Source: a virus. From it: DNA of 64,000 nucleotides. Location: the IMG/VR virus record IMGVR_UViG_3300024262_003767; one strand, given 5' to 3'. Position numbers and translations under genes: made by a program. Of this stretch, positions 1 through 64,000 are shown in pieces (within the stretch, counting starts at the first letter, position 1; every line of letters starts with the position of its first letter). Under the pieces are notes generated by a model. It made no database searches, was not told where the DNA came from, and was given only the letters and a program-made list of their open reading frames with translations.

Positions 1-1280
1 AAGAAAAAGGCTAGTTTCTTAATATTTTTACCTTCACATTTTGGATTAACACACATAATTTCAACTCCACTTTTATTCCAAACTAACTCAGAACCACAAC
101 TTGGACAATGTGTTGGAACATCTGCTTGTGTCGGTACTGAAACTCCAACGATTTTAGGAATAACAGATCCTGAACGAATAATTTCCACAACAGCATCTTT
201 ACCAATTTTATTATCTAAAATAAATTTCGCATTATAACCAGTCGCTCTTGAAATTGTCACACCTTCAACGTCAAATGGTACAACATTCACAACAGGTTTT
301 ACATAACCATTTTTTGATGTTTCCCAATCATTGAAAAGTGTTGGTGTTGATATTGGTTTTGCCCAATCTGATTTGTATGCAATTGCGTATGATGGATTGT
401 TATTTGTTTCTCTACCTAATTGTTTTCGTAATTTTTCATCATTGACATCAAGAACAATACCATCAATTTCATATTTTTCACCCCAAGTGTAATATAATTC
501 ATCTAACATTTCTGATGTTAGTTCAGAAATGCGAATTTTTTTGAAAGGAACTTTAAATCCTGTTTCTTTTTCAATGAGTTCAATTTGTTCTAACTTGCTC
601 ATATCTTCATCAGCAACACCATAACGAACATGATCAACAAATTCCCAATAAGGCGATACTTCATCGTGATTAACTAAGCCAGCAACCATATTACGAGGAT
701 TTTTATAAGGTTCACCATTACTTCTCACAAAATTATTTTCTTCAAAAACTTGTCTTGGAATAATGAGTTCTCCAATTGTGTAAAATTCAACAGTTGATGG
801 TTTAGAATCTGTGAATGTGTTTAGATGTTCTGTGATATTTTGACCTTCAATACCATCACCTCTTGAGTGTGATACTTGTGTAAATTCATTTCTAAGTGCG
901 GAAACGCCATCATATTTGGCTGTTGCGATTAATATTGTATTTAAAGGTATACCTTTATTTTTTGCCCATTTTTTTACTTCTTCAACAGTTTTCTTTTTTT
1001 CAAGTGAGTACATTGGTTTATCCAATGTTTCCATTCTTTCTGTTGAACCTAAATCTTCAACATTTTCAATAACAGCGTTATCAAAAAGTTCATCATTTGG
1101 TTTGATTTCTTTCATTTTTTCAACTAATCTATCATAGTCTCTATCAGAAAGTTCACCACTTTTTTTACCTAAAAATTCTTGAATATCTTCTGTAAGTTCT
1201 GATATATCTACTGGATTACCAATTCTATACCTTGCATTTGAGATTAAAATTGCGTCTTTTAGGTTCTGTTGAAATGTCAT
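1..1280 (-). CDS. ligA: NAD-dependent DNA ligase (LigA), N-terminal roughly 425 aa; 3' end lies beyond the window start
   Basis: Manual translation of the minus strand from the ATG at about 1280: MTFQQNLKDAILISNARYRIGNP...; KYDGVSAL adenylation motif (KxDG); OB region; Zn finger CPSCGSELVWNKSGVEIMCVNPKCEG at positions about 1-130. Absent from the ORF track because no stop falls inside the window. Confidence 0.85.
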   Translation of the reverse strand, partial: MTFQQNLKDAILISNARYRIGNPVDISELTEDIQEFLGKKSGELSDRDYDRLVEKMKEIKPNDELFDNAVIENVEDLGSTERMETLDKPMYSLEKKKTVEEVKKWAKNKGIPLNTILIATAKYDGVSALRNEFTQVSHSRGDGIEGQNITEHLNTFTDSKPSTVEFYTIGELIIPRQVFEENNFVRSNGEPYKNPRNMVAGLVNHDEVSPYWEFVDHVRYGVADEDMSKLEQIELIEKETGFKVPFKKIRISELTSEMLDELYYTWGEKYEIDGIVLDVNDEKLRKQLGRETNNNPSYAIAYKSDWAKPISTPTLFNDWETSKNGYVKPVVNVVPFDVEGVTISRATGYNAKFILDNKIGKDAVVEIIRSGSVIPKIVGVSVPTQADVPTHCPSCGSELVWNKSGVEIMCVNPKCEGKNIKKLAFF

Positions 1281-1421
1281 ATTTTATGATTTTAATTTTT
1301 TGTTTTAAATTATAGTACAAAAGTAAGGATAATATTTGAATAAAAAAAGAAAATTTAATTTTTATATATAAGATATACTGTCTTTGTTTTTGATGTGTCA
1401 AAAAAAAATAAATAAAAATTA

Positions 1422-2321
1422 ATGATAAAAGAAAAAGAAATTGAAATATCTATAGGTTCTAGCAATTATTCACATTATGAAAAATACAAACCATATAAAA
1501 AGGGTGATAAAATTTTAGTTAAGATATATGACTTAATAGAAAATTCCACAGTTATCATTACCGCAATTTGTGATATTTGTAATAAAGAGAAGAAAATAAA
1601 ATATCAACCATACAACAATCAAATAAAAAAAAGCAATTTTTATTGTTGTTCTGAATGTAAAATGGTGAAAACTAGAGCTACAAATAAAAAAAAATATGGA
1701 TTTGATTATCCTATGCAAAGAGTGGAGGTTATGGTAAAGTCTAAAAATACATTATTAGAAAAATATGGAATAGAAAACATATCACAACGAGATGATATTA
1801 AACAAAAACGGAGTAAAATAATGTGTGATCCAAAATACCAAAAAAAACTTAAAAATGGGGTAATTAAAAAATATGGAGTCGATAATGCATCTTCTTTACA
1901 ATATGTTAAAGATAAAAAGAAAGAAACTACATTATCAAACTATGGTGTTGAGAATCCTTCTCAATCATCCGAAATTTTCATTAAGGCTCAAAAATCAGGA
2001 AAAAAAATTAAAGAGCATCACACAGGATTATTCTATAGAGGTACATATGAAAAAGATTTTTTAGACTTTTGTTATAAACATAAAGTACCTATCGAAAAGG
2101 GTAAAACACTTAAATATACACTAAATGGTAAAGAACGATATTATCATTCTGACTATTATATGAAAAATCTAAATTTAATAATTGAAATAAAATCAAATTA
2201 TTATTATGAGAAGTATAAAGAACAAAATATACAAAAAAAGATTTCTTCTATTAAAAATGGCTTTAACTACATTATTATTATTGATAAAGAATATGACGAA
2301 TTTTTAAGTAAATTTTCTTAA
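1422..2321 (+). CDS. Homing-endonuclease-like protein: Zn ribbon, five tandem KYG(V/I)xN(P/A)SQ repeats, and a C-terminal PD-(D/E)xK-like module (DYY...IIEIK)
   Basis: CDICNKEKK...CCSECK zinc ribbon; repeats KKYGFDYPMQ / EKYGIENISQ / KKYGVDNASS / SNYGVENPSQ; the C-terminus aligns with three paralogues in this window. Confidence 0.5.
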   Translation: MIKEKEIEISIGSSNYSHYEKYKPYKKGDKILVKIYDLIENSTVIITAICDICNKEKKIKYQPYNNQIKKSNFYCCSECKMVKTRATNKKKYGFDYPMQRVEVMVKSKNTLLEKYGIENISQRDDIKQKRSKIMCDPKYQKKLKNGVIKKYGVDNASSLQYVKDKKKETTLSNYGVENPSQSSEIFIKAQKSGKKIKEHHTGLFYRGTYEKDFLDFCYKHKVPIEKGKTLKYTLNGKERYYHSDYYMKNLNLIIEIKSNYYYEKYKEQNIQKKISSIKNGFNYIIIIDKEYDEFLSKFS

Positions 2322-3175
2322 TAATTTCTTTCATACACTCGTATATAATCAACTACAAAATCAGCGGGCATTTCTGATGGTTCAGGTAAATATCCTAAAT
2401 CTCCTGCGGTGTTGACAATAACACTCATTTTATTATTAGGTACATTATAAATTTGTCTATATACTGGAACATTATCGATATACCATTCAACATAATTCCA
2501 TTCCCATCTACAAGCATATGTGTGAAAGTCTTTACTCCAATCAATTCTATTATTATAAGTTCTACCCAATTGTGTGCCAAAGTATCCAGTTTTTTCTTTT
2601 TTTCCAGGTGTACCAAAATGTGTGGTTAAACTAATACCTTTTGTATAATCTTTTCCAACATCACTTGTACTCATAAATTCAAAAATGTCAATCTCTGGGG
2701 GCCAGGTACTTCCATACAACCAGAACGCTGTCCACCATTTTAAACCTTGTGTTGGTGGTTTACATCGTATTTCAAAATATCCATATTGTTGATCAAATCC
2801 AATATCTTCCCATCTTGCAGTATTTAACCACCCTCTTTTGAGTTTATACTCACCCCCTGGGTTATCTTTAACATATAAATGTAAATAATTATCTTTTAAT
2901 TCTATACAGTCCAATGAAGATTCACCAGCAACCTGTTGTGGTGTGTGTTCTGTATGAGTAGAATACCATTTATTCCATTTTGTCCAATCCATTTCAGTAC
3001 CATTAAACTCATCATTAAATGTTAGTGTCCAACCTTCTTTGTCTATTGGATTGATTGGTGGGTTTGAGAACAGTTTTTTATTTGAAAAATAAAATTTACA
3101 GTAATAGTAACCATTTAAGAAAATAACATAAATGTTCCATAAAATCTCTTTAATAGCGTATAGTAAATAAGTCAT
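2318..3175 (-). CDS. Glycoside hydrolase family 16 (beta-glucanase/laminarinase-like, concanavalin fold)
   Basis: GH16 catalytic motif E-I-D-I-F-E (PPEIDIFEF); Trp/Tyr-rich beta-sandwich composition. Confidence 0.7.
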   Translation of the reverse strand: MTYLLYAIKEILWNIYVIFLNGYYYCKFYFSNKKLFSNPPINPIDKEGWTLTFNDEFNGTEMDWTKWNKWYSTHTEHTPQQVAGESSLDCIELKDNYLHLYVKDNPGGEYKLKRGWLNTARWEDIGFDQQYGYFEIRCKPPTQGLKWWTAFWLYGSTWPPEIDIFEFMSTSDVGKDYTKGISLTTHFGTPGKKEKTGYFGTQLGRTYNNRIDWSKDFHTYACRWEWNYVEWYIDNVPVYRQIYNVPNNKMSVIVNTAGDLGYLPEPSEMPADFVVDYIRVYERNY

Positions 3176-3461
3176 ATCTATTTTTATTTTTATATATAAA
3201 AATGTTATGGTAATGTTATATTCTAATTTAGATTTTGTAACTTTTTTATTCTAACATATTTTAATAAGTCTGAAAAGTCTAATTTTACAACATTCAACAT
3301 TTGTCTCATATTAAATCTATTATAACTAGGTGTGGATTCAACATCAACAAAATATGCTATCTCACAATCACAATTAATATCTATAATACCGATATTTTTA
3401 TTATCAATTTGATAAATTGATTTGACACTCAAATTGTATTTGTGTTCTAAATAATCATTTA

Positions 3462-3671
3462 TTATTTGTTCTTTGAAAACCATTTTCTTGTGATTTTATC
3501 GAAAATCTTATCTCCATAATATTTTATAACGGTGGCAATTGTTGATATAACAAAAGATGCAACGATACTATCAAGTAATCCGAAACCATAAAATACCATA
3601 GATATTGTTATTACTATAAATATTAGTAAAAATAAGATTTTATATTTCTCCATTATTTGTGTAACTTTCAT
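3462..3671 (-). CDS. Small membrane protein (two predicted TM helices)
   Basis: Hydrophobic stretches LFLLIFIVITISMVFYGFGLL and VASFVISTIATVI. Confidence 0.3.
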   Translation of the reverse strand: MKVTQIMEKYKILFLLIFIVITISMVFYGFGLLDSIVASFVISTIATVIKYYGDKIFDKITRKWFSKNK

Positions 3672-3689
3672 ATTATGATTTATTTATTT

Positions 3690-4088
3690 TTAGTAATAAT
3701 TTATATAATTTACAATTGGTAAAAATAAATTTTTAGGGAAATTTTTCCAATCAAACCATCCAATTTCTGTACATTTTTCAGGTTCCATAATTTTGGCATC
3801 ATACGATTTAGATTGACACCTTACAAAAATTGTAATATAATGCAAATCCTCTTCAATAAACATATCATTAGTAAATCTATCAACTTGTAAATTGATGATA
3901 TCTAGTCCTGTTTCTTCTTTTGCTTCTCTGATTGCACAATCTACAATTGTTTCAAATTTGTCTAATTTTCCACCAGGGAAACTCCAGGTTCCTTCGCTGT
4001 GAGCACCTTTTCTTTTCATTAGAAGAACTTTACCATCGTAATCTTCTATTATAACACCTACGCCTATGTGTGGTCTATTACATTTCAT
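3690..4088 (-). CDS. Nudix hydrolase
   Basis: Nudix box GGKLDKFETIVDCAIREAKEETGL (GX5EX7REUXEEXGU). Confidence 0.8.
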   Translation of the reverse strand: MKCNRPHIGVGVIIEDYDGKVLLMKRKGAHSEGTWSFPGGKLDKFETIVDCAIREAKEETGLDIINLQVDRFTNDMFIEEDLHYITIFVRCQSKSYDAKIMEPEKCTEIGWFDWKNFPKNLFLPIVNYINYY

Positions 4089-4705
4089 TTTCTATTTTAT
4101 TTAATTTGGTTTTTCTTATATCTTTTTCTAATTTTTTCTTTAATCTATCAAAATCTGATATTTCAAAGAAATACTCAAATGCATTTTCATATGTTTCTTT
4201 TGTGATATAATATGTCTCTCCGTCTTTGGTATATGTTCGGGGTGGTAGTATTTTAAAAAAGTATGTAGTATCACGATTAAATCCAGAACTTCTTTCTAAT
4301 CTGATTATATCACCACTATATAAAAAAGTAAACATTCCTCTATCTACATATTTAGTATTGGTATTTTCATCGGGTATATCATATCCTTTCTGAACCCCAA
4401 TATCAATCAATCCTAATATAAATTCATCATTCATCATTTATTTGCTCTAATTTCTTTTTTCTCAAATTTTTTCTCAAATGTTCTTTATATCTATCAGATT
4501 TTAATAAGAAGTTTTTTATTTCATTTTGTGTTGATTTTAAACCACAAGTAATAGATCCACTTGAGTATGTTAGCCAACCATTATGAAAAAAAAGATATTG
4601 ACCTCTATTAATAATTATACATTCTCCTAGTAAACCACTATCTTTTTTCAAAACATATATATCCTCGGGTATATCAAAAAAATCTATTGCTTCTAATAAA
4701 GTCAT

Positions 4706-5215
4706 TTAAATGTTATTTTGTCTAATTATTTCTTCGAAAATAGTTGATTTTAAATCTTCATACAAATCTTCAAGTGAATTATTAATTTTCTGAGATGTTC
4801 GTATCACTCTTGTTTGTATTATTACATCATCTTTTCTTTCATATTCTGGATCTATACCAACCACTAATCTCATTGCTGTAGGTAAATATTTGCCATATTC
4901 AAATAATGTAATAGGATTTAGTGAACCTTTAGAAAACCAAAAAAGTATAATATTTGATTCTTTTAATTTATTATGTTCCCAAATGATTTGTTCTTTTAAT
5001 TTATTTCTTGATATTTTCTTTGACATTTTCTTCCGTCTCGGATTAAAAATGTCCGTGTGTTCAAACATATTTTTAGTTTGTGGATATTTTTCAGACTTTA
5101 TCTTTTCAATTATTTCATTTTGCCAATTTGGACAATTTGAAATTCCACCTGCTAAAAATAATTTAATTTTATTCAGGCTTTTAAGTTTACTCGGGGCTTC
5201 TAATATTTTTAACAT
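4706..5215 (-). CDS. Nucleoside 2-deoxyribosyltransferase / Rcl(DNPH1)-like protein
   Basis: N-terminal KLFLAGGIS resembles the NDT IYFGAGWF motif; ILFWFSKGSLNPITLFEYGKYLPTAMRLVVGIDPE aligns with the NDT catalytic-Glu region (..VGLGMELGYALSQGKYVLLVIPDE). Confidence 0.45.
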   Translation of the reverse strand: MLKILEAPSKLKSLNKIKLFLAGGISNCPNWQNEIIEKIKSEKYPQTKNMFEHTDIFNPRRKKMSKKISRNKLKEQIIWEHNKLKESNIILFWFSKGSLNPITLFEYGKYLPTAMRLVVGIDPEYERKDDVIIQTRVIRTSQKINNSLEDLYEDLKSTIFEEIIRQNNI

Positions 5216-5216
5216 T

Positions 5217-5651
5217 TTAATAGTCTGTTATTAATTTTCCAATTAGATGATCATATTCGTGTTGAATTATACGTGCCATAACACCTTCAAATTCTTGTTG
5301 TTTATACTCCCATGCTCTATTGTGATATTGTATTCTAACTCTACCTTTTCGTGTGACAGTTATTGGTATATCAGGCACACTCAAACAACCTTCAGTCATT
5401 TGTTCTGAATGACCAAATGCGTATATTTTAGGATTTATATATGTTTCCTCAAAACCTTCATATGAAACAATAAATAGGTTTAAATTTTTACTAACTTGTG
5501 GTGCTGCTAATCCAACCCCAGTTGATGATCTCAAAGTTTCAAACATATCCGATATTAACTTTTTAGAATGTTCATTATTTATAACATCTATGTTTGGTTT
5601 TCTTAATATACCTCTTGGATCTTGATTATATTTTATTACATCTAATATCAT
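5217..5651 (-). CDS. def: Peptide deformylase
   Basis: All three PDF motifs: GVGLAAPQ, EGCLS, QHEYDHL (HExxH). Confidence 0.9.
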   Translation of the reverse strand: MILDVIKYNQDPRGILRKPNIDVINNEHSKKLISDMFETLRSSTGVGLAAPQVSKNLNLFIVSYEGFEETYINPKIYAFGHSEQMTEGCLSVPDIPITVTRKGRVRIQYHNRAWEYKQQEFEGVMARIIQHEYDHLIGKLITDY

Positions 5652-5657
5652 TATTTG

Positions 5658-6491
5658 TTATATAATTTTTAATTTTTTAAGTTTATCTTTATCATAAACT
5701 TCTATTTTTTTGTCTCTATATTGTTTTTTAAAAGCAAGATATTTATCTTTTGCATCATCTCTCCACCAGCCTTTAACTTCAACATATAAATCACAATCAA
5801 TAAGGTAAAAATCTGGTCTATATGTTCCTTCAGCATTATTATAATTGATAGGAAATGCTTCTGGTTCAAAGAACCATTCTATGTTATTTTTATCCAAATA
5901 AGTTGCATATTTTATTTCCCAAGAACTTCTCATCCACACAGAATCACCATTTTTACATTTATACCATTCACCTTTACCATGATAACATTTACCATAAAAA
6001 TTAGATTCCTTACCTCTTTTTACATTTTTACTTTTATTGATTAGCATTTTTTGATATCTTATGTTTGCTTCTATTTCGCCATATTTTTCTAACCAAACAC
6101 TAAATACTGAACGACCATACATTGGATTTTTATCACCAGACATTTTGACACTTATCTTTTTTTTAGTTTTGTCTGAATGATAATTACCTATGTTAGATTG
6201 ACTTATTTTTTTCTTTACCTCGTCTGTTCTATGCTTACCTTTAAAATGATGTGTATTATTTTTGTGCCATTCGATAAGTTTTTCAATCTTAACATCTTTA
6301 TTTGTATTCGCATTCACTTTATTAGAACACGATAAGCATAGATCATTTTTAACTGCATATCTATATTTTTTTTCTACTTCAGCATCACAATCTTTACATT
6401 TCCAAATTACAGTCTTTTCGCTACTTGGTTTCAAATCATTTGAATAATACCCAAACATATCCTTTGTTTTTTGTTCTAAAATAATACCCAT
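5658..6491 (-). CDS. Homing-endonuclease-like protein: Zn ribbon, NUMOD3 repeats, and a PD-(D/E)xK-like C-terminus
   Basis: WKCKDCDAE..CLSCSNK; NUMOD3-like KGKHRTDEVKKKISQSNIG and HSDKTKKKISVKMSGDKNPMYG; C-terminal YRPDFYLIDCDLYVEVKGWW. Confidence 0.6.
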   Translation of the reverse strand: MGIILEQKTKDMFGYYSNDLKPSSEKTVIWKCKDCDAEVEKKYRYAVKNDLCLSCSNKVNANTNKDVKIEKLIEWHKNNTHHFKGKHRTDEVKKKISQSNIGNYHSDKTKKKISVKMSGDKNPMYGRSVFSVWLEKYGEIEANIRYQKMLINKSKNVKRGKESNFYGKCYHGKGEWYKCKNGDSVWMRSSWEIKYATYLDKNNIEWFFEPEAFPINYNNAEGTYRPDFYLIDCDLYVEVKGWWRDDAKDKYLAFKKQYRDKKIEVYDKDKLKKLKII

Positions 6492-6554
6492 AACATTTAT
6501 ATATTTTTCGATTATATATAAATATATACCAGTTGTATTTGTACCAAAAACAAA

Positions 6555-7016
6555 TTATATTATATATTTCCAAAATTCTTCAGGTAAATGAATATTTGTT
6601 AAAAACAAAACATTTTTAAATAATGGTGCAATGTCTGATGCTGCATAACCTGCTAACCCGCAACCTATTGGAGTAACTAAAAATATTTGTTCCTTATGTT
6701 TACAAGCATATTCAATAAAATTACCAACATACTTTTGGATTTCGATTACTGATAATGTTTTAATATTTTTATCTTTTGTTGGTATTGCATATGTTTGACC
6801 CTGAATTCCTTCACCTTGACCATAAATTGCGCCCCATTTAATTGCTTGTTTTGCTGCCCCTTTACCATGTCTTCCCGATTTGTTAGATCCAAAAATAAAC
6901 ACTTCATTGTCTTTTAATTTAGTAATTTTTTCTGGTGTTACTCTTTTTTCTTTATTAATATATTTACTATCACTAAAGTAAGAACCTCTCATTGCTTCTG
7001 ATCTTCCATCTGACAT
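6555..7016 (-). CDS. Glycine-rich Rossmann-like protein (SLOG/LOG/DprA-like?), function unknown
   Basis: FIFGSNKSGRHGKGAAKQAIKWGAIYGQGEGIQGQTYAIPTKD and TPIGCGLAGY glycine-rich loops; no confident family match. Confidence 0.25.
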   Translation of the reverse strand: MSDGRSEAMRGSYFSDSKYINKEKRVTPEKITKLKDNEVFIFGSNKSGRHGKGAAKQAIKWGAIYGQGEGIQGQTYAIPTKDKNIKTLSVIEIQKYVGNFIEYACKHKEQIFLVTPIGCGLAGYAASDIAPLFKNVLFLTNIHLPEEFWKYII

Positions 7017-7139
7017 TGTTTTAATTGTTTTAATTTTAATTTTCTTAAATAACTATTTAATCCTTTTTCATTATTTACAAAATGTGATAACCCCATATTT
7101 TATATAATGTATTTTACTTTTTGTGATTTGTTTAAATAA

Positions 7140-7166
7140 AAAAAGGGCTACAATAGCCCTTTTTCA
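7140..7166. terminator. Hairpin with flanking A/T runs at the 3' end of minus ORF 7148..7390
   Basis: AAAAAAAGGGCT-acaat-AGCCCTTTTT. Confidence 0.5.
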
Positions 7167-7838
7167 ATCCATTTTCCATTAATTTTAACTTTATCAAGTT
7201 TTGTTAATGTAAATCTCCATTTTTCAGGAAAATCTAATAATCTTAGATTCATTTGTGTTACCATTTTATGAGCAGTTTTATACTCATTTTGATTAGTGTT
7301 CACCTCTATCAATTGATAAGGTGCGTGATACCCATTACGGTGTATCAGATCAACTCTCCAAAGTTGACATCTTTCGCTTGTGTTTGCCATAATCTGAACT
7401 AGTCAGACTACGATGTATTAAAATACCTCATACAACTATATATTATTTATTCTGTGTGAAGTTTTCTTATTTTTGATTTTTTATTTAGTTCATCAAGTTT
7501 CATCTTTCTCAACGCCAAATTACCTAAAAATCGTTTAACAGTGGTCCAAACCATGGTGCCTTTATCACCTTGTATTTTTATTTTACCTGGTTTTTTATCT
7601 AAAACTTTATATACCTTACCAACTGTAAAAGATTGTATCTTTTCTGCTGTTCCATTTTTAGAAAATCTTGGATCAAATGATAAATCTCTATCATCAAAAC
7701 ACAATATAGTATCACCTATATTACAATCTCCATGTTTCAACAACATTCTATCAAGTTCTATTTGTTTTTGGTAGAAATGTAAATTATAAAATTTTTTTGA
7801 ACGTAATTTATTTATCATATAATGATATATGATAAACT

Positions 7839-8660
7839 TTAAGAAATGTTTTCAAGTTTTAATGCTCTGATTTGTTTTTTAGAAAAAATATTAGTTTTTG
7901 ACTTCTTTATTAAATGTGAAAATATTTTATTTTGTATTAATTTTTTCTTTACGGAAAAATCCGCATTTACTATTTTTTCTTCAAATTCAATTAAACATTC
8001 AGGCTCACGACCATCACCTAAATAAACTTTATCTCCTACTGTGTGAAACCAAAACCATTCTATTTTAATGTCATTTTCTTTAAACAATTTATCTACTTCT
8101 GAACTTAAATAATAATAAAAATATGTTAATAATTCAGTTAAAAATTCAGTTTCAGAAAATCCATCATTACTATTTAAATAATAATACCAAAAATTACTAG
8201 GTTCAACACCTAACTCAAGACAAAGATTATCAATTTTATCAATATTTTTGTTGGTTTTATTAAAAACATAGTCATTAAACAAACTTTTAAATGATTTAGT
8301 ATCTCCATTACCTTTATCACAATTACATTTTGAACACATTGTCTGATAATTGGTAGAAGTGTTTTTACCACCTTTAGATTTTGGTATGATGTGATCTTTC
8401 GTCATTAAAATTTCATCACCGTTTTCATTTACACCATACATATTGATGTGATATTTTTCAATTTCGGGTAAATGCTTCTCAATTGCTAAAAAAATTCCTT
8501 CAAGTCCACATTCAACACAGAATCTATTTTCTTGAAATAATTTGTATCGTTGTGAGGTTATCTTAACAGTAACCCCGTTAATTGTTCGGTATCTATTTGG
8601 TCCTACACTATCCTTTAGTTTTTTTAAATAACTTATATCTAATTTACTATGTCTTATCAT
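7839..8660 (-). CDS. HNH endonuclease
   Basis: HIIPKSKGGKNTSTNYQTMCSKCNCDKGNG HNH motif with Cys ligands. Confidence 0.75.
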   Translation of the reverse strand: MIRHSKLDISYLKKLKDSVGPNRYRTINGVTVKITSQRYKLFQENRFCVECGLEGIFLAIEKHLPEIEKYHINMYGVNENGDEILMTKDHIIPKSKGGKNTSTNYQTMCSKCNCDKGNGDTKSFKSLFNDYVFNKTNKNIDKIDNLCLELGVEPSNFWYYYLNSNDGFSETEFLTELLTYFYYYLSSEVDKLFKENDIKIEWFWFHTVGDKVYLGDGREPECLIEFEEKIVNADFSVKKKLIQNKIFSHLIKKSKTNIFSKKQIRALKLENIS

Positions 8661-8675
8661 CTTTTTATTTAAAAA

Positions 8676-9188
8676 TTATTTCAGGTAAATAGGATCAACG
8701 TGATCAACTAACCATACACCATTTTCTGATTGATAAAATTTAATTTTATCAACAATCATTGGATAAGTATCAATTTTGAAGATATATGGAGTATCATTTT
8801 TACAATATCTATTTGCAACATCTAAAGCAGTATCATAATCAGCACTTAGATGTACATGATTTCTTTTCATTTTAGAAAGTCCATTTTTTCTAATTGATTT
8901 AACATTTCTAGATGCTGTGCCGTGATATAAAAATTTTGGTGGCATCTTTGATTTCAATTCAACATCAACTTTTAAAGAATGTCCTTGATTTGCTCTAATT
9001 TTAGTTTCATCTTCATTAAAACTAAATCTTTTCTTATCATTATTATCTACAATCCATTGTAAATCTTCAAATGATATATTAACTTTATTCAATAAATCAT
9101 CAACATCAACCCAACCATTTTTATCCATAGACAAATCTTCTGGGTTATGTCTTAATAAATAACTTATTTGTATTCCTTTATTTTTCAT
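8676..9188 (-). CDS. kptA: RNA 2'-phosphotransferase Tpt1/KptA
   Basis: LSYLLRHNPEDL...NGWVDVDDLL, RANQGHS, HGTASRNVKSIRKNGLSKMKRNHVHL, matching Tpt1 family conserved blocks. Confidence 0.8.
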   Translation of the reverse strand: MKNKGIQISYLLRHNPEDLSMDKNGWVDVDDLLNKVNISFEDLQWIVDNNDKKRFSFNEDETKIRANQGHSLKVDVELKSKMPPKFLYHGTASRNVKSIRKNGLSKMKRNHVHLSADYDTALDVANRYCKNDTPYIFKIDTYPMIVDKIKFYQSENGVWLVDHVDPIYLK

Positions 9189-9227
9189 TTATTCCTTTAT
9201 TTTTCATCTATTTTATCTAATTACTCA

Positions 9228-9689
9228 TTATAATTGATTAAGTTTTAATTTTCTATTTTCTTTAATGAAAGAATTGTTGATTTTATTCCATAATTGTTCT
9301 TCTGAAAGTAGTTTTTGTATTTTATCATCAGAACAATACTCACATAAATATTTTTGTTTGATTAATCCCAAACAGACAGGACAATCTATGTCGCCATATT
9401 TACAGCCGTGGTTAATACAACAATGAGTTTCATGTACACCATATTTTTCCTTGGGTATTGTCGTTTTACCTTTTTTTACAGCTATCTCTTTTTCTTTTTG
9501 TTTTCGTTCAAACTCAGTTGTACTTTTGATATCTTCTAAAATATCATCACAAGTGAATTTGGAAAATTGATCTGATAATTTTTCATCCAAACCTTCAGTT
9601 CTCATTTTTTTAATAAAATCCGAAAATTCTTTCCTTTGCTCTTCATTTAAAGCAAATATTAAACTTGATATATCACTAAACATCTTCAT
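9228..9689 (-). CDS. Cys-cluster (putative Zn-binding) hypothetical protein
   Basis: HCCINHGCKYGDIDCPVCLG...CEYC. Confidence 0.3.
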   Translation of the reverse strand: MKMFSDISSLIFALNEEQRKEFSDFIKKMRTEGLDEKLSDQFSKFTCDDILEDIKSTTEFERKQKEKEIAVKKGKTTIPKEKYGVHETHCCINHGCKYGDIDCPVCLGLIKQKYLCEYCSDDKIQKLLSEEQLWNKINNSFIKENRKLKLNQL

Positions 9690-10019
9690 CTTTCAACTTA
9701 TTATAAATTTCAAAATCAACACTACCATCTTCATTAATGTATTGTTCGTAAGTAAACTCACAACATGCTCTAATATGCATCATTGAAAATCCTTTTCGGT
9801 GACACATACACATACAAATATTTTCTTTTTTCTTTTCCATACGGCAAATATAAACAAAAATATGTAAATAAAAAATGTTCACTAAATAGAAAATGTGTTC
9901 GTTTTTGATGCACATTTTTAATTCATTATTATCACATTATTATATAATATAATGCTAATTAAGTACTTAGTATTTTTGGCACACTTTATGAGATAGTAAT
10001 AAAAAACAATATAGAAATT

Positions 10020-10265
10020 ATGAAAAATTACTTTAAACAAAGATTAAAAAGAGACAAACAAAATAAGATGATTGCTGGCGTTTGTTCAGGAATCGCAAAT
10101 TATTTTGATGTAGATCCAGTATTAGTAAGATCGGTATTTCTCGTTGGATTATTAATGCCGATTAATGGTTTTCCATTGATATATATTGTATTATGGATTT
10201 TAACACCATACGAAGAAGTTGAAGTTAAACATTATAGTAATGAAAAATATTCAGATGAAAAATAA
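10020..10265 (+). CDS. PspC-domain membrane protein
   Basis: LKRDKQNKMIAGVCSGIANYFDVDPVLVRSVFLVGLL....IYIVLWILTP matches the PspC domain consensus. Confidence 0.75.
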   Translation: MKNYFKQRLKRDKQNKMIAGVCSGIANYFDVDPVLVRSVFLVGLLMPINGFPLIYIVLWILTPYEEVEVKHYSNEKYSDEK

Positions 10266-10275
10266 AATTAATAAA

Positions 10276-10515
10276 ATGAAAACAATGAAAACTATGCTAA
10301 TAATTTTAGCAATCCTAATGTTAGGAACAACACTTGGAACATCAACACCAAAAGTAAATGAATCTATTTTTGATTTTCCTGAAGAAGAATATATTGATGA
10401 TATTCCTTTTGATACAGATAAGGTAATTAACCAGGACACTTTTAAAATGGAAGAAGAAGGTTATATTGATGATATTCCATTTAATACAGAAAAAGTTGTA
10501 GAAGAATTATCATAA
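10276..10515 (+). CDS. Secreted small protein with a tandem acidic repeat (start re-assigned to the internal ATG)
   Basis: Signal-peptide-like MKTMKTMLIILAILMLGTTLG; repeats EEEYIDDIPFDTDKV / EEGYIDDIPFNTEKV. Confidence 0.4.
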   Translation: MKTMKTMLIILAILMLGTTLGTSTPKVNESIFDFPEEEYIDDIPFDTDKVINQDTFKMEEEGYIDDIPFNTEKVVEELS

Positions 10516-11070
10516 TTCCTCTACAACTATATTTGTCTTATTGTGTTCGTGATCTGAATAAATATATTTACTTCCAAATAATGGCACTTCTTTCAAATTA
10601 TCTTTTACATACTTACCCCCCATTCCTTTCTTAACATAAGCAATTGTCATGTGTGCATGATAATCTGGATGATTATTTGTGTATTCAAATCTAAAGCACA
10701 TAGTCTTATTAAGTTCTCTTAACTTATCTGAGTGAATATCAAATTTAACAACATCATATTCATCTTGTTCAAATATTGTTATATCACCTCTCATAATATC
10801 ATCTATATCTTCCAATTTAGGTAAATATGTTTTGATATCTTTTGCTATACCATCATAGTGATGAAATCCATATAAAATTGTACAATGTGCCTCATCTTCA
10901 TATCCATAATCATTTGTATCATCATCATCTTGTGATGTGTAAATATCTTCTTCTGGTATCATTCTTCTAATAAATTCGATCCAATTACTAAAAGAAAAAT
11001 ATAACATCAGACAACCTAATTTTGGTTTATCATCTTCCATATAGTTATCAAATTTTAGTATTTCAGCCAT
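10510..11070 (-). CDS. 2H phosphoesterase superfamily protein (LigT/CPDase/Acb1-like); start re-assigned to MAEILKF
   Basis: Two H-x-T-x motifs (AHCTILYG and AHMTIAYV) about 65 aa apart. Confidence 0.65.
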   Translation of the reverse strand: MAEILKFDNYMEDDKPKLGCLMLYFSFSNWIEFIRRMIPEEDIYTSQDDDDTNDYGYEDEAHCTILYGFHHYDGIAKDIKTYLPKLEDIDDIMRGDITIFEQDEYDVVKFDIHSDKLRELNKTMCFRFEYTNNHPDYHAHMTIAYVKKGMGGKYVKDNLKEVPLFGSKYIYSDHEHNKTNIVVEEL

Positions 11071-11120
11071 AATTTTAATGCTTTTTCTTTTATATATAAA
11101 TAAAAATATTTTTTGTTTAA

Positions 11121-11684
11121 ATGACTGAAAATTTAATAATTGTTGATGTACAACCAACATATAACAAATTTATAGATTTTGATATTGGTGAATTTGTTAG
11201 TTGGATAAATAACTCATCTTTTGATGAGGTTTTTTGTTTATATAATGGTCCTGAATTAGGTTATGAAGATGATGAATGGAGAATATCAAATTGGTATTAT
11301 GATTGGGGATTAGATAGGGATATAAGTTTTAGATTTTTTGAAAAATCTTATGGTTGGTTTCGTGATTTTATGGAAGATATGGATGATGATAATATAATTT
11401 CTATTGGTAAATATATGATAGAACACGACATATGGGATTCGAGATATTTTAAAAAGAAAGATATAAAAATTTTAAAAGATAGAGGAATAAGTACAAGGTA
11501 TTTAGGTAAAGAAAGTAGAGTAATGTATATACCTGAATTAAAAGATTACTTATCAAATAATATATATACTAACGAAGAAATTATTATTTGTGGTGGTGGT
11601 GTCGATGAATGTTACAAAGAAGTTAATATGTTATTGGAAATGATGGGATATAAATTTAAAGAAAAAATAAAATTTGTCTATTAA
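11121..11684 (+). CDS. Isochorismatase-like hydrolase (weak)
   Basis: N-terminal IIVDVQPTY and C-terminal IIICGGGVDECYKEV...GYKF resemble isochorismatase-family motifs. Confidence 0.3.
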   Translation: MTENLIIVDVQPTYNKFIDFDIGEFVSWINNSSFDEVFCLYNGPELGYEDDEWRISNWYYDWGLDRDISFRFFEKSYGWFRDFMEDMDDDNIISIGKYMIEHDIWDSRYFKKKDIKILKDRGISTRYLGKESRVMYIPELKDYLSNNIYTNEEIIICGGGVDECYKEVNMLLEMMGYKFKEKIKFVY

Positions 11685-12703
11685 TGTATAGTAAAGAACC
11701 AATTATAAAGTTATTAACATCTATGATCAAATCTTATGTAGAATATGGAGATGAGATAGGTTATACAAAAAAAGAGATGGATGATATTATTGAAAAATAT
11801 GAGTTATTATATTTAGATTATGACTATAACGATGCAATCTTATTATATGACGAAAAATATGTAACAAAAAAAGAGTTTACAGATAAAATTCGTGAACTTT
11901 TTGATGATGCCCAAAATGGTCATTTAGATATTGATATCGTAGAATATATTGAGTTTTTAGAAAAAAATAGTTTAGTTAATATTTGTATAGATAAAATGGA
12001 ACGATCTGATATTAAAAAAGATGATGATGGTAATTGGTATTTTTATGCAAAAGGTGGTTGGGATTATTTTTGTGATTGGTTTAAGGTTGATAGTGATTAT
12101 AGAGACAATGTTGTTAAAATGATATTAAATGGTGAAGGTTATGAATTGTTTGATTATAATCCTAGCGATTATTCTGATTTTTCGTATATAAATATAAATG
12201 ATGATAATTTGAAATATTTGAAAACTATTGTTCAAAATATGAAAGATGATTTTGAACTTGATCAAGATGAAATAGATAATATAGGTGATATAGATGATGT
12301 TTATAGTATTGCTAAAAATAATGATTTAGATGATTTAGAGACTGCATTAACAATGGTAAATTGTAGAGCGCAGGGTTATGCTGATGAGGGTGAAGCATAT
12401 GACTACACAACTAATCTAATTCTAGAACATTTTAATCTTACTCTTGATGGATTAAAATGGGTAAAATTTAATAAAAATTCCGAATATGATGATACTTTAA
12501 AAATAAAATTTAAAGATGAAGAATCCGCAAAAAATGCTATAATTTTATTATATAAGATCGAAAATAGAACTTATGATGATGATGATTTTTTTATAGAATG
12601 GAGTTCACCCTACGGTGGTTGGATTGGAGACGCAGATAAATATATTGATGATGAAATACAAGAAAGAGTTCCAGATTATGTTGATGAAAAATATTTGCCT
12701 TAA
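11684..12703 (+). CDS. Acidic hypothetical protein (D/E/Y-rich)
   Basis: ORF with 4-nt start/stop overlap with the upstream gene; no recognisable domain. Confidence 0.3.
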   Translation: MYSKEPIIKLLTSMIKSYVEYGDEIGYTKKEMDDIIEKYELLYLDYDYNDAILLYDEKYVTKKEFTDKIRELFDDAQNGHLDIDIVEYIEFLEKNSLVNICIDKMERSDIKKDDDGNWYFYAKGGWDYFCDWFKVDSDYRDNVVKMILNGEGYELFDYNPSDYSDFSYININDDNLKYLKTIVQNMKDDFELDQDEIDNIGDIDDVYSIAKNNDLDDLETALTMVNCRAQGYADEGEAYDYTTNLILEHFNLTLDGLKWVKFNKNSEYDDTLKIKFKDEESAKNAIILLYKIENRTYDDDDFFIEWSSPYGGWIGDADKYIDDEIQERVPDYVDEKYLP

Positions 12704-13767
12704 AAAATTAATATATACAGTACAATGAAAAGATTGAAAAAGTTAAACGAATTATTTTTTGATAGAAGTGAATTAGATGATGGTAATGTTAGATTTTACC
12801 TATTAAATCCCGATACAAATAAAGGTTTTGCGTTTGATGTAGAACGTGAAGATATGAATACTTTAGAAGATATCCTGAAACGCAACAATGTAGTATATGA
12901 AATTGATGATGGTGGAAATGATTTACCGTTTTAAAAAATGAAATAAAAAATTAAATATATACATTTGGAAAATAAAATACAACACATGTTTAAAAATACC
13001 TCTGAAAGATTTAAAGATATGAATTTCGGGCAAAAAATAATTATCGGCATTTTAACAACCGTTGGTGCCGCAATAATTATAGGGTTATTTATTATGGCAA
13101 CAAAAGTATATTCTTTTGAAGTTGATATAACAGACATTAAAGGTGATATGAAAGAAAAAGCGGCAATAGAGTATGTTGACAAATCTATCGAAAATATAGA
13201 TATTAGTGTTGGTACAAATGGCGAAAAAATAAAAGCTATCAAAGAAGAAGATATCAAAGACATAAAGGAAGGTATCAAAGATTTAAATAATAAAATAGAT
13301 GAAAACCAAAAATTCATCCTTGAGTATATCAAAAACAAATAAAAATTTCCATAAATTATACATTTTTTAAACTTCACAATATTTTTTAATATATAATCAT
13401 CAAATTAAAAAATAATTTGTGATATGAAAAGAAAATATAGTGATTATTTGGACGCATCAGGAAATTGGCAATTATTAGTAAATGGTGACGAAGATAGTTG
13501 GTGGGATTATAAAGGTGATTGTATTGAAAGAATTTTAGAATTATTAAGTTCAGAAAGTGGTTTACAGGAATTTGATTATGAAGGTGACATTCTAGATTTA
13601 GAAGATCTTAAATATGAATTGGAAAGTCTTTCTGAAGAAGATTTTTATACTGTATTAGAAGAAATAAAAAGAGAGTGTGATTTTTCAGGTGATATTAAAA
13701 TGTTTAATATATCAGATGAAGATGAAATAGATTTCTTAAAAGAAGAAAAAGAGTATTACGATTTCGA

Positions 13768-14487
13768 TTAATCTTTATCCAACATAAATAAAGCCAAATC
13801 ATATTTTATTGGATCTTGGCTATCCATCTTTTTCAAATTATTAGTTAGTTCAATAACTGATTTCCAATCGTTTTGATTTCTGGTAAGTAATCCAAATTCT
13901 CTTGACATGTTTCCAACATGAACATCAAGAGGTATGTATAAATTGGACTTATCTATATTTTTCCATAATCCAAAATCTACATTATCATCTCTAACCATCC
14001 ATCTTAAAAACATATTTAATCTTTTTGCCGCTGAATTGTTTTCTACGTTGGAAAGGTGTTTTTCACTTCGTTGTTCATGTTCAAGAGAGAAAAAAATTTT
14101 CCAAAATCTAATTAAACTATTTTTTATATCATTCGTGAAAAATGTTTCCAATCCACTATAATTCAAATAAATATATCTTAGAGATTTCATATAATATATC
14201 ATATCAATATCCTTAATTGTTCTATGTTTAAATCCTTTAAGATTATTAAAATCTCCATATAAAATATAATTGTGAGGTTCATTATTCATTAATTCCATTA
14301 ATGAGTTTGACTTATTTATGATAATATCTCTCCTACCAAATGATATTATAGAAGTTAAAAATGCTGAGATTTCTATATCATAGAAACATTCAAATCTATG
14401 TGGAATTGATATTGGGTCATTTTCTATGAATAATTTATTATTATTAATTTTATAACTTTCTTCAAGTTGCTCTTTTATGTCTTTCAT
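13768..14487 (-). CDS. DUF2400/TIGR02757-like hypothetical protein
   Basis: NDPISIPHRFECFYDIEISAFLTSIISFGRRDII block reminiscent of that family. Confidence 0.3.
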   Translation of the reverse strand: MKDIKEQLEESYKINNNKLFIENDPISIPHRFECFYDIEISAFLTSIISFGRRDIIINKSNSLMELMNNEPHNYILYGDFNNLKGFKHRTIKDIDMIYYMKSLRYIYLNYSGLETFFTNDIKNSLIRFWKIFFSLEHEQRSEKHLSNVENNSAAKRLNMFLRWMVRDDNVDFGLWKNIDKSNLYIPLDVHVGNMSREFGLLTRNQNDWKSVIELTNNLKKMDSQDPIKYDLALFMLDKD

Positions 14488-14500
14488 TCTGTATTTCCAT

Positions 14501-15514
14501 TTATAAATTTTTTAAATTATATTTTAAATACCAATCTATAAATTTCTTTATTCCAATTTTGTATGATGTTGAAGGTTTAAAATCTATTGCTTCTTCCAGT
14601 AATGTGGTGTCTGCACCAGCATATCGAATATTTGTTATGTTGTTTCCAACAAAATCTTTTTCTGACTCTTTATTTAAATTTTTTTCAATCTCTTTAATAA
14701 AATCCATAATATTAATTGGTTCAGAATTACCAATATTATAAATTTTACATAAACCTATACTATTATCCTTCATTAATAAATAAATGCTTTTTACAACATC
14801 ATCAATATAAGTAAAATCTCTATAAATTTTACCATCATTATAAATTGTTATTGGTTTATTATTTATTATTTTTTTAGTAAAAATATAAGCGGCACTATCT
14901 GGTCTACCCCAAGGACCATAAACACTAAATAATCTCATACCTATTGTTTTAATGTTATGTATATGGCTATATGTGTGAGCCATTAATTCGTTAGATTTTT
15001 TAGTTGATGCACACATAGATATTGGTAAATTGGTGTTGTCTGTTTCTTTTAATAATATTTTACTTCTATCTGCTGTTAATCCATATACTGAAGATGCGCT
15101 TGCATACATTATTTTATCTACACCATAATCTTTTGATATTTCTAAAACACTATTAAACCCATGAATATTAATATTAATAAATTTGCTTGGATATACTTCA
15201 CTTAATTTTATTCCCGTAAGAGCAGCAAGATGTATAACAATTTTTACATGAAATTCTGAAAATATTTCTCTTAACCTTTTTGTATCGTTAATTTCTACAT
15301 ACGAAAAATCAAAATTTGAATATTTTTTACTTGTTACTGCTCTACCAATTTCTATTGTATCTATTCCTAATTCTTTAAGTCTATCTAATTTAATAGTATT
15401 ACTATAACCTATTTCTTCAAGAAAATCAACGCCAATAACATCTTCACCTTGTTCAATTAAATATTTTGCCAAATTAAACCCTACAAATCCAGCAACACCA
15501 GTAATTAGTATCAT
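14501..15514 (-). CDS. NAD-dependent nucleotide-sugar epimerase/dehydratase (UDP-glucuronate 4-epimerase-like); start re-assigned to MILITG
   Basis: ILITGVAGFVGFNLAKYL Rossmann motif; YSASKKSNELMAHTYSH (YxxxK); the first 28 aa of the track ORF is an AT-rich leader. Confidence 0.8.
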   Translation of the reverse strand: MILITGVAGFVGFNLAKYLIEQGEDVIGVDFLEEIGYSNTIKLDRLKELGIDTIEIGRAVTSKKYSNFDFSYVEINDTKRLREIFSEFHVKIVIHLAALTGIKLSEVYPSKFININIHGFNSVLEISKDYGVDKIMYASASSVYGLTADRSKILLKETDNTNLPISMCASTKKSNELMAHTYSHIHNIKTIGMRLFSVYGPWGRPDSAAYIFTKKIINNKPITIYNDGKIYRDFTYIDDVVKSIYLLMKDNSIGLCKIYNIGNSEPINIMDFIKEIEKNLNKESEKDFVGNNITNIRYAGADTTLLEEAIDFKPSTSYKIGIKKFIDWYLKYNLKNL

Positions 15515-15604
15515 AATTTTTTGATGTTTTATTTTTATATATTGATTTTTTATAAATAAAAAATAATTTTTAATATATAGATAGAGAAAAAATAACAATT
15601 TCTA

Positions 15605-16657
15605 ATGAAACATATTACACCTTTTAAAATTTTTGAAAATATCTCATATGATAAATTAGTTCCAATAGCAACAAATGAAATTAATTGGGGTTGGGAAGAC
15701 GATTCTGTTCATATTAAAGCGACAGTATTTTTCGATCCAACTGGTTCAGGCGAATTATTTTTAAGTATAAGAAGAGTACACACAAAACATGGACTTGGTG
15801 CTGGCAAATTTCCAAGTGATGTAATATCTTACGAACCAATAGGAACAATTGATAAACCAGATTTAAGAAAAGTACAACAATTATTGAGTAAACATAAATA
15901 TGGAACTTCATCTCGTGCGGGTGGAGGTGGTTTCAAAAGACAGTGGACTGACAATAAAGGTGATAATGTAGCTCTTGGTAAAATTATAACTAATTCTAGA
16001 TATCTTAAAATGTCCAATTTAAAAAACAAATTAGCAAAAAAACATACACCAAAAACTGAGATAATTGAAGATATAAAGATTATGAAATATGGTAGAGGTT
16101 ATGTTGTTTATGGACAAGGTACAAAGGCTATTAAGGATAAATTAAAACAAATTGGTGCTAGATTTAATTTTAGATTAACACATCCTGTAACAAAAGAAAA
16201 ATTTGTAGGTTGGGTTATTTCACCAAGCAAATTAAATGATGTTAAACAACTAGCTGGGGTTAAAATTATAACAGAATCTTATGTTTCCCAAAATTTAAAA
16301 AATGATATAAAAGAAAATTTTGATGATGGCGAATTGGTTAGATTTTTTCCAAAAATATATGAAGAATTTTTTGATATTATAACTGAAGATGATGAATTGG
16401 ATTATTCTGATTCTGATGAAGATGATATAGAATTTGATTTTGCTGAAGCCGTCAAAATGTACATTATGGATAATTTTGATGAAACATTAGAAATTAATTT
16501 CTTAGAATCATATTTAAATGAAAAGGAATTTAGTTCACCTTCAAAAGATTATAGAGATCTAAGTGAAAATGCTAAAATTATTTATGATAATTTAGAACAA
16601 AGATTAGAAATAGTTTTTTGGACTGCGTTAGAAAATCAATTAATAAGTAGTTTATGA
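15605..16657 (+). CDS. Hypothetical protein; first of three translationally coupled ORFs
   Basis: ATGA overlaps at 16654 and 16983. Confidence 0.3.
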   Translation: MKHITPFKIFENISYDKLVPIATNEINWGWEDDSVHIKATVFFDPTGSGELFLSIRRVHTKHGLGAGKFPSDVISYEPIGTIDKPDLRKVQQLLSKHKYGTSSRAGGGGFKRQWTDNKGDNVALGKIITNSRYLKMSNLKNKLAKKHTPKTEIIEDIKIMKYGRGYVVYGQGTKAIKDKLKQIGARFNFRLTHPVTKEKFVGWVISPSKLNDVKQLAGVKIITESYVSQNLKNDIKENFDDGELVRFFPKIYEEFFDIITEDDELDYSDSDEDDIEFDFAEAVKMYIMDNFDETLEINFLESYLNEKEFSSPSKDYRDLSENAKIIYDNLEQRLEIVFWTALENQLISSL

Positions 16658-16986
16658 AATATTTAAAAGTTTACGAAGAACACACCAAAAAGTATATGCC
16701 TATCTGTATATGGATTGGAGAAGGTGAGGATAGTTGGGATAGTTATTTTTCTGATGATATTGAATTTGATTTTGATGAGGCTCAAACTCGGTTATCAACT
16801 ATGAGAAGCGATTGGGAAAAGAATCAACCTGATGTGTATGATCATTATAAATTATCATTTATGGTTATACCATATTACAAATATGTTGCTATTCAAGATA
16901 TCGAAAAAGGTAGTGAGATAATGGAGTTATTAAATGATAATGAAAGATTAAATTTATTGATACAGTCAAAAAAATATAATTTATGA
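16654..16986 (+). CDS. Hypothetical protein
   Basis: Coupled ORF. Confidence 0.3.
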   Translation: MKYLKVYEEHTKKYMPICIWIGEGEDSWDSYFSDDIEFDFDEAQTRLSTMRSDWEKNQPDVYDHYKLSFMVIPYYKYVAIQDIEKGSEIMELLNDNERLNLLIQSKKYNL

Positions 16987-17408
16987 AAAAATTTGAAGAA
17001 TTTAAAATTAATGAATCTTCAACACTCAAATACTCTGTTGTTGGAAGATTTATGACTAATAATGTTAAAAAATGGTTTTTTTCTGAGAATGACAATTTTG
17101 CTGAACTTAATTATTGGAACAAGAATCCAGATTATGCTTTTGAATTTAAACTCAAAAATTTCGATAAAGATATAATATCAAGGGTTGAAAAAATGAGAGA
17201 TTTTTTTAACTTAAAAAGAGATTGGAAAATAGTAGCAATAACATCAAGTAGAGTAGGGTTTTATTTTCATATAAAATCTGATGATATGCCTATAATCTTA
17301 GAAAGATTAAAAGAAATAGATCCTGAAAATATTAAAACAATTGATAGTCTTTTAAAAGGTTTAGAACAACGAAAAATATTAAATACTGCTAATAAATATA
17401 ATTTATAA
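16983..17408 (+). CDS. Hypothetical protein
   Basis: Coupled ORF. Confidence 0.3.
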   Translation: MKKFEEFKINESSTLKYSVVGRFMTNNVKKWFFSENDNFAELNYWNKNPDYAFEFKLKNFDKDIISRVEKMRDFFNLKRDWKIVAITSSRVGFYFHIKSDDMPIILERLKEIDPENIKTIDSLLKGLEQRKILNTANKYNL

Positions 17409-17500
17409 TTATAAACTTTTTGACTAAATTTTTTTATATATAGACAAGTTTTAAAAGAATTAATTGGAGGTAATTTACTTACCTTTAAAAAAAAATTTTT

Positions 17501-18367
17501 ATGACGAAAGTAGATTACAAAACGAATTATATTGAACCTCAAGATTTTAACCTCTTAATTTCAAAATTAAGAGGATTTTTTATGGAAAATGGTTTCCTTG
17601 AGACATTTCCACAACCTAAATTAACAATACTTGCAGCGTGTGAAGACCCAAAAACTGTTAGAAGTTTTGAATTTGGTGGTGAAAAATTTCCACTACCCCA
17701 AACAAATCAGATGAACTTGGAAGAAGAACTTATGGTAGACTCAACAATAGATGGACTTTTTTGCTTAACAGCATCATATAGAGATGAACCAAACCCTATT
17801 GAAGGTCGCCACATGAAATCATTTCCAATGTTTGAAGCAGAACATAAAGGGGATTTTTCAAATCTAATACAAACAATAAGTGAGTGTTGTGTGTATTTAG
17901 GTTTAGTCGAAAAGGTTGCCGATATCCCAATATTCACATATGATGAACTTTGTGAACATTATAAAGTTGAAGATTTAACTTCTACTGAAGAAACATTGAT
18001 GTGTAAAGAATATGGTGATGTTGTCGCTATTACTATGTTTCCTGATAGGACAGATCCATTTTTCAACATGCGTGTTGATGGTTGTAACTTAAAAGGTGAA
18101 AAATTGTCCAACAAAGTAGATTTTATTGTTTGTGGACAGGAAACATTTGGTTGTGCTGAAAGAGAGATAGACATAAACTTAATGAGGAATAACTTCCACA
18201 CAATTAGTAATGGCGGGTATTCTGGACTATTATTTGAAAAATTTGGTAAGGAAAGAGTTGAAAAGGAATTGGAAGACTTTTTGAAATTGCCAATGATTGA
18301 AAGGTGGGGATTTGGTTGTGGTTTGACTAGATTATCAAGAGCAATGAAAAAGAAAGGATTAATTTAA
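17501..18367 (+). CDS. Class II aminoacyl-tRNA synthetase catalytic-core paralogue (EpmA/PoxA- or AsnA-like), no anticodon-binding domain
   Basis: Aligns block by block with E. coli EpmA: LLISKLRGFFMENGFLETFPQPKLT (motif 1 region), YRDEPNPIEGRHMKSFPMFEAE (motif 2, fRxE...H.pEFTMLE), RWGFGCGLTRLSRAM (motif 3, G.G.G.DR). Confidence 0.65.
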   Translation: MTKVDYKTNYIEPQDFNLLISKLRGFFMENGFLETFPQPKLTILAACEDPKTVRSFEFGGEKFPLPQTNQMNLEEELMVDSTIDGLFCLTASYRDEPNPIEGRHMKSFPMFEAEHKGDFSNLIQTISECCVYLGLVEKVADIPIFTYDELCEHYKVEDLTSTEETLMCKEYGDVVAITMFPDRTDPFFNMRVDGCNLKGEKLSNKVDFIVCGQETFGCAEREIDINLMRNNFHTISNGGYSGLLFEKFGKERVEKELEDFLKLPMIERWGFGCGLTRLSRAMKKKGLI

Positions 18368-19362
18368 TTAATCCTTTCTTTTTTTAGTAAAATATAATTT
18401 TTACTGATGGAATTATTTATTATTCCTTCATAACTTATTCTATTTGAACCTATCAAATTTAATTTGATATTAAGTTCATTAAAATATTTTCTCATTTCAT
18501 TTCTACCTTGAAATTCTTCAATTTTATCATCTGGACATTTTATTGTATATAACATCAATTTTCTATGTGACATTTGTGATGATTTATTTGTTCTTTTATT
18601 TACACTCCAACTCATATTTCGATAATCATTAGATTTATTATATAGATTATATCCTTTAGATCCATTTTTATATAATATTGCTGCTGGGCTTATTTTGTGT
18701 TTACCTGTTAATTTTTTTTCTTCATTCAATTCTCTAAAATACCCATGTACATTTTTTGAACCACTCATTTTTATTATATCTCCTTGTGGTGTCTTTATTT
18801 CATAAATTACTGATAGTGTTTTTTTTATTTTGTCAATAGTAATGCTAGTTTTATTTTTTTTGTAATTGGCGTTTTTGTGTGTCTCATAATACCTTTTTAA
18901 AGAGTCTCCAATTTTTTTCAATTTAGTTGCACTTCGTTTACTTTCTTGAAATTTTTTTGATATTTTTAACGATGCTGATATATTCTTTTTATGTTTATCT
19001 GTAAAAATTACACCACTTTCACCTTCACCACCATCACTTAAATTTATTAATGATCCTAATTTTAAATCTTTCCTTCCTATCTTTTTTATTGTAAGTTTTT
19101 CTAAATTAAATGATATATTTTCCTTTAAATTTTCATACAATTTAATAATTATTGGTTCTACCCCACTCTCTCTAATTTTTTTAATTTTATAGTACCGTAT
19201 TTTACTTTTTTTTATAACACTTTCATATAAGTGTACTTTAAATCTATCACCCTTACCTTTACCGACATAAAATGGTTCATGATCAAAAATTAAATCATCA
19301 AAAATATATTTACCAGGTTTTCTTGGATCTAAATAAACATAAACATAAAATTCATCACACAT
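18364..19362 (-). CDS. GIY-YIG homing endonuclease
   Basis: N-terminal YVYVYLDPRKPG...FYVGKGKGDR (GIY...YIG) with catalytic R and later E/N. Confidence 0.8.
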   Translation of the reverse strand: MCDEFYVYVYLDPRKPGKYIFDDLIFDHEPFYVGKGKGDRFKVHLYESVIKKSKIRYYKIKKIRESGVEPIIIKLYENLKENISFNLEKLTIKKIGRKDLKLGSLINLSDGGEGESGVIFTDKHKKNISASLKISKKFQESKRSATKLKKIGDSLKRYYETHKNANYKKNKTSITIDKIKKTLSVIYEIKTPQGDIIKMSGSKNVHGYFRELNEEKKLTGKHKISPAAILYKNGSKGYNLYNKSNDYRNMSWSVNKRTNKSSQMSHRKLMLYTIKCPDDKIEEFQGRNEMRKYFNELNIKLNLIGSNRISYEGIINNSISKNYILLKKERIN

Positions 19363-19464
19363 TTCTTTTCTTTTTATTCTATATATAAAATAAAAAATGT
19401 CATATTTTTACACTTTTTTGTAAAAGTAGAACTTTATGAATTTATATATAAATATAAAAAGAAT

Positions 19465-19614
19465 ATGAAAAAAAAGAAAATAAAAGTATATTTTACTATG
19501 GACGAAGAATTATATATAGAATTTGAGAAACATATTGATAGAAATTTGGTAAATAAATCTAAACTTATTGAAAAATTAATAAAAGAATATATGAAAATTA
19601 AAAAATTAATATAA
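19465..19614 (+). CDS. Ribbon-helix-helix (CopG/Arc-like) small DNA-binding protein, 49 aa, not in the ORF track
   Basis: Manual ORF MKKKKIKVYFTMDEELYIEFEKHIDRNLVNKSKLIEKLIKEYMKIKKLI: a beta-strand followed by two helices, the RHH pattern. Confidence 0.45.
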   Translation: MKKKKIKVYFTMDEELYIEFEKHIDRNLVNKSKLIEKLIKEYMKIKKLI

Positions 19615-19619
19615 TAAAA

Positions 19620-19808
19620 ATGGAAAACAAAAAACGAATTTTTTGTCACACTTGCGAAAAAGAGTATGTTATTACTTCAAAAGAAAATAGTGAAAAATTA
19701 AAAAAAGATTATAAATGTGATTATTGTGACAATGAATTTATTCATGTTGAAAATGATAGAGGTCATAGCATATCTTTTAGATTCCAAAATTTAGATATGA
19801 TATATTAA
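19620..19808 (+). CDS. Small Zn-ribbon protein
   Basis: CHTCEKE...CDYCDNE two CxxC pairs. Confidence 0.35.
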   Translation: MENKKRIFCHTCEKEYVITSKENSEKLKKDYKCDYCDNEFIHVENDRGHSISFRFQNLDMIY

Positions 19809-20113
19809 GGATTTTTCAAATGTTTATTACAATTGTTATACATACATACACCCAAAATAATTGTAGACAATGCAACCAAACCTATAATTATTTTGTGGTA
19901 TAACATTGTGTCTACACCAGCGCAACAGCTAAAAAAACTAAATGTTATTATAAGTAGATAAGTTACAAATCCTATAGATGAACCTAATAGTGCAAAATTT
20001 ATTAAAAATGTTTTCATACACTATATATACTTATAATAACATTAAGTTGCTATTTTTGTGTGTGATAGATAATTCTATTTAATGTGATAAAAATCACATT
20101 TTTATTTTAGTTT

Positions 20114-20431
20114 TTAATTTTTTTCAACTAAAATAATATCTTTTTTTGAAAATCTAATAATGAAAAATTTACTGAGAATATTTTTTAGTTCATTATCCAA
20201 ATTTGAATCTGGTAGGGTTTCAAAATCAAAAATTCGTAATTGCTTTCCAAATATCTTATTTTCTAAAATTAATTTAAATAGAAATTCTCCCGCATTTAAA
20301 ATTTCACCTTTAATATCCAATTCAATATCATTGGTAGTTTCACCATTAATTTTAATCTGCCCATTTTTAAACCGTTGTCTTATATCATTCGAAAAAAGCC
20401 CCATCGATTTAAGCACTTCTGAAATTTTCAT
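20114..20431 (-). CDS. S4-like RNA-binding domain protein
   Basis: ISEVLKSMGLFSNDIRQRFKNGQIKINGETTNDIELDIKGEI fits the S4 consensus (L..G...S...a...i..G.V.vNG). Confidence 0.4.
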   Translation of the reverse strand: MKISEVLKSMGLFSNDIRQRFKNGQIKINGETTNDIELDIKGEILNAGEFLFKLILENKIFGKQLRIFDFETLPDSNLDNELKNILSKFFIIRFSKKDIILVEKN

Positions 20432-20790
20432 TATTATATAATTTGTTCAATCTTGATTTGCGTATCAATGATTGTAAAAGTTAAACATTTCTTTATTTTT
20501 GATCCAAAGTAGATATATAATACTCTTACACTATCATAATGTTCATCTTTTACTTTACTTATTTTCACGTCAATAGAGTCTTTAAGCAAAGTTCTAACAT
20601 CTGATATTTTAAACTTGAAGTTGTTTTGTATAATAAAAGATTTTACAATAGCACTTATTAATTCACCATCTCTCATTTATATTAATTTTGAAGTTATTTA
20701 TACCATTTATATATTCAATGTTTTACACAAGTTTAAAAATTATTATATAAACTACATTGCAAAACTACTAAAAAGATTTAGAAATAAAAA

Positions 20791-21897
20791 CTATTTACCA
20801 AATCTACTTTTTGTTGAATTGTAAATTTGTAAACTCTCATCTGATGTTAAATTTCTATCATATATCATCAATTTACCAATAGAACCATTGCCGAAAGTAA
20901 AACTTCCATATTGGTTGAATTGTATCTGAGTCCATGATGATAATGCAACATTTTTAAATTCTAACATATGCCATTCACCATCTCGGATATAATCATATAT
21001 GTTTGGTGTATCAACCGTGTCCATATAAAAATCAGGAGTACCACAATTACCATAATATTCTTTGTTAGATGAACTATATGCACCAAGGTAAAATGCTGTC
21101 GTTTGTGCACCTAAAAATAATGCCTGTGTGTCTGTTGTTTTTATCCAAAATATAACCGTACAAGTATTTGAGTTTGTTATTGTGTCTGTACAGGTTATAC
21201 CACCATCAGTTAAATTAAATATTTCTTCAAAACTGTCATGAACTATACCAGAACCGTCAAGAGAGAAAGATAAGTTTCTATTCACATCATACCAAGTAGT
21301 GTTGGTTCGTTGAGGTCCAGTAAAATTTGTCATATAAGATTTCTGTTCTATTTGTGGCGCATAAAAAGCATATTTATTTCCAGTTGAACCACCATAAGAA
21401 CTAATATACATTGAAGTCACATCTGTAGCAGGAGTTGTAAAAGTTTTAGATATTCTTATCCATCTATTTGAGGGCCAGGTGTTCCACGATGAACTTCCTT
21501 TATATTCTAAATATCCTTGATTTGTGTTGTGTGGTTGAGGTCTACAATACGGTGAACTTCCACCAATTATAGGTTCATTTTGCCAGAACCAAACAGATGC
21601 GGTATATTCTGTAGATGTTGTGACTGCGGCATTTCCACATCCCATATGGAGACTACCTGTTGTTGTAACTAGTTCAGATAATACACTATAACCTGGAAAA
21701 GGAGGATCAATAGTCAAATCGTTTGAACTCCAAGTAGCAGCACCAGAATTAACCCAACTAGATCTCCAACTTAATGAATTGTCAGATTGATATGATAGAT
21801 TAGTAGTAGATTCACCAGGAAATGAATTCAAATCTTTGGCATCTAAATTTATTAAAAGTCCATCTGTTACTATTTTTGGTCCTATTGATACTCCCAT
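20791..21897 (-). CDS. LamG/concanavalin-A-like lectin-fold protein (virion or fibre candidate)
   Basis: Ser/Thr/Gly/Trp-rich beta-sandwich composition; shares N-terminus MGVSIGPKIVTDGLLINLDA and C-terminus YNSTKSRFGK with the upstream paralogue. Confidence 0.45.
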   Translation of the reverse strand: MGVSIGPKIVTDGLLINLDAKDLNSFPGESTTNLSYQSDNSLSWRSSWVNSGAATWSSNDLTIDPPFPGYSVLSELVTTTGSLHMGCGNAAVTTSTEYTASVWFWQNEPIIGGSSPYCRPQPHNTNQGYLEYKGSSSWNTWPSNRWIRISKTFTTPATDVTSMYISSYGGSTGNKYAFYAPQIEQKSYMTNFTGPQRTNTTWYDVNRNLSFSLDGSGIVHDSFEEIFNLTDGGITCTDTITNSNTCTVIFWIKTTDTQALFLGAQTTAFYLGAYSSSNKEYYGNCGTPDFYMDTVDTPNIYDYIRDGEWHMLEFKNVALSSWTQIQFNQYGSFTFGNGSIGKLMIYDRNLTSDESLQIYNSTKSRFGK

Positions 21898-23243
21898 TAT
21901 TTACCAAATTTACTTTTTGTTGAATTATAATTTTGAATGGCTTCTGACTCTAAAATTGCTCTATTGTAATATTTAAAAATTGATATATATCCGTCAAAAT
22001 AAGATCCATATGATGCGTGAGCAGTTCCATACCCTTTACCAATACTACTAATAGTCACATTATTGGTTGTGAATGATGGAGAATACACTCCGATATATTC
22101 CCCATCAAAATAAAGAGTTTGTGCTCCATTAGTTGATGTTATTATCACATGGTGCCAGTTTAAATCGGCAACAACACCAGTATTAAAAACTCCCCAATAT
22201 TCTTCATTAATATCTCTTTCACCTCTAAATTGAAATGTATTTGAAACTATTGTATAATCAAGAAGTTGCATATAACCAGCAACACCATTCAATAATCGTA
22301 ATGCGTTATTAGTATTTGTTACATCTTGTGAAGTTAATGTGTTTCGTTTAACCCAAAATTCAACAGTACAAGAATTGAGATCTATTATTGTTGTGTTTAT
22401 ATCAACTTTATTGCCGCTTGTTACACCACCACTAAAATATATTTGTTTGTTACTATCATAGGACATATTTGTAATGTCTCCATTATTGTTACCTATTAAA
22501 TCCACCCAACCTTTTGTTGGTGATACACCCAATAAATCTCTAATATAAGGTTCTGAACCATCACACTTATCCATTCTTGGGTCATAAAATTGTAATTGAG
22601 TTGTACCATCAGTACAATAGTAATGATAAGTTCTATGATATGATGTTGTTGTTGATGGGTTCCACTTACAATCAACACCTATATTACAACCATTAATATC
22701 ACCAATTCTACCACTAGTTGAATACACACCCGTATCATTGTGTCTAGTTGTACCGTCATATGTATGGTAAAAACAATGTCCAACATATAAATACCATTGA
22801 TCTTTTATTAAAGATGATGTTGCTGAACAATTCCAATATGGATTACCACCTTCAGAACCATCTAATTTTACAACAGTAGGACCTAATCCAAAATAAAAAG
22901 TGCCACCACCAGAATCAGAAATTCGTTTTACCCAAATGGAAAATCTATAAGTATAATTAACATCTACACTATAAGATGATGTATTCCAACCACCATCTGC
23001 GTCACTAATTGTGTTTCCACTTGTCTTCCATACAACTGCCGATTCCCCCATAGGGTTTATATCTACAATTCTACTATTCTCACTAGTTGCACCATTTTGA
23101 CTAAATCCAGTCACACCACCTGTTCCAACAGTCCAATTATCCATATTAATATCAGAATGTCTAACATAAGATCTACTATTTGTTGCATCTAAACATAAAA
23201 CTAAACCGTCTGTTACTATTTTAGGACCAACAGTTACACCCAT
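21897..23243 (-). CDS. LamG/concanavalin-A-like lectin-fold protein (paralogue)
   Basis: MGVTVGPKIVTDGLVLCLDA ... YNSTKSKFGK; stop overlaps the start of the downstream paralogue. Confidence 0.45.
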   Translation of the reverse strand: MGVTVGPKIVTDGLVLCLDATNSRSYVRHSDINMDNWTVGTGGVTGFSQNGATSENSRIVDINPMGESAVVWKTSGNTISDADGGWNTSSYSVDVNYTYRFSIWVKRISDSGGGTFYFGLGPTVVKLDGSEGGNPYWNCSATSSLIKDQWYLYVGHCFYHTYDGTTRHNDTGVYSTSGRIGDINGCNIGVDCKWNPSTTTSYHRTYHYYCTDGTTQLQFYDPRMDKCDGSEPYIRDLLGVSPTKGWVDLIGNNNGDITNMSYDSNKQIYFSGGVTSGNKVDINTTIIDLNSCTVEFWVKRNTLTSQDVTNTNNALRLLNGVAGYMQLLDYTIVSNTFQFRGERDINEEYWGVFNTGVVADLNWHHVIITSTNGAQTLYFDGEYIGVYSPSFTTNNVTISSIGKGYGTAHASYGSYFDGYISIFKYYNRAILESEAIQNYNSTKSKFGK

Positions 23244-23295
23244 AAAACTTTATTAGTTTTACAAATATATATTTTAATAAAAAATTGGGTATTTT

Positions 23296-24060
23296 TTAAC
23301 CGTAGTATTTTTCACACAAAACCTTATCATTATACATATCACCAGTTTCTAAAACCATAGGTATATCGTATAATTTAATCATATTTACAATATTATCAAC
23401 CTCACGATTATTAAATTTTCCTGTTTCATCGAAAAGAGAAATATTATGTCTATCAAGGTGTTTTCCAAATTCAACTTCGGGACTTGGATTATTTAGGTGA
23501 ACTAAATCAATATACTTATGATATTTTTCAATAATTTCAAGAACATCATAACCAGCAGCGTAAGAATGTGCAGTATCAAAACACATACCTAAATTTAATT
23601 CAGGATTATTATCAATAAATTCAATAATATCATTAAGATTTAACCGATTACCACCTTCAGCAGTACTTTCAATTAAAATTTTAGTTTTTGCATTTGTTTT
23701 TTGGTAGGCTCTTTTTAGATTATAAAGTGTGTTTTTAATACCTTCTTCTTTGTCTTTATTTGAACCCATATGTATAACTAATCCACTTGCTTCAATAGCA
23801 TCACAAAAATTAAGATTGTCGGCTAATGATTTAGGTAAAACTGGTTTATCTGATGCAAGGTTTACATAATAATTAATGTGTACAAATATAGGAATGCGCA
23901 ATTCTTTCATTGCTTGAACATTTTCGTTTGTGTGGTTTGAAGGAAAATAACTTCTTGGACTACCAGGAAAAATCTGTATAGAACCAAGTTTCTCAATCTT
24001 TGCTTGTTCAGCAGCGATTTTTAATCCTTTTGATATTGATAAGTGATATCCTATTTTCAT
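23296..24060 (-). CDS. nfo: Endonuclease IV (AP endonuclease family 2, TIM barrel)
   Basis: VHINYYVNL, ESTAEGGN, CFDTAHSYAAGYD, VHLNN, matching Nfo conserved metal-ligand blocks. Confidence 0.85.
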   Translation of the reverse strand: MKIGYHLSISKGLKIAAEQAKIEKLGSIQIFPGSPRSYFPSNHTNENVQAMKELRIPIFVHINYYVNLASDKPVLPKSLADNLNFCDAIEASGLVIHMGSNKDKEEGIKNTLYNLKRAYQKTNAKTKILIESTAEGGNRLNLNDIIEFIDNNPELNLGMCFDTAHSYAAGYDVLEIIEKYHKYIDLVHLNNPSPEVEFGKHLDRHNISLFDETGKFNNREVDNIVNMIKLYDIPMVLETGDMYNDKVLCEKYYG

Positions 24061-24113
24061 ATATTTTAAAATTAAAAGTGTTTACCCATTATATAATGAG
24101 TAAACACTTTTGT

Positions 24114-24923
24114 TTATTTGATATTTACAACATAAAATGCTTTCTTCTTATGAAGAACATCAATGAAAGTGATGCTAGTGTTGTCACCTTTATATGGTTT
24201 TAAAGTGTGAACATCACCACAAGGATTATGTCCAACTATCTGATGATATCCAACTATTGGTTTATTTGCCAATTCTTTATCTAACCATAGTGGTCCACCT
24301 ACTTTACAATGTCCACCTCTACGATGACCAACATCAAACATACATTCCATTCTATGAGTAAATGCCAAATTCAATTTATCTGCAAGGTTGTTGATTGTAT
24401 AATCAATTTCCATTCTTTTTAGAAATTCTTCTACTTTATAGAATTCTTTATCAAATCTAGTATTGTACCAACCTTTGTGTACGCCTGCGTGAGTGAATAG
24501 ATAATTTTCAACTTGAAATGCCATTTGAAACAACTCAAAGTTTTTATTAAATAGTTCATATAAATCAAATCGCATTTCTGGACGATAACCACTACATTCA
24601 TATTTATTGCTATGAATCCAAGGTGAAGTTAATGCGTAATGTAATTCGTGATTACCCCACAACAGAATAACATTCCGTGGATAAAGTGTTTTGAATTTAA
24701 TTAAATCAATTATATTTTCTCGTATCTGATTGTTATCTTTATCAAAAGCATCACAGTAGTCACCAAGAAAAACATAATAATCATAATCCATATCAACAAT
24801 ATCATATATCTGGTTGCCTTCTTCCATTTGAAGAAGGTAACTGATATCGGCAAAAGTTTTCCAAACATTTCTACCGTGCAAATCTCCTATGACCATTATT
24901 TTTTTCATAATGCAAAGATACAA
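24114..24923 (-). CDS. PPP-family (lambda-phosphatase-like) Ser/Thr/Tyr protein phosphatase
   Basis: VIGDLHG, GDYCDAFD, WGNHE, THAG, GHNP phosphoesterase motifs in lambda-PPase order. Confidence 0.7.
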   Translation of the reverse strand: MYLCIMKKIMVIGDLHGRNVWKTFADISYLLQMEEGNQIYDIVDMDYDYYVFLGDYCDAFDKDNNQIRENIIDLIKFKTLYPRNVILLWGNHELHYALTSPWIHSNKYECSGYRPEMRFDLYELFNKNFELFQMAFQVENYLFTHAGVHKGWYNTRFDKEFYKVEEFLKRMEIDYTINNLADKLNLAFTHRMECMFDVGHRRGGHCKVGGPLWLDKELANKPIVGYHQIVGHNPCGDVHTLKPYKGDNTSITFIDVLHKKKAFYVVNIK

Positions 24924-24949
24924 CTTTTCTTATTATAAAAAAAGAGGTA

Positions 24950-25249
24950 TTACCTCTCTTTTTTTAATCGTTTTGTTTTTTGTTTTCGTAATTGCCTTCG
25001 TAATGCTTCAGTTGCCATATCAATTGAACGTTCAAAGTTTTCAGATTGTTTTTTTGAATATAAAGAACAACCTTGACAATTTAATTTAATTTCAACAATT
25101 TTATTTTCAGGTTTATTCCCTATTCCTAATATTACGTCAACATCTATAATATGTTGATGATGTTCTGTTAATTTTTTAATTTTTTCTTTTATAAAAAAAA
25201 CGAGTTTATTGTCTGTTTTAAAATGAACAGATTCAATGTTTAAATTCAT
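24950..25249 (-). CDS. hpf: Ribosome hibernation promoting factor (HPF/RaiA, short form)
   Basis: MNLNIESVHFKTDNKLVFFIKEKIKKLTEHHQHIIDVDVIL matches the HPF N-terminal fold consensus; 99 aa. Confidence 0.8.
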   Translation of the reverse strand: MNLNIESVHFKTDNKLVFFIKEKIKKLTEHHQHIIDVDVILGIGNKPENKIVEIKLNCQGCSLYSKKQSENFERSIDMATEALRRQLRKQKTKRLKKER

Positions 25250-25701
25250 TGTGCGAATTTTTATTTGTGAAATGAGATTTGATCATCTTATGTTTTATAT
25301 AAGATATTTGAAATGAAGTTTTAAACTTTGGTATTATTTTTCAACATTTTTTGGAATAAACACAGATTTGTTATATCTATTTGTTGTTTCATTATTTAGA
25401 GTGGCAACTTTTTGCACATTTCTAACATTTTTACTTGCATTAAGTACATCCATTTTAAATGCATCTATATAATGATATCTGATGATTTTATTCTTTTTAA
25501 CTTTAGTATAATCCTTTTCAAGATTGATTACTTTTTTTACTTCTAAAAGTGCATCTTCATACCTCTTAAATGGTAATTTATTATATTTTCTCCAATATTT
25601 TATAAATAAAAACCATTTGGTATATTGAATGGTATACTCTTTACTTTCTCCAATAATTATTTCTTTTATTCTAAAATGTCTCATATGTTATATATTATTA
25701 A

Positions 25702-25974
25702 TTAAAAATCCCCAGAAGTAGTAATTTTTTTCACCAAACCATTCTCATCAATTCTAACTGTGTCACCTTCAACTAATGATTTGCTGATTGCATTTGTGGT
25801 TGCTGTTTTATAAATAGTAAACACCTTATTATCACCATCTCTTAATACAATAGAACTTGTTTCTGGATCTATTGCTACCACAATTACTGGTGGTTTGCGA
25901 TTATTTATTCTATTATTTGATGAATAATGACACCCAAACATTAAGAATAATAATAATATGAGTATTTTTTTCAT
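25702..25974 (-). CDS. Putative lipoprotein
   Basis: MKKILILLLFLMFGC signal peptide with lipobox. Confidence 0.5.
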   Translation of the reverse strand: MKKILILLLFLMFGCHYSSNNRINNRKPPVIVVAIDPETSSIVLRDGDNKVFTIYKTATTNAISKSLVEGDTVRIDENGLVKKITTSGDF

Positions 25975-26320
25975 ACTACTTTCTTTTTTTATTATATATT
26001 AAATATTATATTTGTAAAAAAATTGTACATATGTTTGATAAATTACCATATACATCTAAGTTGAAAGTTTGTGAATTGTTTTATCTTGAAACAATTAGGA
26101 TTCCTAAAGATTATTTGTTACCGAAAAAAATATTTTTTTCGTGGAGTTGGATAACTGTTGAAACGTTATCAGGTGAAAGACTATTTAGAAGGGTTGAGGT
26201 TGAGAATTGGTATAATAATAATTTAAAATCAATTAGAAAACATAAATTACTTAGCATAACAAAAAGAGAAATGGTTAGCTAAACTAACTACCTCTCTTTA
26301 ATGTATATTTCTTAGGATGA

Positions 26321-26473
26321 CTATTTATCTTTTTTAGTCTCTTTGGTTTCCTTTTCTTCTTTCTTTTCAAGAACATCTTTAGCAACGTCTGTTCTCTTAG
26401 TTTTCTTTGCTGGCTTGTTGTACTTTTCACTATGTTCTGTGAAAGAAAGTAAGTTATTTAATTTATCTGCCAT
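26321..26473 (-). CDS. Small lysine-rich basic protein (50 aa), not in the ORF track
   Basis: Manual ORF MADKLNNLLSFTEHSEKYNKPAKKTKRTDVAKDVLEKKEEKETKETKKDK; preceded by a TATATATTAAAAA box on its strand; the overlapping plus ORF 26343..26525 looks spurious. Confidence 0.3.
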   Translation of the reverse strand: MADKLNNLLSFTEHSEKYNKPAKKTKRTDVAKDVLEKKEEKETKETKKDK

Positions 26474-26649
26474 TTCTTTGTTTTATTTTTTATTATATAT
26501 TAAAAATATAAACTCATTTTTATAGTCTATATATTAATATTTTTCTTTGTTTTTTCTAACTATCAGAAAAAAGAAAAAACTTATCATACACTTTTTTATA
26601 TATATTAGAAATTTAAACTATAAATGAAACATATTTATTCATACAAATC

Positions 26650-26760
26650 AGGTCTAACAGCGGATTTTTGTTTTAGTGGTTTTAAACAAAAATTCCGTAT
26701 ATGATTTGCTATATAGTTTAAAACCACTTCATTACGAGGTGGTTTTTTATTTTTAAAAAC
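26650..26760 (+). promoter_or_regulatory. Structured leader upstream of ORF 26773..27324: a 13-bp stem (about 26675-26687 with 26716-26728) and a mutually exclusive terminator-like hairpin plus T-run (about 26723-26750)
   Basis: Inverted repeat AGTGGTTTTAAAC / GTTTAAAACCACT; CCAC..GTGG followed by TTTTTT. Confidence 0.4.
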
Positions 26761-26772
26761 ATACTATAAAAA

Positions 26773-27324
26773 ATGGAACAATTAATTTGGAAAAAATGGA
26801 ATCGGGAAACTATTGATGATATCAATCAGTATGTCTTGGATTATGTAAAAAATGTTGATAGGAATGTTAAGATTATTGTTGGTTGTGACTCACATCCACA
26901 TAGAAGAAGATTAGTATATGCTGTCACTATTATTTTATATAATGAATCACTCAGAAAGGGTGCTCACGTTGTTTATGCTAAAGTAAAAATACCAAGATTG
27001 CGTGATGTTAGTGCAAAAATTAGAAAGGAAGCAGAATTTGTTTATACTGTTGCTGAATCCTTAGACCAAACATTAAGGGGCACTTACTATCATAAGTTTG
27101 ATAAAAATACTTACGATGATACTATCCCAACCAAATTAGTTGAAGTTCACGTTGATGTTAATCCTAAGAGAAACACAAGAAATGGTAGAAAATATTCAAA
27201 TAACTTATCTAATGATGTATATCAAGAAATTATGGGTTGGTTATGTGGTTCAGGTTTCAAGGTGTTCGCTAAACCACATGCGTATGGTTCAACTGGATCT
27301 GCGGATAAATTATCAAAAAGTTAA
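26773..27324 (+). CDS. Hypothetical protein (possible RNase-H-like YkuK/DUF458?)
   Basis: KIIVGCDSHPHRRRLVYAVTII block; weak. Confidence 0.25.
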   Translation: MEQLIWKKWNRETIDDINQYVLDYVKNVDRNVKIIVGCDSHPHRRRLVYAVTIILYNESLRKGAHVVYAKVKIPRLRDVSAKIRKEAEFVYTVAESLDQTLRGTYYHKFDKNTYDDTIPTKLVEVHVDVNPKRNTRNGRKYSNNLSNDVYQEIMGWLCGSGFKVFAKPHAYGSTGSADKLSKS

Positions 27325-27352
27325 ATTAAAAAGCCTAATTATATTAGGCTTT

Positions 27353-28216
27353 TTAATTTAATTCACCTTCCCAAACAATTTTATATTCATATTTACCTGG
27401 TAGTAGTATAATTTCTCTTTGATTTGTATGGTAATATTGTGTTGGTAATTTCTGTACGTCAACTAGTACATCTTTAGGTTGTACTTCCATCATAATAACA
27501 AAAGGTGGTGATGATGGTTGTTCATCCACAAATCTTCTAGCCACTAATATATTTGTAGTCCAAGATGTCGACATATTGAAATCGGATATAACTTTTTCAC
27601 CAACTTTGTATGGTGGGGTTTTTTTTGAAAAATGTTTTATTTGAACTTCTTCAATACCTTTATAAATCTTTAAAGGTTTATCTGGTTTAAAAGGTTTTAA
27701 TTCGTCTATAATATCTTGTGTTAATTTTGATAATAACAAAGAGCCAGAACCTATATATGAATATAACCAATCATCAGTTTTTTCAGATAATTCAACATTT
27801 ATCCTTTCAGGTGTATGTTTATCATATTTAGTAAATCCTCCAATGTAACGAAAAGATATCACATCTCCATTTTTAATTCTTGCTAACCATTCACCTGTTA
27901 TTGAATGTTTATAAAAATAACCAGAATAATCATCAACATCAACTTCTTCATCTTCACTAAATCCAAAAAAATCTACAATTTGTTTATATAGAGGTTTTTT
28001 TGTTTTAATTTGATAGATATATTCACTATTTATATCAGATGCGTCTGCTCTATTTGTTAAATAGATTCTTTTTAAATGATTTAGATTACTAAAATCTATA
28101 TCTTCTAATTTTAATGGTTCATCAGAATATAAATATAAATTTCCATTATATGTTTTTTGATCGTAATCTACTTCATTATAATCTACAAGTTCAAATAATT
28201 TGAATTTAGTTATCAT
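27353..28216 (-). CDS. Hypothetical protein with a possible C-terminal ADP-ribosyltransferase-like domain
   Basis: FNMSTSWTT (STS) followed about 55 aa later by NQREIILLPG (Q-x-E); upstream IYKG in the position of the YRG Arg; overlaps the CCA-enzyme gene by 11 nt. Confidence 0.3.
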   Translation of the reverse strand: MITKFKLFELVDYNEVDYDQKTYNGNLYLYSDEPLKLEDIDFSNLNHLKRIYLTNRADASDINSEYIYQIKTKKPLYKQIVDFFGFSEDEEVDVDDYSGYFYKHSITGEWLARIKNGDVISFRYIGGFTKYDKHTPERINVELSEKTDDWLYSYIGSGSLLLSKLTQDIIDELKPFKPDKPLKIYKGIEEVQIKHFSKKTPPYKVGEKVISDFNMSTSWTTNILVARRFVDEQPSSPPFVIMMEVQPKDVLVDVQKLPTQYYHTNQREIILLPGKYEYKIVWEGELN

Positions 28217-29465
28217 TCATAAGATATTCATTTTTGAAACGCACAATCTCTCGTCTTTTCTTTTCTATTTCAATTTCAATTCCTTTGAAACCTTCAGCAG
28301 CTAAATCATTACCATTAACCACAAATCCATCATTACAATAATCAACAAATGGTTTATAGAATTCTTCACCCAAAAACTCATAAATTAAATCATCATCAAT
28401 ATGATATTGATTTTTCATTTTAGCCAAACCGTAAACATTTGAAACGTCAATGTTTTTAAATGATTTCCAATGTAAATCTAATTCCTTCTCAAGTTTGAGC
28501 AAAAATTCAATCTGGTTCACTAACTTGGAACTAAATTTCAATTCACTAATCATATATTTTCTCAATTTACGAATATCATTATCACGAAGTAAATGTGCAA
28601 ATAATATTGCGGAAATAGGTTTTGGTGTAAATCCATCGGGAGATATTTTCAATTTGGGAAACATTTGTTCCCACATATCATATTCAGTTAATAGTCTGAT
28701 ATAATTTTCTAATATTTTGTTTCCGCCTTTTTCTGCGTGTTCAATTACCTTATTCCATTCTTCATGTATTCTTTCTTGTGATACATCTTCTTTGGTACTT
28801 ATACCACGTAGTCTGTTATCACTTTTAATGGCTCTTGATGTCTCAGGTGATATGATACCACCTTTTCTACCTTGGGCTCTTGCAGCGAATCTAAATACTC
28901 TTAAAATTCTTAATCTATCTTCTTTAAATCTCTCAGCAGGATCACCAACAGCACGTATAACATTATTTTCAATATCTTTAACTCCACCAACCAAATCTAC
29001 AATTTCTTTTTTATTTATATCATAGAAAAGAGCATTGATAGTTAAATCTCTACGTTTAACATCATCTTCGATTGTAATATGGTTTCCAATTTCTACTTTA
29101 TCATCATCACCTTTTGTATCTCTACCTCCAGAAATATCTTTTCTAAAAGTTGCTAATTCGTGTCCGAGTGGTTCATCTTCAGTATAAATTCTAAGTACGC
29201 CAAAATTTTTACCTTGTTCATCAGAAACATTCCAACCTTTCAAAATTCTTTTACTTTCTTCTGGTAGAGCATTTGTGACTAAATCAAAATCATGTGGTAT
29301 CTTTTTTTGCAAAAAATCACGAACCGCTCCACCAACAACATAGATATCTTTACCAGCATTATTGAAGGCTCTTGATATTTCTTTAATGTCATAAGGAATA
29401 GGCATCTCAACAGAGATAGTATTTTCAGTTATAAATTCTAAATATTTTTTTAATTTTTCTACCAT
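28206..29465 (-). CDS. cca: tRNA nucleotidyltransferase (class II CCA-adding enzyme / polyA-polymerase head domain)
   Basis: VVGGAVRDFLQKKIPHDFDLV (GGxVRD...DxD) and RRDLTINALFYD motifs. Confidence 0.85.
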   Translation of the reverse strand: MVEKLKKYLEFITENTISVEMPIPYDIKEISRAFNNAGKDIYVVGGAVRDFLQKKIPHDFDLVTNALPEESKRILKGWNVSDEQGKNFGVLRIYTEDEPLGHELATFRKDISGGRDTKGDDDKVEIGNHITIEDDVKRRDLTINALFYDINKKEIVDLVGGVKDIENNVIRAVGDPAERFKEDRLRILRVFRFAARAQGRKGGIISPETSRAIKSDNRLRGISTKEDVSQERIHEEWNKVIEHAEKGGNKILENYIRLLTEYDMWEQMFPKLKISPDGFTPKPISAILFAHLLRDNDIRKLRKYMISELKFSSKLVNQIEFLLKLEKELDLHWKSFKNIDVSNVYGLAKMKNQYHIDDDLIYEFLGEEFYKPFVDYCNDGFVVNGNDLAAEGFKGIEIEIEKKRREIVRFKNEYLMNDN

Positions 29466-29485
29466 TTTACAAAGATAAGGTTTTT

Positions 29486-29520
29486 CTGTTTACATTTTTT
29501 ATATATATTAAAAAGAATTT
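29486..29520. promoter_or_regulatory. Example of the recurring TATATAT(T)AAA upstream box, here in a divergent intergenic region
   Basis: TTTTTTATATATATTAAAAAGAAT between divergent starts 29465(-) and 29530(+). Similar boxes occur about 10-65 nt upstream of ORF starts near 3175(-), 6491(-), 11070(-)/11121(+), 15514(-)/15605(+), 17501(+), 19362(-), 25974(-), 26473(-), 38334(-), 44050(-)/44140(+), 56407(-), 62968(+). Confidence 0.45.
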
Positions 29521-29529
29521 TTTAGTTTC

Positions 29530-30435
29530 ATGAAAATAAAATTATTTGAAAATTTTGGGGGTGACACTATATTAGATAAACCTTTTGTTAAAAAAATAAG
29601 AGGTAAATATTTTTTACCAAATGTTGACTTTACCTGTTTTGATTTGAATTGTCTTAAAACCAGCAAAAAATTATCTACACTTAATTATTCATCACTTATT
29701 AGATTTTATTTATTTGTTTGGTTGTTAAAATATAATGGTACTGATGATTGGACTAATTATATTATTAGTGTTTTGAAAGATCCATCTAATCCAACATATG
29801 ATAAAGTGTGGAGAAATTTAAATCAGATGGGAAATAATAACGCAGTTCTCAAATATTTTAAATCTAAACTTGGGTTAAATATAAAAGATAATAAAGATGA
29901 TAATATTGATACTCTCACCAAAATGGATGAAATGAAAGATATGCTATTTAATGATATGAATTTTAGAGAAATAACATCTATTGTAAGTGATTTAACTAAA
30001 AAGGCAACAGAAAGTGAAACTAATGTTAAATTTTTCTTGAAAAGAATATGGGGTAAATATTATAAGATTAACGACCCTACTGATGCGGAAGATATAAAAG
30101 GTGTTGATTTATGGAGGTTGAATATTAAAACTGGTGATAGAGATAGATTACAAGTTAAAAATATTAGTGAAAGTGTAAGTGTTAATGTGTCTGGTGAAAC
30201 AATTGCGATTAAACCTTCAAGAATAGATCTAAGAGATTACTATTCAGGTACAGATACTTTAAAATTTGACTATTTAATTTTATATGATAAATTTAGAGAA
30301 AAATTGTGGGTTATAAATGGTAAAGCCATTTTCAAAATTAAGAAATATGATAGTATGGTTTTAATTATTTTGAAAAAATGGGATCCTAAATATAATCCTA
30401 TGAAAGAGTATGATATACCTAAAAGATTTACTTAA
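29530..30435 (+). CDS. Hypothetical protein
   Basis: ORF only. Confidence 0.3.
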
Positions 30436-31357
30436 TAGATTCTAAATAAGATTCATATGTCATTTTAATACCTTCTTCTAGAGAATATTTATGTTTCCAA
30501 CCTAAATTGTGTAATTTATCAACATTCAATAATTTTCTTGGTGTACCATCAGGTTTAGTTGTATCATATTTAATTTCACCTTCATAACCAATAACGTTTT
30601 TCATTATTTCAACTAATTCTGTAATCGACACATCTTCACCTGTTCCAATATTTACAATTTCACCATCTTCATATGTTTGCATCAAATAAAAACACGCATC
30701 AGCAACATCATCAACATATAAAAATTCACGTTTTGGTGTTCCTGTTCCCCACATTTCAATAAATGGTGTGTTGTTTATTTTAGCTTCATGAACTTTTCTA
30801 ATTAACGCAGGAAAAACGTGAGATGTTTCTAAATTATAATTATCATTTGGTCCATATAAATTTGTTGGCATCATTGAGATAAATTTAGTGCCATATTGAT
30901 TGTTATAACTTTGGCACATTTTAATTCCTGCAATTTTTGCAGTTGCATAAGCGTCATTAGTTGGTTCTAAGTAACCACTCATCAATTCAGATTCTTCTAT
31001 TGGTTGTTTTGCAAATTTTGGATAAATACAAGAACTACCTAAAAACAACAATTTTTTAACACCAAATACACAAGAATTATGAATTAAATTGTTTTGTATT
31101 TGTAAATTATCATAAATAAATTCTGCTGGATAATCTTTATTTGCCATTATACCACCAACTTTAGCCGCTGCGATAAAAACATAATCTGGTTTTTCTTCTT
31201 CAAAAAATTTTTGAGTATCGATTTGATTTTTTAAATCCAGTTGTGAATGTGTTCTAGTTATTATATTTTCATATCCTTCAGATTGTAATTTTCTAACAAT
31301 TGCACTTCCAACCATACCTCTATGACCTGCAACATAAATTTTATCATATTTATCCAT
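30428..31357 (-). CDS. fcl: GDP-L-fucose synthase (GDP-4-keto-6-deoxymannose epimerase/reductase)
   Basis: [19 protein letters not shown], YxxxK ([12 protein letters not shown]), length 309 aa, colinear with Fcl/WcaG. Confidence 0.85.
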
Positions 31358-31773
31358 TTAATAATATTATTTTTTTTGAAACTTTTTTATACGCTTAATA
31401 GTTTCTTTAAGATCTTCTTCATAATATAATATTAAAAAGTCAACATCCCTCTCATTAATATTATATCTTTTCATTAAATCATCTATCTCTTCTTTTTTAA
31501 ATTTAGATTTGATTTTTGTGGTTTTATTTATTTTAGTTTGCCAATACCAACCAGGTATATTTGTTGTACTACCAAATATTGCGAACCAAATATCTAATGA
31601 TGATGGTTTATTTATATTTTTATTATTAAAAAATTGTGCTTTTTTTATATCCTTATAGGCGAATTTGCGATTGAGAATAAAAAAATTTCTTTCTTTATCA
31701 TCATCAGTAATAAACCTATATTTATCTTTATCTTTGAAGATGATGTTTCCTAAACTTATAAAATCAATTGCCA

Positions 31774-33954
31774 TTAATAAAATTGTTTAAATATTTTTGA
31801 GATTTTTTCTTTTGTTATTGGTTTTACAATTTGAAAATCTATATTCTTCTCTACCATATCTGTGGTAGATATTGTAATTATAGTTAACTCTTCATCTATT
31901 TGTTTTAATTTTTCTATGAAATCTAGTATATTAATATTTGATAAACTCATATCTATAAATATTGCATCAATATCACCTAATTTTTCTTCAAGTACATCAA
32001 GTGTTTCCTTTGATGATAGTGTCCATTTAATTTTAACATTCATAGATTTTAACATTATACCTAATAATGAATAGTTTTCAGGTATATCTTCTAATACTAT
32101 CACTTTAATATTAGAAAAATCATACACAATTTTATTAACTTGTTTTGTTTGAATATTTTGAACTTCTTGTAATGGAAGAGTAAAAAAGAATGTGCTTCCT
32201 TCTTTTTGAGTTGAATCTACCCATATATTTCCACCAAGTATATTAACTATACTTTTTGCGATAGATAATCCCAATCCTGTACCTTGGTATTGTTTTTTTG
32301 ATGATGCATCAACTTGCATAAATTTATCAAAAACTATTTCTAATTTATCTTCTGGAATACCAATACCAGTATCTTCAACAAAGAATGTTATAATATTGTC
32401 TTTTATTCTTGTACCAATTCTTATATGTCCACTTTCAGTAAATTTAATTGCATTACTAATCAAATTATATAATACCTGTTTTAATCTAAGAAAATCAGAC
32501 ACTATTATTTCATTATCTTCTCGTTTTTCGAAAGTTAATTTTACCGAATCTATATTCTTTCTAATATTTATATCTATAAAAATTTCTTCTAATTCTTCAA
32601 ATAAATCATTGATTGGGAATCGTTCATATAATAGTTCTAAATTTAATTCACCTGCTTCAATTTTAGCATAATCTAATATGTTATTTAATAATTCTTCTAA
32701 ATGTTTTGCATTAGCATTTATAGTTTTAAGAAATTTTTTATTATTGGTAGTATCAAACTTATCATCTAATAATATATCTGAAAAGCCTATAATCGAATTC
32801 ATTGGCGTTCTTATTTCGTGACTCATATTTGCCAAAAATAGTGACTTTAAAAGATCACTTTTTTCTGCTTCTATTTTTGATTTTTCTAATTCTATTTTAA
32901 TATTTTCTTGTTCTGTAATATCTTTACAATGAATTGCAATATACTCCGTTGAGCCATTATCATTTAAAATGGGATATATGTAATTTTCAAAATATTTATT
33001 ATTTATAACATCAATAAAATGTACTGGTTTGCCTGTAAATATTGCTTCAAGTGTTCTTTTTCTTTTGGGTTCTACACTCTCTTTAGGTAAAATCTGTGAT
33101 ATGTTCACTCCTACTAATTCTTCTCTTGTTTTATTAAAATATTTACAACCTCTATCATTTATTGCTAATAACTCACCTACTTTATTTGTTAAATAAGATG
33201 CACTTAATGTTGAATTTATAATATCTAAGTGTTGTCTCTCCTTTATTTTCATATCAGTAATATCTTGAAATATGGTAACAAAACGATGTGAGTTTTGTTT
33301 ATATGCATCAATTAAAAACCATTTCTGAAAAATATATGAATATTTTTCAAAATGTAAAGTCTTATTATCAGTAAATATTTGAGAATATATCCTTATCCAT
33401 TCACTCGAATCTTTATCTAATATTTCAGTTATATTTTTTCCAATAATTTCTGAATCTAAACCTGTGGTTTCGGTGAACGCTTTATTTATTCTAACAAATT
33501 TATAATCAATAGGTTTGCCACTATTATCAAATATCATTTCATGTAGAGAAAATGCTCGACTCATATTATCAATAATCTTTTCAAGTTCTTCACTTTTAAA
33601 AATATAATCTTTACTTATTTGAGATAAATGTTTTTCATCTTGATATACAACATGTACAAAATTTTCCTCACCTCGATAGATATAATTATATCTCCAACGA
33701 TTAAATTTATCGTCTTTATACTCTTTTAATTCGTGTGTCATACATTCTCCACTATCATACACTTTTAATATTTTATCATAAATACCAAAGTCGATTACTT
33801 TAGAAAAAACATCAACCAATTTTTTATCAATAACATCATATTCAATTCTTTCTACCGTATAAAAATTTTCTGATACTTCGTGAAAATATATATCTTCATC
33901 GATAATTTTATATGTGATAGAAACAAAATCAAAAATTTTTTCAAAATTTTTCAT
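31774..33954 (-). CDS. Cytoplasmic hybrid sensor histidine kinase (PAS domains, HisKA, HATPase_c, C-terminal receiver)
   Basis: H-box MSHEIRTPMNSIIGFSDIL; N, G1/G2 boxes (NLISNAIKFT, DTGIGI, GTGLGLSIAKSIV); receiver with VIVLEDIPEN and DAIFIDMSL; no TM segment. Confidence 0.9.
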   Translation of the reverse strand: MKNFEKIFDFVSITYKIIDEDIYFHEVSENFYTVERIEYDVIDKKLVDVFSKVIDFGIYDKILKVYDSGECMTHELKEYKDDKFNRWRYNYIYRGEENFVHVVYQDEKHLSQISKDYIFKSEELEKIIDNMSRAFSLHEMIFDNSGKPIDYKFVRINKAFTETTGLDSEIIGKNITEILDKDSSEWIRIYSQIFTDNKTLHFEKYSYIFQKWFLIDAYKQNSHRFVTIFQDITDMKIKERQHLDIINSTLSASYLTNKVGELLAINDRGCKYFNKTREELVGVNISQILPKESVEPKRKRTLEAIFTGKPVHFIDVINNKYFENYIYPILNDNGSTEYIAIHCKDITEQENIKIELEKSKIEAEKSDLLKSLFLANMSHEIRTPMNSIIGFSDILLDDKFDTTNNKKFLKTINANAKHLEELLNNILDYAKIEAGELNLELLYERFPINDLFEELEEIFIDINIRKNIDSVKLTFEKREDNEIIVSDFLRLKQVLYNLISNAIKFTESGHIRIGTRIKDNIITFFVEDTGIGIPEDKLEIVFDKFMQVDASSKKQYQGTGLGLSIAKSIVNILGGNIWVDSTQKEGSTFFFTLPLQEVQNIQTKQVNKIVYDFSNIKVIVLEDIPENYSLLGIMLKSMNVKIKWTLSSKETLDVLEEKLGDIDAIFIDMSLSNINILDFIEKLKQIDEELTIITISTTDMVEKNIDFQIVKPITKEKISKIFKQFY

Positions 33955-33955
33955 A

Positions 33956-34525
33956 TCATTTTAATTTTTTGAAACAAACTCTACATAAAGGTTTATAACT
34001 TTCATTACCACCAATTTCTATTTGTTCTCCTTCGGTAACTATAATATTATCTTTAAATCTACTATTTACAATGGCTTTTTTGTTTTTACATTCAGAACAT
34101 ATCGTTTTTATTTCTTCTATACTATCTGCCATCGTCATTAAATATTTTGAACCTTCAAATGGTTCCAATCTATAGTCTGATCTTAAACCATAACATATTA
34201 CAGGTATGTTTAATATATCGACAATATCTGACAATTGAAAAATGTGGTCTTTTGTTAAAAATTGTGATTCGTCCACTAAAATAGCCTTTATTTCATATGC
34301 CATTGGTTTAACATATTGGTATATATTTAATTTTTTATCTACAGGAATTGCAGGTTTACTTAAACCTACCCGAGACTTAACCACACCTTCTCCATACCTA
34401 GTATCTAAGGCTGATGTGAAGATTAAAATTTTTTCATTATTCTCTTCATAATTATATGAAACTTTCAGTAAATCAAGGCTTTTACCAGCACCCATGCTGG
34501 AATATCGGAAAAATAATTTTGCCAT
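33956..34525 (-). CDS. tdk: Thymidine kinase (TK1 type)
   Basis: P-loop SSMGAGKS; C-terminal Zn ribbon CSECKNKKA...CRVCF. Confidence 0.9.
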   Translation of the reverse strand: MAKLFFRYSSMGAGKSLDLLKVSYNYEENNEKILIFTSALDTRYGEGVVKSRVGLSKPAIPVDKKLNIYQYVKPMAYEIKAILVDESQFLTKDHIFQLSDIVDILNIPVICYGLRSDYRLEPFEGSKYLMTMADSIEEIKTICSECKNKKAIVNSRFKDNIIVTEGEQIEIGGNESYKPLCRVCFKKLK

Positions 34526-34879
34526 TTTTTTAATTATTTTTTGTAAAAAGTCATTTTATATTCTCATAATTTTATATATACTTTCGATGACTTTAGTTAT
34601 TATAATTCCGAATTTTATAAAGGTTGAATTCTCAGCCTTATTTTTAAAAAATAATCATTCATTATGGAAGATGTTAAAAAATCTAATGGTAATTTACCAT
34701 GGAAGCTTGTATGGGATGCTGAAACAAAAGAAGTTTTGTTTTGCAATAAAATTGATGGGGAATTTGAAACAATCAACGAACTCTTTGAGTCAAAAACGAA
34801 AGTTGATGTTTTTAGAAAAATAGATGAATTGGGACTCAAATATAACCCAAGTATTTTAGAAGAAGAATGGGTATAAAAT

Positions 34880-34912
34880 AAAAAAAGGGAGATGAAAGTC
34901 TCCCTTTTTTTT
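34880..34912. terminator. Bidirectional intrinsic terminator between convergent genes
   Basis: A-run, GGGAGA-tgaaag-TCTCCC hairpin, T-run. Confidence 0.7.
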
Positions 34913-35438
34913 ATTTGTAATATAAGTTGTCAAGTTCTTTCCACATATCAGGATATAAACCTCTAACTTTTAATGCGTACTTAAAGATTGGATATTCTTT
35001 TTTATACATTTGAAATAGAGAATCACCATTTGAGTTTGTTTCAAATGATTTTTTACTATTTCGAGTATTTGCGATTCTATCACAAAGTTTTACAAAAATT
35101 GAAAAATCACAACCCCAAATTTTAGGATATGTTTTGAAGTTTTTTTCTTTTCTATCTAATCCTCTTTCATTTGATACATTGAAGATAATTCTACTTACTC
35201 GTTCATTTGTCCATTGAACAATATCTCTTACTGAAACTTCTGTATCTTCTATTAAATCATGACCCAAACAAGCGTGTTCAACATCTTCTTTATCTTCATC
35301 TTTTAGGTAATACTCATATTCTTTCATCACATCGACTACATCTTGTAGATGTTTTGAATAAGGTGCGGAACCGTAACGTTGTGAGCCTGAAGGTTGGTTG
35401 TGTTTTTCTGTTACAAAGATTTTAAATTTTTCGTTCAT
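34911..35438 (-). CDS. HD-domain phosphohydrolase
   Basis: H...HD metal-ligand motif SKHLQDV....EHACLGHDLIEDT. Confidence 0.6.
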   Translation of the reverse strand: MNEKFKIFVTEKHNQPSGSQRYGSAPYSKHLQDVVDVMKEYEYYLKDEDKEDVEHACLGHDLIEDTEVSVRDIVQWTNERVSRIIFNVSNERGLDRKEKNFKTYPKIWGCDFSIFVKLCDRIANTRNSKKSFETNSNGDSLFQMYKKEYPIFKYALKVRGLYPDMWKELDNLYYK

Positions 35439-35490
35439 AGTTTTTATCTCCTTTCTTTTGCTAAGATAATAAATATTGTTGAATAAAAAA

Positions 35491-35772
35491 TTAAATATTA
35501 AGCTTATTTTTATTCTTGATAGCAGTTTTTAAGAGATACTTCATTAGAGCATCAAATTTAATTCCTTTTTCTTGACATAGTTCTGATGTTTCTTTTAACA
35601 ATTCATCATCCAAATCTAACAAAACAACATTATCACTTTCTACATAAAACTTGGAGAAGTTTCTGAGAACTTCAGACATTGTTTTATTTTTATCATCACA
35701 AGTCTCTTGAAAATACCCATACAACTCTTCTGATATTCTTAATTTTAAAAATTTTTGTTTTTCCATAGACAT
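35491..35772 (-). CDS. Ribbon-helix-helix-like small protein
   Basis: KFLKLRISEELYGYFQETCDDKNKTMSEVLRNFSKFYVE RHH-like pattern. Confidence 0.35.
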   Translation of the reverse strand: MSMEKQKFLKLRISEELYGYFQETCDDKNKTMSEVLRNFSKFYVESDNVVLLDLDDELLKETSELCQEKGIKFDALMKYLLKTAIKNKNKLNI

Positions 35773-36229
35773 ATATATTATAGAAATTGAGGAAAGTTTT
35801 TATAAATAAATTGGATCTCTATATGGATATAATTGATTAAAGAGGTTATTATAAAAATCTAATGACTCTCTTGAAAATATATTATCATAGGAATCTAATA
35901 TAGTATCTGTCACTAATGAAATCATACTACCTTCATACTCATTAATATTAACTACGTATAGTCTATCTTTAAAAGATAATAACCAATAATAATTAACACC
36001 ATCTTCATCAATGTATGGTGTTCCAAATTTTAATTTCATCAAAGCTATTGGTATACCGTGCGGGTTTCTTGTTTTTCTAATTTCATCAGAAGAATCGTAA
36101 AATTTACTTATAAAATAATGTGCGTTTGATATTGGTTCTCTATCATTTTCTTCTAAGAATTTTTTCAATTCATAGTCTGATTTATGTACTTTTTCTATTT
36201 TAGAAAATGTTTTAAGTGAATCTAACATA

Positions 36230-36649
36230 TTATATATATTTTTCTTTTATTATTACAATTTCTCTTGCTTTTGAGTTATGAAATTTTCTGATAAATCTAT
36301 CAAGAGTGCGAACAAAATCATCATTATGGTTTGCTCCTGATTTAAAATGGTAATTGTGTGCGTGTGCGAATTCGTGAACTAATGTACCAACACTTTTGTC
36401 ACAATTTGCAATGGTGACAAAAGGTTTACCTCTCCTTTTACCACCCCAAGAACGATTACAATTTCTGAAATTGATATTCAATTCCATTTGGCATGAACGA
36501 GCCAACCATTTCAGTATTGTTTCAGATTCTTCTTGTGTTACACGAATCTTATTATATTTAAGTAATAACTCATATTCTTTGGTTTTATATGAAACCATAT
36601 GATATTCCCCTGGTATTTTTTCACGATTAGTGTACGTTGTTAATTTCAT
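36230..36649 (-). CDS. SprT-like zinc metallopeptidase domain protein
   Basis: HExxH-type VHEFAHAHNYHF with downstream HNDDF; SprT/Wss1-like. Confidence 0.45.
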   Translation of the reverse strand: MKLTTYTNREKIPGEYHMVSYKTKEYELLLKYNKIRVTQEESETILKWLARSCQMELNINFRNCNRSWGGKRRGKPFVTIANCDKSVGTLVHEFAHAHNYHFKSGANHNDDFVRTLDRFIRKFHNSKAREIVIIKEKYI

Positions 36650-37323
36650 ATTACTTTTGTTCTAAGTTAAATAATCTAAATTCGAGCCATTCTACGTATT
36701 CATATGTGTTTCCAACATATGATAATCCTGTTTCTTTTTTGAATTCTTTTTTAAGTTTATCTGTATAACTCATAATTTCTACCCATTTTTATTTTTTAAA
36801 TAGTTAAACACCAATTATGATACAAAGATATAAATTTAGTTTCGATTAAAAAAATTAATATATAATGATATGATTACCATTTTTAAAATATATGAGACTT
36901 GGAATGATGATACCATAGATAAATCGTTATTTGTTAGTGGTCGTGCTAAACATAATCCTAAAGTAAAAAACGATATAATAGAGTATAAAACTGATAATGG
37001 TAAATATGTAGCAAAGATTAAAAAATTGTCAAATGGTAAGTTTATTTGCAAAGTATATAGAATAAGAGACGATGGTAGTAAAATTAGAATTAGAAAGAAA
37101 GTAAAAAAAACGTTACAAACCGCTCATAATTTTATTAGAGAATTTCTAAATGATAGACTTGAAGGTAAAAAAATTAAAAAATCTAAAAAGAAAGAAAACA
37201 AAAAACAAAAGGATGATGATCCTCTTGATAAATTATTTGTGGATATTGACGAACCTGGGTTTTCAGATTCAGATTTTGATTTTAGCGAACCTAAAAAACC
37301 AAGAAAAACTATAATTAGAAGGT

Positions 37324-38334
37324 TTACTTAATCTTATTTTCTAAAATATTTTCAATATTTTTAAATTGAGTGTAGGCTATTCTCAACATTTTTATATCAT
37401 TTTCCTTACAATATTTATTTTTAATTTTATCATTTTGTTTCGTATATTTTAATCTTTCTTCACCTCCAAAATGTTCAACAGATTTATAATGTTGTATACC
37501 ATCATATTCCACACACATATTAAGTTCAGGTAAATAAAAATCAAAATGTAAAACTTGTTTATTTTTACATCCATTGAAAGTATATTGAGGTTCAAATTTA
37601 ATATTATTTTCTTTCAAATAATTTAATATTATTTCTTCTCCTTTAGATTGTTTACAACCTGGACAACCAACACCTCGCAAAATAGCGTTTGGTGTTATTT
37701 CCCATATATTATCACATTGATTACATTTTATTTTAACTTTATTATTTGCTTTAATATATTTACCTATAACTTCATATTTATCACCATGTACATTAAAAAC
37801 ATCTTTGATAAATTGTTCAGGTGTTTTTCTTTGTTTTTCACCCTTTTCTTTTGCTGAACATTCTGGACATTCACATTTTGTGTGTGATAAATGATACGGT
37901 TTAATTTTCCATATATTTTCACATATTTTACACCTAACCTTTACTTTTGTATTAGCATTAATATAATCTGATAAAAGTTCATACTTATCACCATAGTTAT
38001 TATTAAATTCTTCTTTAAATTTTTCTGGGGTTTTTCTTTGTTTTAAAACTGCACATTGTTTACAACCTCTACCCCTTAATAATGAATTACCGTTAGTTTT
38101 CCATTTATATCCACATTCATTACATCTAACTTCTATTTCTGATTTAGAATTTATGTAAGGTGATAATGTTGTAAATTTATCACCATAATTTTCCTTTAGT
38201 CTTTTTTGAAACCTTTCTTCTGAAAAACTTTTTGGTGCTAATTCGTGTGTTTCCCTATATTTTTCTTTTAGTTTTTTAAGTATTTTTTCTTTATTTTTTA
38301 GATAATATTGTTTATGCCATTCCTTATTATACAT
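37324..38334 (-). CDS. Homing-endonuclease-like protein: three Zn ribbons and a PD-(D/E)xK-like C-terminus
   Basis: Three copies of C.ECGYKWK.....LRG.GC..C; C-terminal VLHFDFYLPELNMCVEYDGIQH. Confidence 0.5.
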   Translation of the reverse strand: MYNKEWHKQYYLKNKEKILKKLKEKYRETHELAPKSFSEERFQKRLKENYGDKFTTLSPYINSKSEIEVRCNECGYKWKTNGNSLLRGRGCKQCAVLKQRKTPEKFKEEFNNNYGDKYELLSDYINANTKVKVRCKICENIWKIKPYHLSHTKCECPECSAKEKGEKQRKTPEQFIKDVFNVHGDKYEVIGKYIKANNKVKIKCNQCDNIWEITPNAILRGVGCPGCKQSKGEEIILNYLKENNIKFEPQYTFNGCKNKQVLHFDFYLPELNMCVEYDGIQHYKSVEHFGGEERLKYTKQNDKIKNKYCKENDIKMLRIAYTQFKNIENILENKIK

Positions 38335-38389
38335 ATAAGTTTTTATTCTTATATATTAAAATAAAATTATGGCTTTTTTCTCCCATCAA

Positions 38390-39280
38390 TCAAAATATAA
38401 GGCTACTTTTCGTTTCCCAACGTGAATATAATTTTCCGTTCTCCCTCAATATCAAATATTTGTATGTATCTTTAACTTCTTCATTCATACAATCATCATC
38501 AACTACGACAGACATTTCATCAATATCGTAAATTGATGCACCAAAAGGAAGTTTACCTAAATATCTACCATTCTTTACAACATATTCAGAAATTTTATCA
38601 TAAAATATTGAAGATGCGTTTTCTTCAATCCATTTATCAATTTCATTGTTTGTTTCTGATTTGTAAAGTTTCCTAAATGTAATCTGATCTGCACCCATTT
38701 CTTTACATTTATTTAAAACTTCATCAACTGAATATTTATCATAATCATCAACAAGATTTAATGATAATCTAAGATTGAAATCATATTTTTTGATAAGAGA
38801 AATAATTTCATTCATATCAAATTTCAATTTATCTTTACATCCAATTATACTCATATTTTTTTCATTATCAAAAACATTAGATATTGAAAGTGAGATTGTT
38901 GTTACTCCAATATTCCTTAAAAATTTAAGGCTTATATCATCTAATAACACACCTGTACTTTGAATTTCAATACTTTTAAAAGGTGTAATCAATTTTGAAT
39001 TTGTCTCAGAAAAGAATTTCAAAAATGGAAAATTTTGTGTTGGTTCACCTGTACCTGTTAATATAACAACATTACAACCATTATCTCTTGCAAATTGTAA
39101 ACGATTAAAATAATCTTTATATTCAATTGTAGTAGTATCTACATCAACCCAAAATTTATCTTTCTTTTTTAAACAATTAGAAACTTTATCACTATAAGGA
39201 TTTGTGTGCGTCCTACTCACACAAAATTTTACACATTTGTTTTTTGTAGGGACAACAATCGATAAACTCTGTATATTCAT
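38390..39280 (-). CDS. Radical-SAM-like protein with an atypical Cys motif
   Basis: CVKFC (CxxxC, third Cys not in the canonical position) and VVILTGTGEPT glycine-rich SAM-motif-like block. Confidence 0.25.
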   Translation of the reverse strand: MNIQSLSIVVPTKNKCVKFCVSRTHTNPYSDKVSNCLKKKDKFWVDVDTTTIEYKDYFNRLQFARDNGCNVVILTGTGEPTQNFPFLKFFSETNSKLITPFKSIEIQSTGVLLDDISLKFLRNIGVTTISLSISNVFDNEKNMSIIGCKDKLKFDMNEIISLIKKYDFNLRLSLNLVDDYDKYSVDEVLNKCKEMGADQITFRKLYKSETNNEIDKWIEENASSIFYDKISEYVVKNGRYLGKLPFGASIYDIDEMSVVVDDDCMNEEVKDTYKYLILRENGKLYSRWETKSSLIF

Positions 39281-39402
39281 TTCTTTGTATTTTAACGTTA
39301 TAATTTTATTTTATATTGCAAATATATAACTTTTATTCAACACAAAAAAGAAATGTGAAATAATTTATATTAATTATTAACAAATAAAAATCAAAAATAT
39401 TT

Positions 39403-39912
39403 ATGAATTGGTATGTAATACGAGTAGTAACTAGTAAAGAAAAGAAAACAAAAGAATTAATTGAAAAAGAATTGGAACTATATAAATTAGATAATAAAGT
39501 GTCTCAAATTTTGGTTCCAAGTAAGAAAGTGATGCAAATGAGAAATGGTAAAAAATATACTATTGAAAAGAATGATTTTCCAGGATATATTCTCATCGAA
39601 ACGGATAAAGTTGATGAACTAGTTTCAACTATTAAAAATGTTTCAAATGTTTTAGGGTTTTTAGGTGTGACTCACCCAGAACCACTAAGGCAAAGAGAGG
39701 TGGAAACAATCGTTGGTAGACAAAATAACACAATAGTTGAAGATAAATATTTTATTGGTGAAGTTGTAAAAGTCACCGACGGTCCTTTTAACTCATTTGT
39801 TGGTGAAATTATTCTAGTGAATGATAAGAAGAAAGCTGTAAAAGTGAACATTAAAGTTTTTGGACGTGATGTTCCAGTAGATTTGACTTATATTCAGATA
39901 GAAAAGAATTAG
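39403..39912 (+). CDS. nusG: Transcription antitermination factor NusG
   Basis: NGN domain MNWYVIRVVTSKEKK; KOW GEVVKVTDGPFNSFVGEIILVNDKKKAVKVNIKVFGRDVPVDL. Confidence 0.9.
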   Translation: MNWYVIRVVTSKEKKTKELIEKELELYKLDNKVSQILVPSKKVMQMRNGKKYTIEKNDFPGYILIETDKVDELVSTIKNVSNVLGFLGVTHPEPLRQREVETIVGRQNNTIVEDKYFIGEVVKVTDGPFNSFVGEIILVNDKKKAVKVNIKVFGRDVPVDLTYIQIEKN

Positions 39913-39930
39913 AACAAAAACTTTTCTAAA

Positions 39931-39960
39931 CAAAAAAAGAGGCTCACGCCTCTTTTTTTG
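39931..39960. terminator. Bidirectional intrinsic terminator between nusG(+) and the S1 gene(-)
   Basis: AAAAAAAGAGGC-tcac-GCCTCTTTTTTT. Confidence 0.75.
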
Positions 39961-39975
39961 TTTAGAAAAAATGGA

Positions 39976-41106
39976 TTATTCCTCTTTTTCTTTAACTAAG
40001 TTAAGATATATCTTTCTATCATCTTTGATAACAGAAATAACCTTAACTTTTACTTGATCACCTTTCGTTAATTTGGCATTATTCTTCACAAGGTATGTGG
40101 TTTGTATTAACCCCATAGTTTCATAGTCAAGTGAAATTAATGCTCCAAAATTTTTCACATCAATTACTTTTCCTGATAATATTTTACCTACTTTAATTTT
40201 ATCCCAAAGAGACTCTTTTAAAGATTGTGTTAGTATAATCTTTTGACTTTTTGTGATTTCCTTAACATAAAAATCAATTGCCATACCAGGTAGGATTTGG
40301 TGCCATCTATCTTGCCACTCAGTATTTATGTTCATTTTATGAATCATACCTGTAAGACAATTATTGAATTGAACAAATACTCCAAATGGTGTTGTTCCAG
40401 TAACTTCGCCTGCATAAACGACATCATTTTTTAGTTTTTTGATCTCTTCTGGTATAAGTGTCTTAAGATATTTTCTTCGTGAAACAACATAAACCCCCTT
40501 TTCTTGTTGCAATGTCTCTAACATCACATTTAGAGTTTCACCAATAATTGATTCAGGATTTGCGAGTTTATTAACATCAGCTAATGTATTTGGCATAAAC
40601 GCATCGATAGTTACATTATCCATATAAATATCAAGCATATAGCCTGCTGGTATTAATTCCTTCACCTTAGCAACAAGTGATAATCTTTCTTCATAATAAG
40701 TTTTCAATTTATTATGAACATTCATTTTAATTAATTCTGTAATAGATCCTCTTATTAAGAATGGATCGTCTTGAATTGATGTTATTAGTACATCAATTTG
40801 TGAACCAGGCTCTAACCCTATCACTAATTTTCCTTTTGGTGTGTCAACATAAATGTAGTCTTTATACCCAAAATCAACAGTTATTTCTGTATCATCTATA
40901 GATACTATCACACCTTTGATTATTTCCCCTTCTCTTACTTCTCTTAAATCAAGAAAAGTTTTTTCCATCATACGATAAAGATTTTGATAATCTTCAGTAA
41001 GATTAGATAAATCACCTTTTACTTTGATTATTTCTCTATCATTAGTTAGAAACGGAAAAGGATCAGGAAGTGATCCTACATTTACGCCTTCGATTAATTT
41101 CGACAT
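39976..41106 (-). CDS. rpsA: Ribosomal protein S1-like (multi-S1-domain RNA-binding protein)
   Basis: Three to four S1 repeats: GEIIKGVIVSIDD, GEVTGTTPFGVFVQF, GKILSGKVIDVKNFGALISLD...KGDQVKVKVISV. Confidence 0.7.
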   Translation of the reverse strand: MSKLIEGVNVGSLPDPFPFLTNDREIIKVKGDLSNLTEDYQNLYRMMEKTFLDLREVREGEIIKGVIVSIDDTEITVDFGYKDYIYVDTPKGKLVIGLEPGSQIDVLITSIQDDPFLIRGSITELIKMNVHNKLKTYYEERLSLVAKVKELIPAGYMLDIYMDNVTIDAFMPNTLADVNKLANPESIIGETLNVMLETLQQEKGVYVVSRRKYLKTLIPEEIKKLKNDVVYAGEVTGTTPFGVFVQFNNCLTGMIHKMNINTEWQDRWHQILPGMAIDFYVKEITKSQKIILTQSLKESLWDKIKVGKILSGKVIDVKNFGALISLDYETMGLIQTTYLVKNNAKLTKGDQVKVKVISVIKDDRKIYLNLVKEKEE

Positions 41107-41175
41107 ACGATTTTTTTTAAGTTAAACATTTATTTTAATTACTCACAATATTATAGAACCATTAAAAATAAAGGT

Positions 41176-41832
41176 TTACTTTTCTTTATCTTCTTTGTAA
41201 ATATTTTGTTTTCTTTGTGAAGGTAATTGCTCGGTATGAGTCCAAACTTCTGTATCATAGATACTTTCTTCTTGAATTTCTTGTGTTGTGCTAAGAGCCC
41301 AATCTATATCCAAATATAAAAATTTGAAAGTTAATGAGAATGTTTGTTCTGATATGTCTTGTATATTATATGCAAGTCTAAGTTCAGATTCTGATTTCCA
41401 TAAAACTGAACGAAACTTAACTACATAAATCACATCTCCATCCTTATCAAGAATATCTAAAGTTAACCAAGGCATATAATATTTTCTTGTATTATTATAA
41501 TATTCAGTTAGTATTTGTCTTAACATGAAATAGTTGGCATGCGAATCTATACTTCTAAATGTTATATCTAATTCTTGGGAATTTAAATCGTGAATATTTT
41601 GTGTTGGTTTATATTCAATTTGTTTACTATATTTATGAACCTGTTGTGAACCATCAATTTGCATTGATGGAAAAACAATTTCTTTTATTGTTGAATTTAA
41701 GTAATCAATAGGTTTATTATATGGTATAAAATTCTTATCCATAAACCTTTGAAGTTTATCATTTGTTTCTTCTGAAACAAAATCAGTTGGAAAATTAAAC
41801 TTAAATTGATTATTTTGTGATCCTAATCTCAT
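41176..41832 (-). CDS. Hypothetical protein (possible virion/baseplate component)
   Basis: ORF in the block downstream of the 614-aa protein; no motif. Confidence 0.25.
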   Translation of the reverse strand: MRLGSQNNQFKFNFPTDFVSEETNDKLQRFMDKNFIPYNKPIDYLNSTIKEIVFPSMQIDGSQQVHKYSKQIEYKPTQNIHDLNSQELDITFRSIDSHANYFMLRQILTEYYNNTRKYYMPWLTLDILDKDGDVIYVVKFRSVLWKSESELRLAYNIQDISEQTFSLTFKFLYLDIDWALSTTQEIQEESIYDTEVWTHTEQLPSQRKQNIYKEDKEK

Positions 41833-41846
41833 TTTTAAACATTATT

Positions 41847-42188
41847 TTATCCTGCAACACCACCTGCGCCAGGAACATTTTCACTATCATCTGTACTTTC
41901 ATTTGATAAATCTTGAAAGGCGATAGTCGTATTTTGTACTGTTACTGTTGGAATATCAGAAGTTTGATTGTTGCTGTATCTCTTTAATGGTAGCACTTCT
42001 AATGCTTCTATGTATGGACTTTTTAACAATTCTCTATATAACTCTTCTGATATTTCAGAAGCTACAATTATATTACCAGATTGATATACAACTGAACCAC
42101 CTTCATTTTTAATTAAGTTAGATATTTCAGGATTAAATGTTGAAGCTATTACTGATTCTGCTGTATTATTAGATGATGATGTTGCCAT
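41847..42188 (-). CDS. Hypothetical protein
   Basis: ORF only. Confidence 0.25.
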   Translation of the reverse strand: MATSSSNNTAESVIASTFNPEISNLIKNEGGSVVYQSGNIIVASEISEELYRELLKSPYIEALEVLPLKRYSNNQTSDIPTVTVQNTTIAFQDLSNESTDDSENVPGAGGVAG

Positions 42189-42205
42189 TTTTATATTATT
42201 AATTT

Positions 42206-44050
42206 TTAAGTTGCTCTTATTTGCTCTGCTGGTGAACTTGTTACAGAACTTCGTGATTTCGTGTAAATTATTAACGTTTTACCTGCTTTTGGTTGCCATC
42301 CAGTATTTCCAATATTTACTGGTTTAATATTTGATGTATTAGATGAACTTAATGAACCATCATCCGTTATAGTTATACCATCTTCAACAAATCTAACATC
42401 TTCATAAAATGTGAACGTACCTGAGTATAATAATGTTTTTAATTTGTTGGCTTCTAACGCTATATAAAAATTATTATATCCCTTATCATATATTTTCTTT
42501 AGTACATTTAAATCATTTTCAGCAATTTTAAAATTAACTATACCTAATGTGAAATTATTTGTAGATTCTTTAAAAATTGATTTTTCAATTGATTCTGAAT
42601 CAGATTTAAATATTAATTTAACATCTGAACCTTTTGTTAATTCTGATAAATTAAAAGGTTGTAAACTTTTATTATTTATTAATTTTCCAAGTTTAAATTG
42701 AATCACATTATCAAACGGGGTTATAATTATGTTCAATAACCCCATACCTTTATAATTTTGTGGTTGTGAACTCTTTGGACTATTTACAATAACTTTACCA
42801 ACATCTATTAGAAGAGGATAAGGTATTTTTCTAATTTCAGTCACAAGAGGCTTAGTGCTAAAATCCCTATTAAGTTGAATTTGCTCTGGTTTAGCATTGT
42901 ATATCTTTAAATTATTAATATTTCCAACATCAAGAGAAATTAATCTTTTACCATATTTATGAATACTATCCCTAATTCCAAGTGTTGTAAATCTCACAAT
43001 TTGTGACATATCAACCAAATCAACAACTCTCATTGTAACTTTAATGGCAGCGGTTGTATTAGAGAATGTCATAATTGGTCTATAATATAATTTCTTTGTG
43101 AATATAGCTAAACCTAATGTTGGATCTTCTTCAACAGAAAATGTTTGTTTTGACGTTTGAATATTTTCTTCATAAAGATATACATCATATTCAAATTTTA
43201 CTCGTCTACCTTTTGTATATACATCTTCAATAAATTCGTTAAGATTCTCATTTGATTCACCATAAGTGCCATATATTTCAAAAAAATCACCTTCAGTAGA
43301 TTCTTCGACTTTAACTGCAAGAGTTTGATATTCAGGTGTTTGTGGTATAGACATTCTATACTCATTTGTGGCATAATAGTAATTCACCCCTAATATCGTA
43401 TCTTTACTAGTTAAAAATCTAAAATCTAAGAATATAGGTGCAGTTTGACTTAATCCTTCATGACTTGTTGTTAAATTATAATTTATAGTATTAGGTATTA
43501 CACTATTTGTGTTATCACTTAAAACTCGTTGATTAGATACGTAATTTATAGAAGGCACCTCAAATTCAAAATATTTACCCCATTCAATTTCATCATATAT
43601 GAATGGTATTGCCAAATTCAATAATGTTGAACCACTACGAGCATCTGTATTATCATAGAAAATGTTACTTAGATTATATGTTTTTGTATTATCAAATCCA
43701 TAAGCGAATGTTTTTAAATAAAATCCAACATAACCTTCTGTTTCAAAATTGTAATTTGTTGGTAAATAAACTCTTACCCTATCATATTGTATTGGTGCTG
43801 AACTATAATCTTGTTCTTGTAGATAATTATAACTATTATCAAATACGGTATATTTTCTTAAAACTGGATCGATTTGAAATAAGTTTCTACTTTTACTATT
43901 TAAAAGTGATGTTGAAAGGAAATTTTTCGTATTGTTTTCGTTAATATTTGTTATTATCTGATAATTCTCTGATATAAAATTATTACTATCAAATCCCCAC
44001 TCAATTAATACTTTTGGGTTTATTTTTATATACTTAGAAACAGTCGCCAT
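42206..44050 (-). CDS. Large hypothetical protein (614 aa; Asn/Tyr/Ser-rich, possible structural protein)
   Basis: Composition typical of phage structural proteins; TATATATATTAAA box upstream. Confidence 0.3.
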   Translation of the reverse strand: MATVSKYIKINPKVLIEWGFDSNNFISENYQIITNINENNTKNFLSTSLLNSKSRNLFQIDPVLRKYTVFDNSYNYLQEQDYSSAPIQYDRVRVYLPTNYNFETEGYVGFYLKTFAYGFDNTKTYNLSNIFYDNTDARSGSTLLNLAIPFIYDEIEWGKYFEFEVPSINYVSNQRVLSDNTNSVIPNTINYNLTTSHEGLSQTAPIFLDFRFLTSKDTILGVNYYYATNEYRMSIPQTPEYQTLAVKVEESTEGDFFEIYGTYGESNENLNEFIEDVYTKGRRVKFEYDVYLYEENIQTSKQTFSVEEDPTLGLAIFTKKLYYRPIMTFSNTTAAIKVTMRVVDLVDMSQIVRFTTLGIRDSIHKYGKRLISLDVGNINNLKIYNAKPEQIQLNRDFSTKPLVTEIRKIPYPLLIDVGKVIVNSPKSSQPQNYKGMGLLNIIITPFDNVIQFKLGKLINNKSLQPFNLSELTKGSDVKLIFKSDSESIEKSIFKESTNNFTLGIVNFKIAENDLNVLKKIYDKGYNNFYIALEANKLKTLLYSGTFTFYEDVRFVEDGITITDDGSLSSSNTSNIKPVNIGNTGWQPKAGKTLIIYTKSRSSVTSSPAEQIRAT

Positions 44051-44690
44051 GTTATTTGATTATTTATTATTTACTTATATATATTAAATTGTAAACTTTA
44101 AACCGAAAAATTAATAAAAAGTAAAAATAAAGTCCAACAATGTCATTAACAACAACTGCGGTAAGTTCTAACTATGGCACATTAACCGTCTCAGGTACAC
44201 TTTCAGGTTACACAACAACATCATCGACAATAACAATATGTACAGGGTACACTTACGCAGGTTATGGGTATTCACCTTATCTAATGGGTGTTGATGTTGC
44301 TTATTCAAAATTATCAAATTTAGATTATGAAATAGAATTTTCATATGATGTTGACGATCATTTAAAAAATAGTGTAAGTTTTATAAATCATAAAAAAATC
44401 ACATTTAATTGTGATTTTGTGGAGAAAGATAGAATTCAACCTTATGAACTAATAATGAAAATGATAAGTGAAAAAATAAAATTCGATATCACAATTGATG
44501 TGAGTGATATTTTAACAGTTAAATATCTAGATGTTAGGTTTAAAGATATTGAAAATAATTTTTTATTTAATGGTAAGTGTGACTTTAGTACATTACAAGT
44601 TAAAATTAAATATAAGAGTATAATTTACGATAACCATAAATTACACATAACAGAAAAACGAAAAGATAAATTAAATAAAATAATGGAATT

Positions 44691-45284
44691 GTGATAGATA
44701 GAAGAAATGATATATACAAAATTCTCAATTTAAAAAATTATAAACTTGGTATAGAAGTGGGTACTTTTGAAGGTGATTTTTCAAGAACTATTTTAAGTAC
44801 TTGGAATGGTACATTATATTCTTTAGATATTTGGAAAACATTAGATAATGAAGAATATGTTGATACTAGTAATAATATCACACCATTTGACACATTAGGT
44901 AAGACTATTATTAATATTGAAGGATTTGAAGATAGGAGTGTCTTAATAAGAACCTCATCAGAAAATGGTTCAAAAATATTTCCTAATGAATATTTTGATT
45001 TTGTTTATATTGATGCAAATCATAAATATTCTTATGTTAAACAAGATATAGAATTGTGGTATCCAAAAATAAAACATGGTGGTATGATATCAGGTCACGA
45101 TTATATTAACGATTATAAACCTGATCAAACGGTTAATGGATATGATACTAATGTATGGATAGATAATAATTTTTGTGGATTGTTTGGAGTAAATCCTGCG
45201 GTTGATGAATTTGTTAAAAAATATAATCTAGATTTAAATATAACAAGTGAATATTTTGGTACATGGTACACATTTAAAAAATAA
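44691..45284 (+). CDS. Class I SAM-dependent methyltransferase (Methyltransf_24/TylF-like)
   Basis: LGIEVGTFEGDFS (motif I-like), FDFVYIDANH...HGGMISGHDY. Confidence 0.55.
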   Translation: MIDRRNDIYKILNLKNYKLGIEVGTFEGDFSRTILSTWNGTLYSLDIWKTLDNEEYVDTSNNITPFDTLGKTIINIEGFEDRSVLIRTSSENGSKIFPNEYFDFVYIDANHKYSYVKQDIELWYPKIKHGGMISGHDYINDYKPDQTVNGYDTNVWIDNNFCGLFGVNPAVDEFVKKYNLDLNITSEYFGTWYTFKK

Positions 45285-45491
45285 TTAAATTATGAAAACG
45301 TTAAAGAAAAACAATGAAATTAAAAGAGTAAAAGATTCTTCACCATCAGACGAGGCACAAATTCAAAGTTTATTAAACTCTGGATGGAAATATTGTCCGA
45401 AAAGTGAATGGAAAGCAACAAGACCTGTAAAGGAAAAAGTTGACAAGAAAAAAGTTGACAAGAAAGAGAATAAAAAAAGAGGTATAGATTC

Positions 45492-46370
45492 GTGAGTTTA
45501 AAATTGAAAAAAATTGTAAAATCAACACATGATAATACAATTAAATACATTTATTACACCAACGACAATTTAATTATAGAATTTTCTTACATAGATAAAA
45601 ATGATGGTAAAAATATTATATGTGCACCATCACAAACAATGTGTAATATTGGTTGTAAATTTTGTCACACCACAGATCATATTGGAAAAATCAAAACTAG
45701 AAATTTAACGGAATATGAAATATCTGATGGTGTTGAATATATATATAATGATTTGAATTTATCAAAAAATCCAAAAACATTATTGATATCATATATGGGT
45801 TGTGGTGAACCAATTCTCAATGTAGATGGTGTAGTTAACTCTATGCGTATCATAAACGAGATGTATGATGTATATACAAGGTTTGCAATTGCAACATCAA
45901 TACCAGAATATAAATATATTGAATTTTTTAATTTTACTAATAAAATTGATGAATTAAAATTACCAGTAAAATTACACTTATCGTTACACTATACTATGGA
46001 TCAAATTAGATCGCAATGGATGCCAAAATCTATGAATATTATTGAATCTTTAGCTGCTGTTGATTTTTTCAAAAAGAAAACTAATAATTCAGTTGAAATA
46101 CATTACGCTTTACTTGATGGTGTTAATGATACTGAACAAGATGCAATACTTTTAACTAATTTAATAAAAGATAGAGACTTTAATGTAAAATTTTTATTTT
46201 ATAATAAAAGAGAGATATTGGATATTGAACCATCAGACAAACAAAAATTGAGAACATTTAAAAGATATTTCAATAAATATAATATTGAACATGAGTATTA
46301 TATACCACCAGGATTAGATGTTGGGGCATCATGTGGACAATTCTTAATGGAAGAATATACCGAAAAATAA
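45492..46370 (+). CDS. RlmN/Cfr-family radical SAM RNA methyltransferase lacking the N-terminal domain
   Basis: CAPSQTMCNIGCKFCHT vs RlmN CVSSQVGCALECKFCST; MGCGEPILN vs MGMGEPLLN; HLSLHYT; ALLDGVNDTEQDA; GLDVGASCGQF vs GDDIDAACGQL. Confidence 0.8.
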   Translation: MSLKLKKIVKSTHDNTIKYIYYTNDNLIIEFSYIDKNDGKNIICAPSQTMCNIGCKFCHTTDHIGKIKTRNLTEYEISDGVEYIYNDLNLSKNPKTLLISYMGCGEPILNVDGVVNSMRIINEMYDVYTRFAIATSIPEYKYIEFFNFTNKIDELKLPVKLHLSLHYTMDQIRSQWMPKSMNIIESLAAVDFFKKKTNNSVEIHYALLDGVNDTEQDAILLTNLIKDRDFNVKFLFYNKREILDIEPSDKQKLRTFKRYFNKYNIEHEYYIPPGLDVGASCGQFLMEEYTEK

Positions 46371-46380
46371 AATAAACACA

Positions 46381-46914
46381 ATGAAAGTAATAGTAATTAA
46401 TGGTACAGCACAAACTGGAAAGGATAAGTTTGTCTCTTTTTTTAATGAAGTCGCAACCGAACTAAGAGTAAAGAATTATTCATCAATTGATAGAGTTAAA
46501 CAAATAGCCGAAATATGTTTTGGTTGGGACACTAAAAAGAATGATAAATCTAGAAGATTTTTATCAGAAATTAAAAGAATTTGGACTGATTTTAATGATG
46601 GTCCGTTTGAGGTTATTAAAAATCAAATAGATGTTGATATAATATATTCAAAAAATAATAATAAAGATGTAAGTAAAAATATCTATTTTATACATATACG
46701 AGAACCAGAAGAAATAAAAAAAGTTAAAAAATATTACGATATTTTCTGTGTTACACTTTTAATAAAAAAAGATGTAGATTTTATTCCTGATAATGATTCA
46801 GATAAAAATGTTGAAAATTTTGATTATGATTATATTGTAGATAATAATGGTTCAGAAGAAGAATTAAAAATACGAGCCGAAGAATTTCTAACACACATAA
46901 AAAAAACCTTGTAA
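46381..46914 (+). CDS. Deoxynucleoside monophosphate kinase-like (T4 gp1-like)
   Basis: MKVIVINGTAQTGKDKFVSFF resembles T4 dNMP kinase MKLIFLSGVKRSGKDTTADF. Confidence 0.5.
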   Translation: MKVIVINGTAQTGKDKFVSFFNEVATELRVKNYSSIDRVKQIAEICFGWDTKKNDKSRRFLSEIKRIWTDFNDGPFEVIKNQIDVDIIYSKNNNKDVSKNIYFIHIREPEEIKKVKKYYDIFCVTLLIKKDVDFIPDNDSDKNVENFDYDYIVDNNGSEEELKIRAEEFLTHIKKTL

Positions 46915-46935
46915 GAAATTACAAGGTTTTTTTAT
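46900..46935. terminator. Bidirectional intrinsic terminator between the dNMP-kinase-like gene(+) and clpC(-)
   Basis: AAAAAACCTTGTAA-gaaa-TTACAAGGTTTTTTT, overlapping the stop codon. Confidence 0.7.
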
Positions 46936-46955
46936 GCTTATTGGCGGGTTAATTT

Positions 46956-49472
46956 TTAGGCTTCTAAAAGTGGAGTTTCATCTTTTGGTGGTAATTCTTT
47001 ACTATTCAAATTAACAATAGTAATCTCACCATCTTTACTTCTAAGTGAAACTTTATCACCAATTTTAATTTCACCATTGAGAATAGCATCTGTTAGAGTA
47101 TCTTCAATGTGTCGTTGAATTGCTCTTTTCAATGGTCTTGCACCATATTCAGCATCCCATCCTTCTTCAAATAAGAAGTCTTTAAGTGACTTTGTGATAT
47201 TTACAACATAACCAATATCTTTAAGTCTATCGAGAGTTGTTTTAATTTCAAGGTCAATAATTCTGAAAATGTTGTCTTTTGAAAGAGCGTTGAACATTAT
47301 AAGTTCATCAACTCTATTAAGAAATTCTGGTGCAAATTTCTTTTTCAATTCTTTATCAATAACAGCGTTCTTCTTATCTTGAATGTTTTTGTTGGTGGCA
47401 TTTGTTTGAAATCCCATACCTGTACCAAAATCTTTAAGTTGTCTTGAACCTGTATTCGATGTCATTATGATAATTGCGTTTTTAAAATTAACTCTTCTAC
47501 CATAACTATCAGTAAGAATTCCATCATCAAGAACTTGTAGAAGTATATTAAATACGTCTGGATGCGCTTTTTCCATTTCATCAAGAAGAACAATTGAATA
47601 TGGTTTTCTTCTGATGGCTTCAGTTAATTCACCACCATCATCATAACCAACATATCCTGGAGGCGCTCCAATCAATTTTGAAACTGAATGTTTTTCCATA
47701 TATTCAGACATATCAATTCTAATGAGGTTTTCTTCTGAACCAAAGAGTTCTTTTGCTAGAACCTTTGCTAAGTAAGTTTTACCGACACCTGTAGCACCTA
47801 AGAACATAAATGTTCCGACAGGTTTTTTAGGATCTTTGATACCAATTCTACTACGTTTGATTGAACGAACAATTTTATCAACAGCATCATCTTGTCCAAT
47901 AACAATATTTTTCATTTTAGTTCCAAGATTTCTCAATTTGTTTGATTCATCATCATCAACAGCATCAAGTGGGATTTTGGTCATCATTGAAACAACTTCA
48001 GCAATATCTTCTTTTCCAACGATTTCACGATTTTCGTCCAATTTTTCGTTCCATTCCTCTTTCAATTTTTTCAATTGTTCTGTAAGGTTTCTTTCTTTAT
48101 CTCTCCAAGAAGCAGCTTTTTCAAATTTCTGTTCGTCAACACATTCAGTTTTCTTTTTCTCGGCTTCTGAAATTTTACTTTCAAGAATAGAAATAGCTTT
48201 AGGTTGATTTGAATTTGAATCTACATGAACTTTGGCACCAGCTTCATCCAAAGCGTCAATTGCTTTATCTGGCATAAATCTATCATTCATATATTTATCA
48301 GTCAATTTTACACAAGCTTCAATTGCTTCATCTGTGTACACGACTTTGTGATAATCCTCATATCTAACTTTGAGTTGTTTAAGGATTTCAATAGTTTCTT
48401 CAATGGTAGTAGGTTCTACCACAACTTTTTGAAATCTTCTTTCTAATGCACCATCTTTTTCAATATGTTTTCTATATTCTTCGAGAGTAGTTGCACCAAT
48501 ACATTGGAATGTTCCTCTTGCTAATGCTGGTTTTAACATATTAGATGCATCAAGTGAACCTTGTGCGCTACCAGCACCAATAATTGTATGAATTTCATCA
48601 ATAAAAAGTATAATGTTTGATGTTTCTTCAATTTCTTTGATAATTCCTCTTAAACGAGATTCAAATTCGCCACGATATTTTGTTCCTGCAACAAGGGCAC
48701 CCATATTAAGGGTGAAAATTCTTTTATCTTTAATGTTGTTTGGCACTTTACCATCAACAATTCGTTGTGCTAAACCTTCAACAATTGCAGATTTGCCAAC
48801 TCCAGGCTCACCTATAAGAATAGGATTATTTTTCTTTCTACGTGAAAGAATTTGACTTATTCTTTTAATCTCAATTTTTCTACCAACAACTGGATCGAGA
48901 GAACCTTCTTTTGCTTTTTTGGTAATATCTTCACCAAATTGTTCAATAAGTTTAGGTTTCTTATTTTTATTTGATGCTGTTGTATCACTATGATGCATTT
49001 CTGGATCATCCCAATCTGCACTATTACTTATTCCAGTAACTTTTTCGTGTAATTTTTTAATTATCTCACCTTCATCAATTTTTGAAAACATATCATTTAA
49101 AATATTATTTTTAGTATTTAAGAGTGAAAGTAATACTACATCAGTATCAACATATTTGACATCCATTTCATCAATTATTCCAACACAATTTTCAAGTATG
49201 TCCGTAACTTCTTGTGATAATTGTACTTTATCTTTTCTCTCTGCCAATTGAATATGCTCCATTTGGTTTCTCATTACCAAAGCATCTTGAATAGTTTTTT
49301 TGATTGTTGGAATACGAATATCAATTTCTTGAAGAACTTGATAAGCACGATAATTTTCATCCTCAATTAGAGCCAAAAACAAGTGTTCTGGTTCAATTTC
49401 AGATGATTTATATTGCAACGCAATCGTCTTACTATTCTTAATCACATTATCTACGTCTTTGTTAAAGTTCAT
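46956..49472 (-). CDS. clpC: ClpC-type AAA+ unfoldase (Clp_N, two AAA modules, UVR-like M-domain)
   Basis: Clp_N repeats ([16 protein letters not shown]); Walker [19 protein letters not shown] and GATGVGKT; UVR motif [11 protein letters not shown]; sensor-2 [10 protein letters not shown]. Confidence 0.9.
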
Positions 49473-49538
49473 AATTAATTTTTTTAGTTATAATTTATAT
49501 ATTTAATTTTCTTTATAGGAGTTTTCCTCTTTTGTTTA

Positions 49539-49760
49539 TTAAAATAAATTGAAAATATCAATGTTTTTTGTTTCTCTCTCAAATATCATACCAAGATAAA
49601 ATAATGGAAAAAAGATAATAGATGCTACCCAAATATATATTCCTCGTACAAACCAAGCTGGTTTGATAAATGGTATCGCCCAATTTTTATATAAGTCCCA
49701 ATCTTCTTTCACAAAATTTAGATAAATATATAACATATATTTTGCTATAAATATTTTCAT
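49539..49760 (-). CDS. Small membrane protein
   Basis: Hydrophobic WVASIIFFPLFYLGMIF. Confidence 0.3.
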   Translation of the reverse strand: MKIFIAKYMLYIYLNFVKEDWDLYKNWAIPFIKPAWFVRGIYIWVASIIFFPLFYLGMIFERETKNIDIFNLF

Positions 49761-49777
49761 TCGTTTTTTATTATTTT

Positions 49778-50080
49778 TTAATCTTTCTCAATCGTGAGTG
49801 TTAATCCTTGTTCTTCAAGTGCGGATTTAAAAGGTTTTAATTTATCTTTTGAACCAGTTTTTAAGATACTCGCACCTTTCATATGAACTGTCCAAGCTGT
49901 GTTTTCAGCTTTTTCTGGACTAAAACTCATAATTGATATCAGACATAAAATTACATGATCAAAAGAATTGACTTCATCATTCCATAAAATCAATTTATAG
50001 ACTTTATCATCCGATGGTTCAATACCCGCTTTACTGAGTATTTCTTCTAATGTTTTTGTTATTTCTTTTGTGTCGCTCAT
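49778..50080 (-). CDS. clpS: ClpS adaptor protein
   Basis: YKLILWNDEVNSFDHVILCLISIM...AENTAWTVHMKGASIL matches ClpS (YKVILLNDDYTPMEFV...ATQLML.VH..G). Confidence 0.85.
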   Translation of the reverse strand: MSDTKEITKTLEEILSKAGIEPSDDKVYKLILWNDEVNSFDHVILCLISIMSFSPEKAENTAWTVHMKGASILKTGSKDKLKPFKSALEEQGLTLTIEKD

Positions 50081-51375
50081 ATTCCTAATTCCTCTTTATA
50101 TAGTTTAACAGTATTAAAGTTTCCAGTATATTTTCCTTCACTATCAGACAACTTTACACAATCTCTCCAAACTTTCATTCCTTCAGGTAAGGCTTCAGAC
50201 ATCTTAATTACCATATTTAAAGGTTTTGCCTTTTTTAAAGTTTCCATAAAATAACCACCATTTGGATTTGGTATCGATTCCCAATTAAATTGGTTATGAT
50301 AATCTTCATCATAGATACCATTTTGTGAAACCAAAACAACATCGTTTGATAGCCAAGTACCTATACCATAGGAAGATAATATTTTATTTCTCACACAATT
50401 TTCAATTGTTTTAATTTTTTCTATACTATTTATAGAGTCAGAAAATACAATTGTTTTTGGAATCATACCATTAGGCATTTTAATACCTTTATTTATGTAA
50501 TGTTTGATAGTTTTTTCTGCGAATTCAACAGGTTCACCAGAATCTTGACGAACACCGTCAAATAATTTTGAATAAAATAAATCAAAACCTTCAAAGAAAA
50601 TATCTGTTGTATATGTATCAGAAAGTGCAATTCCTAATGCTCCTTTATAAGCATCTACCCAACGACCCATTCCTACACGATTAGCCATCATCACACCGTA
50701 TTTAGCAGCGTGAAACATAAACCATTCGTGTGCCTGAGTTCCAATTGCTTTAATACCATATTTACGAGCAAACATCACATTGGATGTACCAACGATTGTT
50801 TTTGGTGCAACTTTCAAAAATTCTTCAATAACTCTACCTTGGATAAATTTTGAAAATCTTCTGCGGGTTCCAAATTCAGATAATGAAATTCCAAGTTCAG
50901 ATAATTGTTTAAATTTTTCATCCCAAATTTCCATTGACTTTTCTAAGTCAACTTCTTCACCTGAGAAAAGGAAGAATAATTCTGATATTAAAGCCATTAA
51001 TTGAACTTCCCAAAATATAGTTTTGTGCCAAAAACCTTCAATTTCTATTTCTAATACACCATTTTTTTGAGTAACTTTAACTTCATTAGGATCATATTGA
51101 TAACTCCTAAGATACATATAATAGGAAATATCAAAGAATGGAAGTTTACTTTTCAAATGTTCTTCAATTTCTTTGGTAAATTTTAAATTTTTGAAATGAG
51201 CAATCTGTTCTTTTAACTCGGTAGCAAAACCTTTTGGAAATTTACGGGTTTTATCTCTGAGTATGAACTTATACTTAACCTTAGCGTTAGGATAGTGTTT
51301 TAGTATGGCAAATTGCATGAAATACTTATAGGCGTCCTGATCATCAAATTCGGTAATTATTGGTTTAAATCTCAT
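50077..51375 (-). CDS. pncB: Nicotinate phosphoribosyltransferase (PncB/NAPRT)
   Basis: Colinear with E. coli PncB: DDQDAYKYFMQFAILKHY, LPFFDISYYMYLRSYQYDPNEVKVTQKNGVLEIEIEGFWHKTIFWEVQLMALISE, EFGTRRRFS, VGTSNVMFARKYGIKAIGTQAHEWF. Initially mistaken for NAMPT. Confidence 0.9.
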   Translation of the reverse strand: MRFKPIITEFDDQDAYKYFMQFAILKHYPNAKVKYKFILRDKTRKFPKGFATELKEQIAHFKNLKFTKEIEEHLKSKLPFFDISYYMYLRSYQYDPNEVKVTQKNGVLEIEIEGFWHKTIFWEVQLMALISELFFLFSGEEVDLEKSMEIWDEKFKQLSELGISLSEFGTRRRFSKFIQGRVIEEFLKVAPKTIVGTSNVMFARKYGIKAIGTQAHEWFMFHAAKYGVMMANRVGMGRWVDAYKGALGIALSDTYTTDIFFEGFDLFYSKLFDGVRQDSGEPVEFAEKTIKHYINKGIKMPNGMIPKTIVFSDSINSIEKIKTIENCVRNKILSSYGIGTWLSNDVVLVSQNGIYDEDYHNQFNWESIPNPNGGYFMETLKKAKPLNMVIKMSEALPEGMKVWRDCVKLSDSEGKYTGNFNTVKLYKEELGI

Positions 51376-51376
51376 A

Positions 51377-52078
51377 TTATAAAAATTTTCCTATTGTTTC
51401 TGATTCAATTTCAATATCTTTTACTGAATTAATAACAAGTATATTATAATCGATTACTAACATTTCAATATATTTATCTAATTCTTCTTCTGTTCCTAAC
51501 CCTTTTGTTGCGGCAAGATTTAAGATAACTTGAAATCCAGCATTGGACAAATCCTTTAAAGTTTCACCTACACAGTAATTAAGTGCTAATCCACCAACAA
51601 TAATTGTTGTTATATTGTGATAATTATAAAATTCAATCAACCCAGTCGAAATTTTACCTTCTTGATCGTGATAAACACTTGTGTAAGGGTGTAGGTGTGG
51701 ATCGACTCCCTTATTTACAATAAAGTTAAAATCTTCAATTTTACCAAGTTCATCAAGAATTTCCGAACCAAATGTTCCTGATTCACAATGCAAATTCCAA
51801 AACATATCAACATTTTTGTGTCCAACTATAGGTGTGAATTGAGGATTTTCTTCAGTTGCTACCCATAACGCATTTTTTGAGTGCATATCTCTTGATATGG
51901 TTTTAACAATTCCTATTAAATTTTGTTTTGCTAATTCTTTACCAATTAGGTGTCCATCAGGTACAGGTAGTTCATTAGGACAGAGTGGAGTAAATCCCTT
52001 TTGAGGGTCAACGTTGTGACTTGCTGTTCTTTCGCTAATCACTCTAATCTTATTCGTATTTTCAAAACTTATATTCAT
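51377..52078 (-). CDS. pncA: Nicotinamidase (PncA, isochorismatase family)
   Basis: VDPQKGF (Asp), NLHCESG, KGVDP (Lys), IIVGGLALNYCV (Cys), in PncA order. Confidence 0.8.
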   Translation of the reverse strand: MNISFENTNKIRVISERTASHNVDPQKGFTPLCPNELPVPDGHLIGKELAKQNLIGIVKTISRDMHSKNALWVATEENPQFTPIVGHKNVDMFWNLHCESGTFGSEILDELGKIEDFNFIVNKGVDPHLHPYTSVYHDQEGKISTGLIEFYNYHNITTIIVGGLALNYCVGETLKDLSNAGFQVILNLAATKGLGTEEELDKYIEMLVIDYNILVINSVKDIEIESETIGKFL

Positions 52079-53033
52079 AATATTTTATTTATTTTTATGT
52101 TACAAAAGTAATACTTTTTTTAATAATAAAAAAATTGTATTGTTAAAGAATAACAATACAATTTTTATTCGTGAATTCTTTTAAAGTTTTCAATATATTT
52201 AGACATATTTACGGAGCCTATAATATTTTGAGTGTGAATTATACATATTGGTAATTTTTCATTATTATCAATACAGTAATCACACAACCATTTGACACAC
52301 TCCATACCTGTTTTTTCGGTGTATTTTGAGTAATCAACATCATCTTGATTTAATAAATATTGATAATGTTCATCTGCTAAATCGTGATCAAAACTAATCA
52401 TTTGAGGTAAACCATTTAACTCAATACATTTAATAAATTGATCGTAAGACCTAACAATAACCCAATCGAGATTTATATAGTCCATATTTTGTGTATAGTA
52501 ATATGCGTCCTCATAATTTCCATGAGGGGAATATGGAACTCTTTCATCATCTAAAAACAAATTGTACATAATTTTACCTTTTAAGTGTGCTAAATTAATA
52601 AAAAAAATTGGAATAAAAAATTACAGTTTCTGTAACATAGTTATTATTTCGGTTAATGTTTCATCGTAATTGAGAATTCTTTTGTGTAAACTCTCATATC
52701 TTTCGTGGAAAAAGACATCACGATTTTTTACTGTAATATATGTGTCGTCTTTTTTGAAATTTATCTTAAATTGGTAGTTTCTATTATCATACTCAATATT
52801 ATGAATAACTTCATTATATTGAAAATCTCTCCACGTTCTACTAAATCTAGTTTTAATAACAAATTTGCATGGTTCATTTTTAAAAACCTTATTTAGATTT
52901 TCCAGTTCAATACGTATATGTCGTCCTCTTTGGTTATACATATTATATTCATCTATTTTTGTTATCATAATCACTATATATAAAAAAAACCTCCCAAAAA
53001 ATTGAGAGGTTTTTTAAGATTAAACATTAAAGT

Positions 53034-54539
53034 TTACTTCTTATCAGGTTTTTCAGTTTTTTTGGTTTTTGCTTTTTCTTCAAGCAATTTAACCATATCT
53101 GCATTACCTTCTAAGAATCCAGGCATATTCTGACCAACCATTTTAAAAGCGTCATCCATTGGAGGAACAGATTTTAAAAGGTTTGTCAACCAATTAGAAG
53201 TAGATGATCCAGCACCTTCACCACCATTACCAGTATCCCAAACTGTGATGTTATCAAATTTAATTTCTTTGATAGCTTCAACTTGAGTTCTAATAATTTC
53301 TGGAAGTTTGTCTGCAATCATCATTTGGACAGCCTTATCAGGATCACCACCCGCTGCACTTACATAAGCGGCAAAACCTTCGGCTTGTTTTGTCATTTGT
53401 TCAAACGTACCACGAGCCTGAGCATCCATCATAAAGAATACTCCATCAGCCTTACCTTTTTCAACTCTACGAATTCTTTCAGCTTCAGCCTCAGCATCTA
53501 CTTCAATTTTTTCTTTTTGAATCTGTGCAGGTACAACAATATCAGCGAATTTTTGAGAACGTTCTCTTTCTGCTCTCGCATCTTCAGCGATTTTCTCAGC
53601 TTTGTATGACTCTTCAAGAGCGTTTGCTGATTTTGTTTTTTGAGCAACGACAATTTTACGATCAGCCTCAGCTTCGGCTTCTCTCCTACCAGCAATAGAA
53701 TTTGCGATTTCAATAGCCGCTTTATTTTCACCATCAACAGCAGTTGAGTTAAAGGCTGCAGTATCAATTCTCATATTCTTATCTGCTTCTTTTTCACCAA
53801 TAACGGCTCTTGAATTAGCAGATGCGACTTTAATTCTTTGCTCTCTTTGAGCCTCAGCGACACCAATATCCCCATCTCTATCTTTCTCAGCAACTGATTT
53901 CTTTGCTTCGTTAATAGCCTGAGCCGCAGCTTCTTTACCAAGAGCCTCAATATAACCAGATTCATCATCAATATCTTTAATATTAACGTTGATAAGTTTC
54001 AAACCAACTTTCTTAAGTTCGTTTTCAACATTATCTTGAATCTTACTCAAGAAAGCGTCACGGTTAGCGTTGATTTCTTCAATAGTAAGAGTTGCGATAA
54101 TCGCCCTCATTTGACCAAAAATAATATCCTGAGCCAACGCTACGATTTGTGTATCTTGAAATCCCAACATTCTTTCAGCGGCATTAATTTTGAATTCATC
54201 TTCTGATGAAATCGCAACGGTGTACGTTGAAGGAACATTTACACGAATATTCTGATTCGAAAGTGCAGATTTCAAATCAACTTCAAAAGACATAGGTTTC
54301 AGAGATAAGAACTTGTATTCCTGAATGATAGGCCAAACAAATACACCACCTCCGTGATATACTCTGGCGCTGGCGTGTCCTGACCGTCCTTGTGAGTCGG
54401 CTTTTCCCTTCACACGCCCATATACAACTAAAAGTTGATCAGAAGGGCACCTTTTATATCTTGCTTTAAAAGTAAAGAAGAATGCGAAAAAGGCAATCGC
54501 TGCTAATCCAATGATAATAGCAATCGAAAATGATACCAT
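53034..54539 (-). CDS. SPFH/band-7 flotillin-like protein (YqiK type) with a long Ala/Glu-rich coiled-coil tail
   Basis: N-terminal TM helix, SPFH core, EA-rich repeats AEAEADRKIVVAQ..., 501 aa. Confidence 0.85.
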   Translation of the reverse strand: MVSFSIAIIIGLAAIAFFAFFFTFKARYKRCPSDQLLVVYGRVKGKADSQGRSGHASARVYHGGGVFVWPIIQEYKFLSLKPMSFEVDLKSALSNQNIRVNVPSTYTVAISSEDEFKINAAERMLGFQDTQIVALAQDIIFGQMRAIIATLTIEEINANRDAFLSKIQDNVENELKKVGLKLINVNIKDIDDESGYIEALGKEAAAQAINEAKKSVAEKDRDGDIGVAEAQREQRIKVASANSRAVIGEKEADKNMRIDTAAFNSTAVDGENKAAIEIANSIAGRREAEAEADRKIVVAQKTKSANALEESYKAEKIAEDARAERERSQKFADIVVPAQIQKEKIEVDAEAEAERIRRVEKGKADGVFFMMDAQARGTFEQMTKQAEGFAAYVSAAGGDPDKAVQMMIADKLPEIIRTQVEAIKEIKFDNITVWDTGNGGEGAGSSTSNWLTNLLKSVPPMDDAFKMVGQNMPGFLEGNADMVKLLEEKAKTKKTEKPDKK

Positions 54540-54567
54540 AATTTTAAAATTTAAATGTTAATAATTA

Positions 54568-55134
54568 TTAATTTGATTTACTTACTTTAACTAAATTATC
54601 TGTGATAAATTCAGTTACAATTACTTGTGAATTTGTATCAATTTTTTCACCAGTTTCTGAAAGAGCGTCAATAGTTCTCAATGCGCCACGAATGGACATT
54701 TGAATTTTTCCTCTCTTATCTTTTCCTGGTATAACCAGATACACGGTTGCAGGTTGTTTCAATACATCATTTTTATCGATGTCATTTGGTGTTGCTTGAA
54801 GTTTTTTGAAACCGAACATAATAGATGCGAAGATGATAGTTAGAACTAAACCAGAACCAACCGAAATTATAATTGATAGCCAAGTATTATAACCTTGTTC
54901 AATGCAAAAAACACCTACCCAACCAAAGAATGCTAAAAAATTAATCAAACTTCTTAGAGTAAATGCTTCACCCATTATACCACTTGCACCATCAACATCA
55001 AAATCACCATCTACGTCACCTATACCATCAGCATCCATATCTGAATCCATTCCGAAAAAGGCAGAACCATTCAAAAATAAAAAAATCGCACCGAATACGA
55101 TTGCGATGATGTAAAATACTGTTAAAAGTGTCAT
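54568..55134 (-). CDS. NfeD-like membrane protein (partner of SPFH)
   Basis: N-terminal TM helices and a C-terminal OB-like beta domain (ATVYLVIPGKDKRGKIQMSIRGALRTIDA...VIVTEF); sits immediately upstream of the SPFH gene. Confidence 0.65.
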   Translation of the reverse strand: MTLLTVFYIIAIVFGAIFLFLNGSAFFGMDSDMDADGIGDVDGDFDVDGASGIMGEAFTLRSLINFLAFFGWVGVFCIEQGYNTWLSIIISVGSGLVLTIIFASIMFGFKKLQATPNDIDKNDVLKQPATVYLVIPGKDKRGKIQMSIRGALRTIDALSETGEKIDTNSQVIVTEFITDNLVKVSKSN

Positions 55135-55720
55135 TTGTGTTAATTTAGAGATTAAACTTAATTATTTATCTGTATTTCTTAGTAATCGAAAAATAAAAAG
55201 TTTAGAAATTTTAATTAAAATCACTAAACTTTTATACCCCATAAGGGTTTTTGATCACCTTTCAGTTATAAATTATATTTATCCATTTGATCCATTTGAT
55301 CTTTCACATTCTTTCTCAAATCATCCAAATTTGTGAGTTGTTGTCTTGGATGACGAATTTTCAGTCTATCAGATATTGCATCCAATATAAAAGGTTCTAT
55401 ATCTTGATATCCTTTATTTTCTACCATATCACTAATATCTTTTGGTAACCAAATTTGATAATATTTAAGTTCACTATCAAAATTTCCTCTTGCTTGCAAT
55501 CCTTGTATATTAGACATTCCTTGACGGTCTTTATTAATTTTTATCATCTTTTCAATACCTAGAACTTTTTTAAATCTACCATCTTTTTCTTCAATAAATT
55601 CAGGTCTTGCCACAAAAGCAAATAAGTCATGTTCTTTACTATTTGGATTCATATCAAATAGTTCTTGAAATACTTTTAAATCTTCTTCACTATATCCTTC
55701 AAAATATTTTAAATGTTCCA

Positions 55721-56407
55721 TTATATTACGTTTATTTCATTAGCCATACAAACTTCACCATAATCTTTGATAAGTTTGTCCATATCATCAAATGAGATAT
55801 ATGCAAATCCTTTTTTACCCCATTCTCTACCCCAAGAATTTTTAATTCTTATTAGTTTCTTTTTAACATTAACACCATCTAATAAATATGCGTGTCCGCC
55901 CATTTTATTTCCTGTTGGAGTTATAATACCTTCACTATTTGGAAAAAACATATCATAGTACCACCAAGTACCAACAACAACAGGACCTAATGTTAATAAT
56001 GCGTTTACTGTTGTGTCAATATCCCAAGCCCAATTATATCCATTAATATACCCTGCAGATTGTAAAACTTTAGCACCAGCTCTAACACTAGTTCCATCAT
56101 AATCTTCACCAGGCCAACGATCTATCTTTTGTGCTTCATTATATAAATATTCTGTATCATAAGGTGCTACTCCACCTTTTCTACTTGCTTTTTGTGTTAT
56201 TGGACCAGAGGCTAACCAATGTATCCAACTAAATGCAACACAATGAGGTTTATAACCTTGATTTCCCCACCATCCATTTGTCCACCAATATTTATAATCT
56301 ATACCTGGTAATTTTTTAGGTAGCATTGAACTAATTAGGAATTGATGATCCCTATCATCAGGTTTTATAAATCTACCTAATCTTGATTTTAATTGATTTT
56401 CATTCAT
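55721..56407 (-). CDS. Papain-like cysteine peptidase (C1 family)
   Basis: QGYKPHCVAFSWIH (Cys region, cf. QGSCGSCWAFS), GGHAYLLDG (His), NSWGREWGKKGF (Asn/Trp). Confidence 0.75.
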   Translation of the reverse strand: MNENQLKSRLGRFIKPDDRDHQFLISSMLPKKLPGIDYKYWWTNGWWGNQGYKPHCVAFSWIHWLASGPITQKASRKGGVAPYDTEYLYNEAQKIDRWPGEDYDGTSVRAGAKVLQSAGYINGYNWAWDIDTTVNALLTLGPVVVGTWWYYDMFFPNSEGIITPTGNKMGGHAYLLDGVNVKKKLIRIKNSWGREWGKKGFAYISFDDMDKLIKDYGEVCMANEINVI

Positions 56408-56431
56408 AGAATGTGATTTTTATTCTATATA

Positions 56432-57583
56432 TTAAAATTCAGAATTATAAATGGATTTGTAAAATTTACCCCAATTAAAATACTTATCCATTGTTTGAAA
56501 TATATCATCAAGAGTTATCTTATGAATAAGGTGTTCCATACTCCAACATTCAGGTTCAATATATTTATTGACATTTGCGTGTCTTAATATGTCGTTCTTT
56601 TTTAGTTTAACTAAAAAATTATCTTTAATAATATCAAATCTATCTTGTGTCAAATAAATTTCTTTATTACTTAATACTTTACCTATTTCTTCTTGCAAAT
56701 GCTCTACATTCTTATTTGAAGTCTCAGTTAAGATTGTAACAACTGAAGATGTATTATTTAATTTTTGGTTAATACATTGAACATAATATGCTAATCCTGA
56801 TTTTTCTCTAATTTCTTGATATAGTGGAGAATTTAATCCAGAACCTAACATACTACAAGTATAACTAATTAATGGAAAATCTTCAGTTGCAACATTTGAA
56901 ATATTTATAATTGATTGTTTATTTTTATATTCGTTAATTAACTCTAACGGCACTAAACCTTCGGGTATAATGATATCATCATTAGTTCTAATTCCAAATG
57001 TTTCCGTTTCGATAAATTTGAATGGGGTATTTATAATACTATCTCTAAAATCAACATTAAAATCAAAATCATTGTTTTTAGATACATTAATTATCATTGT
57101 AGGTTTCTTATAGAAAAGATTTAAATATTCTTTACAATCATCTAAAGTGAAATTTTCTATATCACACCTTAATCCTATTGGGTGATAATAACCAAACATT
57201 TTTCTATTTAAATTTAGAAAATGGTTATTCATCTGTTCATTAAATGAATCTTTATATTCTTCCAAAACAATTTTTTTCTCATTTTCTAATTCTTCTTCTG
57301 TTGGATCATAAGATAGAATCAATTCTAGAAATTCATATTTATATTTATTAACATATTCATCCAATCCATTCATATAAAAAACTACTTCTGTATTAGATGT
57401 ATATGCGTTCCAAGCGACACCATATCTTTGAAAATCATCTTGTAAATGTTCAAATGACTTACAAATTAAATGCTCACAGATATGGGAGGCTCCAAATGTT
57501 CCAACTTTTTCTACCATTGTAGATCCATCAAATATTATATAAAATGAGGATAATTCTATTTCACTTTTAATGTTTTTTATCAT
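56432..57583 (-). CDS. M16 (pitrilysin) family metallopeptidase-like protein
   Basis: Inverted zincin HICEH (HxxEH) followed by GVAWNAYTSNTEVVFY (cf. NAFTSREHTVYY). Confidence 0.7.
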   Translation of the reverse strand: MIKNIKSEIELSSFYIIFDGSTMVEKVGTFGASHICEHLICKSFEHLQDDFQRYGVAWNAYTSNTEVVFYMNGLDEYVNKYKYEFLELILSYDPTEEELENEKKIVLEEYKDSFNEQMNNHFLNLNRKMFGYYHPIGLRCDIENFTLDDCKEYLNLFYKKPTMIINVSKNNDFDFNVDFRDSIINTPFKFIETETFGIRTNDDIIIPEGLVPLELINEYKNKQSIINISNVATEDFPLISYTCSMLGSGLNSPLYQEIREKSGLAYYVQCINQKLNNTSSVVTILTETSNKNVEHLQEEIGKVLSNKEIYLTQDRFDIIKDNFLVKLKKNDILRHANVNKYIEPECWSMEHLIHKITLDDIFQTMDKYFNWGKFYKSIYNSEF

Positions 57584-58111
57584 AATATTCTTTTTAATTT
57601 TATTTTACGAATTCTTTTTTCTATTTCTCTTAATTGTTTATCTGATATTTCACCTTTATCTATCTTACTTAAATATACATCAAATAGTGCTTCATCAGGT
57701 TCTTTACCTGTATATCCTAAAACACAATGTTTAAAGGCTTCTAATATTTCTTCACCATTTTCAACCTTTTTAATGTCACCATGATGATTATAATACACAT
57801 CCCCATTATTTCTAAATTCGAGTAATGGTTTATCTATTCCATTAATTGTGAATACTACTCCTGGAGTTAATCCTATCACATACCTAATATTTTTTTATAA
57901 TATTCTGATTGAATATTTTTTAATGAGCCATATAATTTATCTAAAAAATCTATTCTATCTTCAAGATTATCTATTTCTTCATCTGAACCATCTGTTATTT
58001 TTTCATCAAGTTCATCTCTAGTCTTTTTTACTTCTTCCATTAAATCTTCTAAACTAATATAAGGTTTCCCATCATCCCCACGCATTGTTTTTAACATATA
58101 TTCTATTATTT

Positions 58112-61100
58112 TTAAAAATCTGTTATCAAAGATGATATCAAATTATCATTTTTCTTAACAGTTATTAATCCATCATAATTTATTGGATGAACATGCTCAA
58201 TTATAATAATTTTATCAATTTTATTTTTTATTTCGTCTAATAGTTCAATAAATTCCATAACAGATTTTTCATATAATTTGCCCATAATCTCATCAAGAAT
58301 AATAAAATTAGGTCTTGATTTTACATTAATTTGTCTTAATGCAATTTTTAATGTTAATGCACAAAATGTTCTTTCTTTACCTGATGATTCGATTGCATTT
58401 TGTGAAACATCTAATCTATCATCCATACTTAATTTTAAAATTAAATCATCATTAAAGAATAATGTAAAATCAACATTAGTCAATAAGTCGTTCAATTCTT
58501 TATTTATTAGATGTATAGATTTTTTTAGAAGATAAGTAGGAATACCGTCTCTGGATATACATCTCTGGTACTCTTTCATTAGTTCTTCTTGCTTTTTTTG
58601 TTGAATAAATTTCTCAATTCGTGATTGAATATCTTCTATTGATTTTTCTAATAATGCTATTTCTTTTTTAATTTCAGATATTACTATATATTTTTCATCA
58701 ATATTACTTTTCAATTCTAAAATATACACATCTTTATCATCAATGTCTAATTGAGTTTGTTTATTTTCCTCAATTTGTGATTCATACATTTTAAAATTAT
58801 TAATAGTTTGTTCTATTTCTTTAATCTTCAAAAGATAATTATCAATATTTAATGTTAGTTTTTCTTTTAAATTGACTTTATCTTTTCTTAGTTCGTAATT
58901 TTCTTTAATTTTTTCTTCATGTTGAATATCATCTTCAATAGATTCAATATTTAATGATTTTAACTCGTTTTCAAGATTTTTAATTACCGATAAATTGTCA
59001 TTTTTATCTTTATCTAATTTTTTCAATAACATTTTACCTTTATCAAATTTATTTTTTAATTCTTCATTAATTGATAAATCATTATTTTTTAATCTTTCAA
59101 TTAACGATTCAATCATTAATATTTCATTCTCAAGATATTTAGTATCTTGAAGAACGTTTAATTCTGATAATATTTCTTCGTCATATTCACCACTTGTTAA
59201 TTTATCTCGTTTTAATCTGAGAGTCTGAATTTTTTCCTCTAATTCGGGTATAATAGGTGTTAAATCTTTATATTCCTCAATTAAATCCTTTATTTTAATA
59301 GTATTAATTTCTATATCATGTTCTAATGTTTTAATCTTTTCTTGAATGTGTTCTAAATGATCGGGTGTAGATTCGTCATAATCTCTACCACATGCAGGAC
59401 AAAAACTTGAATTTTTAAATTCTTCAATTTCTTGAAGTTTCTCATCATTTCGTGATTTTAAATTTGAACCATCTTTTTTCAGATTTCTAATTTTATTTTC
59501 GAGATTAATTTTTTCAAGTTCATTCTTCTTTATCTCATCTTTAATTGATATTATTTTTGAGTTTATTATACTCAATTTTTCACTTTCAACATTAGAAATT
59601 TCTTTTTCTTTAATGTTAATTTTGTCTTTTAAATTATTAATTTCTTTATCTCTAAACTCTCTAAGTTTTTGTTTTACTTTATCAACCTTCGTATCAATTT
59701 CATTATTATTTGTTTTAACTGATGATATTTCTTCTTTTATTTTTGAAATTTTATCATTAGTTAATTTTAATTTATCTTTTAAATTGTTAAGTTTATCTGG
59801 CTCAAATTTAGAAGGTAATTCATTTATATCTCTATCATAGATACTTATTTGTACTTTATTATCATCAATCTTTTGATTATAATTTGATAATGTATTATTT
59901 GAAATATTCAGATCAAAATTGATCATCGATTCATCAATTTTATTTAATTTTTTAATTAAATTATCTCTTAAAGAATTTTCACTATCCAATTCTAATTTAA
60001 AATCTATAATCAATTTCTTTTGTTCTTTTATCGTATTTTTCTTCTCTTCTATTACATTTACGATTTCAGAAATCTCTTGCTCTGATTGACTAACATCAAC
60101 TATAATTTTTTCAATGTTGAGATCTTTTTTATAATCTTTATATTCATTTTGTTTCTTTTCAAAAATATCATAACCAGCATCTCTAATGATGCTATCCATA
60201 AACACACTTCTATCAGCAGATAAAAGTTCATTCAAATTATCTGCATTAGTTAATGATATTCTAACAAAATCTTTAAAATCACCAAGAATAAGATCTAATT
60301 TCTTTTGAGTTTGAGTTTTTCTTTCACCAGTTTGTTTATTCTTTTCTTTTATTTCTTCAGTATCATAATAGTCCACATTGGTAGAACAAGATTTTATTTC
60401 TCCACTTCTATTTTCATCTCGTTCAGTTTTTCTCAAAATTGTAATTTTTTCACCATCAATATCTAAAACAGCGCCACCTGAACATTTATTTAATTTTCGT
60501 TTATTGTTAATATATCTATTATCACCGTGTTTTTCTCTTTTTACGGTAGTTGTGGTTGTACCATAAAGAATATATGTTATAACATCTAAAATAGTAGTTT
60601 TTCCTTGTTGGTTTTCACCATGAATTTGTATGATACCATTTAAATCTTTCCAATCAATTTTATTTTTATCACCAAAAACTCTAAAATTATCAAACCAAAA
60701 TTTTTCAATTTTCCACTCAATGTTAGTTTTTTGTTCTTTAATCTCTAATCTATCATTAATTAAATCATCAATTTTTAAAATTTCATCAATATCATTTTTT
60801 TTATATCCTTGTTCTTCAAGATATTCTTTAAATATTTTACGTTGAGTTTCAACATTTGTTAAATCTAATGTTTCAGATAACATTTTAGATGAAACCATAT
60901 CTGTATAAATGTATGTTTTATCAAATTTTACTTTGGTTGAATCATATTTATTTTTAATAAAGTTTCGTATTTTTCTTTCATTTTCAGTATTGATGTTGGA
61001 ACTTAAATCTTTCCAATGCACTTTAAATTCAGGAAAATTTCCAATTCTTTCATTTGTGTGTAATGTCAAATTATCATAATCTTCACCTTCATTGATATAT

Positions 61101-61279
61101 AAATTGATAAATGTATATTCATTAAGAATATCTATTTCTTCAACTCTAAAGTCAGTTTTACTTTTTATATCCCAAACCAAAAATCCATGTTTATCAACAT
61201 CTTCACCAAATGATTGTTGAACTGGACTACCAGGGTAACCAATAGTTGGTATTTTTTTCTTTATTTTTATTTTAGACAT
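58112..61279 (-). CDS. sbcC: Fusion ORF: C-terminal half of SbcD/Mre11 (about 190 aa, starting ..IGYPGSPVQQSFGED) joined in frame to SbcC/Rad50-type ATPase (Walker A, coiled coil, CxxC hook, signature/Walker B)
   Basis: IGYPGSPVQQSFGED matches SbcD VRYCGSPIPLSFDE just after motif V; Rad50 N-lobe IEKFWFDNFRVFG...GENQQGKTT; zinc hook SSFCPACG; C-terminal IIILDEIMGKL. Confidence 0.8.
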   Translation of the reverse strand: MSKIKIKKKIPTIGYPGSPVQQSFGEDVDKHGFLVWDIKSKTDFRVEEIDILNEYTFINLYINEGEDYDNLTLHTNERIGNFPEFKVHWKDLSSNINTENERKIRNFIKNKYDSTKVKFDKTYIYTDMVSSKMLSETLDLTNVETQRKIFKEYLEEQGYKKNDIDEILKIDDLINDRLEIKEQKTNIEWKIEKFWFDNFRVFGDKNKIDWKDLNGIIQIHGENQQGKTTILDVITYILYGTTTTTVKREKHGDNRYINNKRKLNKCSGGAVLDIDGEKITILRKTERDENRSGEIKSCSTNVDYYDTEEIKEKNKQTGERKTQTQKKLDLILGDFKDFVRISLTNADNLNELLSADRSVFMDSIIRDAGYDIFEKKQNEYKDYKKDLNIEKIIVDVSQSEQEISEIVNVIEEKKNTIKEQKKLIIDFKLELDSENSLRDNLIKKLNKIDESMINFDLNISNNTLSNYNQKIDDNKVQISIYDRDINELPSKFEPDKLNNLKDKLKLTNDKISKIKEEISSVKTNNNEIDTKVDKVKQKLREFRDKEINNLKDKINIKEKEISNVESEKLSIINSKIISIKDEIKKNELEKINLENKIRNLKKDGSNLKSRNDEKLQEIEEFKNSSFCPACGRDYDESTPDHLEHIQEKIKTLEHDIEINTIKIKDLIEEYKDLTPIIPELEEKIQTLRLKRDKLTSGEYDEEILSELNVLQDTKYLENEILMIESLIERLKNNDLSINEELKNKFDKGKMLLKKLDKDKNDNLSVIKNLENELKSLNIESIEDDIQHEEKIKENYELRKDKVNLKEKLTLNIDNYLLKIKEIEQTINNFKMYESQIEENKQTQLDIDDKDVYILELKSNIDEKYIVISEIKKEIALLEKSIEDIQSRIEKFIQQKKQEELMKEYQRCISRDGIPTYLLKKSIHLINKELNDLLTNVDFTLFFNDDLILKLSMDDRLDVSQNAIESSGKERTFCALTLKIALRQINVKSRPNFIILDEIMGKLYEKSVMEFIELLDEIKNKIDKIIIIEHVHPINYDGLITVKKNDNLISSLITDF

Positions 61280-62148
61280 TTATTTAATTTTATTTTAAAT
61301 TCACCATTTAGAATATTGGTTTCCCAGAACCTTAAAATATTAAAATTATTAGATTTTGAAAGTTCATCTTTAAAAATATCATTTTCAATATTTAACATCT
61401 GAGTCTTATTTAATTCATTTATATTAAATATGTTGGGGTTAGCATGCCAATAATCACCATCTGCCTCAATAATTATATTTTTATCTATTAACATAAAATC
61501 ATATATTTTATATCTTAATTTACCATCAAGTTTATAGTATATTCTAAATTGTGGTTTATATTTTATTGATTTTTCATCTAAAAAATCACCTATAATTTTT
61601 TCTATTTTAGTTTTACTTTTTTTAAATAACCCTTTATGTGCGATTTCCGTCATACTTAAACCATATCTTTCAATGCAAGTATTATTAATTTTTTTTCTAC
61701 ATTCATCGTCTTTCCAATTATGTGTTGTACCATATCGTTCTAAGAACGTATTTTTTCTTTTTATTTTTGATTCAGGTTTCCATCCAAATGGAAATTCATT
61801 ATTTTGATTATATTCTAATTTAGATTTCCTAACTTTATTTTTATAATTTTCATCACTCCACAATTTTTTAGTTATTTTTGAATGTAAATCTTTACTTTCT
61901 TGTGTTTTTACCTTACCAAACATTGGATTTTTTTCACCAACATATATAATTTTTTTATGCTCATCACAACATTTCCTTGAGCAATATTTTTTATCATCAG
62001 ATACTAATACTTCAATATCAACTCCACAATTTATACAATAAATAATTTTTCTTTCAACCTTAGATTTCTTATAATCTTTATATTGACATTTCCTTGAACA
62101 ATATTTCTTATTATTATGTTTCTCACCACAAACTATACATTTTTTCAT
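61267..62148 (-). CDS. Homing-endonuclease-like protein (Zn ribbons, NUMOD3, PD-(D/E)xK-like C-terminus) inserted within sbcD
   Basis: CIVCGEKHNNKKYCSRKC, CINCG...CSRKC; NUMOD3-like GEKNPMFGKVKTQESKDLHSKITKK; C-terminal YKIYDFMLIDKNIIIEADGDYWH. Confidence 0.55.
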   Translation of the reverse strand: MKKCIVCGEKHNNKKYCSRKCQYKDYKKSKVERKIIYCINCGVDIEVLVSDDKKYCSRKCCDEHKKIIYVGEKNPMFGKVKTQESKDLHSKITKKLWSDENYKNKVRKSKLEYNQNNEFPFGWKPESKIKRKNTFLERYGTTHNWKDDECRKKINNTCIERYGLSMTEIAHKGLFKKSKTKIEKIIGDFLDEKSIKYKPQFRIYYKLDGKLRYKIYDFMLIDKNIIIEADGDYWHANPNIFNINELNKTQMLNIENDIFKDELSKSNNFNILRFWETNILNGEFKIKLNKCLK

Positions 62149-62191
62149 AGATTTTTTGTTGTTTTATAGTATATATAAAAATATAATACTA

Positions 62192-62848
62192 CTATTCTGA
62201 TAATATCCAACCATTTTTTAAATATTCATCTAAGTCTTTATCATCTATCTCCATTTCTACTTCTTTATATTTGAAAAACTGCCTTTTATGTATATCACCA
62301 AGAAAAAGAAAATCATTCTTTTTAAAATCATTAATACTCTTGTACATACTATCAGTAAAAAATTTACCTCTATCGGTAGAACTATTTTGTATAGGGTCAT
62401 GAAACAAACCTATATAAATTTGTTCTTTTTTCTTTGTTTGTCCAACCCAAGGATCATTTAATTTGTCAGGGTGATCATATACAACCCAAGATATATTACC
62501 TTCATCATAAATACCTGTTGTGTCATAATATGTCACATTAGGATTATCAATCAATTTAACTACAACCTTTATACTATCAGTTCTATTTAAATTTTTCTTA
62601 CGCAAATCGTGATTACCTCTTGTTATAATAACTTTGGCTATATGTGAAAGTTTGTTTAAAAATTCACCACCGAGTATTTTTGCTTCATTGGAAATTTCAA
62701 TAAAATTTTCAAATAAATCACCAACAATTACAATTTTTTCTGGTTGTCTTATTTTTAATTCGTTATATATTTTTTCAAATACTTCTCTATACTCATCATG
62801 TCTCTCTACATTTCTAATGTGTACATCTGCTAAATGTGCTATCTTCAT
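62192..62848 (-). CDS. sbcD: SbcD/Mre11 nuclease N-terminal fragment (phosphoesterase motifs I-V)
   Basis: LADVHI, VGDLFE, RGNHD, LFHDPI, FLGDIHKRQ (cf. E. coli ALGHIHRAQ); ends about 25 aa after motif V. Confidence 0.8.
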   Translation of the reverse strand: MKIAHLADVHIRNVERHDEYREVFEKIYNELKIRQPEKIVIVGDLFENFIEISNEAKILGGEFLNKLSHIAKVIITRGNHDLRKKNLNRTDSIKVVVKLIDNPNVTYYDTTGIYDEGNISWVVYDHPDKLNDPWVGQTKKKEQIYIGLFHDPIQNSSTDRGKFFTDSMYKSINDFKKNDFLFLGDIHKRQFFKYKEVEMEIDDKDLDEYLKNGWILSE

Positions 62849-62967
62849 TCAACTTCTTATTTTTTATTTAGAATAAATCTAATTATTATATGTTATACCC
62901 TTGAAATAGTTTAATGAAAAATAAATTATGAATTTTTATATATAAAAGAAAATTAATCATTAGTCAC

Positions 62968-63768
62968 ATGAAAAATATTACAAGTAGAGAAAAATTTCTA
63001 AAAAAAGTATATGAATATAGTCAAGGAATCCAAGATTATATAGGTTTAGTAGATTATACTATGTTAGGTTTAGATGCCACGGAAGGAGATATACTAGGTT
63101 TGTGTAAAAGAGCAAAAGAATATGGAGTCGCAACTGTTTGCGTTAGACCTAATATGGTATCTTTAGCAAAAAGAGAACTCGATGGTTCAGATGTTGGAGT
63201 TACAACAGTTATATCGTTCCCTGAAGGTACAAATTCTAAAGAAGCAAAATTATTTGAATGTAAGAAAGCGATTTCTGATGGTGCTGATGATATTGATATG
63301 GTTTTAAATTATCAAAAACTTAAAGAAGTATGGAATAAAATTGGTTCCGCTGATGAAGATGAACGTGAAGAGGAAATGTTTGATGTTATCTATTATGAAT
63401 TGGTTGATGAAGTTAAAGCATTAGTGGATATGTGTCATAATGCTAGTAAAATTTTAAAAGTTATTGTTGAATCTGGTAAATTAAATTCTGAACAAACAAA
63501 ATTTGTTACAGAGATATGTATAGAAGCAGGAGCAGATTTTATTAAAACATCAACTGGTATGGTAGATATTGGTGCGGAATTAGATAAAATTAAAATTTTC
63601 TATGATACAATTAAAGAAAAAGGTTCAGATATGTTAATTAAAGCATCAGGTGGAATTAGAACAATTGAAGATATTAAAAAATTCGCACCATACACAGATA
63701 GATTTGGTGTTGGTTCGGGTTCTATTGATAATATGATGGGTGTTAGTTCGGGTAGTTCATCATACTAA
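62968..63768 (+). CDS. deoC: Deoxyribose-phosphate aldolase
   Basis: ATVCVRPNMV, TTVISFPEGTN, GADDIDMVLNY, catalytic Lys in FIKTSTGM. Confidence 0.85.
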   Translation: MKNITSREKFLKKVYEYSQGIQDYIGLVDYTMLGLDATEGDILGLCKRAKEYGVATVCVRPNMVSLAKRELDGSDVGVTTVISFPEGTNSKEAKLFECKKAISDGADDIDMVLNYQKLKEVWNKIGSADEDEREEEMFDVIYYELVDEVKALVDMCHNASKILKVIVESGKLNSEQTKFVTEICIEAGADFIKTSTGMVDIGAELDKIKIFYDTIKEKGSDMLIKASGGIRTIEDIKKFAPYTDRFGVGSGSIDNMMGVSSGSSSY

Positions 63769-63780
63769 ATGAAATTCTAA

Positions 63781-63829
63781 ATACAAATAAAAAAACCAAT
63801 CATTTTTGATTGGTTTTTTTATTTGTATT
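63781..63829. terminator. 49-nt near-perfect palindrome / intrinsic terminator after deoC
   Basis: ATACAAATAAAAAAACCAATCA-ttttt-TGATTGGTTTTTTTATTTGTAT. Confidence 0.7.
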
Positions 63830-64000
63830 TTTTTATTACTTTTGTGACATTATTATAAAATTTTTAATATGTCATATCATAATAAATTATCAGAAGTCAC
63901 ACACAAATTAAATACTCTTAAAATTAGGGTTACTATTTTATCGGTTTTTACCATATTGATATGGTTATTTAATGTTAGTTTATCAACATCTATTTTACTA

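Follow-up and report, generated by a model that had tools for sequence, protein, structure and literature searches.

A putative pncA-pncB nicotinamide salvage operon in a huge-phage lineage

Phage and bacterial counterparts of the locus

In the conflict between bacterial immunity and phages, NAD+ holds a central place, and three phage pathways that rebuild it have been validated experimentally: NARP1, in which Adps and Namat act via ADPR-PP; NARP2, which takes nicotinamide to NMN and, with an adenylyltransferase, to NAD+; and NARP3, in which PnuC and NadR start from nicotinamide riboside. In addition, a pncB-nadD-nadE cluster and phage pncA have already been reported, bioinformatically, for "NAD-jumbo phages" (Microbiome 2024, PMC11662467), with the proposal that Preiss-Handler genes boost NAD+ for the NAD-consuming enzymes of the phage. 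Here we analysed a 64,000-nucleotide stretch of DNA (IMG/VR record IMGVR_UViG_3300024262_003767; hereafter the window), taken from a genome whose full length probably exceeds 400 kb, in which genes for a nicotinamidase (pncA) and a nicotinate phosphoribosyltransferase (pncB) lie side by side.

The pair resembles NARP1-3 in that these too are phage enzymes restoring NAD+, NARP1 and NARP2 likewise starting from nicotinamide; however, none of the three proceeds via nicotinate or NaMN, none needs NadE, and the window module is a prediction from its genes. Pfam scans of the window ORFs detected none of the NARP1, 2 or 3 domains (Adps and Namat; Nampt/NadV and an NMN adenylyltransferase; PnuC and NadR), and the sole phosphoribosyltransferase found in the window was the equivalog-level PncB. 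The initial annotation had described a route distinct from the NARP- and NadV-based ones; this stands in so far as NARP1-3 use neither PncA nor PncB, but Preiss-Handler genes of jumbo phages were already published (PMC11662467). Those NAD-jumbo phages are likewise jumbo or huge, many have predicted Bacteroidota hosts, and they carry pncB and, by that account, pncA as well. They are, however, defined by the complete pathway of pncB, nadD and nadE (e.g., Kuafu_71 pncB-nadD-nadE), whereas the window, a 64-kb part of a larger genome, shows pncA and pncB and neither nadD nor nadE.

The bacterial counterparts are pncA-pncB(-nadE) operons, such as Pseudomonas pncA-pncB1-nadE, which have the same PncA subfamily (40–49% identity) and share gene order, strand and predicted chemistry with the phage pair; the phage copy differs in lacking the third gene, nadE, and is followed instead by clpS and a clpC-like gene. 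Among 80 species-representative bacterial loci in which this PncA subfamily occurs, pncB lies immediately downstream on the same strand in 74 and upstream of pncA in one more, giving 75/80 with pncB nearby, and nadE is present in 57; PncA-PncB fusions are apparently encoded at two loci. The phage PncB falls in a Bacteroidota-like clade, with 44–55% identity to Bacteroidota and Bacteroidales PncB as against 31–38% to the PncB partners of gammaproteobacterial pncA.

A further module occurs in other huge phages (IMG/VR contigs and the 735-kb LR756501), where the genes nadE-pncA-radical-SAM-like-pncB-(TonB-dependent receptor)-nadR-like lie on one strand; PncA was found in 15, NadE in 17 and a NadR-like protein in 9 of 25 such loci. 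Its PncB is 39–46% identical to that of the window, but its PncA belongs to another subfamily (26–31% identity to the window PncA), it has NadE and a NadR-like adenylyltransferase/kinase that the window lacks, and it is unlinked to ClpC. An alignment-based scan of IMG/VR, needed because the window PncA as a single query drew no match there, found 35 loci with a PncA-like gene; in 28 of them the flanking sequence retrieved contains pncB too.

Identity and layout of the pncA and pncB genes

The pncB gene (50077..51375, minus strand) encodes a 432-residue ATP-dependent nicotinate phosphoribosyltransferase (EC 6.3.4.21), an enzyme that converts nicotinate and PRPP to NaMN. The protein contains the Pfam domains NAPRTase_N (PF17767, 7.9e-32) and NAPRTase (PF04095, 2.3e-45), and it passes the NCBIfam equivalog TIGR01514 (358.6 bits, cut-off 269.55) and scores 381.1 bits against PRK05321 (cut-off 379). 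Its NCBIfam matches at E≤0.01 comprise seven families, every one a NAPRTase model, with none for NAMPT/NadV; all six of its PDB matches are NAPRTases (top match 2im5, 1.8e-70), and its named relatives carry the annotation nicotinate phosphoribosyltransferase. In NAPRTases the histidine of the GTxAHE motif is autophosphorylated and couples ATP hydrolysis (His219 in Salmonella PncB). The corresponding motif in the window protein, GTQAHEW with H216, aligned to GTVAHEW of the yeast enzyme (1vlp) and GTHPHEW of the P. gingivalis NAPRTase (2im5). With the equivalog threshold cleared and the phospho-histidine motif kept, profile discrimination agreed with the initial annotation in assigning this protein to PncB rather than NAMPT, and the catalytic residues, whose absence it had named as a ground for rejecting its proposal, are present.

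The pncA gene (51377..52078, minus strand) encodes a 233-residue nicotinamidase, predicted to convert nicotinamide to nicotinate and NH3. An isochorismatase-like fold with an Asp-Lys-Cys triad is the hallmark of nicotinamidases (EC 3.5.1.19), and an Asp-x-His ... His metal site sets them apart from other isochorismatase-family hydrolases. The window protein matches Pfam Isochorismatase (PF00857; 35 bits, cut-off 27), and the family alignment A1 shows no variation, across 19 relatives, at its catalytic D24/K123/C169, its metal ligands D64/H66/H97 or A165. D24, K123 and C169 line up with the catalytic triad of solved nicotinamidases, and H97 corresponds to His94 of yeast Pnc1 when counted along the pairwise alignment. 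Searched alone against the PDB, PncA matched six chains at E≤0.01, all nicotinamidase-type and 3r2j among them. The PncA family profile placed first seven chains (7e-50 to 7e-21), namely 3r2j and six deposited as nicotinamidase or pyrazinamidase/nicotinamidase, the eighth match being a generic isochorismatase hydrolase (2e-10), a preference for nicotinamidase-type structures over other family members of at least 10 orders of magnitude. The deposition title of 3r2j, though we counted it as nicotinamidase-type, is merely "Alpha/beta-hydrolase-like protein". Fold, triad, metal site and PDB profile together bear out the identity first proposed for this ORF. As PncA fell below the NCBIfam equivalog for E. 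coli-type PncA, PRK11609 (48.9 bits, cut-off 174), its substrate specificity is deduced from residues and context only; by sequence similarity it is a member of the subfamily found in Pseudomonas-type pncA-pncB-nadE operons and not of the E. coli type. Both proteins are predicted to be enzymatically active; a search of PHROGs returned no family for either at E≤1e-5.

The two genes are, exactly as originally described, 1 nt apart on the minus strand, with the junction TAA-T-ATG. The stop of pncB and the start of a clpS-like adaptor gene (49778..50080, minus strand; Pfam ClpS, 1.6e-16) share 4 nt (ATGA), an overlap that suggests co-transcription and translational coupling. Next come a conserved ORF of 73 residues (49539..49760, minus strand), which has homologs at the same position in the related loci L028 and L029 (44–62% identity), and a gene for a ClpC/ClpB-like double-AAA+ unfoldase with a Clp_N domain (46956..49472, minus strand; Pfam domains and PHROG 4871, 2.6e-260), which is syntenic in relatives and the final member of the co-oriented block. 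A bidirectional terminator-like hairpin at 46900..46933 (both strands; 15-bp stem, then a T-run on each strand) would close this pncA-pncB-clpS-orf73-clpC block. At its other end, an AT-rich hairpin followed by a U-run (52127..52166, minus strand) lies between pncA and a gene for a cREC_REC protein (52165..52569, minus strand; Pfam PF20274, 4.3e-21). This hairpin has a 16-bp stem and a folding energy of -16.9 kcal/mol (z = -3.9; 0/200 shuffles fold as well) and is likely the terminator of the gene upstream of pncA, so that pncA probably heads its own transcription unit. The cREC gene is a conserved upstream neighbor of pncA, immediately adjacent in loci L033 and L036 and one to two genes off in L029-L031 and L235; cREC proteins are predicted to process ADP-ribose 1''-2'' cyclic phosphate (PMC9503650). 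A scan for sigma-70-like promoters performed at chance (46 found, 47.8 expected) and identified no promoter, and a copy of the Bacteroides -7 motif TAnnTTTG upstream of pncA (52103-52110) was set aside as evidence because the motif is not enriched in the window (136 versus 126.6 expected). An Rfam scan of the whole window, NAD+ riboswitch families included, gave no match.

Viral lineage, conservation and exchange of pncB

Colinearity over more than 20 kb links the window to contigs of 531 kb and up to ~400 kb, and the colinear relatives of the window include IMG/VR viral contigs, the largest of 501 kb. The relatives in the 501–531 kb range are ENA ERZ27297473 k141_239578 and IMGVR_UViG_3300044712_000732. 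As we found no capsid, portal or terminase genes in the 64 kb, viral status rests on this synteny with large viral contigs, which upholds the viral origin assumed from the outset and places the window in a huge-phage lineage. A 614-residue ORF (42206-44050) matched only the 462–735 kb phages LR756500-504 and LR745206; a megablast search with 20 kb of the window gave no near-identical entry among 50,697 phage records. Judged by translation signals, the host would be Bacteroidota-like, and the carrier is probably a Mahaphage-like phage that infects Bacteroidota.

The order pncA-pncB-clpS-clpC is maintained in relatives at 55–90% identity, and the PncB-ClpS order is conserved in all relatives of the lineage; pncA and pncB are 0.4–2.3 kb apart in relatives, with unrelated small ORFs and homing endonucleases between them. 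The pair is under purifying selection, with dN/dS of 0.07–0.21 (pncA, 0.14–0.21; pncB, 0.07–0.13), on par with clpS and clpC, and its GC and GC3 deviate from the average of the window by no more than about 1 SD. The initial annotation had allowed that the genes might be recently acquired, inert cargo; this is ruled out by their conservation, their genome-matched composition and their dN/dS. In locus L119, the flanking ClpS and ClpC are 86–88% identical to those of the window but PncB, of the L028 type, is only 37% identical, which together with a neighbor-joining tree indicates that pncB was exchanged in place with its function kept. Such in-place replacement by a distant homolog argues for sustained selection.

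NAD-related genes and the proposed function

Domain searches confirmed three further genes with which the pair had been said to co-occur: an NAD-dependent DNA ligase gene (3-1280, minus strand), truncated by the window edge; Tpt1/KptA RNA 2'-phosphotransferase (8676-9188, minus strand; Pfam PTS_2-RNA, 1.9e-45; PHROG 5470, 1.6e-57); and a Nudix gene (3690-4088, 6.7e-20). A possible ADP-ribosyltransferase at 27353-28216 found no support: Pfam, even at E≤1, and PHROGs gave no match and the PDB no meaningful one. Examined by eye, that ORF has a loose YKG...STS...QxE resemblance. Tpt1 consumes NAD+ and releases nicotinamide, the substrate of PncA, whereas the ligase releases NMN, so that PncA and PncB would not directly recycle the ligase by-product; the proposed NAD+ link of the pair to both enzymes thus holds for Tpt1 and fails at this point for the ligase.

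Pfam scans of the window ORFs found no nadD, nadE, nadR or PRPP synthetase gene in the 64 kb and no match to CTP_transf_like or NAD_synthase, and tblastn of phage NadE and NadR-like queries against the window returned nothing. A single-protein NadE scan of IMG/VR recovered only the query itself, a NadE-alignment scan with more than 537 matches had none on lineage contigs among the 80 listed, and a NadE protein search for the 531, 501 and 400 kb lineage contigs had none among the best 120 matches. With nadD, nadE and nadR absent from the 64 kb, to which extent this absence holds, the conversion of NaMN to NAD+ would fall to the host or to phage genes beyond the window. The pncA-pncB module by itself cannot make NAD+, and to present it as a salvage pathway overstated its completeness, as the window covers steps 1 and 2 of the four from nicotinamide.

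We consider it about 75% probable that the pair is a functional copy of the bacterial pncA-pncB genes in a huge phage, where it would push nicotinamide back toward NAD+. Nicotinamide would be supplied during infection by the phage Tpt1 and by any nicotinamide-releasing NADases, host defence effectors included; PncA would deamidate it to nicotinate, and PncB would combine nicotinate, PRPP and ATP to give NaMN through a phospho-histidine intermediate. NaMN would then be adenylylated by NadD and amidated by NadE, enzymes that would come from the host or from phage genes lying elsewhere than in the 64 kb, and the NAD+ pool needed by the phage ligase and Tpt1 would thereby be sustained. We infer that the genes are expressed in infection, depend on host NadD/NadE and bring a selective benefit.

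An anti-defence role for pncA-pncB is plausible by analogy with NARP1-3, which show that phages gain by rebuilding NAD+ under such defences. In its strong form, in which the pair is not a general metabolic booster but a dedicated fourth NAD+ reconstitution route of the deamidated Preiss-Handler type, selected for rebuilding NAD+ from nicotinamide freed by Thoeris, DSR, SIR2-HerA or SEFIR effectors, we regard it as less likely than not. Defence NADases release the very compound on which PncA acts, large phages commonly carry the module (the IMG/VR loci above), and pncB was re-acquired after replacement. On the other hand, reaching NAD+ from nicotinamide in this way takes four steps, with ATP consumed in three reactions, and the window lacks genes for two of the steps; the route leaves ADP-ribose unused; the neighbors ClpS, ClpC and cREC are not known anti-defence genes; and the literature searched contained no experimentally tested phage PncA/PncB. 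One can also imagine, though it is doubtful, a fourth strategy via nicotinate/NaMN and host NadD/NadE in which both products of NAD+ consumers that release nicotinamide are recycled, ADP-ribose cyclic phosphate by cREC and nicotinamide by PncA-PncB; if so, the phage would tolerate NAD+ depletion of the Thoeris, DSR or SIR2 type together with its own Tpt1 activity.

It is improbable that the two genes have uncoupled functions, PncA serving mainly to clear nicotinamide, which as a reaction product inhibits NAD-consuming enzymes (Tpt1, ADP-ribosyltransferases and sirtuins, for example), or acting on another amide, and PncB separately assimilating environmental niacin. The sub-threshold score of this PncA subfamily against the E. 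coli equivalog, the 0.4–2.3 kb filled by unrelated small ORFs and homing endonucleases in relatives, and the exchange of pncB independently of pncA would suit such a division; however, the whole lineage and the 74/80 bacterial loci keep the genes in one order and orientation, fusion proteins appear to exist, and PncB acts on what PncA produces. Least credible, and very unlikely indeed, is that the window comes from a low-GC bacterial chromosome, or is a host contig binned wrongly, and carries an ordinary host operon: it has many cell-like genes (ClpS/ClpC, NusG, ribosome hibernation factor, peptide deformylase, hybrid histidine kinase), no capsid or terminase gene and one close relative within an NCBI MAG, but such cell-like genes are typical of huge phages, IMG/VR classes relatives of up to 501 kb as viral, the 614-residue ORF matches published huge phages only, homing endonucleases are many and accompanied by SbcCD, Tpt1, thymidine kinase and PHROG matches, and the window has no tRNA genes, no Rfam-detectable RNA genes such as rRNA and, in Pfam scans, no ribosomal structural protein.

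Read as a functional copy of bacterial pncA-pncB, the pair represents an everyday bacterial operon that phages have taken up, a solid but fairly ordinary new example and not a new kind of system; given this and the published jumbo-phage precedent, it is of value for its comparative detail and for the experiment to which it leads. None of the three validated phage pathways for rebuilding NAD+ is on the Preiss-Handler branch, and pncA-pncB is a testable candidate for another, which would depend on host NadD/NadE. Among the largest phages known, this nicotinamidase/NAPRTase pair is conserved, selected and repeatedly re-acquired.

Identity and arrangement of the pncA-pncB pair

The two adjacent minus-strand ORFs proposed in the initial annotation are present where it placed them: pncA (nicotinamidase; 51377-52078, minus strand, 233 aa) and pncB (nicotinate phosphoribosyltransferase; 50077-51375, minus strand, 432 aa) are separated by a 1-nt spacer (junction TAA-T-ATG), and the pncB stop and the following start codon overlap as ATGA. 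The 432-aa protein matched both NAPRTase_N (7.9e-32) and NAPRTase (2.3e-45) in Pfam and exceeded the curated NCBIfam cut-offs for the PncB model TIGR01514 (358.6 vs. 269.55) and for PRK05321 (381.1 vs. 379), with no NAMPT model among its NCBIfam matches, in line with the earlier call of PncB rather than NAMPT. A PDB search returned NAPRTases without exception as its solved relatives (e.g., 2im5 at 1.8e-70), and H216, in the motif GTQAHEW, aligns with the histidine of the NAPRTases from yeast and P. gingivalis, which is the residue phosphorylated in this enzyme family. On these sequence matches we accept the predicted identification as PncB.

The 233-aa protein gave weaker matches than PncB, scoring 35 bits vs. 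27 against the Pfam Isochorismatase model and falling well below the E. coli-type PncA equivalog (48.9 vs. 174). Three other lines of evidence outweigh these scores. All six single-sequence PDB matches were to nicotinamidase-type chains, among them 3r2j, which was deposited under a generic name; the putative D24/K123/C169 triad, the D64/H66/H97 metal ligands and A165 are invariant in an alignment with 19 relatives; and a search of PDB with the family profile placed six nicotinamidases or pyrazinamidase/nicotinamidases together with 3r2j as the best seven chains (7e-50 to 7e-21), the next match being a generic isochorismatase hydrolase at 2e-10. We therefore accept this protein as a predicted nicotinamidase PncA. 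Elsewhere in the window, inspection by eye shows isochorismatase-like motifs (IIVDVQ close to the N-terminus and GGGVDEC close to the C-terminus) in a 187-aa ORF (11121-11684, plus strand) that has no Pfam or PHROG match even at a relaxed threshold.

Genome context and conservation of the locus

Many ORFs of the window (about 27-28% GC) have no assigned function and several encode homing endonucleases; searches found no tRNA genes or Rfam matches in it. Its identified products include an NAD-dependent ligase, Tpt1/KptA, a Nudix hydrolase, thymidine kinase, SbcCD, peptide deformylase, NusG, a ribosome hibernation factor, an S1-domain protein, a CCA-adding-type enzyme, a class II tRNA-synthetase-like protein, a hybrid histidine kinase, ClpS and a ClpC-like unfoldase. 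As it holds no capsid, portal or terminase genes, its viral status rests on synteny with large contigs. It is colinear with a 531-kb ENA contig (L028) from DeoC through to a 614-aa ORF (shared order DeoC, SbcD/SbcC, M16 peptidase, PncA, PncB, ClpS, small ORF, ClpC, 614-aa ORF), with a second ENA locus (L029) over the same genes up to ClpC, and with IMG/VR viral contigs, one of 501 kb. Identities across the L028 and L029 colinear genes are ~50-64%, and the PncA of L029 also occurs on contigs of up to ~400 kb. Also in favor of a huge-phage origin, the 614-aa ORF (42206-44050) had matches solely in published huge phages, namely LR756501/503 (735 kb), LR756502, LR756504, LR745206 and LR756500.

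Shine-Dalgarno motifs are essentially missing (5/75 genes vs. a 4% background), leaders are ~60% A, and the closest PncB sequences with a named source belong to Bacteroidota and Ignavibacteriae; the leader signals and PncB relatives suggest a Bacteroidota-like host. The missing Shine-Dalgarno motifs and A-rich leaders, together with the S1-domain protein, NusG, hibernation factor, deformylase and synthetase-like protein, fit a Bacteroidota-type translation style.

A cREC_REC gene (52165-52569, minus strand) lies directly upstream of pncA and is kept nearby in relatives. Between the two genes is an AT-rich 16-bp hairpin with a U-run (-16.9 kcal/mol, z = -3.9); a strong terminator-like site (52984-53015) lies 3' of a flotillin-like gene and 5' of a 117-aa ORF and the cREC gene, and a bidirectional one (46900-46933) closes the pncA-to-clpC block. 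Two consensus scans of the window performed at chance level and no promoter could be called. At 53034-55134 (minus strand), the genes for the 501-aa flotillin/Band_7 protein and for a membrane protein downstream of it have GC contents of 0.38 and 0.33, above the window mean of 0.28; the close relatives L033, L036 and L119 carry both, but no homolog turned up in the stretches fetched for L028 and L029.

The order pncA-pncB-clpS-small ORF-clpC was found in every examined relative with both genes. clpS overlaps pncB by 4 nt and, with a conserved 73-aa ORF and an 838-aa ClpC/ClpB-like unfoldase, occupies 46956-50080 (minus strand), a block kept in all examined relatives of the lineage; a ClpS homolog also lies just upstream of PncB in two unrelated 344-348 kb IMG/VR contigs (L003 and L004). 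The pncA-pncB spacer measures 1 nt in the window, 70 nt in L036 and ~0.4 kb in both L119 and the P0127 contig. It spans 1.0 kb in L235, where it holds a NUMOD3 homing-endonuclease gene plus a MerR-like gene on the opposite strand, and 1.5-2.3 kb in L028 and L029, where small ORFs fill it. In L235, the closest relative (526-3000), a LAGLIDADG-type gene also separates the cREC gene from pncA. Given such variable contents, the gaps flanking pncA are landing sites for mobile ORFs, the window showing the compact state.

Nei-Gojobori dN/dS ratios, approximate at a dS of ~0.9, were 0.21 and 0.14 for pncA and 0.07 and 0.13 for pncB (against L235 and L036, respectively), comparable to the 0.08-0.09 of clpS and clpC, and the GC and GC3 of pncA and pncB are within ~1 SD of the window mean. 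The ClpS and ClpC of the relative L119 share 88% and 86% identity with their window counterparts, but its PncB (5063-6200) shares only 37%, matching instead that of L028 (72% identity); a neighbor-joining tree places the window-type PncB together with Bacteroidales-like sequences and the L028 type on a separate deep branch. From these comparisons pncB (50077-51375 in the window) appears to have been swapped in place for a distant homolog, a replacement which argues that selection for its function continued. The possibility that the genes are recent, non-expressed cargo is contradicted by this replacement, the conserved order, the dN/dS ratios and the matched composition.

Bacterial ancestry and other viral NAD loci

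The pair is a bacterial pncA-pncB operon captured and maintained by a huge-phage lineage. A scan of one bacterial genome per species identified 80 loci with the window's PncA subfamily (40-49% identity) in Pseudomonas, other Gammaproteobacteria, Spirochaetota, Bordetella and Listeria; pncB lies directly downstream on the same strand in 74 of these and upstream in one more, and 57 of the 80 also have nadE. Apparent PncA-PncB fusions (single ORFs of 611 or 623 aa; L039 6001-7834 and L045 6001-7870) were found in an Endozoicomonadaceae MAG and an Oceanospirillales bacterium, and a bacterial-looking 518-kb scaffold carries adjacent homologs of both products (52% identity each). This context supports a functional coupling of the predicted PncA and PncB, and the nicotinamidase assignment.

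Pfam scans of the ORFs and tblastn searches with phage NadE and NadR-like queries identified no nadD, nadE or nadR in the 64-kb window. Such genes do occur in other large phages: of 25 IMG/VR loci located via PncB, 17 carry NadE, 15 a PncA of another subfamily and nine a NadR-like protein, and a TonB-dependent receptor and a radical-SAM-like protein recur. The latter (~300 aa, weak Pfam match) lies just upstream of PncB in 17 of the 25 (e.g., L022 7747-8670), and its homolog in the window (38390-39280, minus strand; 42% identity) is 11 kb from pncB. Several large PncB-bearing viral contigs have a same-strand TonB-dependent receptor (Plug and beta-barrel) and NadR-like protein (cytidylyltransferase-like and AAA_28), as in L011 (13018-14976) and L019 (5541-6566); by analogy with NARP3, this set could combine uptake with salvage. 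In a contig whose PncB is of the window type (64% identity), the order is nadE-pncB-x-pncA, and LR756501 (L034, 415260-446411; 735 kb) carries PncB, NadE-like, NadR-like and PncA-like ORFs within ~8 kb; the 2024 Microbiome paper (PMC11662467) credited it solely with nadD.

A putative nicotinate route to NAD+

The predicted conversion of nicotinamide to nicotinate and on to NaMN is shown, at the level of sequence, by enzymes with intact active-site residues in a conserved operon. Host NadD and NadE, or phage counterparts encoded beyond the window, would then finish the route to NAD+, and the nicotinamide would be supplied by the phage Tpt1 and any host NADase effectors. Tpt1 products include nicotinamide and ADP-ribose 1''-2'' cyclic phosphate, whereas the by-product of an NAD-dependent ligase is NMN rather than nicotinamide. 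The ligase would gain solely via an enlarged NAD+ pool. The cREC protein has been predicted, without experiment, to process ADP-ribose cyclic phosphate (PMC9503650), and a joint clean-up role with PncA-PncB is conceivable but speculative. Tpt1 (8676-9188), cREC and a weak 2H/Acb1-like ORF (10510-11160, below Pfam cut-offs) hint at an RNA-repair/ADP-ribose clean-up set. The possible ADP-ribosyltransferase earlier placed at 27353-28216 (minus strand) shows a loose YKG...STS...QxE pattern by eye and found no support in Pfam, PHROGs or PDB sequence searches.

Of the characterized phage pathways, NARP1 comprises Adps and Namat, NARP2 proceeds via NMN and NARP3 comprises PnuC and NadR; PncA, PncB and nicotinate are unmentioned for all three, from which the window's PncA/PncB route via nicotinate differs. 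The viral NAD systems treated in a large survey are limited to NadV, NadM and NadR. A phage Preiss-Handler route is nonetheless not new, as the pathway has been reported in jumbo phages (PMC11662467), with a pncB-nadD-nadE cluster and reference to a phage-encoded pncA; the window differs in having pncA-pncB and neither nadD nor nadE in its 64 kb. The phage G annotation includes a PncA-like protein, PA5oct infection upregulates a host pncA-pncB1-nadE operon, and our literature searches turned up no experiments on a PncA or PncB from a phage. The observation in the initial annotation is thus confirmed and its interpretation stands in part. To it the comparisons add the clpS/clpC linkage, the replacement of pncB in place, a hot spot for homing endonucleases and the lack of nadD and nadE in the window, and pncA-pncB as a further NAD+ reconstitution route is experimentally testable.

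What the first reader, a model, noticed from the sequence alone, without database searches (positions are those of the whole stretch)
53034..55134. SPFH/flotillin-NfeD membrane-scaffold operon in a viral context, with visibly higher G+C than its surroundings
Gene 54568..55134 is an NfeD-like protein (TM helices and OB domain). Gene 53034..54539 is a 501-aa flotillin-like SPFH protein with an AE-rich coiled-coil tail. They form the classic bacterial NfeD-SPFH pair. By eye the SPFH coding sequence is richer in G/C (for example GCGGCAAAACCTTCGGCTTG, GCCTCAGCATCTAC) than neighbouring genes, suggesting relatively recent horizontal acquisition. The K/L-rich ORFs on other frames inside it are artefacts of the EA repeats. 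SPFH/NfeD pairs are rare in viruses and could organise membrane microdomains for assembly or superinfection exclusion.
Basis: partly seen in the sequence, partly recalled or inferred. Interest (0 to 1): 0.55.

Follow-up and report, generated by a model that had tools for sequence, protein, structure and literature searches.

The report
Phage-borne flotillin and NfeD operon
A very large, AT-rich bacteriophage carries a complete bacterial-type two-gene operon for a flotillin membrane scaffold and its NfeD partner. The operon was captured long ago from Bacteroidota-like bacteria and has been kept under selection, so it is uncommon in phages but belongs to a well-known kind of system.

Summary
**Observation: confirmed.**
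- 53034..54539(-) encodes a 501-aa flotillin-type SPFH protein.
- 54568..55134(-) encodes a 188-aa short NfeD-like protein. Sequence profiles miss it. Its predicted C-terminal barrel is best matched by four solved NfeD domains.
- The two genes are 28 nt apart, and a terminator-like hairpin follows the flotillin stop codon.
- The flotillin gene is the most G+C-rich ORF in the window: 38.4% against 27.3±3.0%.

**Interpretation: partly supported.**
- About two thirds of the G+C excess comes from amino-acid composition (Ala 13.8% against 2.8%). About one third comes from unusual synonymous codon use.
- The pair is not a recent arrival. Flotillin from ten related phage-like contigs forms one clade (100% bootstrap).
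- Among the viral orthologues dN/dS is 0.11–0.38, and dS matches that of neighbouring phage genes.
- The nearest bacterial flotillins are only 49–57% identical and are almost all from Bacteroidota.
- In 77 of 80 such bacterial loci, a homologue of the viral NfeD lies directly upstream. The operon therefore moved as a unit.

**Context.** The window is a relative of the 735-kb phage LR756501, which lacks the pair.

**Function in infection.** This is inferred, not shown. The likely role is a membrane scaffold or holdase beside phage-encoded Clp and peptidase genes.

**Novelty.** A new member of a known kind, of moderate interest.

The parts
54568..55134 (-). nfeD-like gene encoding a 188-aa short NfeD (YuaF/YbbJ type). 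It has three predicted membrane helices (about 3-26, 57-79, 84-110), an acidic loop at 28-56 (10 D/E, 0 K/R) and a C-terminal five-strand OB-like barrel (128-186).
53034..54539 (-). Flotillin-family SPFH gene encoding 501 aa: N-terminal membrane anchor (1-27), SPFH domain (33-220), long A/E-rich helices (about 196-395) and a Lys-rich C-terminal tail.
   Evidence: Pfam Band_7 E 2e-30. NCBIfam FloT 173 bits over 9-461. PDB flotillin-1/2 E 4e-30. AF2 model. Foldseek top four hits are the flotillin complex structures 9l3g and 9bq2, E 3e-16 to 1.5e-14.
54540..54567 (-). A 28-nt spacer between the nfeD stop and the flotillin start, with no Shine-Dalgarno core. The two genes probably share one transcript.
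   Evidence: Sequence. Only 4 of 78 ORFs in the window have an SD-like core.
52984..53015 (-). Intrinsic-terminator-like hairpin (14-bp stem, 4-nt loop, T-run) that begins 18 nt after the flotillin stop codon.
   Evidence: and 85 (inverted repeat I18).
55135..55265 (-). A 131-nt intergenic region upstream of nfeD. It holds an AT-rich 19-nt palindrome (55196-55233) followed by a T-run on the coding strand. This may be a terminator for the upstream peptidase operon or a regulatory site. No promoter was identified.
   Evidence: I3. The sigma-70-type scan found no more sites than in shuffled sequence. No TAnnTTTG motif was found upstream.

Best explanation
**What it is (shown).** This is a complete bacterial-type nfeD-flotillin operon sitting in the genome of a very large, AT-rich phage. 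The phage is related to the 735-kb phage LR756501.

**Where it came from (shown).**
- The operon has the same two homologous genes in the same order as an operon that is widespread in Bacteroidota.
- It was captured as a unit by an ancestor of a clade seen here in about ten related metagenomic contigs.
- It has since been inherited vertically under purifying selection.

**Why the G+C is high (shown).** The high G+C is mainly a consequence of the Ala/Glu/Gly-rich protein. The rest comes from codon usage that avoids ATA and TTA and prefers ATC, TTC, AAC, GCT, CCT and CGT.

**How it works (inferred from the families).**
- During infection both proteins insert into the host cytoplasmic membrane.
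- The flotillin is anchored by its N-terminal helix and oligomerises through its long A/E-rich helices into a dome- or cage-like scaffold on the cytoplasmic face.
- The short NfeD is anchored by three helices and binds and stabilises that oligomer through its OB barrel.

**Most likely use (inferred, modest confidence).** The pair delimits a membrane microdomain that holds and stabilises membrane proteins without ATP. This would supplement or replace the host's own flotillin system during a long infection. It would be part of a phage-carried proteostasis kit: ClpS, a ClpA/B/C-like AAA+ protein, and M16 and C1 peptidases nearby.

**How the confidence splits.** The stated confidence covers identity, origin and age of the operon (each about 0.85-0.95). 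The specific role in infection stands at about 0.35-0.4.
For: **Identity.** for the flotillin. for the NfeD fold.

**Operon anatomy.**

**Bacterial counterpart.**
- The best 80 genome hits are almost all Bacteroidota, at 49-57% identity.
- In 77 of 80 of them, the ORF directly upstream on the same strand matches the viral NfeD profile at E 1e-19 to 1e-38.
- Direct comparison gives 33% identity over the full length.
- The profile finds 2,691 proteins of about 190 aa. Some score just under the Pfam NfeD threshold.

**Old, vertically inherited, selected.**
- The pair is syntenic in L001, L003 and L006, and is conserved in another neighbourhood in L005.
- The clade has 100% bootstrap support.
- dN/dS is 0.11-0.17 for flotillin and 0.14-0.38 for nfeD. 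dS is like that of the neighbouring C1 and M16 peptidase genes.

**G+C decomposition and codon pattern.**

**Phage context.**
- PHROG hits to homing endonucleases, SbcCD, thymidine kinase and RNA ligase.
- Window proteins are 41-66% identical to proteins of LR756501.
- In LR756501 the cREC and M16 genes are adjacent. The window therefore has an extra block between them that contains the pair.
- There is almost no Shine-Dalgarno use, as in Bacteroidota.

**Functional model.** In S. aureus, FloA-NfeD stabilises unfolded proteins without ATP, and NfeD stabilises the flotillin oligomer (PMC11222466). Flotillin and the SPFH-NfeD complex QmcA-YbbJ have solved cage-like structures (PDB 9bq2, 9l3g, 8z5g).

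**Proteostasis neighbours.**
Against: - No experiment or expression data exist for this uncultured phage.
- No promoter was found.
- The NfeD protein fails every sequence-profile test for NfeD. Its assignment rests on a medium-confidence model (pLDDT 69.5) plus gene order.
- Both AF2 models are only moderately confident, and TM-scores to the flotillin chains are low (0.29-0.37) because the long helices are posed differently.
- The proteostasis theme of the neighbourhood could be coincidence. In L005 the pair sits among different genes.
- The window holds no capsid, portal or terminase gene that I could identify, so viral origin rests on homology to phage records and on gene content.
- The Bacteroidota donor and host are inferred at phylum level only.
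Confidence: 0.7

Rival explanations
1. The pair is a relatively recent horizontal acquisition by this genome, and its high G+C is the unameliorated signature of the donor.
For: The flotillin gene has the highest G+C in the window and elevated GC3: 0.248 against 0.157 expected, residual z 2.6. nfeD shows a weaker version of the same trend. The closest complete relative, LR756501, lacks the pair.
Against: - About 68% of the excess is due to amino-acid composition.
- Third-position change is largely A to T, not simply towards G/C: observed A 162 against 235 expected, T 215 against 185.
- Orthologues at 76-88% identity show the same excess.
- The clade is monophyletic at 100% bootstrap.
- dS equals that of neighbouring genes.
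- The best bacterial match is only 57% identical.
- The ClpA/B/C-like gene shows a similar codon trend.
Confidence: 0.05
2. The pair serves superinfection exclusion or membrane defence. The phage-made scaffold would alter the infected cell's membrane so that other phages cannot inject DNA, or so that host abortive-infection membrane effectors are blunted.
For: Both products are membrane proteins made from a phage genome. Their conservation under purifying selection implies a benefit to the phage. Many superinfection-exclusion proteins are small inner-membrane proteins (general knowledge).
Against: There is no match to any PADLOC defence model. No known exclusion system uses flotillin or NfeD. 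The operon is an ordinary housekeeping operon in hundreds of Bacteroidota genomes.
Confidence: 0.1
3. The pair regulates a host membrane protease such as FtsH, as HflK/C does for lambda CII. It would thereby control the stability of phage or host membrane proteins rather than acting as a passive scaffold.
For: SPFH cages enclose FtsH in E. coli (PDB 7wi3 and 9cz2 are among the fold hits). The neighbourhood is rich in protease and chaperone genes.
Against: The protein is of the flotillin subfamily, not HflK/C: PDB flotillin E 4e-30, and HflK/C was not found by sequence. No FtsH-like gene was seen among the window ORFs that were scanned. The short NfeD lacks the ClpP-like protease domain of long NfeD proteins (188 aa).
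Confidence: 0.12
4. The window is not viral. It would be a piece of an AT-rich bacterial chromosome or plasmid, and the operon would simply be that organism's own.
For: No capsid, portal or terminase gene was identified in the 64 kb. Many genes are cellular in type: ClpS, a Clp AAA+ protein, NAPRTase, a histidine kinase, a CCA-adding enzyme.
Against: - Several proteins are 41-66% identical to those of the 735-kb phage LR756501.
- The C1 peptidase's best matches are in jumbo phages.
- There are multiple homing endonucleases, including one between the sbcD and sbcC genes.
- Many ORFs have no known relatives.
- A related contig is an IMG/VR viral genome (L012).
- Huge phages are known to carry exactly such cellular-type genes (general knowledge of Al-Shayeb et al. 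2020, not re-read here).
Confidence: 0.05

Closest known systems
Bacteroidota flotillin operon (uncharacterised ~190-aa membrane protein followed by a ~500-aa flotillin), e.g. loci L013 (the flotillin there, P0054, is labelled Proteiniphilum sp.) and L014 (Roseivirga)
   Same: The gene order, gene sizes and predicted architectures are the same. Flotillin is 49-57% identical and the upstream protein about 33% identical over its full length.
   Different: The window's copy is encoded by a phage, has 38% G+C instead of 40-52%, and forms its own clade.
Bacillus subtilis FloT (YuaG) with YuaF (NfeD2)
   Different: The score of 173 bits is far below the 700-bit equivalog cutoff, so this is not a FloT orthologue. 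The NfeD sequence is not recognisably similar.
Staphylococcus aureus FloA-NfeD
   Same: It is an SPFH-NfeD operon for which a mechanism has been shown: ATP-independent stabilisation of unfolded proteins, with NfeD stabilising the flotillin oligomer (PMC11222466).
   Different: FloA is a shorter flotillin paralogue. Homology of the partner proteins was not tested here. The function has been shown only in that bacterium.
E. coli YqiJ-YqiK and QmcA-YbbJ
   Same: YqiK is a flotillin-family inner-membrane protein, 24% identical across its whole length, with a small membrane-protein gene upstream. QmcA-YbbJ is the solved SPFH-NfeD complex (8z5g).
   Different: YqiJ showed no detectable similarity to the viral or Bacteroidota NfeD profile. 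QmcA is stomatin-like, not flotillin-like.
Flotillin/SPFH genes already annotated in phages (csAssE-Sib, Vibrio phage KIT04, RaK2-like jumbo phages)
   Same: csAssE-Sib and KIT04 encode a 'flotillin family protein' 39% and 32% identical to the window's. In csAssE-Sib a 164-aa membrane protein with an acidic loop lies directly upstream. SPFH proteins have been noted in RaK2-like jumbo phages, function unknown (PMC7760394).
   Different: These branch separately in the tree, so they are probably independent captures. KIT04 has only an 82-aa membrane protein upstream. The csAssE-Sib partner matches the NfeD profile only weakly.

Membership tests
SPFH / Band 7 superfamily | SPFH domain recognised above the curated threshold | tested here: met
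   PF01145 scores 106.5 bits against a cutoff of 23.6, over residues 33-220.
Flotillin subfamily of SPFH proteins | Closer to flotillins than to stomatin, prohibitin or HflK/C | tested here: met
   PDB flotillin-1/2 at E 4e-30 to 5e-23, against PH stomatin at 4e-4. The Foldseek top four hits are flotillin complex chains.
Flotillin subfamily of SPFH proteins | N-terminal membrane anchor, then the SPFH domain, then a long A/E-rich helical (coiled-coil) 'flotillin' region | tested here: met
   Hydrophobic segment 1-27. A 20% and E 13% in 221-400, with EA runs at 287-291 and 349-353. Modelled helices at 196-237 and 252-395.
Flotillin subfamily of SPFH proteins | Assembly into large membrane-bound oligomeric cages or foci | not testable with these tools
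   This needs expression plus BN-PAGE, cryo-EM or microscopy.
FloT equivalog (NCBIfam NF058507) | Score at or above the curated equivalog cutoff | tested here: not met
   173.4 bits against a cutoff of 700. It is a flotillin, but not a FloT orthologue.
NfeD family | Sequence match to the NfeD C-terminal domain model (PF01957) | tested here: not met
   There is no hit even at E up to 10. A PDB profile search also found nothing. Remote bacterial homologues reach 25.7 bits against a cutoff of 29.1.
NfeD family | C-terminal five-strand OB-like beta barrel of the NfeD type | tested here: met
NfeD family | Membrane-embedded N-terminal part, with the gene directly upstream of and co-directional with an SPFH gene | tested here: met
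   Three hydrophobic segments. A 28-nt spacer separates it from the flotillin gene. The arrangement is the same in 77 of 80 bacterial loci and in 14 of 17 IMG/VR loci.
NfeD family | Physical binding of the OB domain to the SPFH partner | not testable with these tools
   This needs co-purification or a multimer prediction, and only single chains can be modelled here.
Long NfeD / STOPP (ClpP-like protease fused to NfeD) | N-terminal ClpP-class serine protease domain | tested here: not met
   The protein is only 188 aa and has no protease-domain hit. It is of the short (YuaF/YbbJ) type.
Anti-phage defence systems (PADLOC) | Match to any defence-system protein model | tested here: not met
   No hit for either protein or for three of the neighbouring ORFs (orf151, orf117, cREC_REC).

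The most novel reading that the evidence does not exclude
Several lineages of huge phages independently or anciently acquired the flotillin-NfeD operon and keep it. They would use it to build their own membrane microdomain in the infected cell. This platform would stabilise or concentrate phage and host membrane proteins, or anchor replication or assembly, during long infections. It would act together with phage-encoded Clp chaperones and peptidases, that is, as a virus-encoded membrane-organising and proteostasis system.
Probability: 0.2. Interest if true: 0.6.

Novelty: new member of a known kind. Interest (0 to 1): 0.35.

Why it matters
- It adds a membrane-scaffold module to the cellular-type functions that very large phages carry. 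Others in this window include translation-related genes, chaperones and NAD salvage.
- Its position beside Clp and peptidase genes suggests that these phages manage protein quality, including membrane-protein quality, in the infected cell.
- It exposes an annotation gap. The ~190-aa partner of Bacteroidota-type flotillins has about 2,700 representative sequences, yet current Pfam and NCBIfam models do not recognise it. By fold and gene order it is a short NfeD.
- It is a worked example that a local G+C peak in an AT-rich genome can be mostly an amino-acid-composition effect. Such a peak should not be read as recent transfer without checking GC3, orthologues and dS.

Tried and rejected
- **Sequence routes to NfeD.** Pfam at E up to 10, NCBIfam, phmmer against PDB, and a 12-sequence profile against PDB all found nothing for the 188-aa protein. 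Only fold comparison and a profile search of 1.84 billion representatives linked it to NfeD-like proteins.
- **YqiJ.** hhalign of the NfeD profile against E. coli YqiJ showed no similarity.
- **csAssE-Sib partner.** hhalign against the csAssE-Sib upstream protein gave only a weak match in the acidic loop.
- **Defence.** PADLOC gave no hit.
- **RNA elements.** The Rfam scan of 52500-55800 gave only chance-level matches, E 0.28 and 0.72.
- **Mobile cassette.** No flanking direct or inverted repeats suggesting one were found.
- **Promoters.** The sigma-70-type promoter scan gave no excess over shuffled sequence. No Bacteroidota-type TAnnTTTG motif lies upstream of the pair.
- **tRNAs.** None in the window.
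- **Look-ups that failed.** An exact 35-mer of the window is not in IMG/VR. The contig look-up for P0121 failed. The cluster look-up gave no organism names.
- **Literature.** Searches found no paper describing a phage-encoded flotillin-NfeD pair. The hits were about host flotillins, SPFH proteins in RaK2-like jumbo phages, or a phage that integrates into floA.
- **Deeper tree.** Grouping the window clade with other phage-like flotillin clades has only 35% bootstrap support. The number of acquisitions is therefore unresolved.
- **Cause of the residual GC3 and codon bias.** Incomplete amelioration and translational selection could not be separated. The GC3 excess is absent in L005 and L009 but present in L003 and L006.
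Full report
**1. What is in the sequence**

The window is 26.9% G+C and densely coded. At the stated coordinates there are two minus-strand ORFs: 54568..55134 (188 aa) and 53034..54539 (501 aa). They are 28 nt apart with no Shine-Dalgarno core. A terminator-like hairpin (14-bp stem, then a T-run) lies at 53015..52984, starting 18 nt after the stop codon of the second gene.

Upstream of the first gene is a 131-nt spacer with an AT-rich 19-nt palindrome. No promoter could be named.

The K/L-rich inner ORFs lie on the same strand but out of frame.

**2. The 501-aa protein is a flotillin**

Sequence evidence:
- Pfam Band_7/SPFH scores 106.5 bits against a cutoff of 23.6.
- The NCBIfam FloT model aligns over residues 9-461, but at 173 bits against a 700-bit equivalog cutoff.
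- Solved human flotillin-1 and flotillin-2 match at E 4e-30 to 5e-23 over residues 61-459. The next SPFH subfamily (stomatin) reaches only 4e-4.

Architecture:
- One hydrophobic segment at residues 1-27.
- An A/E-rich stretch at 221-400 with EAEAEA runs.
- An AlphaFold2 model (pLDDT 68) with an α/β SPFH domain followed by helices at 196-237 and 252-395.
- The four best Foldseek hits are chains of the flotillin cage structures 9l3g and 9bq2.

It is therefore a flotillin-family SPFH protein, but not a FloT orthologue.

**3. The 188-aa protein is a short NfeD, shown by fold and context, not by sequence profile**

Sequence methods fail:
- Pfam (even at E up to 10), NCBIfam and PDB sequence searches find nothing.
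- The word-indexed search finds only 13 relatives, none with a Pfam domain.

The fold is NfeD-like:
- An AlphaFold2 model from 12 of these sequences (pLDDT 69.5) has three long helices, a disordered acidic loop (28-56; 10 D/E, no K/R) and a five-strand C-terminal barrel.

It has many remote relatives:
- A profile of the 12 sequences, searched against 1.84 billion representatives, finds 2,691 proteins at E ≤ 0.001. The 150 best listed are mostly about 190 aa and matched end to end.
- A few of these score just below the Pfam NfeD threshold, for example 25.7 against 29.1 bits.

There is no ClpP-like protease domain. It is the short YuaF/YbbJ type.

**4. The pair equals a Bacteroidota operon**

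- Three bacterial or bacterial-type contigs were read around close flotillin homologues: P0054 (labelled Proteiniphilum sp.), P0132 (Roseivirga) and P0035 (an unlabelled metagenome contig). Each has an unannotated 189-196-aa ORF directly upstream.
- The ORF upstream of the P0054 flotillin is 33% identical to the viral NfeD over its full length.
- In a scan of one genome per GTDB species, the 80 best flotillin loci are 49-57% identical to the window's. Nearly all are Bacteroidota (Bacteroidales, Flavobacteriales, Cytophagales, Chitinophagales, Sphingobacteriales), with a few Bacillota and others.
- In 77 of the 80, the same-strand ORF ending just before the flotillin start matches the viral NfeD profile at E 1e-19 to 1e-38. 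Two of the three exceptions are cut off by a contig end.

The operon was therefore transferred as a unit. The donor is placed at phylum level only.

**5. Viral context**

Evidence that the window is phage DNA:
- PHROG matches include several HNH/homing endonucleases, SbcC and SbcD (with an endonuclease gene between them), thymidine kinase and RNA ligase.
- A 288-aa protein is 65.8% identical to one encoded by the 735-kb uncultured phage LR756501.
- The M16 peptidase, the cREC_REC protein and the hybrid histidine kinase also have LR756501 homologues at 31-54% identity.
- The C1 peptidase is closest to jumbo phages such as XacN1.

Caveat and host hint:
- I found no virion gene in these 64 kb, so viral origin is strongly indicated but not proven.
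- Only 4 of 78 ORFs have an SD-like core, and upstream regions are A-rich. This fits translation in Bacteroidota (inference).

Comparison with LR756501:
- LR756501 has no flotillin.
- Its cREC and M16 genes are adjacent. In the window they are separated by a 3.8-kb block: orf117, flotillin, nfeD, orf151, C1 peptidase.

**6. How old is the acquisition?**

- The pair is present and syntenic in L001 (the same sequence), L003 and L006. In the more distant L005 it sits in a different neighbourhood.
- In a neighbour-joining tree with 100 bootstraps, the ten flotillins of this group form a clade with 100% support.
- Their grouping with other phage-like flotillins has only 35% support. Those include a 425-kb IMG/VR contig (L009) and L016.
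- csAssE-Sib and Vibrio phage KIT04 branch elsewhere.
- Between the viral orthologues dN/dS is 0.11-0.17 for flotillin and 0.14-0.38 for nfeD.
- dS is 0.5-1.8, the same range as for the neighbouring C1, M16 and cREC genes.

The pair has co-diverged with the phage backbone under purifying selection. 'Relatively recent' is not supported.

**7. The G+C signal**

| Measure | Flotillin ORF | Other ORFs / expected |
|---|---|---|
| G+C | 38.4% (z 3.7, rank 1 of 67) | 27.3 ± 3.0% in 66 other ORFs |
| G+C expected from its amino acids with the window's codon usage | – | 34.9% |
| GC3 | 0.248 (residual z 2.6) | 0.157 expected |
| Ala content | 13.8% | 2.8% |

- About 68% of the G+C excess is therefore compositional.
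- The codon pattern is not a plain shift to G/C. ATA is never used (0 of 42 Ile, against 42% in the background) and TTA is avoided. ATC, TTC, AAC, TAC, GCT, CCT, CGT and CTT are preferred. Third-position A is largely replaced by T.
- nfeD and the ClpA/B/C-like gene show a milder version of the same pattern.
- Flotillin is the most or second most G+C-rich ORF in all five viral or viral-like loci examined. The GC3 excess is seen only in the window, L003 and L006, not in L005 or L009.
- I cannot decide whether the residual bias is incomplete amelioration or selection for efficient translation.

**8. How rare is the pair in viruses?**

- Only 10 of 50,697 phage records match the flotillin by tblastn, and 5 of those match nearly full length.
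- Two conserved peptide patterns find 17 IMG/VR contigs among 2.9 million. Many of these are very large, from 113 kb to 597 kb.
- 14 of the 17 have the NfeD-like gene directly upstream. The other three are cut off at the contig end.
- I did not verify that those contigs are truly viral.
- SPFH proteins have been noted in RaK2-like jumbo phages, function unknown (PMC7760394).
- I found no paper on a phage flotillin-NfeD pair.

**9. Mechanism**

Shown: the identities, the operon structure, the origin and the selection.

Inferred from the families:
- Both proteins go to the cytoplasmic membrane.
- The flotillin oligomerises into a dome- or cage-like scaffold, as in 9bq2 and 9l3g.
- The short NfeD binds and stabilises it through its OB barrel, as in QmcA-YbbJ (8z5g) and S. 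aureus FloA-NfeD.

In S. aureus the pair stabilises unfolded proteins in membrane microdomains without ATP, and NfeD stabilises the oligomer (PMC11222466). The window's neighbourhood has M16 and C1 peptidases, ClpS and a ClpA/B/C-like AAA+ protein, and L006 has a DnaJ gene. I therefore favour a membrane scaffold or holdase role within a phage-carried proteostasis kit, at perhaps 35-40% confidence for that specific role.

Rivals not excluded are superinfection exclusion and control of a host membrane protease. There is no PADLOC match.

**10. Verdict**

The gene identifications are right. The inference of recent transfer from G+C is not supported.

This is a new member of a known kind: a bacterial flotillin-NfeD operon domesticated by huge phages. 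Interest is moderate. It is an uncommon viral cargo with a plausible but untested role, and it has a useful by-product: a large NfeD-like family that current profile libraries miss.

Noticed in passing
window 46956-50080 and 55721-57583: There is a cluster of proteostasis genes around the pair: a ClpA/B/C-like AAA+ protein (838 aa), ClpS, a papain-like C1 peptidase (43% identical to jumbo phage XacN1) and an M16 peptidase. The related locus L006 also has a DnaJ gene.
   Followed up: partly
window 50077-52078: An adjacent NAD-salvage pair: nicotinate phosphoribosyltransferase (432 aa) and a nicotinamidase/isochorismatase-family protein (233 aa). The pair is conserved in L001 and L003.
   Followed up: no
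window 31774-33954: A 726-aa hybrid sensor kinase (PAS, HisKA, HATPase, receiver) encoded by the phage, with a 31%-identical homologue in the 735-kb phage LR756501.
   Followed up: no
window 28206-29465, 39976-41106, 17501-18367; L005 3787-4227: Translation- and RNA-repair-type genes. These are a CCA-adding/PolyA_pol enzyme, an S1-domain protein, and a 288-aa protein that is 66% identical to LR756501 and 42% identical to cyanophage 'tRNA ligase'. The related contig L005 has SmpB next to the pair.
   Followed up: no
window 58112-62848: The SbcC-like (1055 aa) and SbcD-like (218 aa) nuclease genes are separated by a 293-aa HNH/homing endonuclease gene (61267..62148). In L006 the corresponding gene is a single 1244-aa Metallophos + AAA_23 fusion.
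   Followed up: no
window 54967-55053 (NfeD residues 28-56): An Asp-rich loop (DSDMDADGIGDVDGDFDVDG) lies between the first two membrane helices. It has 10 acidic and no basic residues. It stays acidic in bacterial homologues and in the csAssE-Sib partner, and it weakly resembles calcium-binding TSP type-3 repeats (E 0.79). It may be a cation-binding site.
   Followed up: partly
window-wide; L116 (LR756501 51157-53034): In LR756501 the cREC_REC and M16 peptidase genes are neighbours. The window has an extra 3.8-kb block between them (orf117, flotillin, nfeD, orf151, C1 peptidase), which marks a variable site in this phage group.
   Followed up: partly
window-wide: Only 4 of 78 ORFs have a Shine-Dalgarno-like core. 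Positions -19 to -9 are A-rich and G-poor. This points to SD-independent initiation, as in Bacteroidota. No tRNA genes are present in the 64 kb.
   Followed up: partly
about 2,700 representative proteins (P0134-P0282 listed): The ~190-aa partner of Bacteroidota-type flotillins is a large family that Pfam and NCBIfam do not recognise. By predicted fold and gene order it is a short NfeD.
   Followed up: partly
window 52165-52569: A cREC_REC (cyclic-phosphate processing receiver) domain protein (E 4e-21) is conserved next to the pair in L001, L003 and L006. It is 54% identical to an LR756501 protein.
   Followed up: no

Follow-up and report, generated by a model that had tools for sequence, protein, structure and literature searches.

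A homing endonuclease cassette that probably splits a single-chain Mre11-Rad50 gene beside phosphoesterase motif V in a viral genome

A viral DNA stretch of 64,000 nucleotides (IMG/VR record IMGVR_UViG_3300024262_003767; hereafter the window) very probably carries a single-chain Mre11-Rad50 gene that has been split, four codons past phosphoesterase motif V, by a free-standing homing endonuclease gene (HEG) cassette. The locus consists of three open reading frames (ORFs) on the minus strand, where all features described here lie: an N-piece of 218 aa (62192..62848), the HEG of 293 aa (61267..62148), and a C-piece of 1055 aa (58112..61279). The N-piece stop is 43 nt from the HEG start, and the 3′ end of the HEG overlaps the C-piece start by 13 nt (61267-61279); an earlier note on this DNA had given the same coordinates, gap, and overlap, and the ORF list agrees with it. 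The HEG is read in a different frame from the N-piece that flanks it. In window DNA, which has 22.6% GC, a 1055-codon ORF has a chance probability of about 1e-44. The same three-gene set was also found on contigs of two further samples, which excludes an assembly artefact.

The N-piece encodes the Mre11/SbcD phosphoesterase core. It matches Pfam Metallophos (6.5e-14), phrog_35725 (positions 8-231 of 1376), and the SbcD-like phrog_100, and it contains motif I (D8/H10; 62813-62830), motif II (G43-D44; 62711-62725), motif III (G78-N79-H80-D81; 62606-62617), motif IV (H150; 62393-62407), and motif V (G184-D-I-H187; 62279-62299). The motif positions and an unbroken SbcD profile alignment confirm that the split lies directly 3′ of motif V, as noted earlier, though the stop falls 28 aa past Q190 rather than about 25 aa after the motif.

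The C-piece, which begins MSKIKIKKKIPTIGYPGSPVQQSFGE, had been read as the missing part of Mre11 that continues, with no intervening stop, into a full Rad50, a view that profile alignment and motifs uphold. Residues 12-190 (60710..61246), assigned by profile alignment, AlphaFold2, Foldseek, and tblastn, comprise the final nuclease-fold strands (YPGSPVQQSFGE; 61202-61237), the capping domain, and the helical C-terminal region of Mre11, and match an uninterrupted ORF in LR756501 (tblastn). Residues 191-1055 (58112..60709) form the Rad50/SbcC part, with matches to Pfam AAA_23 (1.1e-9) and the SbcC-like phrog_77 (1.3e-34). This part contains Walker A (residues 221-229; 60593-60619), a CPACG zinc hook (627-631; 59387-59401), a signature-like motif (965-971; 58367-58387), Walker B (992-997; 58289-58306), and an H-loop (1025-1030; 58190-58207). 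For the N-piece fused to C-piece residues 1-185, AlphaFold2 returns a mean pLDDT of 90.8, and the best Foldseek PDB matches of this joined model are full-length Mre11/SbcD chains (3qg5, 3tho, 7dog, 6s6v). The family profile aligns with Staphylococcus aureus SbcD (7dog_A, E 8.4e-17) continuously over the split point. The suggestion that the two SbcD pieces would abut on a profile holds for this unbroken alignment, but extra cassette residues at the junction preclude simple abutting.

Judging by related genes, the Mre11-Rad50 fusion is not a product of the split. The window's phage family usually encodes an uninterrupted fused protein of about 1040-1200 aa, and a length of at least 950 aa occurs in 81 of the best 150 cluster representatives from an exhaustive search. 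The uninterrupted relatives sought by comparing genomes were found: LR756501 encodes a 1202-aa ORF on which the N and C matches abut, and the fused gene of Microcystis phage Mel-JY01 is annotated as a single CDS. The earlier idea that the fusion is unusual was not borne out for this lineage.

The inserted gene encodes an endonuclease of the Vsr-like/EDxHD type. Two Cys4 Zn-ribbon-like motifs (62086-62139 and 61966-62037) and a NUMOD3-like motif (61912-61938) are followed by the catalytic E228-x-D230-G-D232-Y-W-H235 (61444-61467), whose residues are invariant among homologues. Pfam scores are 32 bits for DUF7487 (cutoff 27), 20.4 for NUMOD3, which is at the cutoff, and 18.6 for DUF559, under the 20.6 cutoff; phrog_559 and phrog_3339, both PHROG homing/HNH endonuclease families, are also matched. 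Several of the 155 homologues are named very-short-patch-repair endonuclease by JGI, and the best PDB match of the HEG profile is the catalytic domain of I-Bth0305I (3r3p_A), a weak one (E 0.034). All three homologues examined in context (44-48% identity) adjoin a Metallophos gene, two at the same split and one behind an intact copy. The 43-nt spacer (62149..62191), which forms the HEG 5′ leader, bears TATATATAC and AAAACAACAAAAAA motifs. Spacer comparison and RNAfold identify a hairpin conserved in related cassettes, of which the window retains the 3′ arm and lacks the 5′ arm. A hairpin and a late-promoter element have been described in HEG leaders (PMC2677866).

Two near-isogenic pairs of alleles with and without the insert show that the cassette is mobile. 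Locus L004, with the insert, is 100% identical to L005, without it, over 1893 nt, ending exactly four codons after RQ; in L013, 1070 nt stand in place of 32 nt of the 89% identical L001, with both flanks visible. By analogy with these pairs, the boundary of the host-derived N-piece is set at 62267, assigning to the host residues 1-194 (62267..62848), which end in ...GDIHKRQFFKY. Empty-site alleles lack about 24 C-terminal residues of the N-piece and about 11 N-terminal residues of the C-piece; by this comparison of alleles, both extensions are part of the mobile cassette. The window's acidic tail has 24 codons (KEVEMEIDDKDLDEYLKNGWILSE; 62195..62266; net charge -6) followed by a stop (62192-62194), and its basic head, MSKIKIKKKIP, is a start plus about 10 codons (61247..61279; net charge +5), the first 13 nt overlapping the HEG 3′ end. 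The same architecture is found at no fewer than 14 further loci, with host identity to the window N-piece down to about 30%, and at least two unrelated HEG families, Vsr-like and, in L010, LAGLIDADG, occupy the identical site.

The tail is conserved in at least 14 cassettes. Its codon-position differences (0.33/0.205/0.49) and a pS of 0.53 against a pN of 0.31 show purifying constraint at the protein level. The 15 heads share the consensus M-[GSAE]-K-(K)-I-K-I-K-K-K-[IV]-P. Charge is likewise consistent in sign, 17 of 18 tails being negative (mean -4.4) and 15 of 15 heads positive (mean +4.7).

Pfam, PHROG, and Rfam results bear out the earlier choice of a free-standing NUMOD3/Zn-ribbon/PD-(D/E)xK-type HEG, here assigned as Vsr-like, over an intron. 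A self-splicing group I (or II) intron housing the HEG would restore a continuous Mre11-Rad50 mRNA; Vsr-like/EDxHD HEGs are known in recA group I introns (PMC2677866, PMC3239194), a conserved insertion site beside a catalytic motif is typical for introns, and in the window the N ORF and the C ORF are in the same frame. Such agreement, however, holds in 5 of 15 cassettes and is absent from the other 10, and non-exon-like sequence around the HEG ORF is limited to about 118 nt on its upstream side and about 20 nt on its downstream side. Both tail and head are constrained as protein, every C-piece in the cassettes compared retains a start codon of its own that overlaps the HEG stop, and L012, from which the HEG is absent, is still split, with a 68-nt gap. 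Rfam, whose covariance models may miss degenerate or ORF-disrupted group I introns, yielded no gathering-score match in the window or any of five related loci; on 60900-62600, a search relaxed to E ≤ 10 returned no hit of relevance. An intron is therefore considered very unlikely.

Additional selfish elements also riddle the gene in related loci. In L012 and L015 the Rad50 P-loop contains true atypically split inteins; the window has none.

Insertion could instead have killed the gene, leaving decaying ORFs in a phage that uses host or other nucleases. This would fit the changes just past motif V in some cassette alleles, where Q190 is replaced (L017, L020, L022, L025, L030), as well as the extra selfish elements. 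Decay nevertheless appears improbable given that the ORFs are long and intact and keep all catalytic and ATPase motifs in DNA this poor in GC. Intact split pieces recur in many diverged lineages, the tail is under purifying selection, the split ORFs of L012 have stayed intact after HEG loss, and a functional precedent is cited in PMC2677866, the HEG-split NrdA of phage Aeh1.

The preferred reading, a split but maintained gene, raises the question of what the extensions do. In the joined model, AlphaFold2 predicts a strand (189-200), a helix (203-211), a strand in the tail (215-218), and a strand in the head (223-234) at pLDDT 79-86, a strand-helix-strand module that would extend the hairpin after motif V. 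The same topology is predicted for P0058, a natural HEG-less protein. From this model, an artificial single-chain fusion, we infer that tail and head may help the two pieces reassemble.

For this role alone, a competing account has a probability somewhat short of even: tail and head would be halves of a native, variable Mre11-family loop insertion that the HEG happened to enter, and would now hitch-hike by co-conversion. A like-patterned module, in frame and HEG-free, forms an insertion of 39-56 aa in 12 uninterrupted members of the 134 cluster representatives that have both flanking motifs, and intermediate insertions of 19-29 aa are also present at the split site. Presence in uninterrupted proteins means that the module may serve a function unrelated to splitting. 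Moreover, splits at the same site persist without acidic or basic extensions in L010 (LAGLIDADG HEG), L028 (Vsr-like HEG), and L012 (no HEG), so the module is not strictly needed for a split gene. On the other hand, cassettes conserve it far more strictly than HEG-less proteins do, even between hosts whose identity drops to about 30%, and the opposite charges are near-universal. The P0058 module resembles that of the cassettes and is absent from relatives at 75-82% identity, and at its junction the 'KN' codons found ahead of the C-piece start in cassettes are still present; its isolation and these codons suggest that the module reached P0058 with a cassette rather than predating it.

Tail and head might also be the halves of a split intein, with protein trans-splicing ligating the pieces. 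The order of N ORF, Vsr-like HEG, and overlapping C ORF equals that of intein-containing fractured genes (PMC2677866), the polarity of charge, acidic in the tail and basic in the head, resembles that noted for the N and C parts of split inteins, and the same gene family has real ones in its Rad50 P-loop. Yet the two extensions sum to only about 35 aa, the tail opens with K/E instead of Cys/Ser, the TxxH block and terminal HN are missing, and the expected +1 extein position after the head lacks Cys/Ser/Thr. A Pfam search of both pieces found no Hint or intein domain, P0058 retains the module as a permanent in-frame insertion, and Dassa et al. classed their own SbcD locus as lacking an intein (PMC2677866). 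A split intein is contradicted at the sequence level by short length, missing motifs, and the lack of a Pfam Hint match, and trans-splicing is thus hardly credible.

In the preferred reading, a mobile cassette has entered the gene for a single-chain Mre11-Rad50 (SbcD-SbcC) nuclease/ATPase, four codons past motif V, and has brought, in order, an acidic tail of about 24 codons with a stop, a leader, the Vsr-like HEG, a new start, and a basic head of about 10 codons. By analogy with characterised homing endonucleases, the HEG presumably cleaves empty alleles at the conserved sequence that encodes motif V, and recombinational repair would then transfer the entire cassette, with its tail and head, to the cleaved allele. 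As the cassette brings both a stop and a new start, the host gene would be expressed as two polypeptides, presumably translated separately in vivo: a 218-aa catalytic core and a 1055-aa protein that would supply the last nuclease-fold strands, capping domain, helical C-terminal region, and all of Rad50. In the structural model, the β-hairpin after motif V is broken at its tip, where tail and head would lengthen both strands with opposite charges, and the pieces may reassemble non-covalently through an intermolecular ribbon of the two.

The arrangement of split SbcD, Vsr-like ORF, tail, and head is already published for one locus. In Lake Gatun GOS data, Dassa et al. (2009; NAR 37:2560, PMC2677866) described an SbcD-like fractured locus with a Vsr-like ORF between SbcD-like N and C ORFs and no intein. 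Compared with other SbcD-like proteins, its upstream ORF is longer by 25 C-terminal residues and its downstream ORF by 9 N-terminal residues, and the HEG 3′ end overlaps the downstream ORF; in the window, compared by description, the corresponding extensions are 24 and about 11 residues and the overlap is 13 nt. While that was a single short metagenomic locus with no role suggested for the extra residues, here the host gene is seen whole as a fused Mre11-Rad50, and empty, occupied, and HEG-less alleles could be compared, with tail and head conserved and oppositely charged. New are the protein-level conservation of both extensions over at least 14 cassettes, their predicted folding as a module lengthening the hairpin, and the occurrence of this module, in frame and HEG-free, in certain uninterrupted relatives. 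The split-intein fractured genes of Dassa et al. (2009) have HEG family, ORF layout, and charge polarity in common with the window; no intein motifs are present in the latter, and covalent ligation is therefore not expected.

I-Bth0305I (Taylor et al., 2011; PMC3239194; PDB 3R3P), prototype of the EDxHD (Vsr-like) homing endonucleases, resembles the window HEG in its C-terminal Vsr-like catalytic domain with E/D/H/D residues and its N-terminal DNA-binding region. However, its gene lies within a phage recA group I intron, whereas that of the window stands free and encodes a NUMOD3-like motif besides two Zn-ribbon-like ones. PMC2677866 cites two essential DNA-metabolism genes divided by free-standing HEGs: Aeh1 nrdA, with an HNH-type HEG, and, in Aeromonas phage 25, the gp43 DNA polymerase gene, with a GIY-YIG HEG. 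Their pieces are translated separately, as presumed for the window, and the HEG overlaps the downstream piece, as it does in the window. HEG families and host genes differ, the account in PMC2677866 mentions no cassette-borne terminal extensions, and the NrdA pieces are reported there to reassemble into active enzyme, a step that is proposed for the window. Canonical two-subunit Mre11-Rad50 systems (Escherichia coli SbcCD, Thermotoga maritima, archaeal) share with the window the phosphoesterase motifs, the predicted nuclease/capping/helical layout, and, in Rad50, Walker A/B, the signature-like motif, and the CxxC hook. Unlike these, the phage family joins Mre11 and Rad50 in one polypeptide, and in the window this chain is divided anew, at a non-canonical position within the nuclease domain.

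The gene for an Mre11/SbcD nuclease is divided, on the minus strand of the window, between two open reading frames (ORFs) that flank a homing endonuclease gene (HEG). A 218-aa ORF at 62192..62848 (N-piece) is followed after a 43-nt spacer by the 293-aa HEG (61267..62148), which overlaps by 13 nt a 1055-aa ORF at 58112..61279 (C-piece), all three lying where the earlier note had placed them. The N-piece is a calcineurin-like phosphoesterase that matches Pfam Metallophos (6.5e-14) and SbcD-like PHROG families and contains all of phosphoesterase motifs I-V (D8/H10, G43-D44, G78-N79-H80-D81, H150 and G184-D-I-H187). The C-piece opens with the strand that normally comes after motif V and, after ~190 aa of Mre11, passes into a complete Rad50, placing the break after motif V, as had been recognized. 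A profile alignment of the kind the earlier note had proposed was unbroken across the split: in it the Mre11 family profile matches S. aureus SbcD (7dog_A) with an E-value of 8.4e-17. An AF2 model of the N-piece joined to residues 1-185 of the C-piece has a mean pLDDT of 90.8 and a pTM of 0.80, and its best Foldseek matches in the PDB (3qg5, 3tho, 7dog and 6s6v; target-normalised TM-scores 0.56-0.68) are full-length Mre11/SbcD chains. The complete nuclease fold, capping domain and C-terminal helical region are predicted to be present only when both pieces are joined. The unbroken alignment and the confident model therefore identify the N-terminal extension of the long ORF as the missing part of Mre11, bearing out its proposed relation to SbcD. 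All three genes also occur on contigs from two other samples, which rules out an assembly artefact. The earlier observation is confirmed and its interpretation supported: the locus is a well-resolved natural case in which a selfish endonuclease breaks an important multi-domain enzyme and leaves two intact, apparently conserved reading frames.

The rest of the C-piece is a complete Rad50/SbcC, as previously suggested, in which every motif was located (C-piece numbering): Walker A GENQQGKTT (221-229), the CPACG hook (627-631), a divergent signature-like motif SSGKERT (965-971), Walker B FIILDE (992-997) and the H-loop IIIEHV (1025-1030). Profile matches of this ORF include AAA_23 (1.1e-9) and phrog_77 (1.3e-34). 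The fusion of Mre11 and Rad50 in one chain had been regarded as unusual, and uninterrupted loci in relatives had been proposed as a comparison; such loci exist, and the fusion is not unusual. A tblastn search of phage genomes located an uninterrupted 1202-aa ORF in a 735-kb uncultured phage genome (LR756501), whose matches to the N-piece (46% identity) and to the beginning of the C-piece (41%) abut. The homologue in Microcystis phage Mel-JY01 is one annotated CDS, phrog_35725 (profile length 1376) matches both pieces, and 81 of the 150 best cluster representatives from an exhaustive phmmer search with a relative as query are at least 950 aa long. Given these uninterrupted fused relatives, what the split divided was a single-chain Mre11-Rad50 that already existed; the fusion is ancestral and did not originate with the split. 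In a large group of large-phage-like contigs the common architecture is single-chain Mre11-Rad50; when natural Mre11-Rad50 or SbcCD fusions were sought in the searchable literature, only unrelated papers on tagged proteins came up and no description of the single-chain form in phages was found. In a second lineage the Mre11-like protein is separate and ~270 aa long. In this short-type lineage (L005 6001-11510; L008 5001-8804), the Mre11-like gene precedes several small ORFs, candidates for the capping and helical region, and beyond them lies an ORF of 745-789 aa with no recorded Pfam match, a candidate Rad50 partner.

The window has a GC content of ~26% and seems to come from a large phage genome. 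Its PHROG matches include phage ATP-dependent protease, tRNA nucleotidyltransferase and virion structural protein families, and no tRNA genes were found in it. Neighbouring genes (55721-57583, 62968-63768, 46956-49472 and 28206-29465) comprise a papain-like C1 peptidase (8.9e-8), an M16 insulinase-like peptidase, a divergently transcribed DeoC-family aldolase (1.4e-15), a phage ATP-dependent protease family match (phrog_4871, 2.6e-260) and a tRNA nucleotidyltransferase.

The middle ORF matches Pfam DUF7487 (above cutoff), NUMOD3 and DUF559 (just below cutoff), as well as PHROG homing/HNH endonuclease families, and E228, D230, D232, H235 and D257 are invariant among 28 homologues. These features agree with its earlier description as a NUMOD3/Zn-ribbon homing-endonuclease-like gene, and its product is a Zn-ribbon/NUMOD3/Vsr-like endonuclease. 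The family includes at least 155 proteins of ~300 aa, several of them named very-short-patch-repair endonuclease by JGI, and homologues carry Vsr/DUF559 Pfam domains. The best PDB match of the HEG profile, a weak one (E 0.034), is the catalytic domain of I-Bth0305I (3r3p_A), the prototype of the EDxHD family characterised by Taylor et al. 2011 (PMC3239194). In the three homologues whose genomic context was examined, a Metallophos gene adjoins the HEG each time; two have the same split arrangement, and in the third the HEG lies behind an intact Metallophos copy. This context, along with pairs of empty and occupied alleles, gives indirect support to the view that the HEG putatively cuts the empty allele, the uninterrupted host gene, beside the insertion point. 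HEG leaders (window 62149-62191; L013 3933-4000; L004 1964-2027) share a hairpin, with arms TTTTGTTGTT and ACAACAAAA, that encloses an AT-rich TATA(A/T)AT-like element, the window's leader being shorter and having the 3' arm only, with the 5' arm missing.

Along with the HEG, the occupied gene carries ~24 extra residues at the end of the N-piece (the tail, KEVEMEIDDKDLDEYLKNGWILSE) and ~11 at the start of the C-piece (the head, MSKIKIKKKIP), both absent from empty alleles. Related loci L004, with the insert, and L005, without it, come from the same study and are 100% identical over 1893 nt, up to a point exactly four codons past ...GDIHKRQ. In L013, 1070 nt stand in place of 32 nt of L001, which is 89% identical to it, with both flanks visible. 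A single N-piece as query of viral contigs retrieved no relatives; an alignment of HEG homologues retrieved a further ten non-redundant cassettes that share the site and the layout. The HEG has the marks of a free-standing one that leaves its host gene in pieces: a start and a stop of its own, host pieces on either side that can be started separately, and occupied and empty alleles in close relatives. The insert is a mobile cassette, as the two allele pairs show, and is neither an intron nor an intein.

The earlier note had also judged a free-standing HEG more likely than an intron and had seen little space for a group I core, and both judgements stand. Outside the ORFs there are only the spacer and ~20 nt, and no P3-P9 core was recognised by covariance model. 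Rfam gave no match in the window at gathering score, no intron at E<=10 across the 1.7 kb of 60900-62600 (two chance-level miRNA/snoRNA matches only) and no intron in five related loci. Each C-piece begins at a start codon of its own, which overlaps the HEG stop, and just 5 of 15 cassettes have their N and C frames in register, as chance predicts. The missing Rfam matches, these start codons, the discordant frames of the other ten cassettes and the split in L012, which has a 68-nt gap, all speak against an intron. Translational bypass or read-through would have to span ~1 kb between frames that differ in the same 10 of 15 cassettes, and it is rejected. A split intein is rejected too: the tail (KEVEMEID...ILSE) and head total 35 aa, too short for one; they lack a block A Cys/Ser, a TxxH block B, a C-terminal HN with Cys/Ser/Thr after it and a Hint fold of at least ~130 aa, and Pfam and motif searches of the N-piece and C-piece found no intein/Hint domain or intein motifs.

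Intein-like arrangements do occur at other positions. In L012 (6687-9910) and L015 (4872-8877), the P-loop of Rad50 is interrupted in related fused genes, apparently by an intein with an atypical split: the ORF upstream ends ...GK + CV(D/E)xxT(K/E)IDIEF... (~29 aa), and the one downstream opens with ~126 aa ending ...GIVSHN/S(T), the slash marking the junction. Between the halves lies a 422-aa ORF without a Pfam match in L015 and nothing in L012, and Pfam Intein_splicing gives a weak match (E 1.8e-4, under cutoff). A more distant HEG relative in L047 (1501-3968) sits between ORFs resembling intein halves, with ...AVHN/S in the downstream ORF, which would make the locus a fractured gene of the classical intein type.

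About 20 of ~100 N-piece homologues end within 45 aa of motif V, and the post-motif-V site is a hot spot. In L010 (6001-10332) it holds an unrelated LAGLIDADG-type HEG (292 aa; LAGLIDADG_3 7.3e-10), where the N-piece ends in GDLHEFQYLTK and a stop, the C-piece starts MNNKKILGAYPSS, and there is no acidic/basic module. L028 (1694-5795) has a Vsr-like HEG at the site without tail and head. In L012 (6001-7433) the gene is still split with no HEG, the N-piece ending …GDIHKKQLFYRS and a stop, followed by 68 nt and a C-piece starting MKKNENKLLGGFAGS…. Because L028 has near-identical termini with its Vsr-like HEG between them, L012 suggests that the HEG was lost and the gene stayed in pieces. Q190 of GDIHKRQ, invariant in a 71-sequence alignment, has given way to other residues in 5 of the 15 alleles that bear a cassette (L017, L020, L022, L025 and L030, with KRS, IMG, IRS, KRD and KRG among their N-piece ends), possibly as a target-site immunity change, by co-conversion or through relaxed constraint beside the insertion.

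Other arrangements of the same family were also seen. In L014 (3177-5109), a HEG lies behind an intact 261-aa short-type Mre11 gene, followed by a 59-aa ORF that repeats the final 58 residues encoded by this gene; a duplicated 3' segment appears to have "healed" the N-piece. A cassette in L021 (339-5817) carries extra cargo at 1069-2402, between the tail-bearing N-piece (339-1061) and the HEG (2456-3355), in the form of extra ORFs, two of which by eye are candidate parts of a DNA methyltransferase. Related loci show an empty site, an occupied site, occupation with cargo, a split without HEG and a re-fused "scar" as stages; other endonuclease families use the same site, and the gene has split inteins at other positions.

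The tail and head, together the module, are conserved in at least 14 cassettes whose hosts range down to ~30% identity to the window's N-piece. The tail consensus is x-E-[ILV]-E-[ILV]-[DNY]-E-x-[DE]-L-[DE]-x-Y-[LIE]-K-x-G-W and that of the head M-x-K-(K)-I-K-I-K-K-K-[IV]-P. Net charge averages -4.4 in the acidic tails (17 of 18 negative) and +4.7 in the basic heads (all 15 positive). Conservation of the tail as DNA or RNA is ruled out, since pairwise differences at codon positions 1, 2 and 3 (0.33, 0.205 and 0.49) and pS of 0.53 above pN of 0.31 indicate constraint at the protein level. AF2 was applied to the direct fusion of the pieces as one chain and to the natural protein P0058, an uninterrupted relative that has the module. 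The joined model has a strand (189-200), a helix (203-211), a short strand (215-218) and a strand (223-234), with pLDDT 79-86. In the profile alignment, the same segment of canonical SbcD is short (...HHPFSIEDD--KIKYSGS...) and is read as a hairpin; the module would therefore lengthen this hairpin, with the HEG at its tip. It is hypothesized that the two long strands, one per polypeptide, could pair as a charge-complementary ribbon and aid reassembly of the pieces. The module is not strictly needed for a split, however, as module-less splits persist in L010, L028 and L012.

In P0058, tail and head are fused in frame (...GWVVDD-DKNSA-KINIKKVIP...), and its AF2 model (mean pLDDT 93.3) has the same strand-helix-strand topology. 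Because its closest relatives (75-82% identity) are without the module and its junction keeps the "KN" codons found before the C-piece start codon in cassettes, the module of P0058 is read as a probable scar of HEG deletion. The database gene call for P0058 (L008 4944-5861) is 17 aa short, the true start MPIKKVIHLADIHIRTYR including motif I. The segment from motif V to the GS motif, measured in the 134 cluster representatives that have both flanking motifs, is 12-16 aa long in most, 19-23 aa in a subgroup and 27-29 aa in two; in 12 it is 39-56 aa with a tail/head-like pattern. The presence of the same module in frame in uninterrupted proteins makes it less certain that the cassette invented tail and head; the older 39-56 aa insertions may be either scars or the ancestral source of the module.

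One reading, given somewhat less than even chances, is that tail and head form a portable complementation module that moves with the HEG. Fragments of a nuclease broken at the hairpin tip would zip together through a charge-complementary beta-ribbon, and HEG deletion would leave ~36 aa permanently inserted in frame, as in P0058 and perhaps in the longer insertions (~9% of family representatives). If so, new protein insertions would arise from homing-endonuclease cassettes. Should the charged tail and head mediate reassembly, nature would have supplied a very short tag for split-protein complementation that could interest protein engineers, and the origin of some lineage-specific loop insertions would be explained. 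The oppositely charged, conserved module and its in-frame persistence after HEG loss are the part worth pursuing.

The Vsr-like HEG family was defined in "fractured genes" by Dassa et al. 2009 (PMC2677866). One Lake Gatun locus described there has SbcD-like N and C ORFs around a Vsr-like ORF, with no intein, 25 extra C-terminal and 9 extra N-terminal residues, and a HEG that overlaps the downstream ORF; the description of this locus proposes no role for the extra residues (PMC2677866). Functional precedents for HEG-split genes, cited in the same paper, are Aeh1 NrdA and phage 25 gp43 (PMC2677866). Hairpins with late-promoter elements were also reported in HEG leaders in 2009 (PMC2677866), and the hairpin is likewise common to the leaders of the related cassettes compared here.
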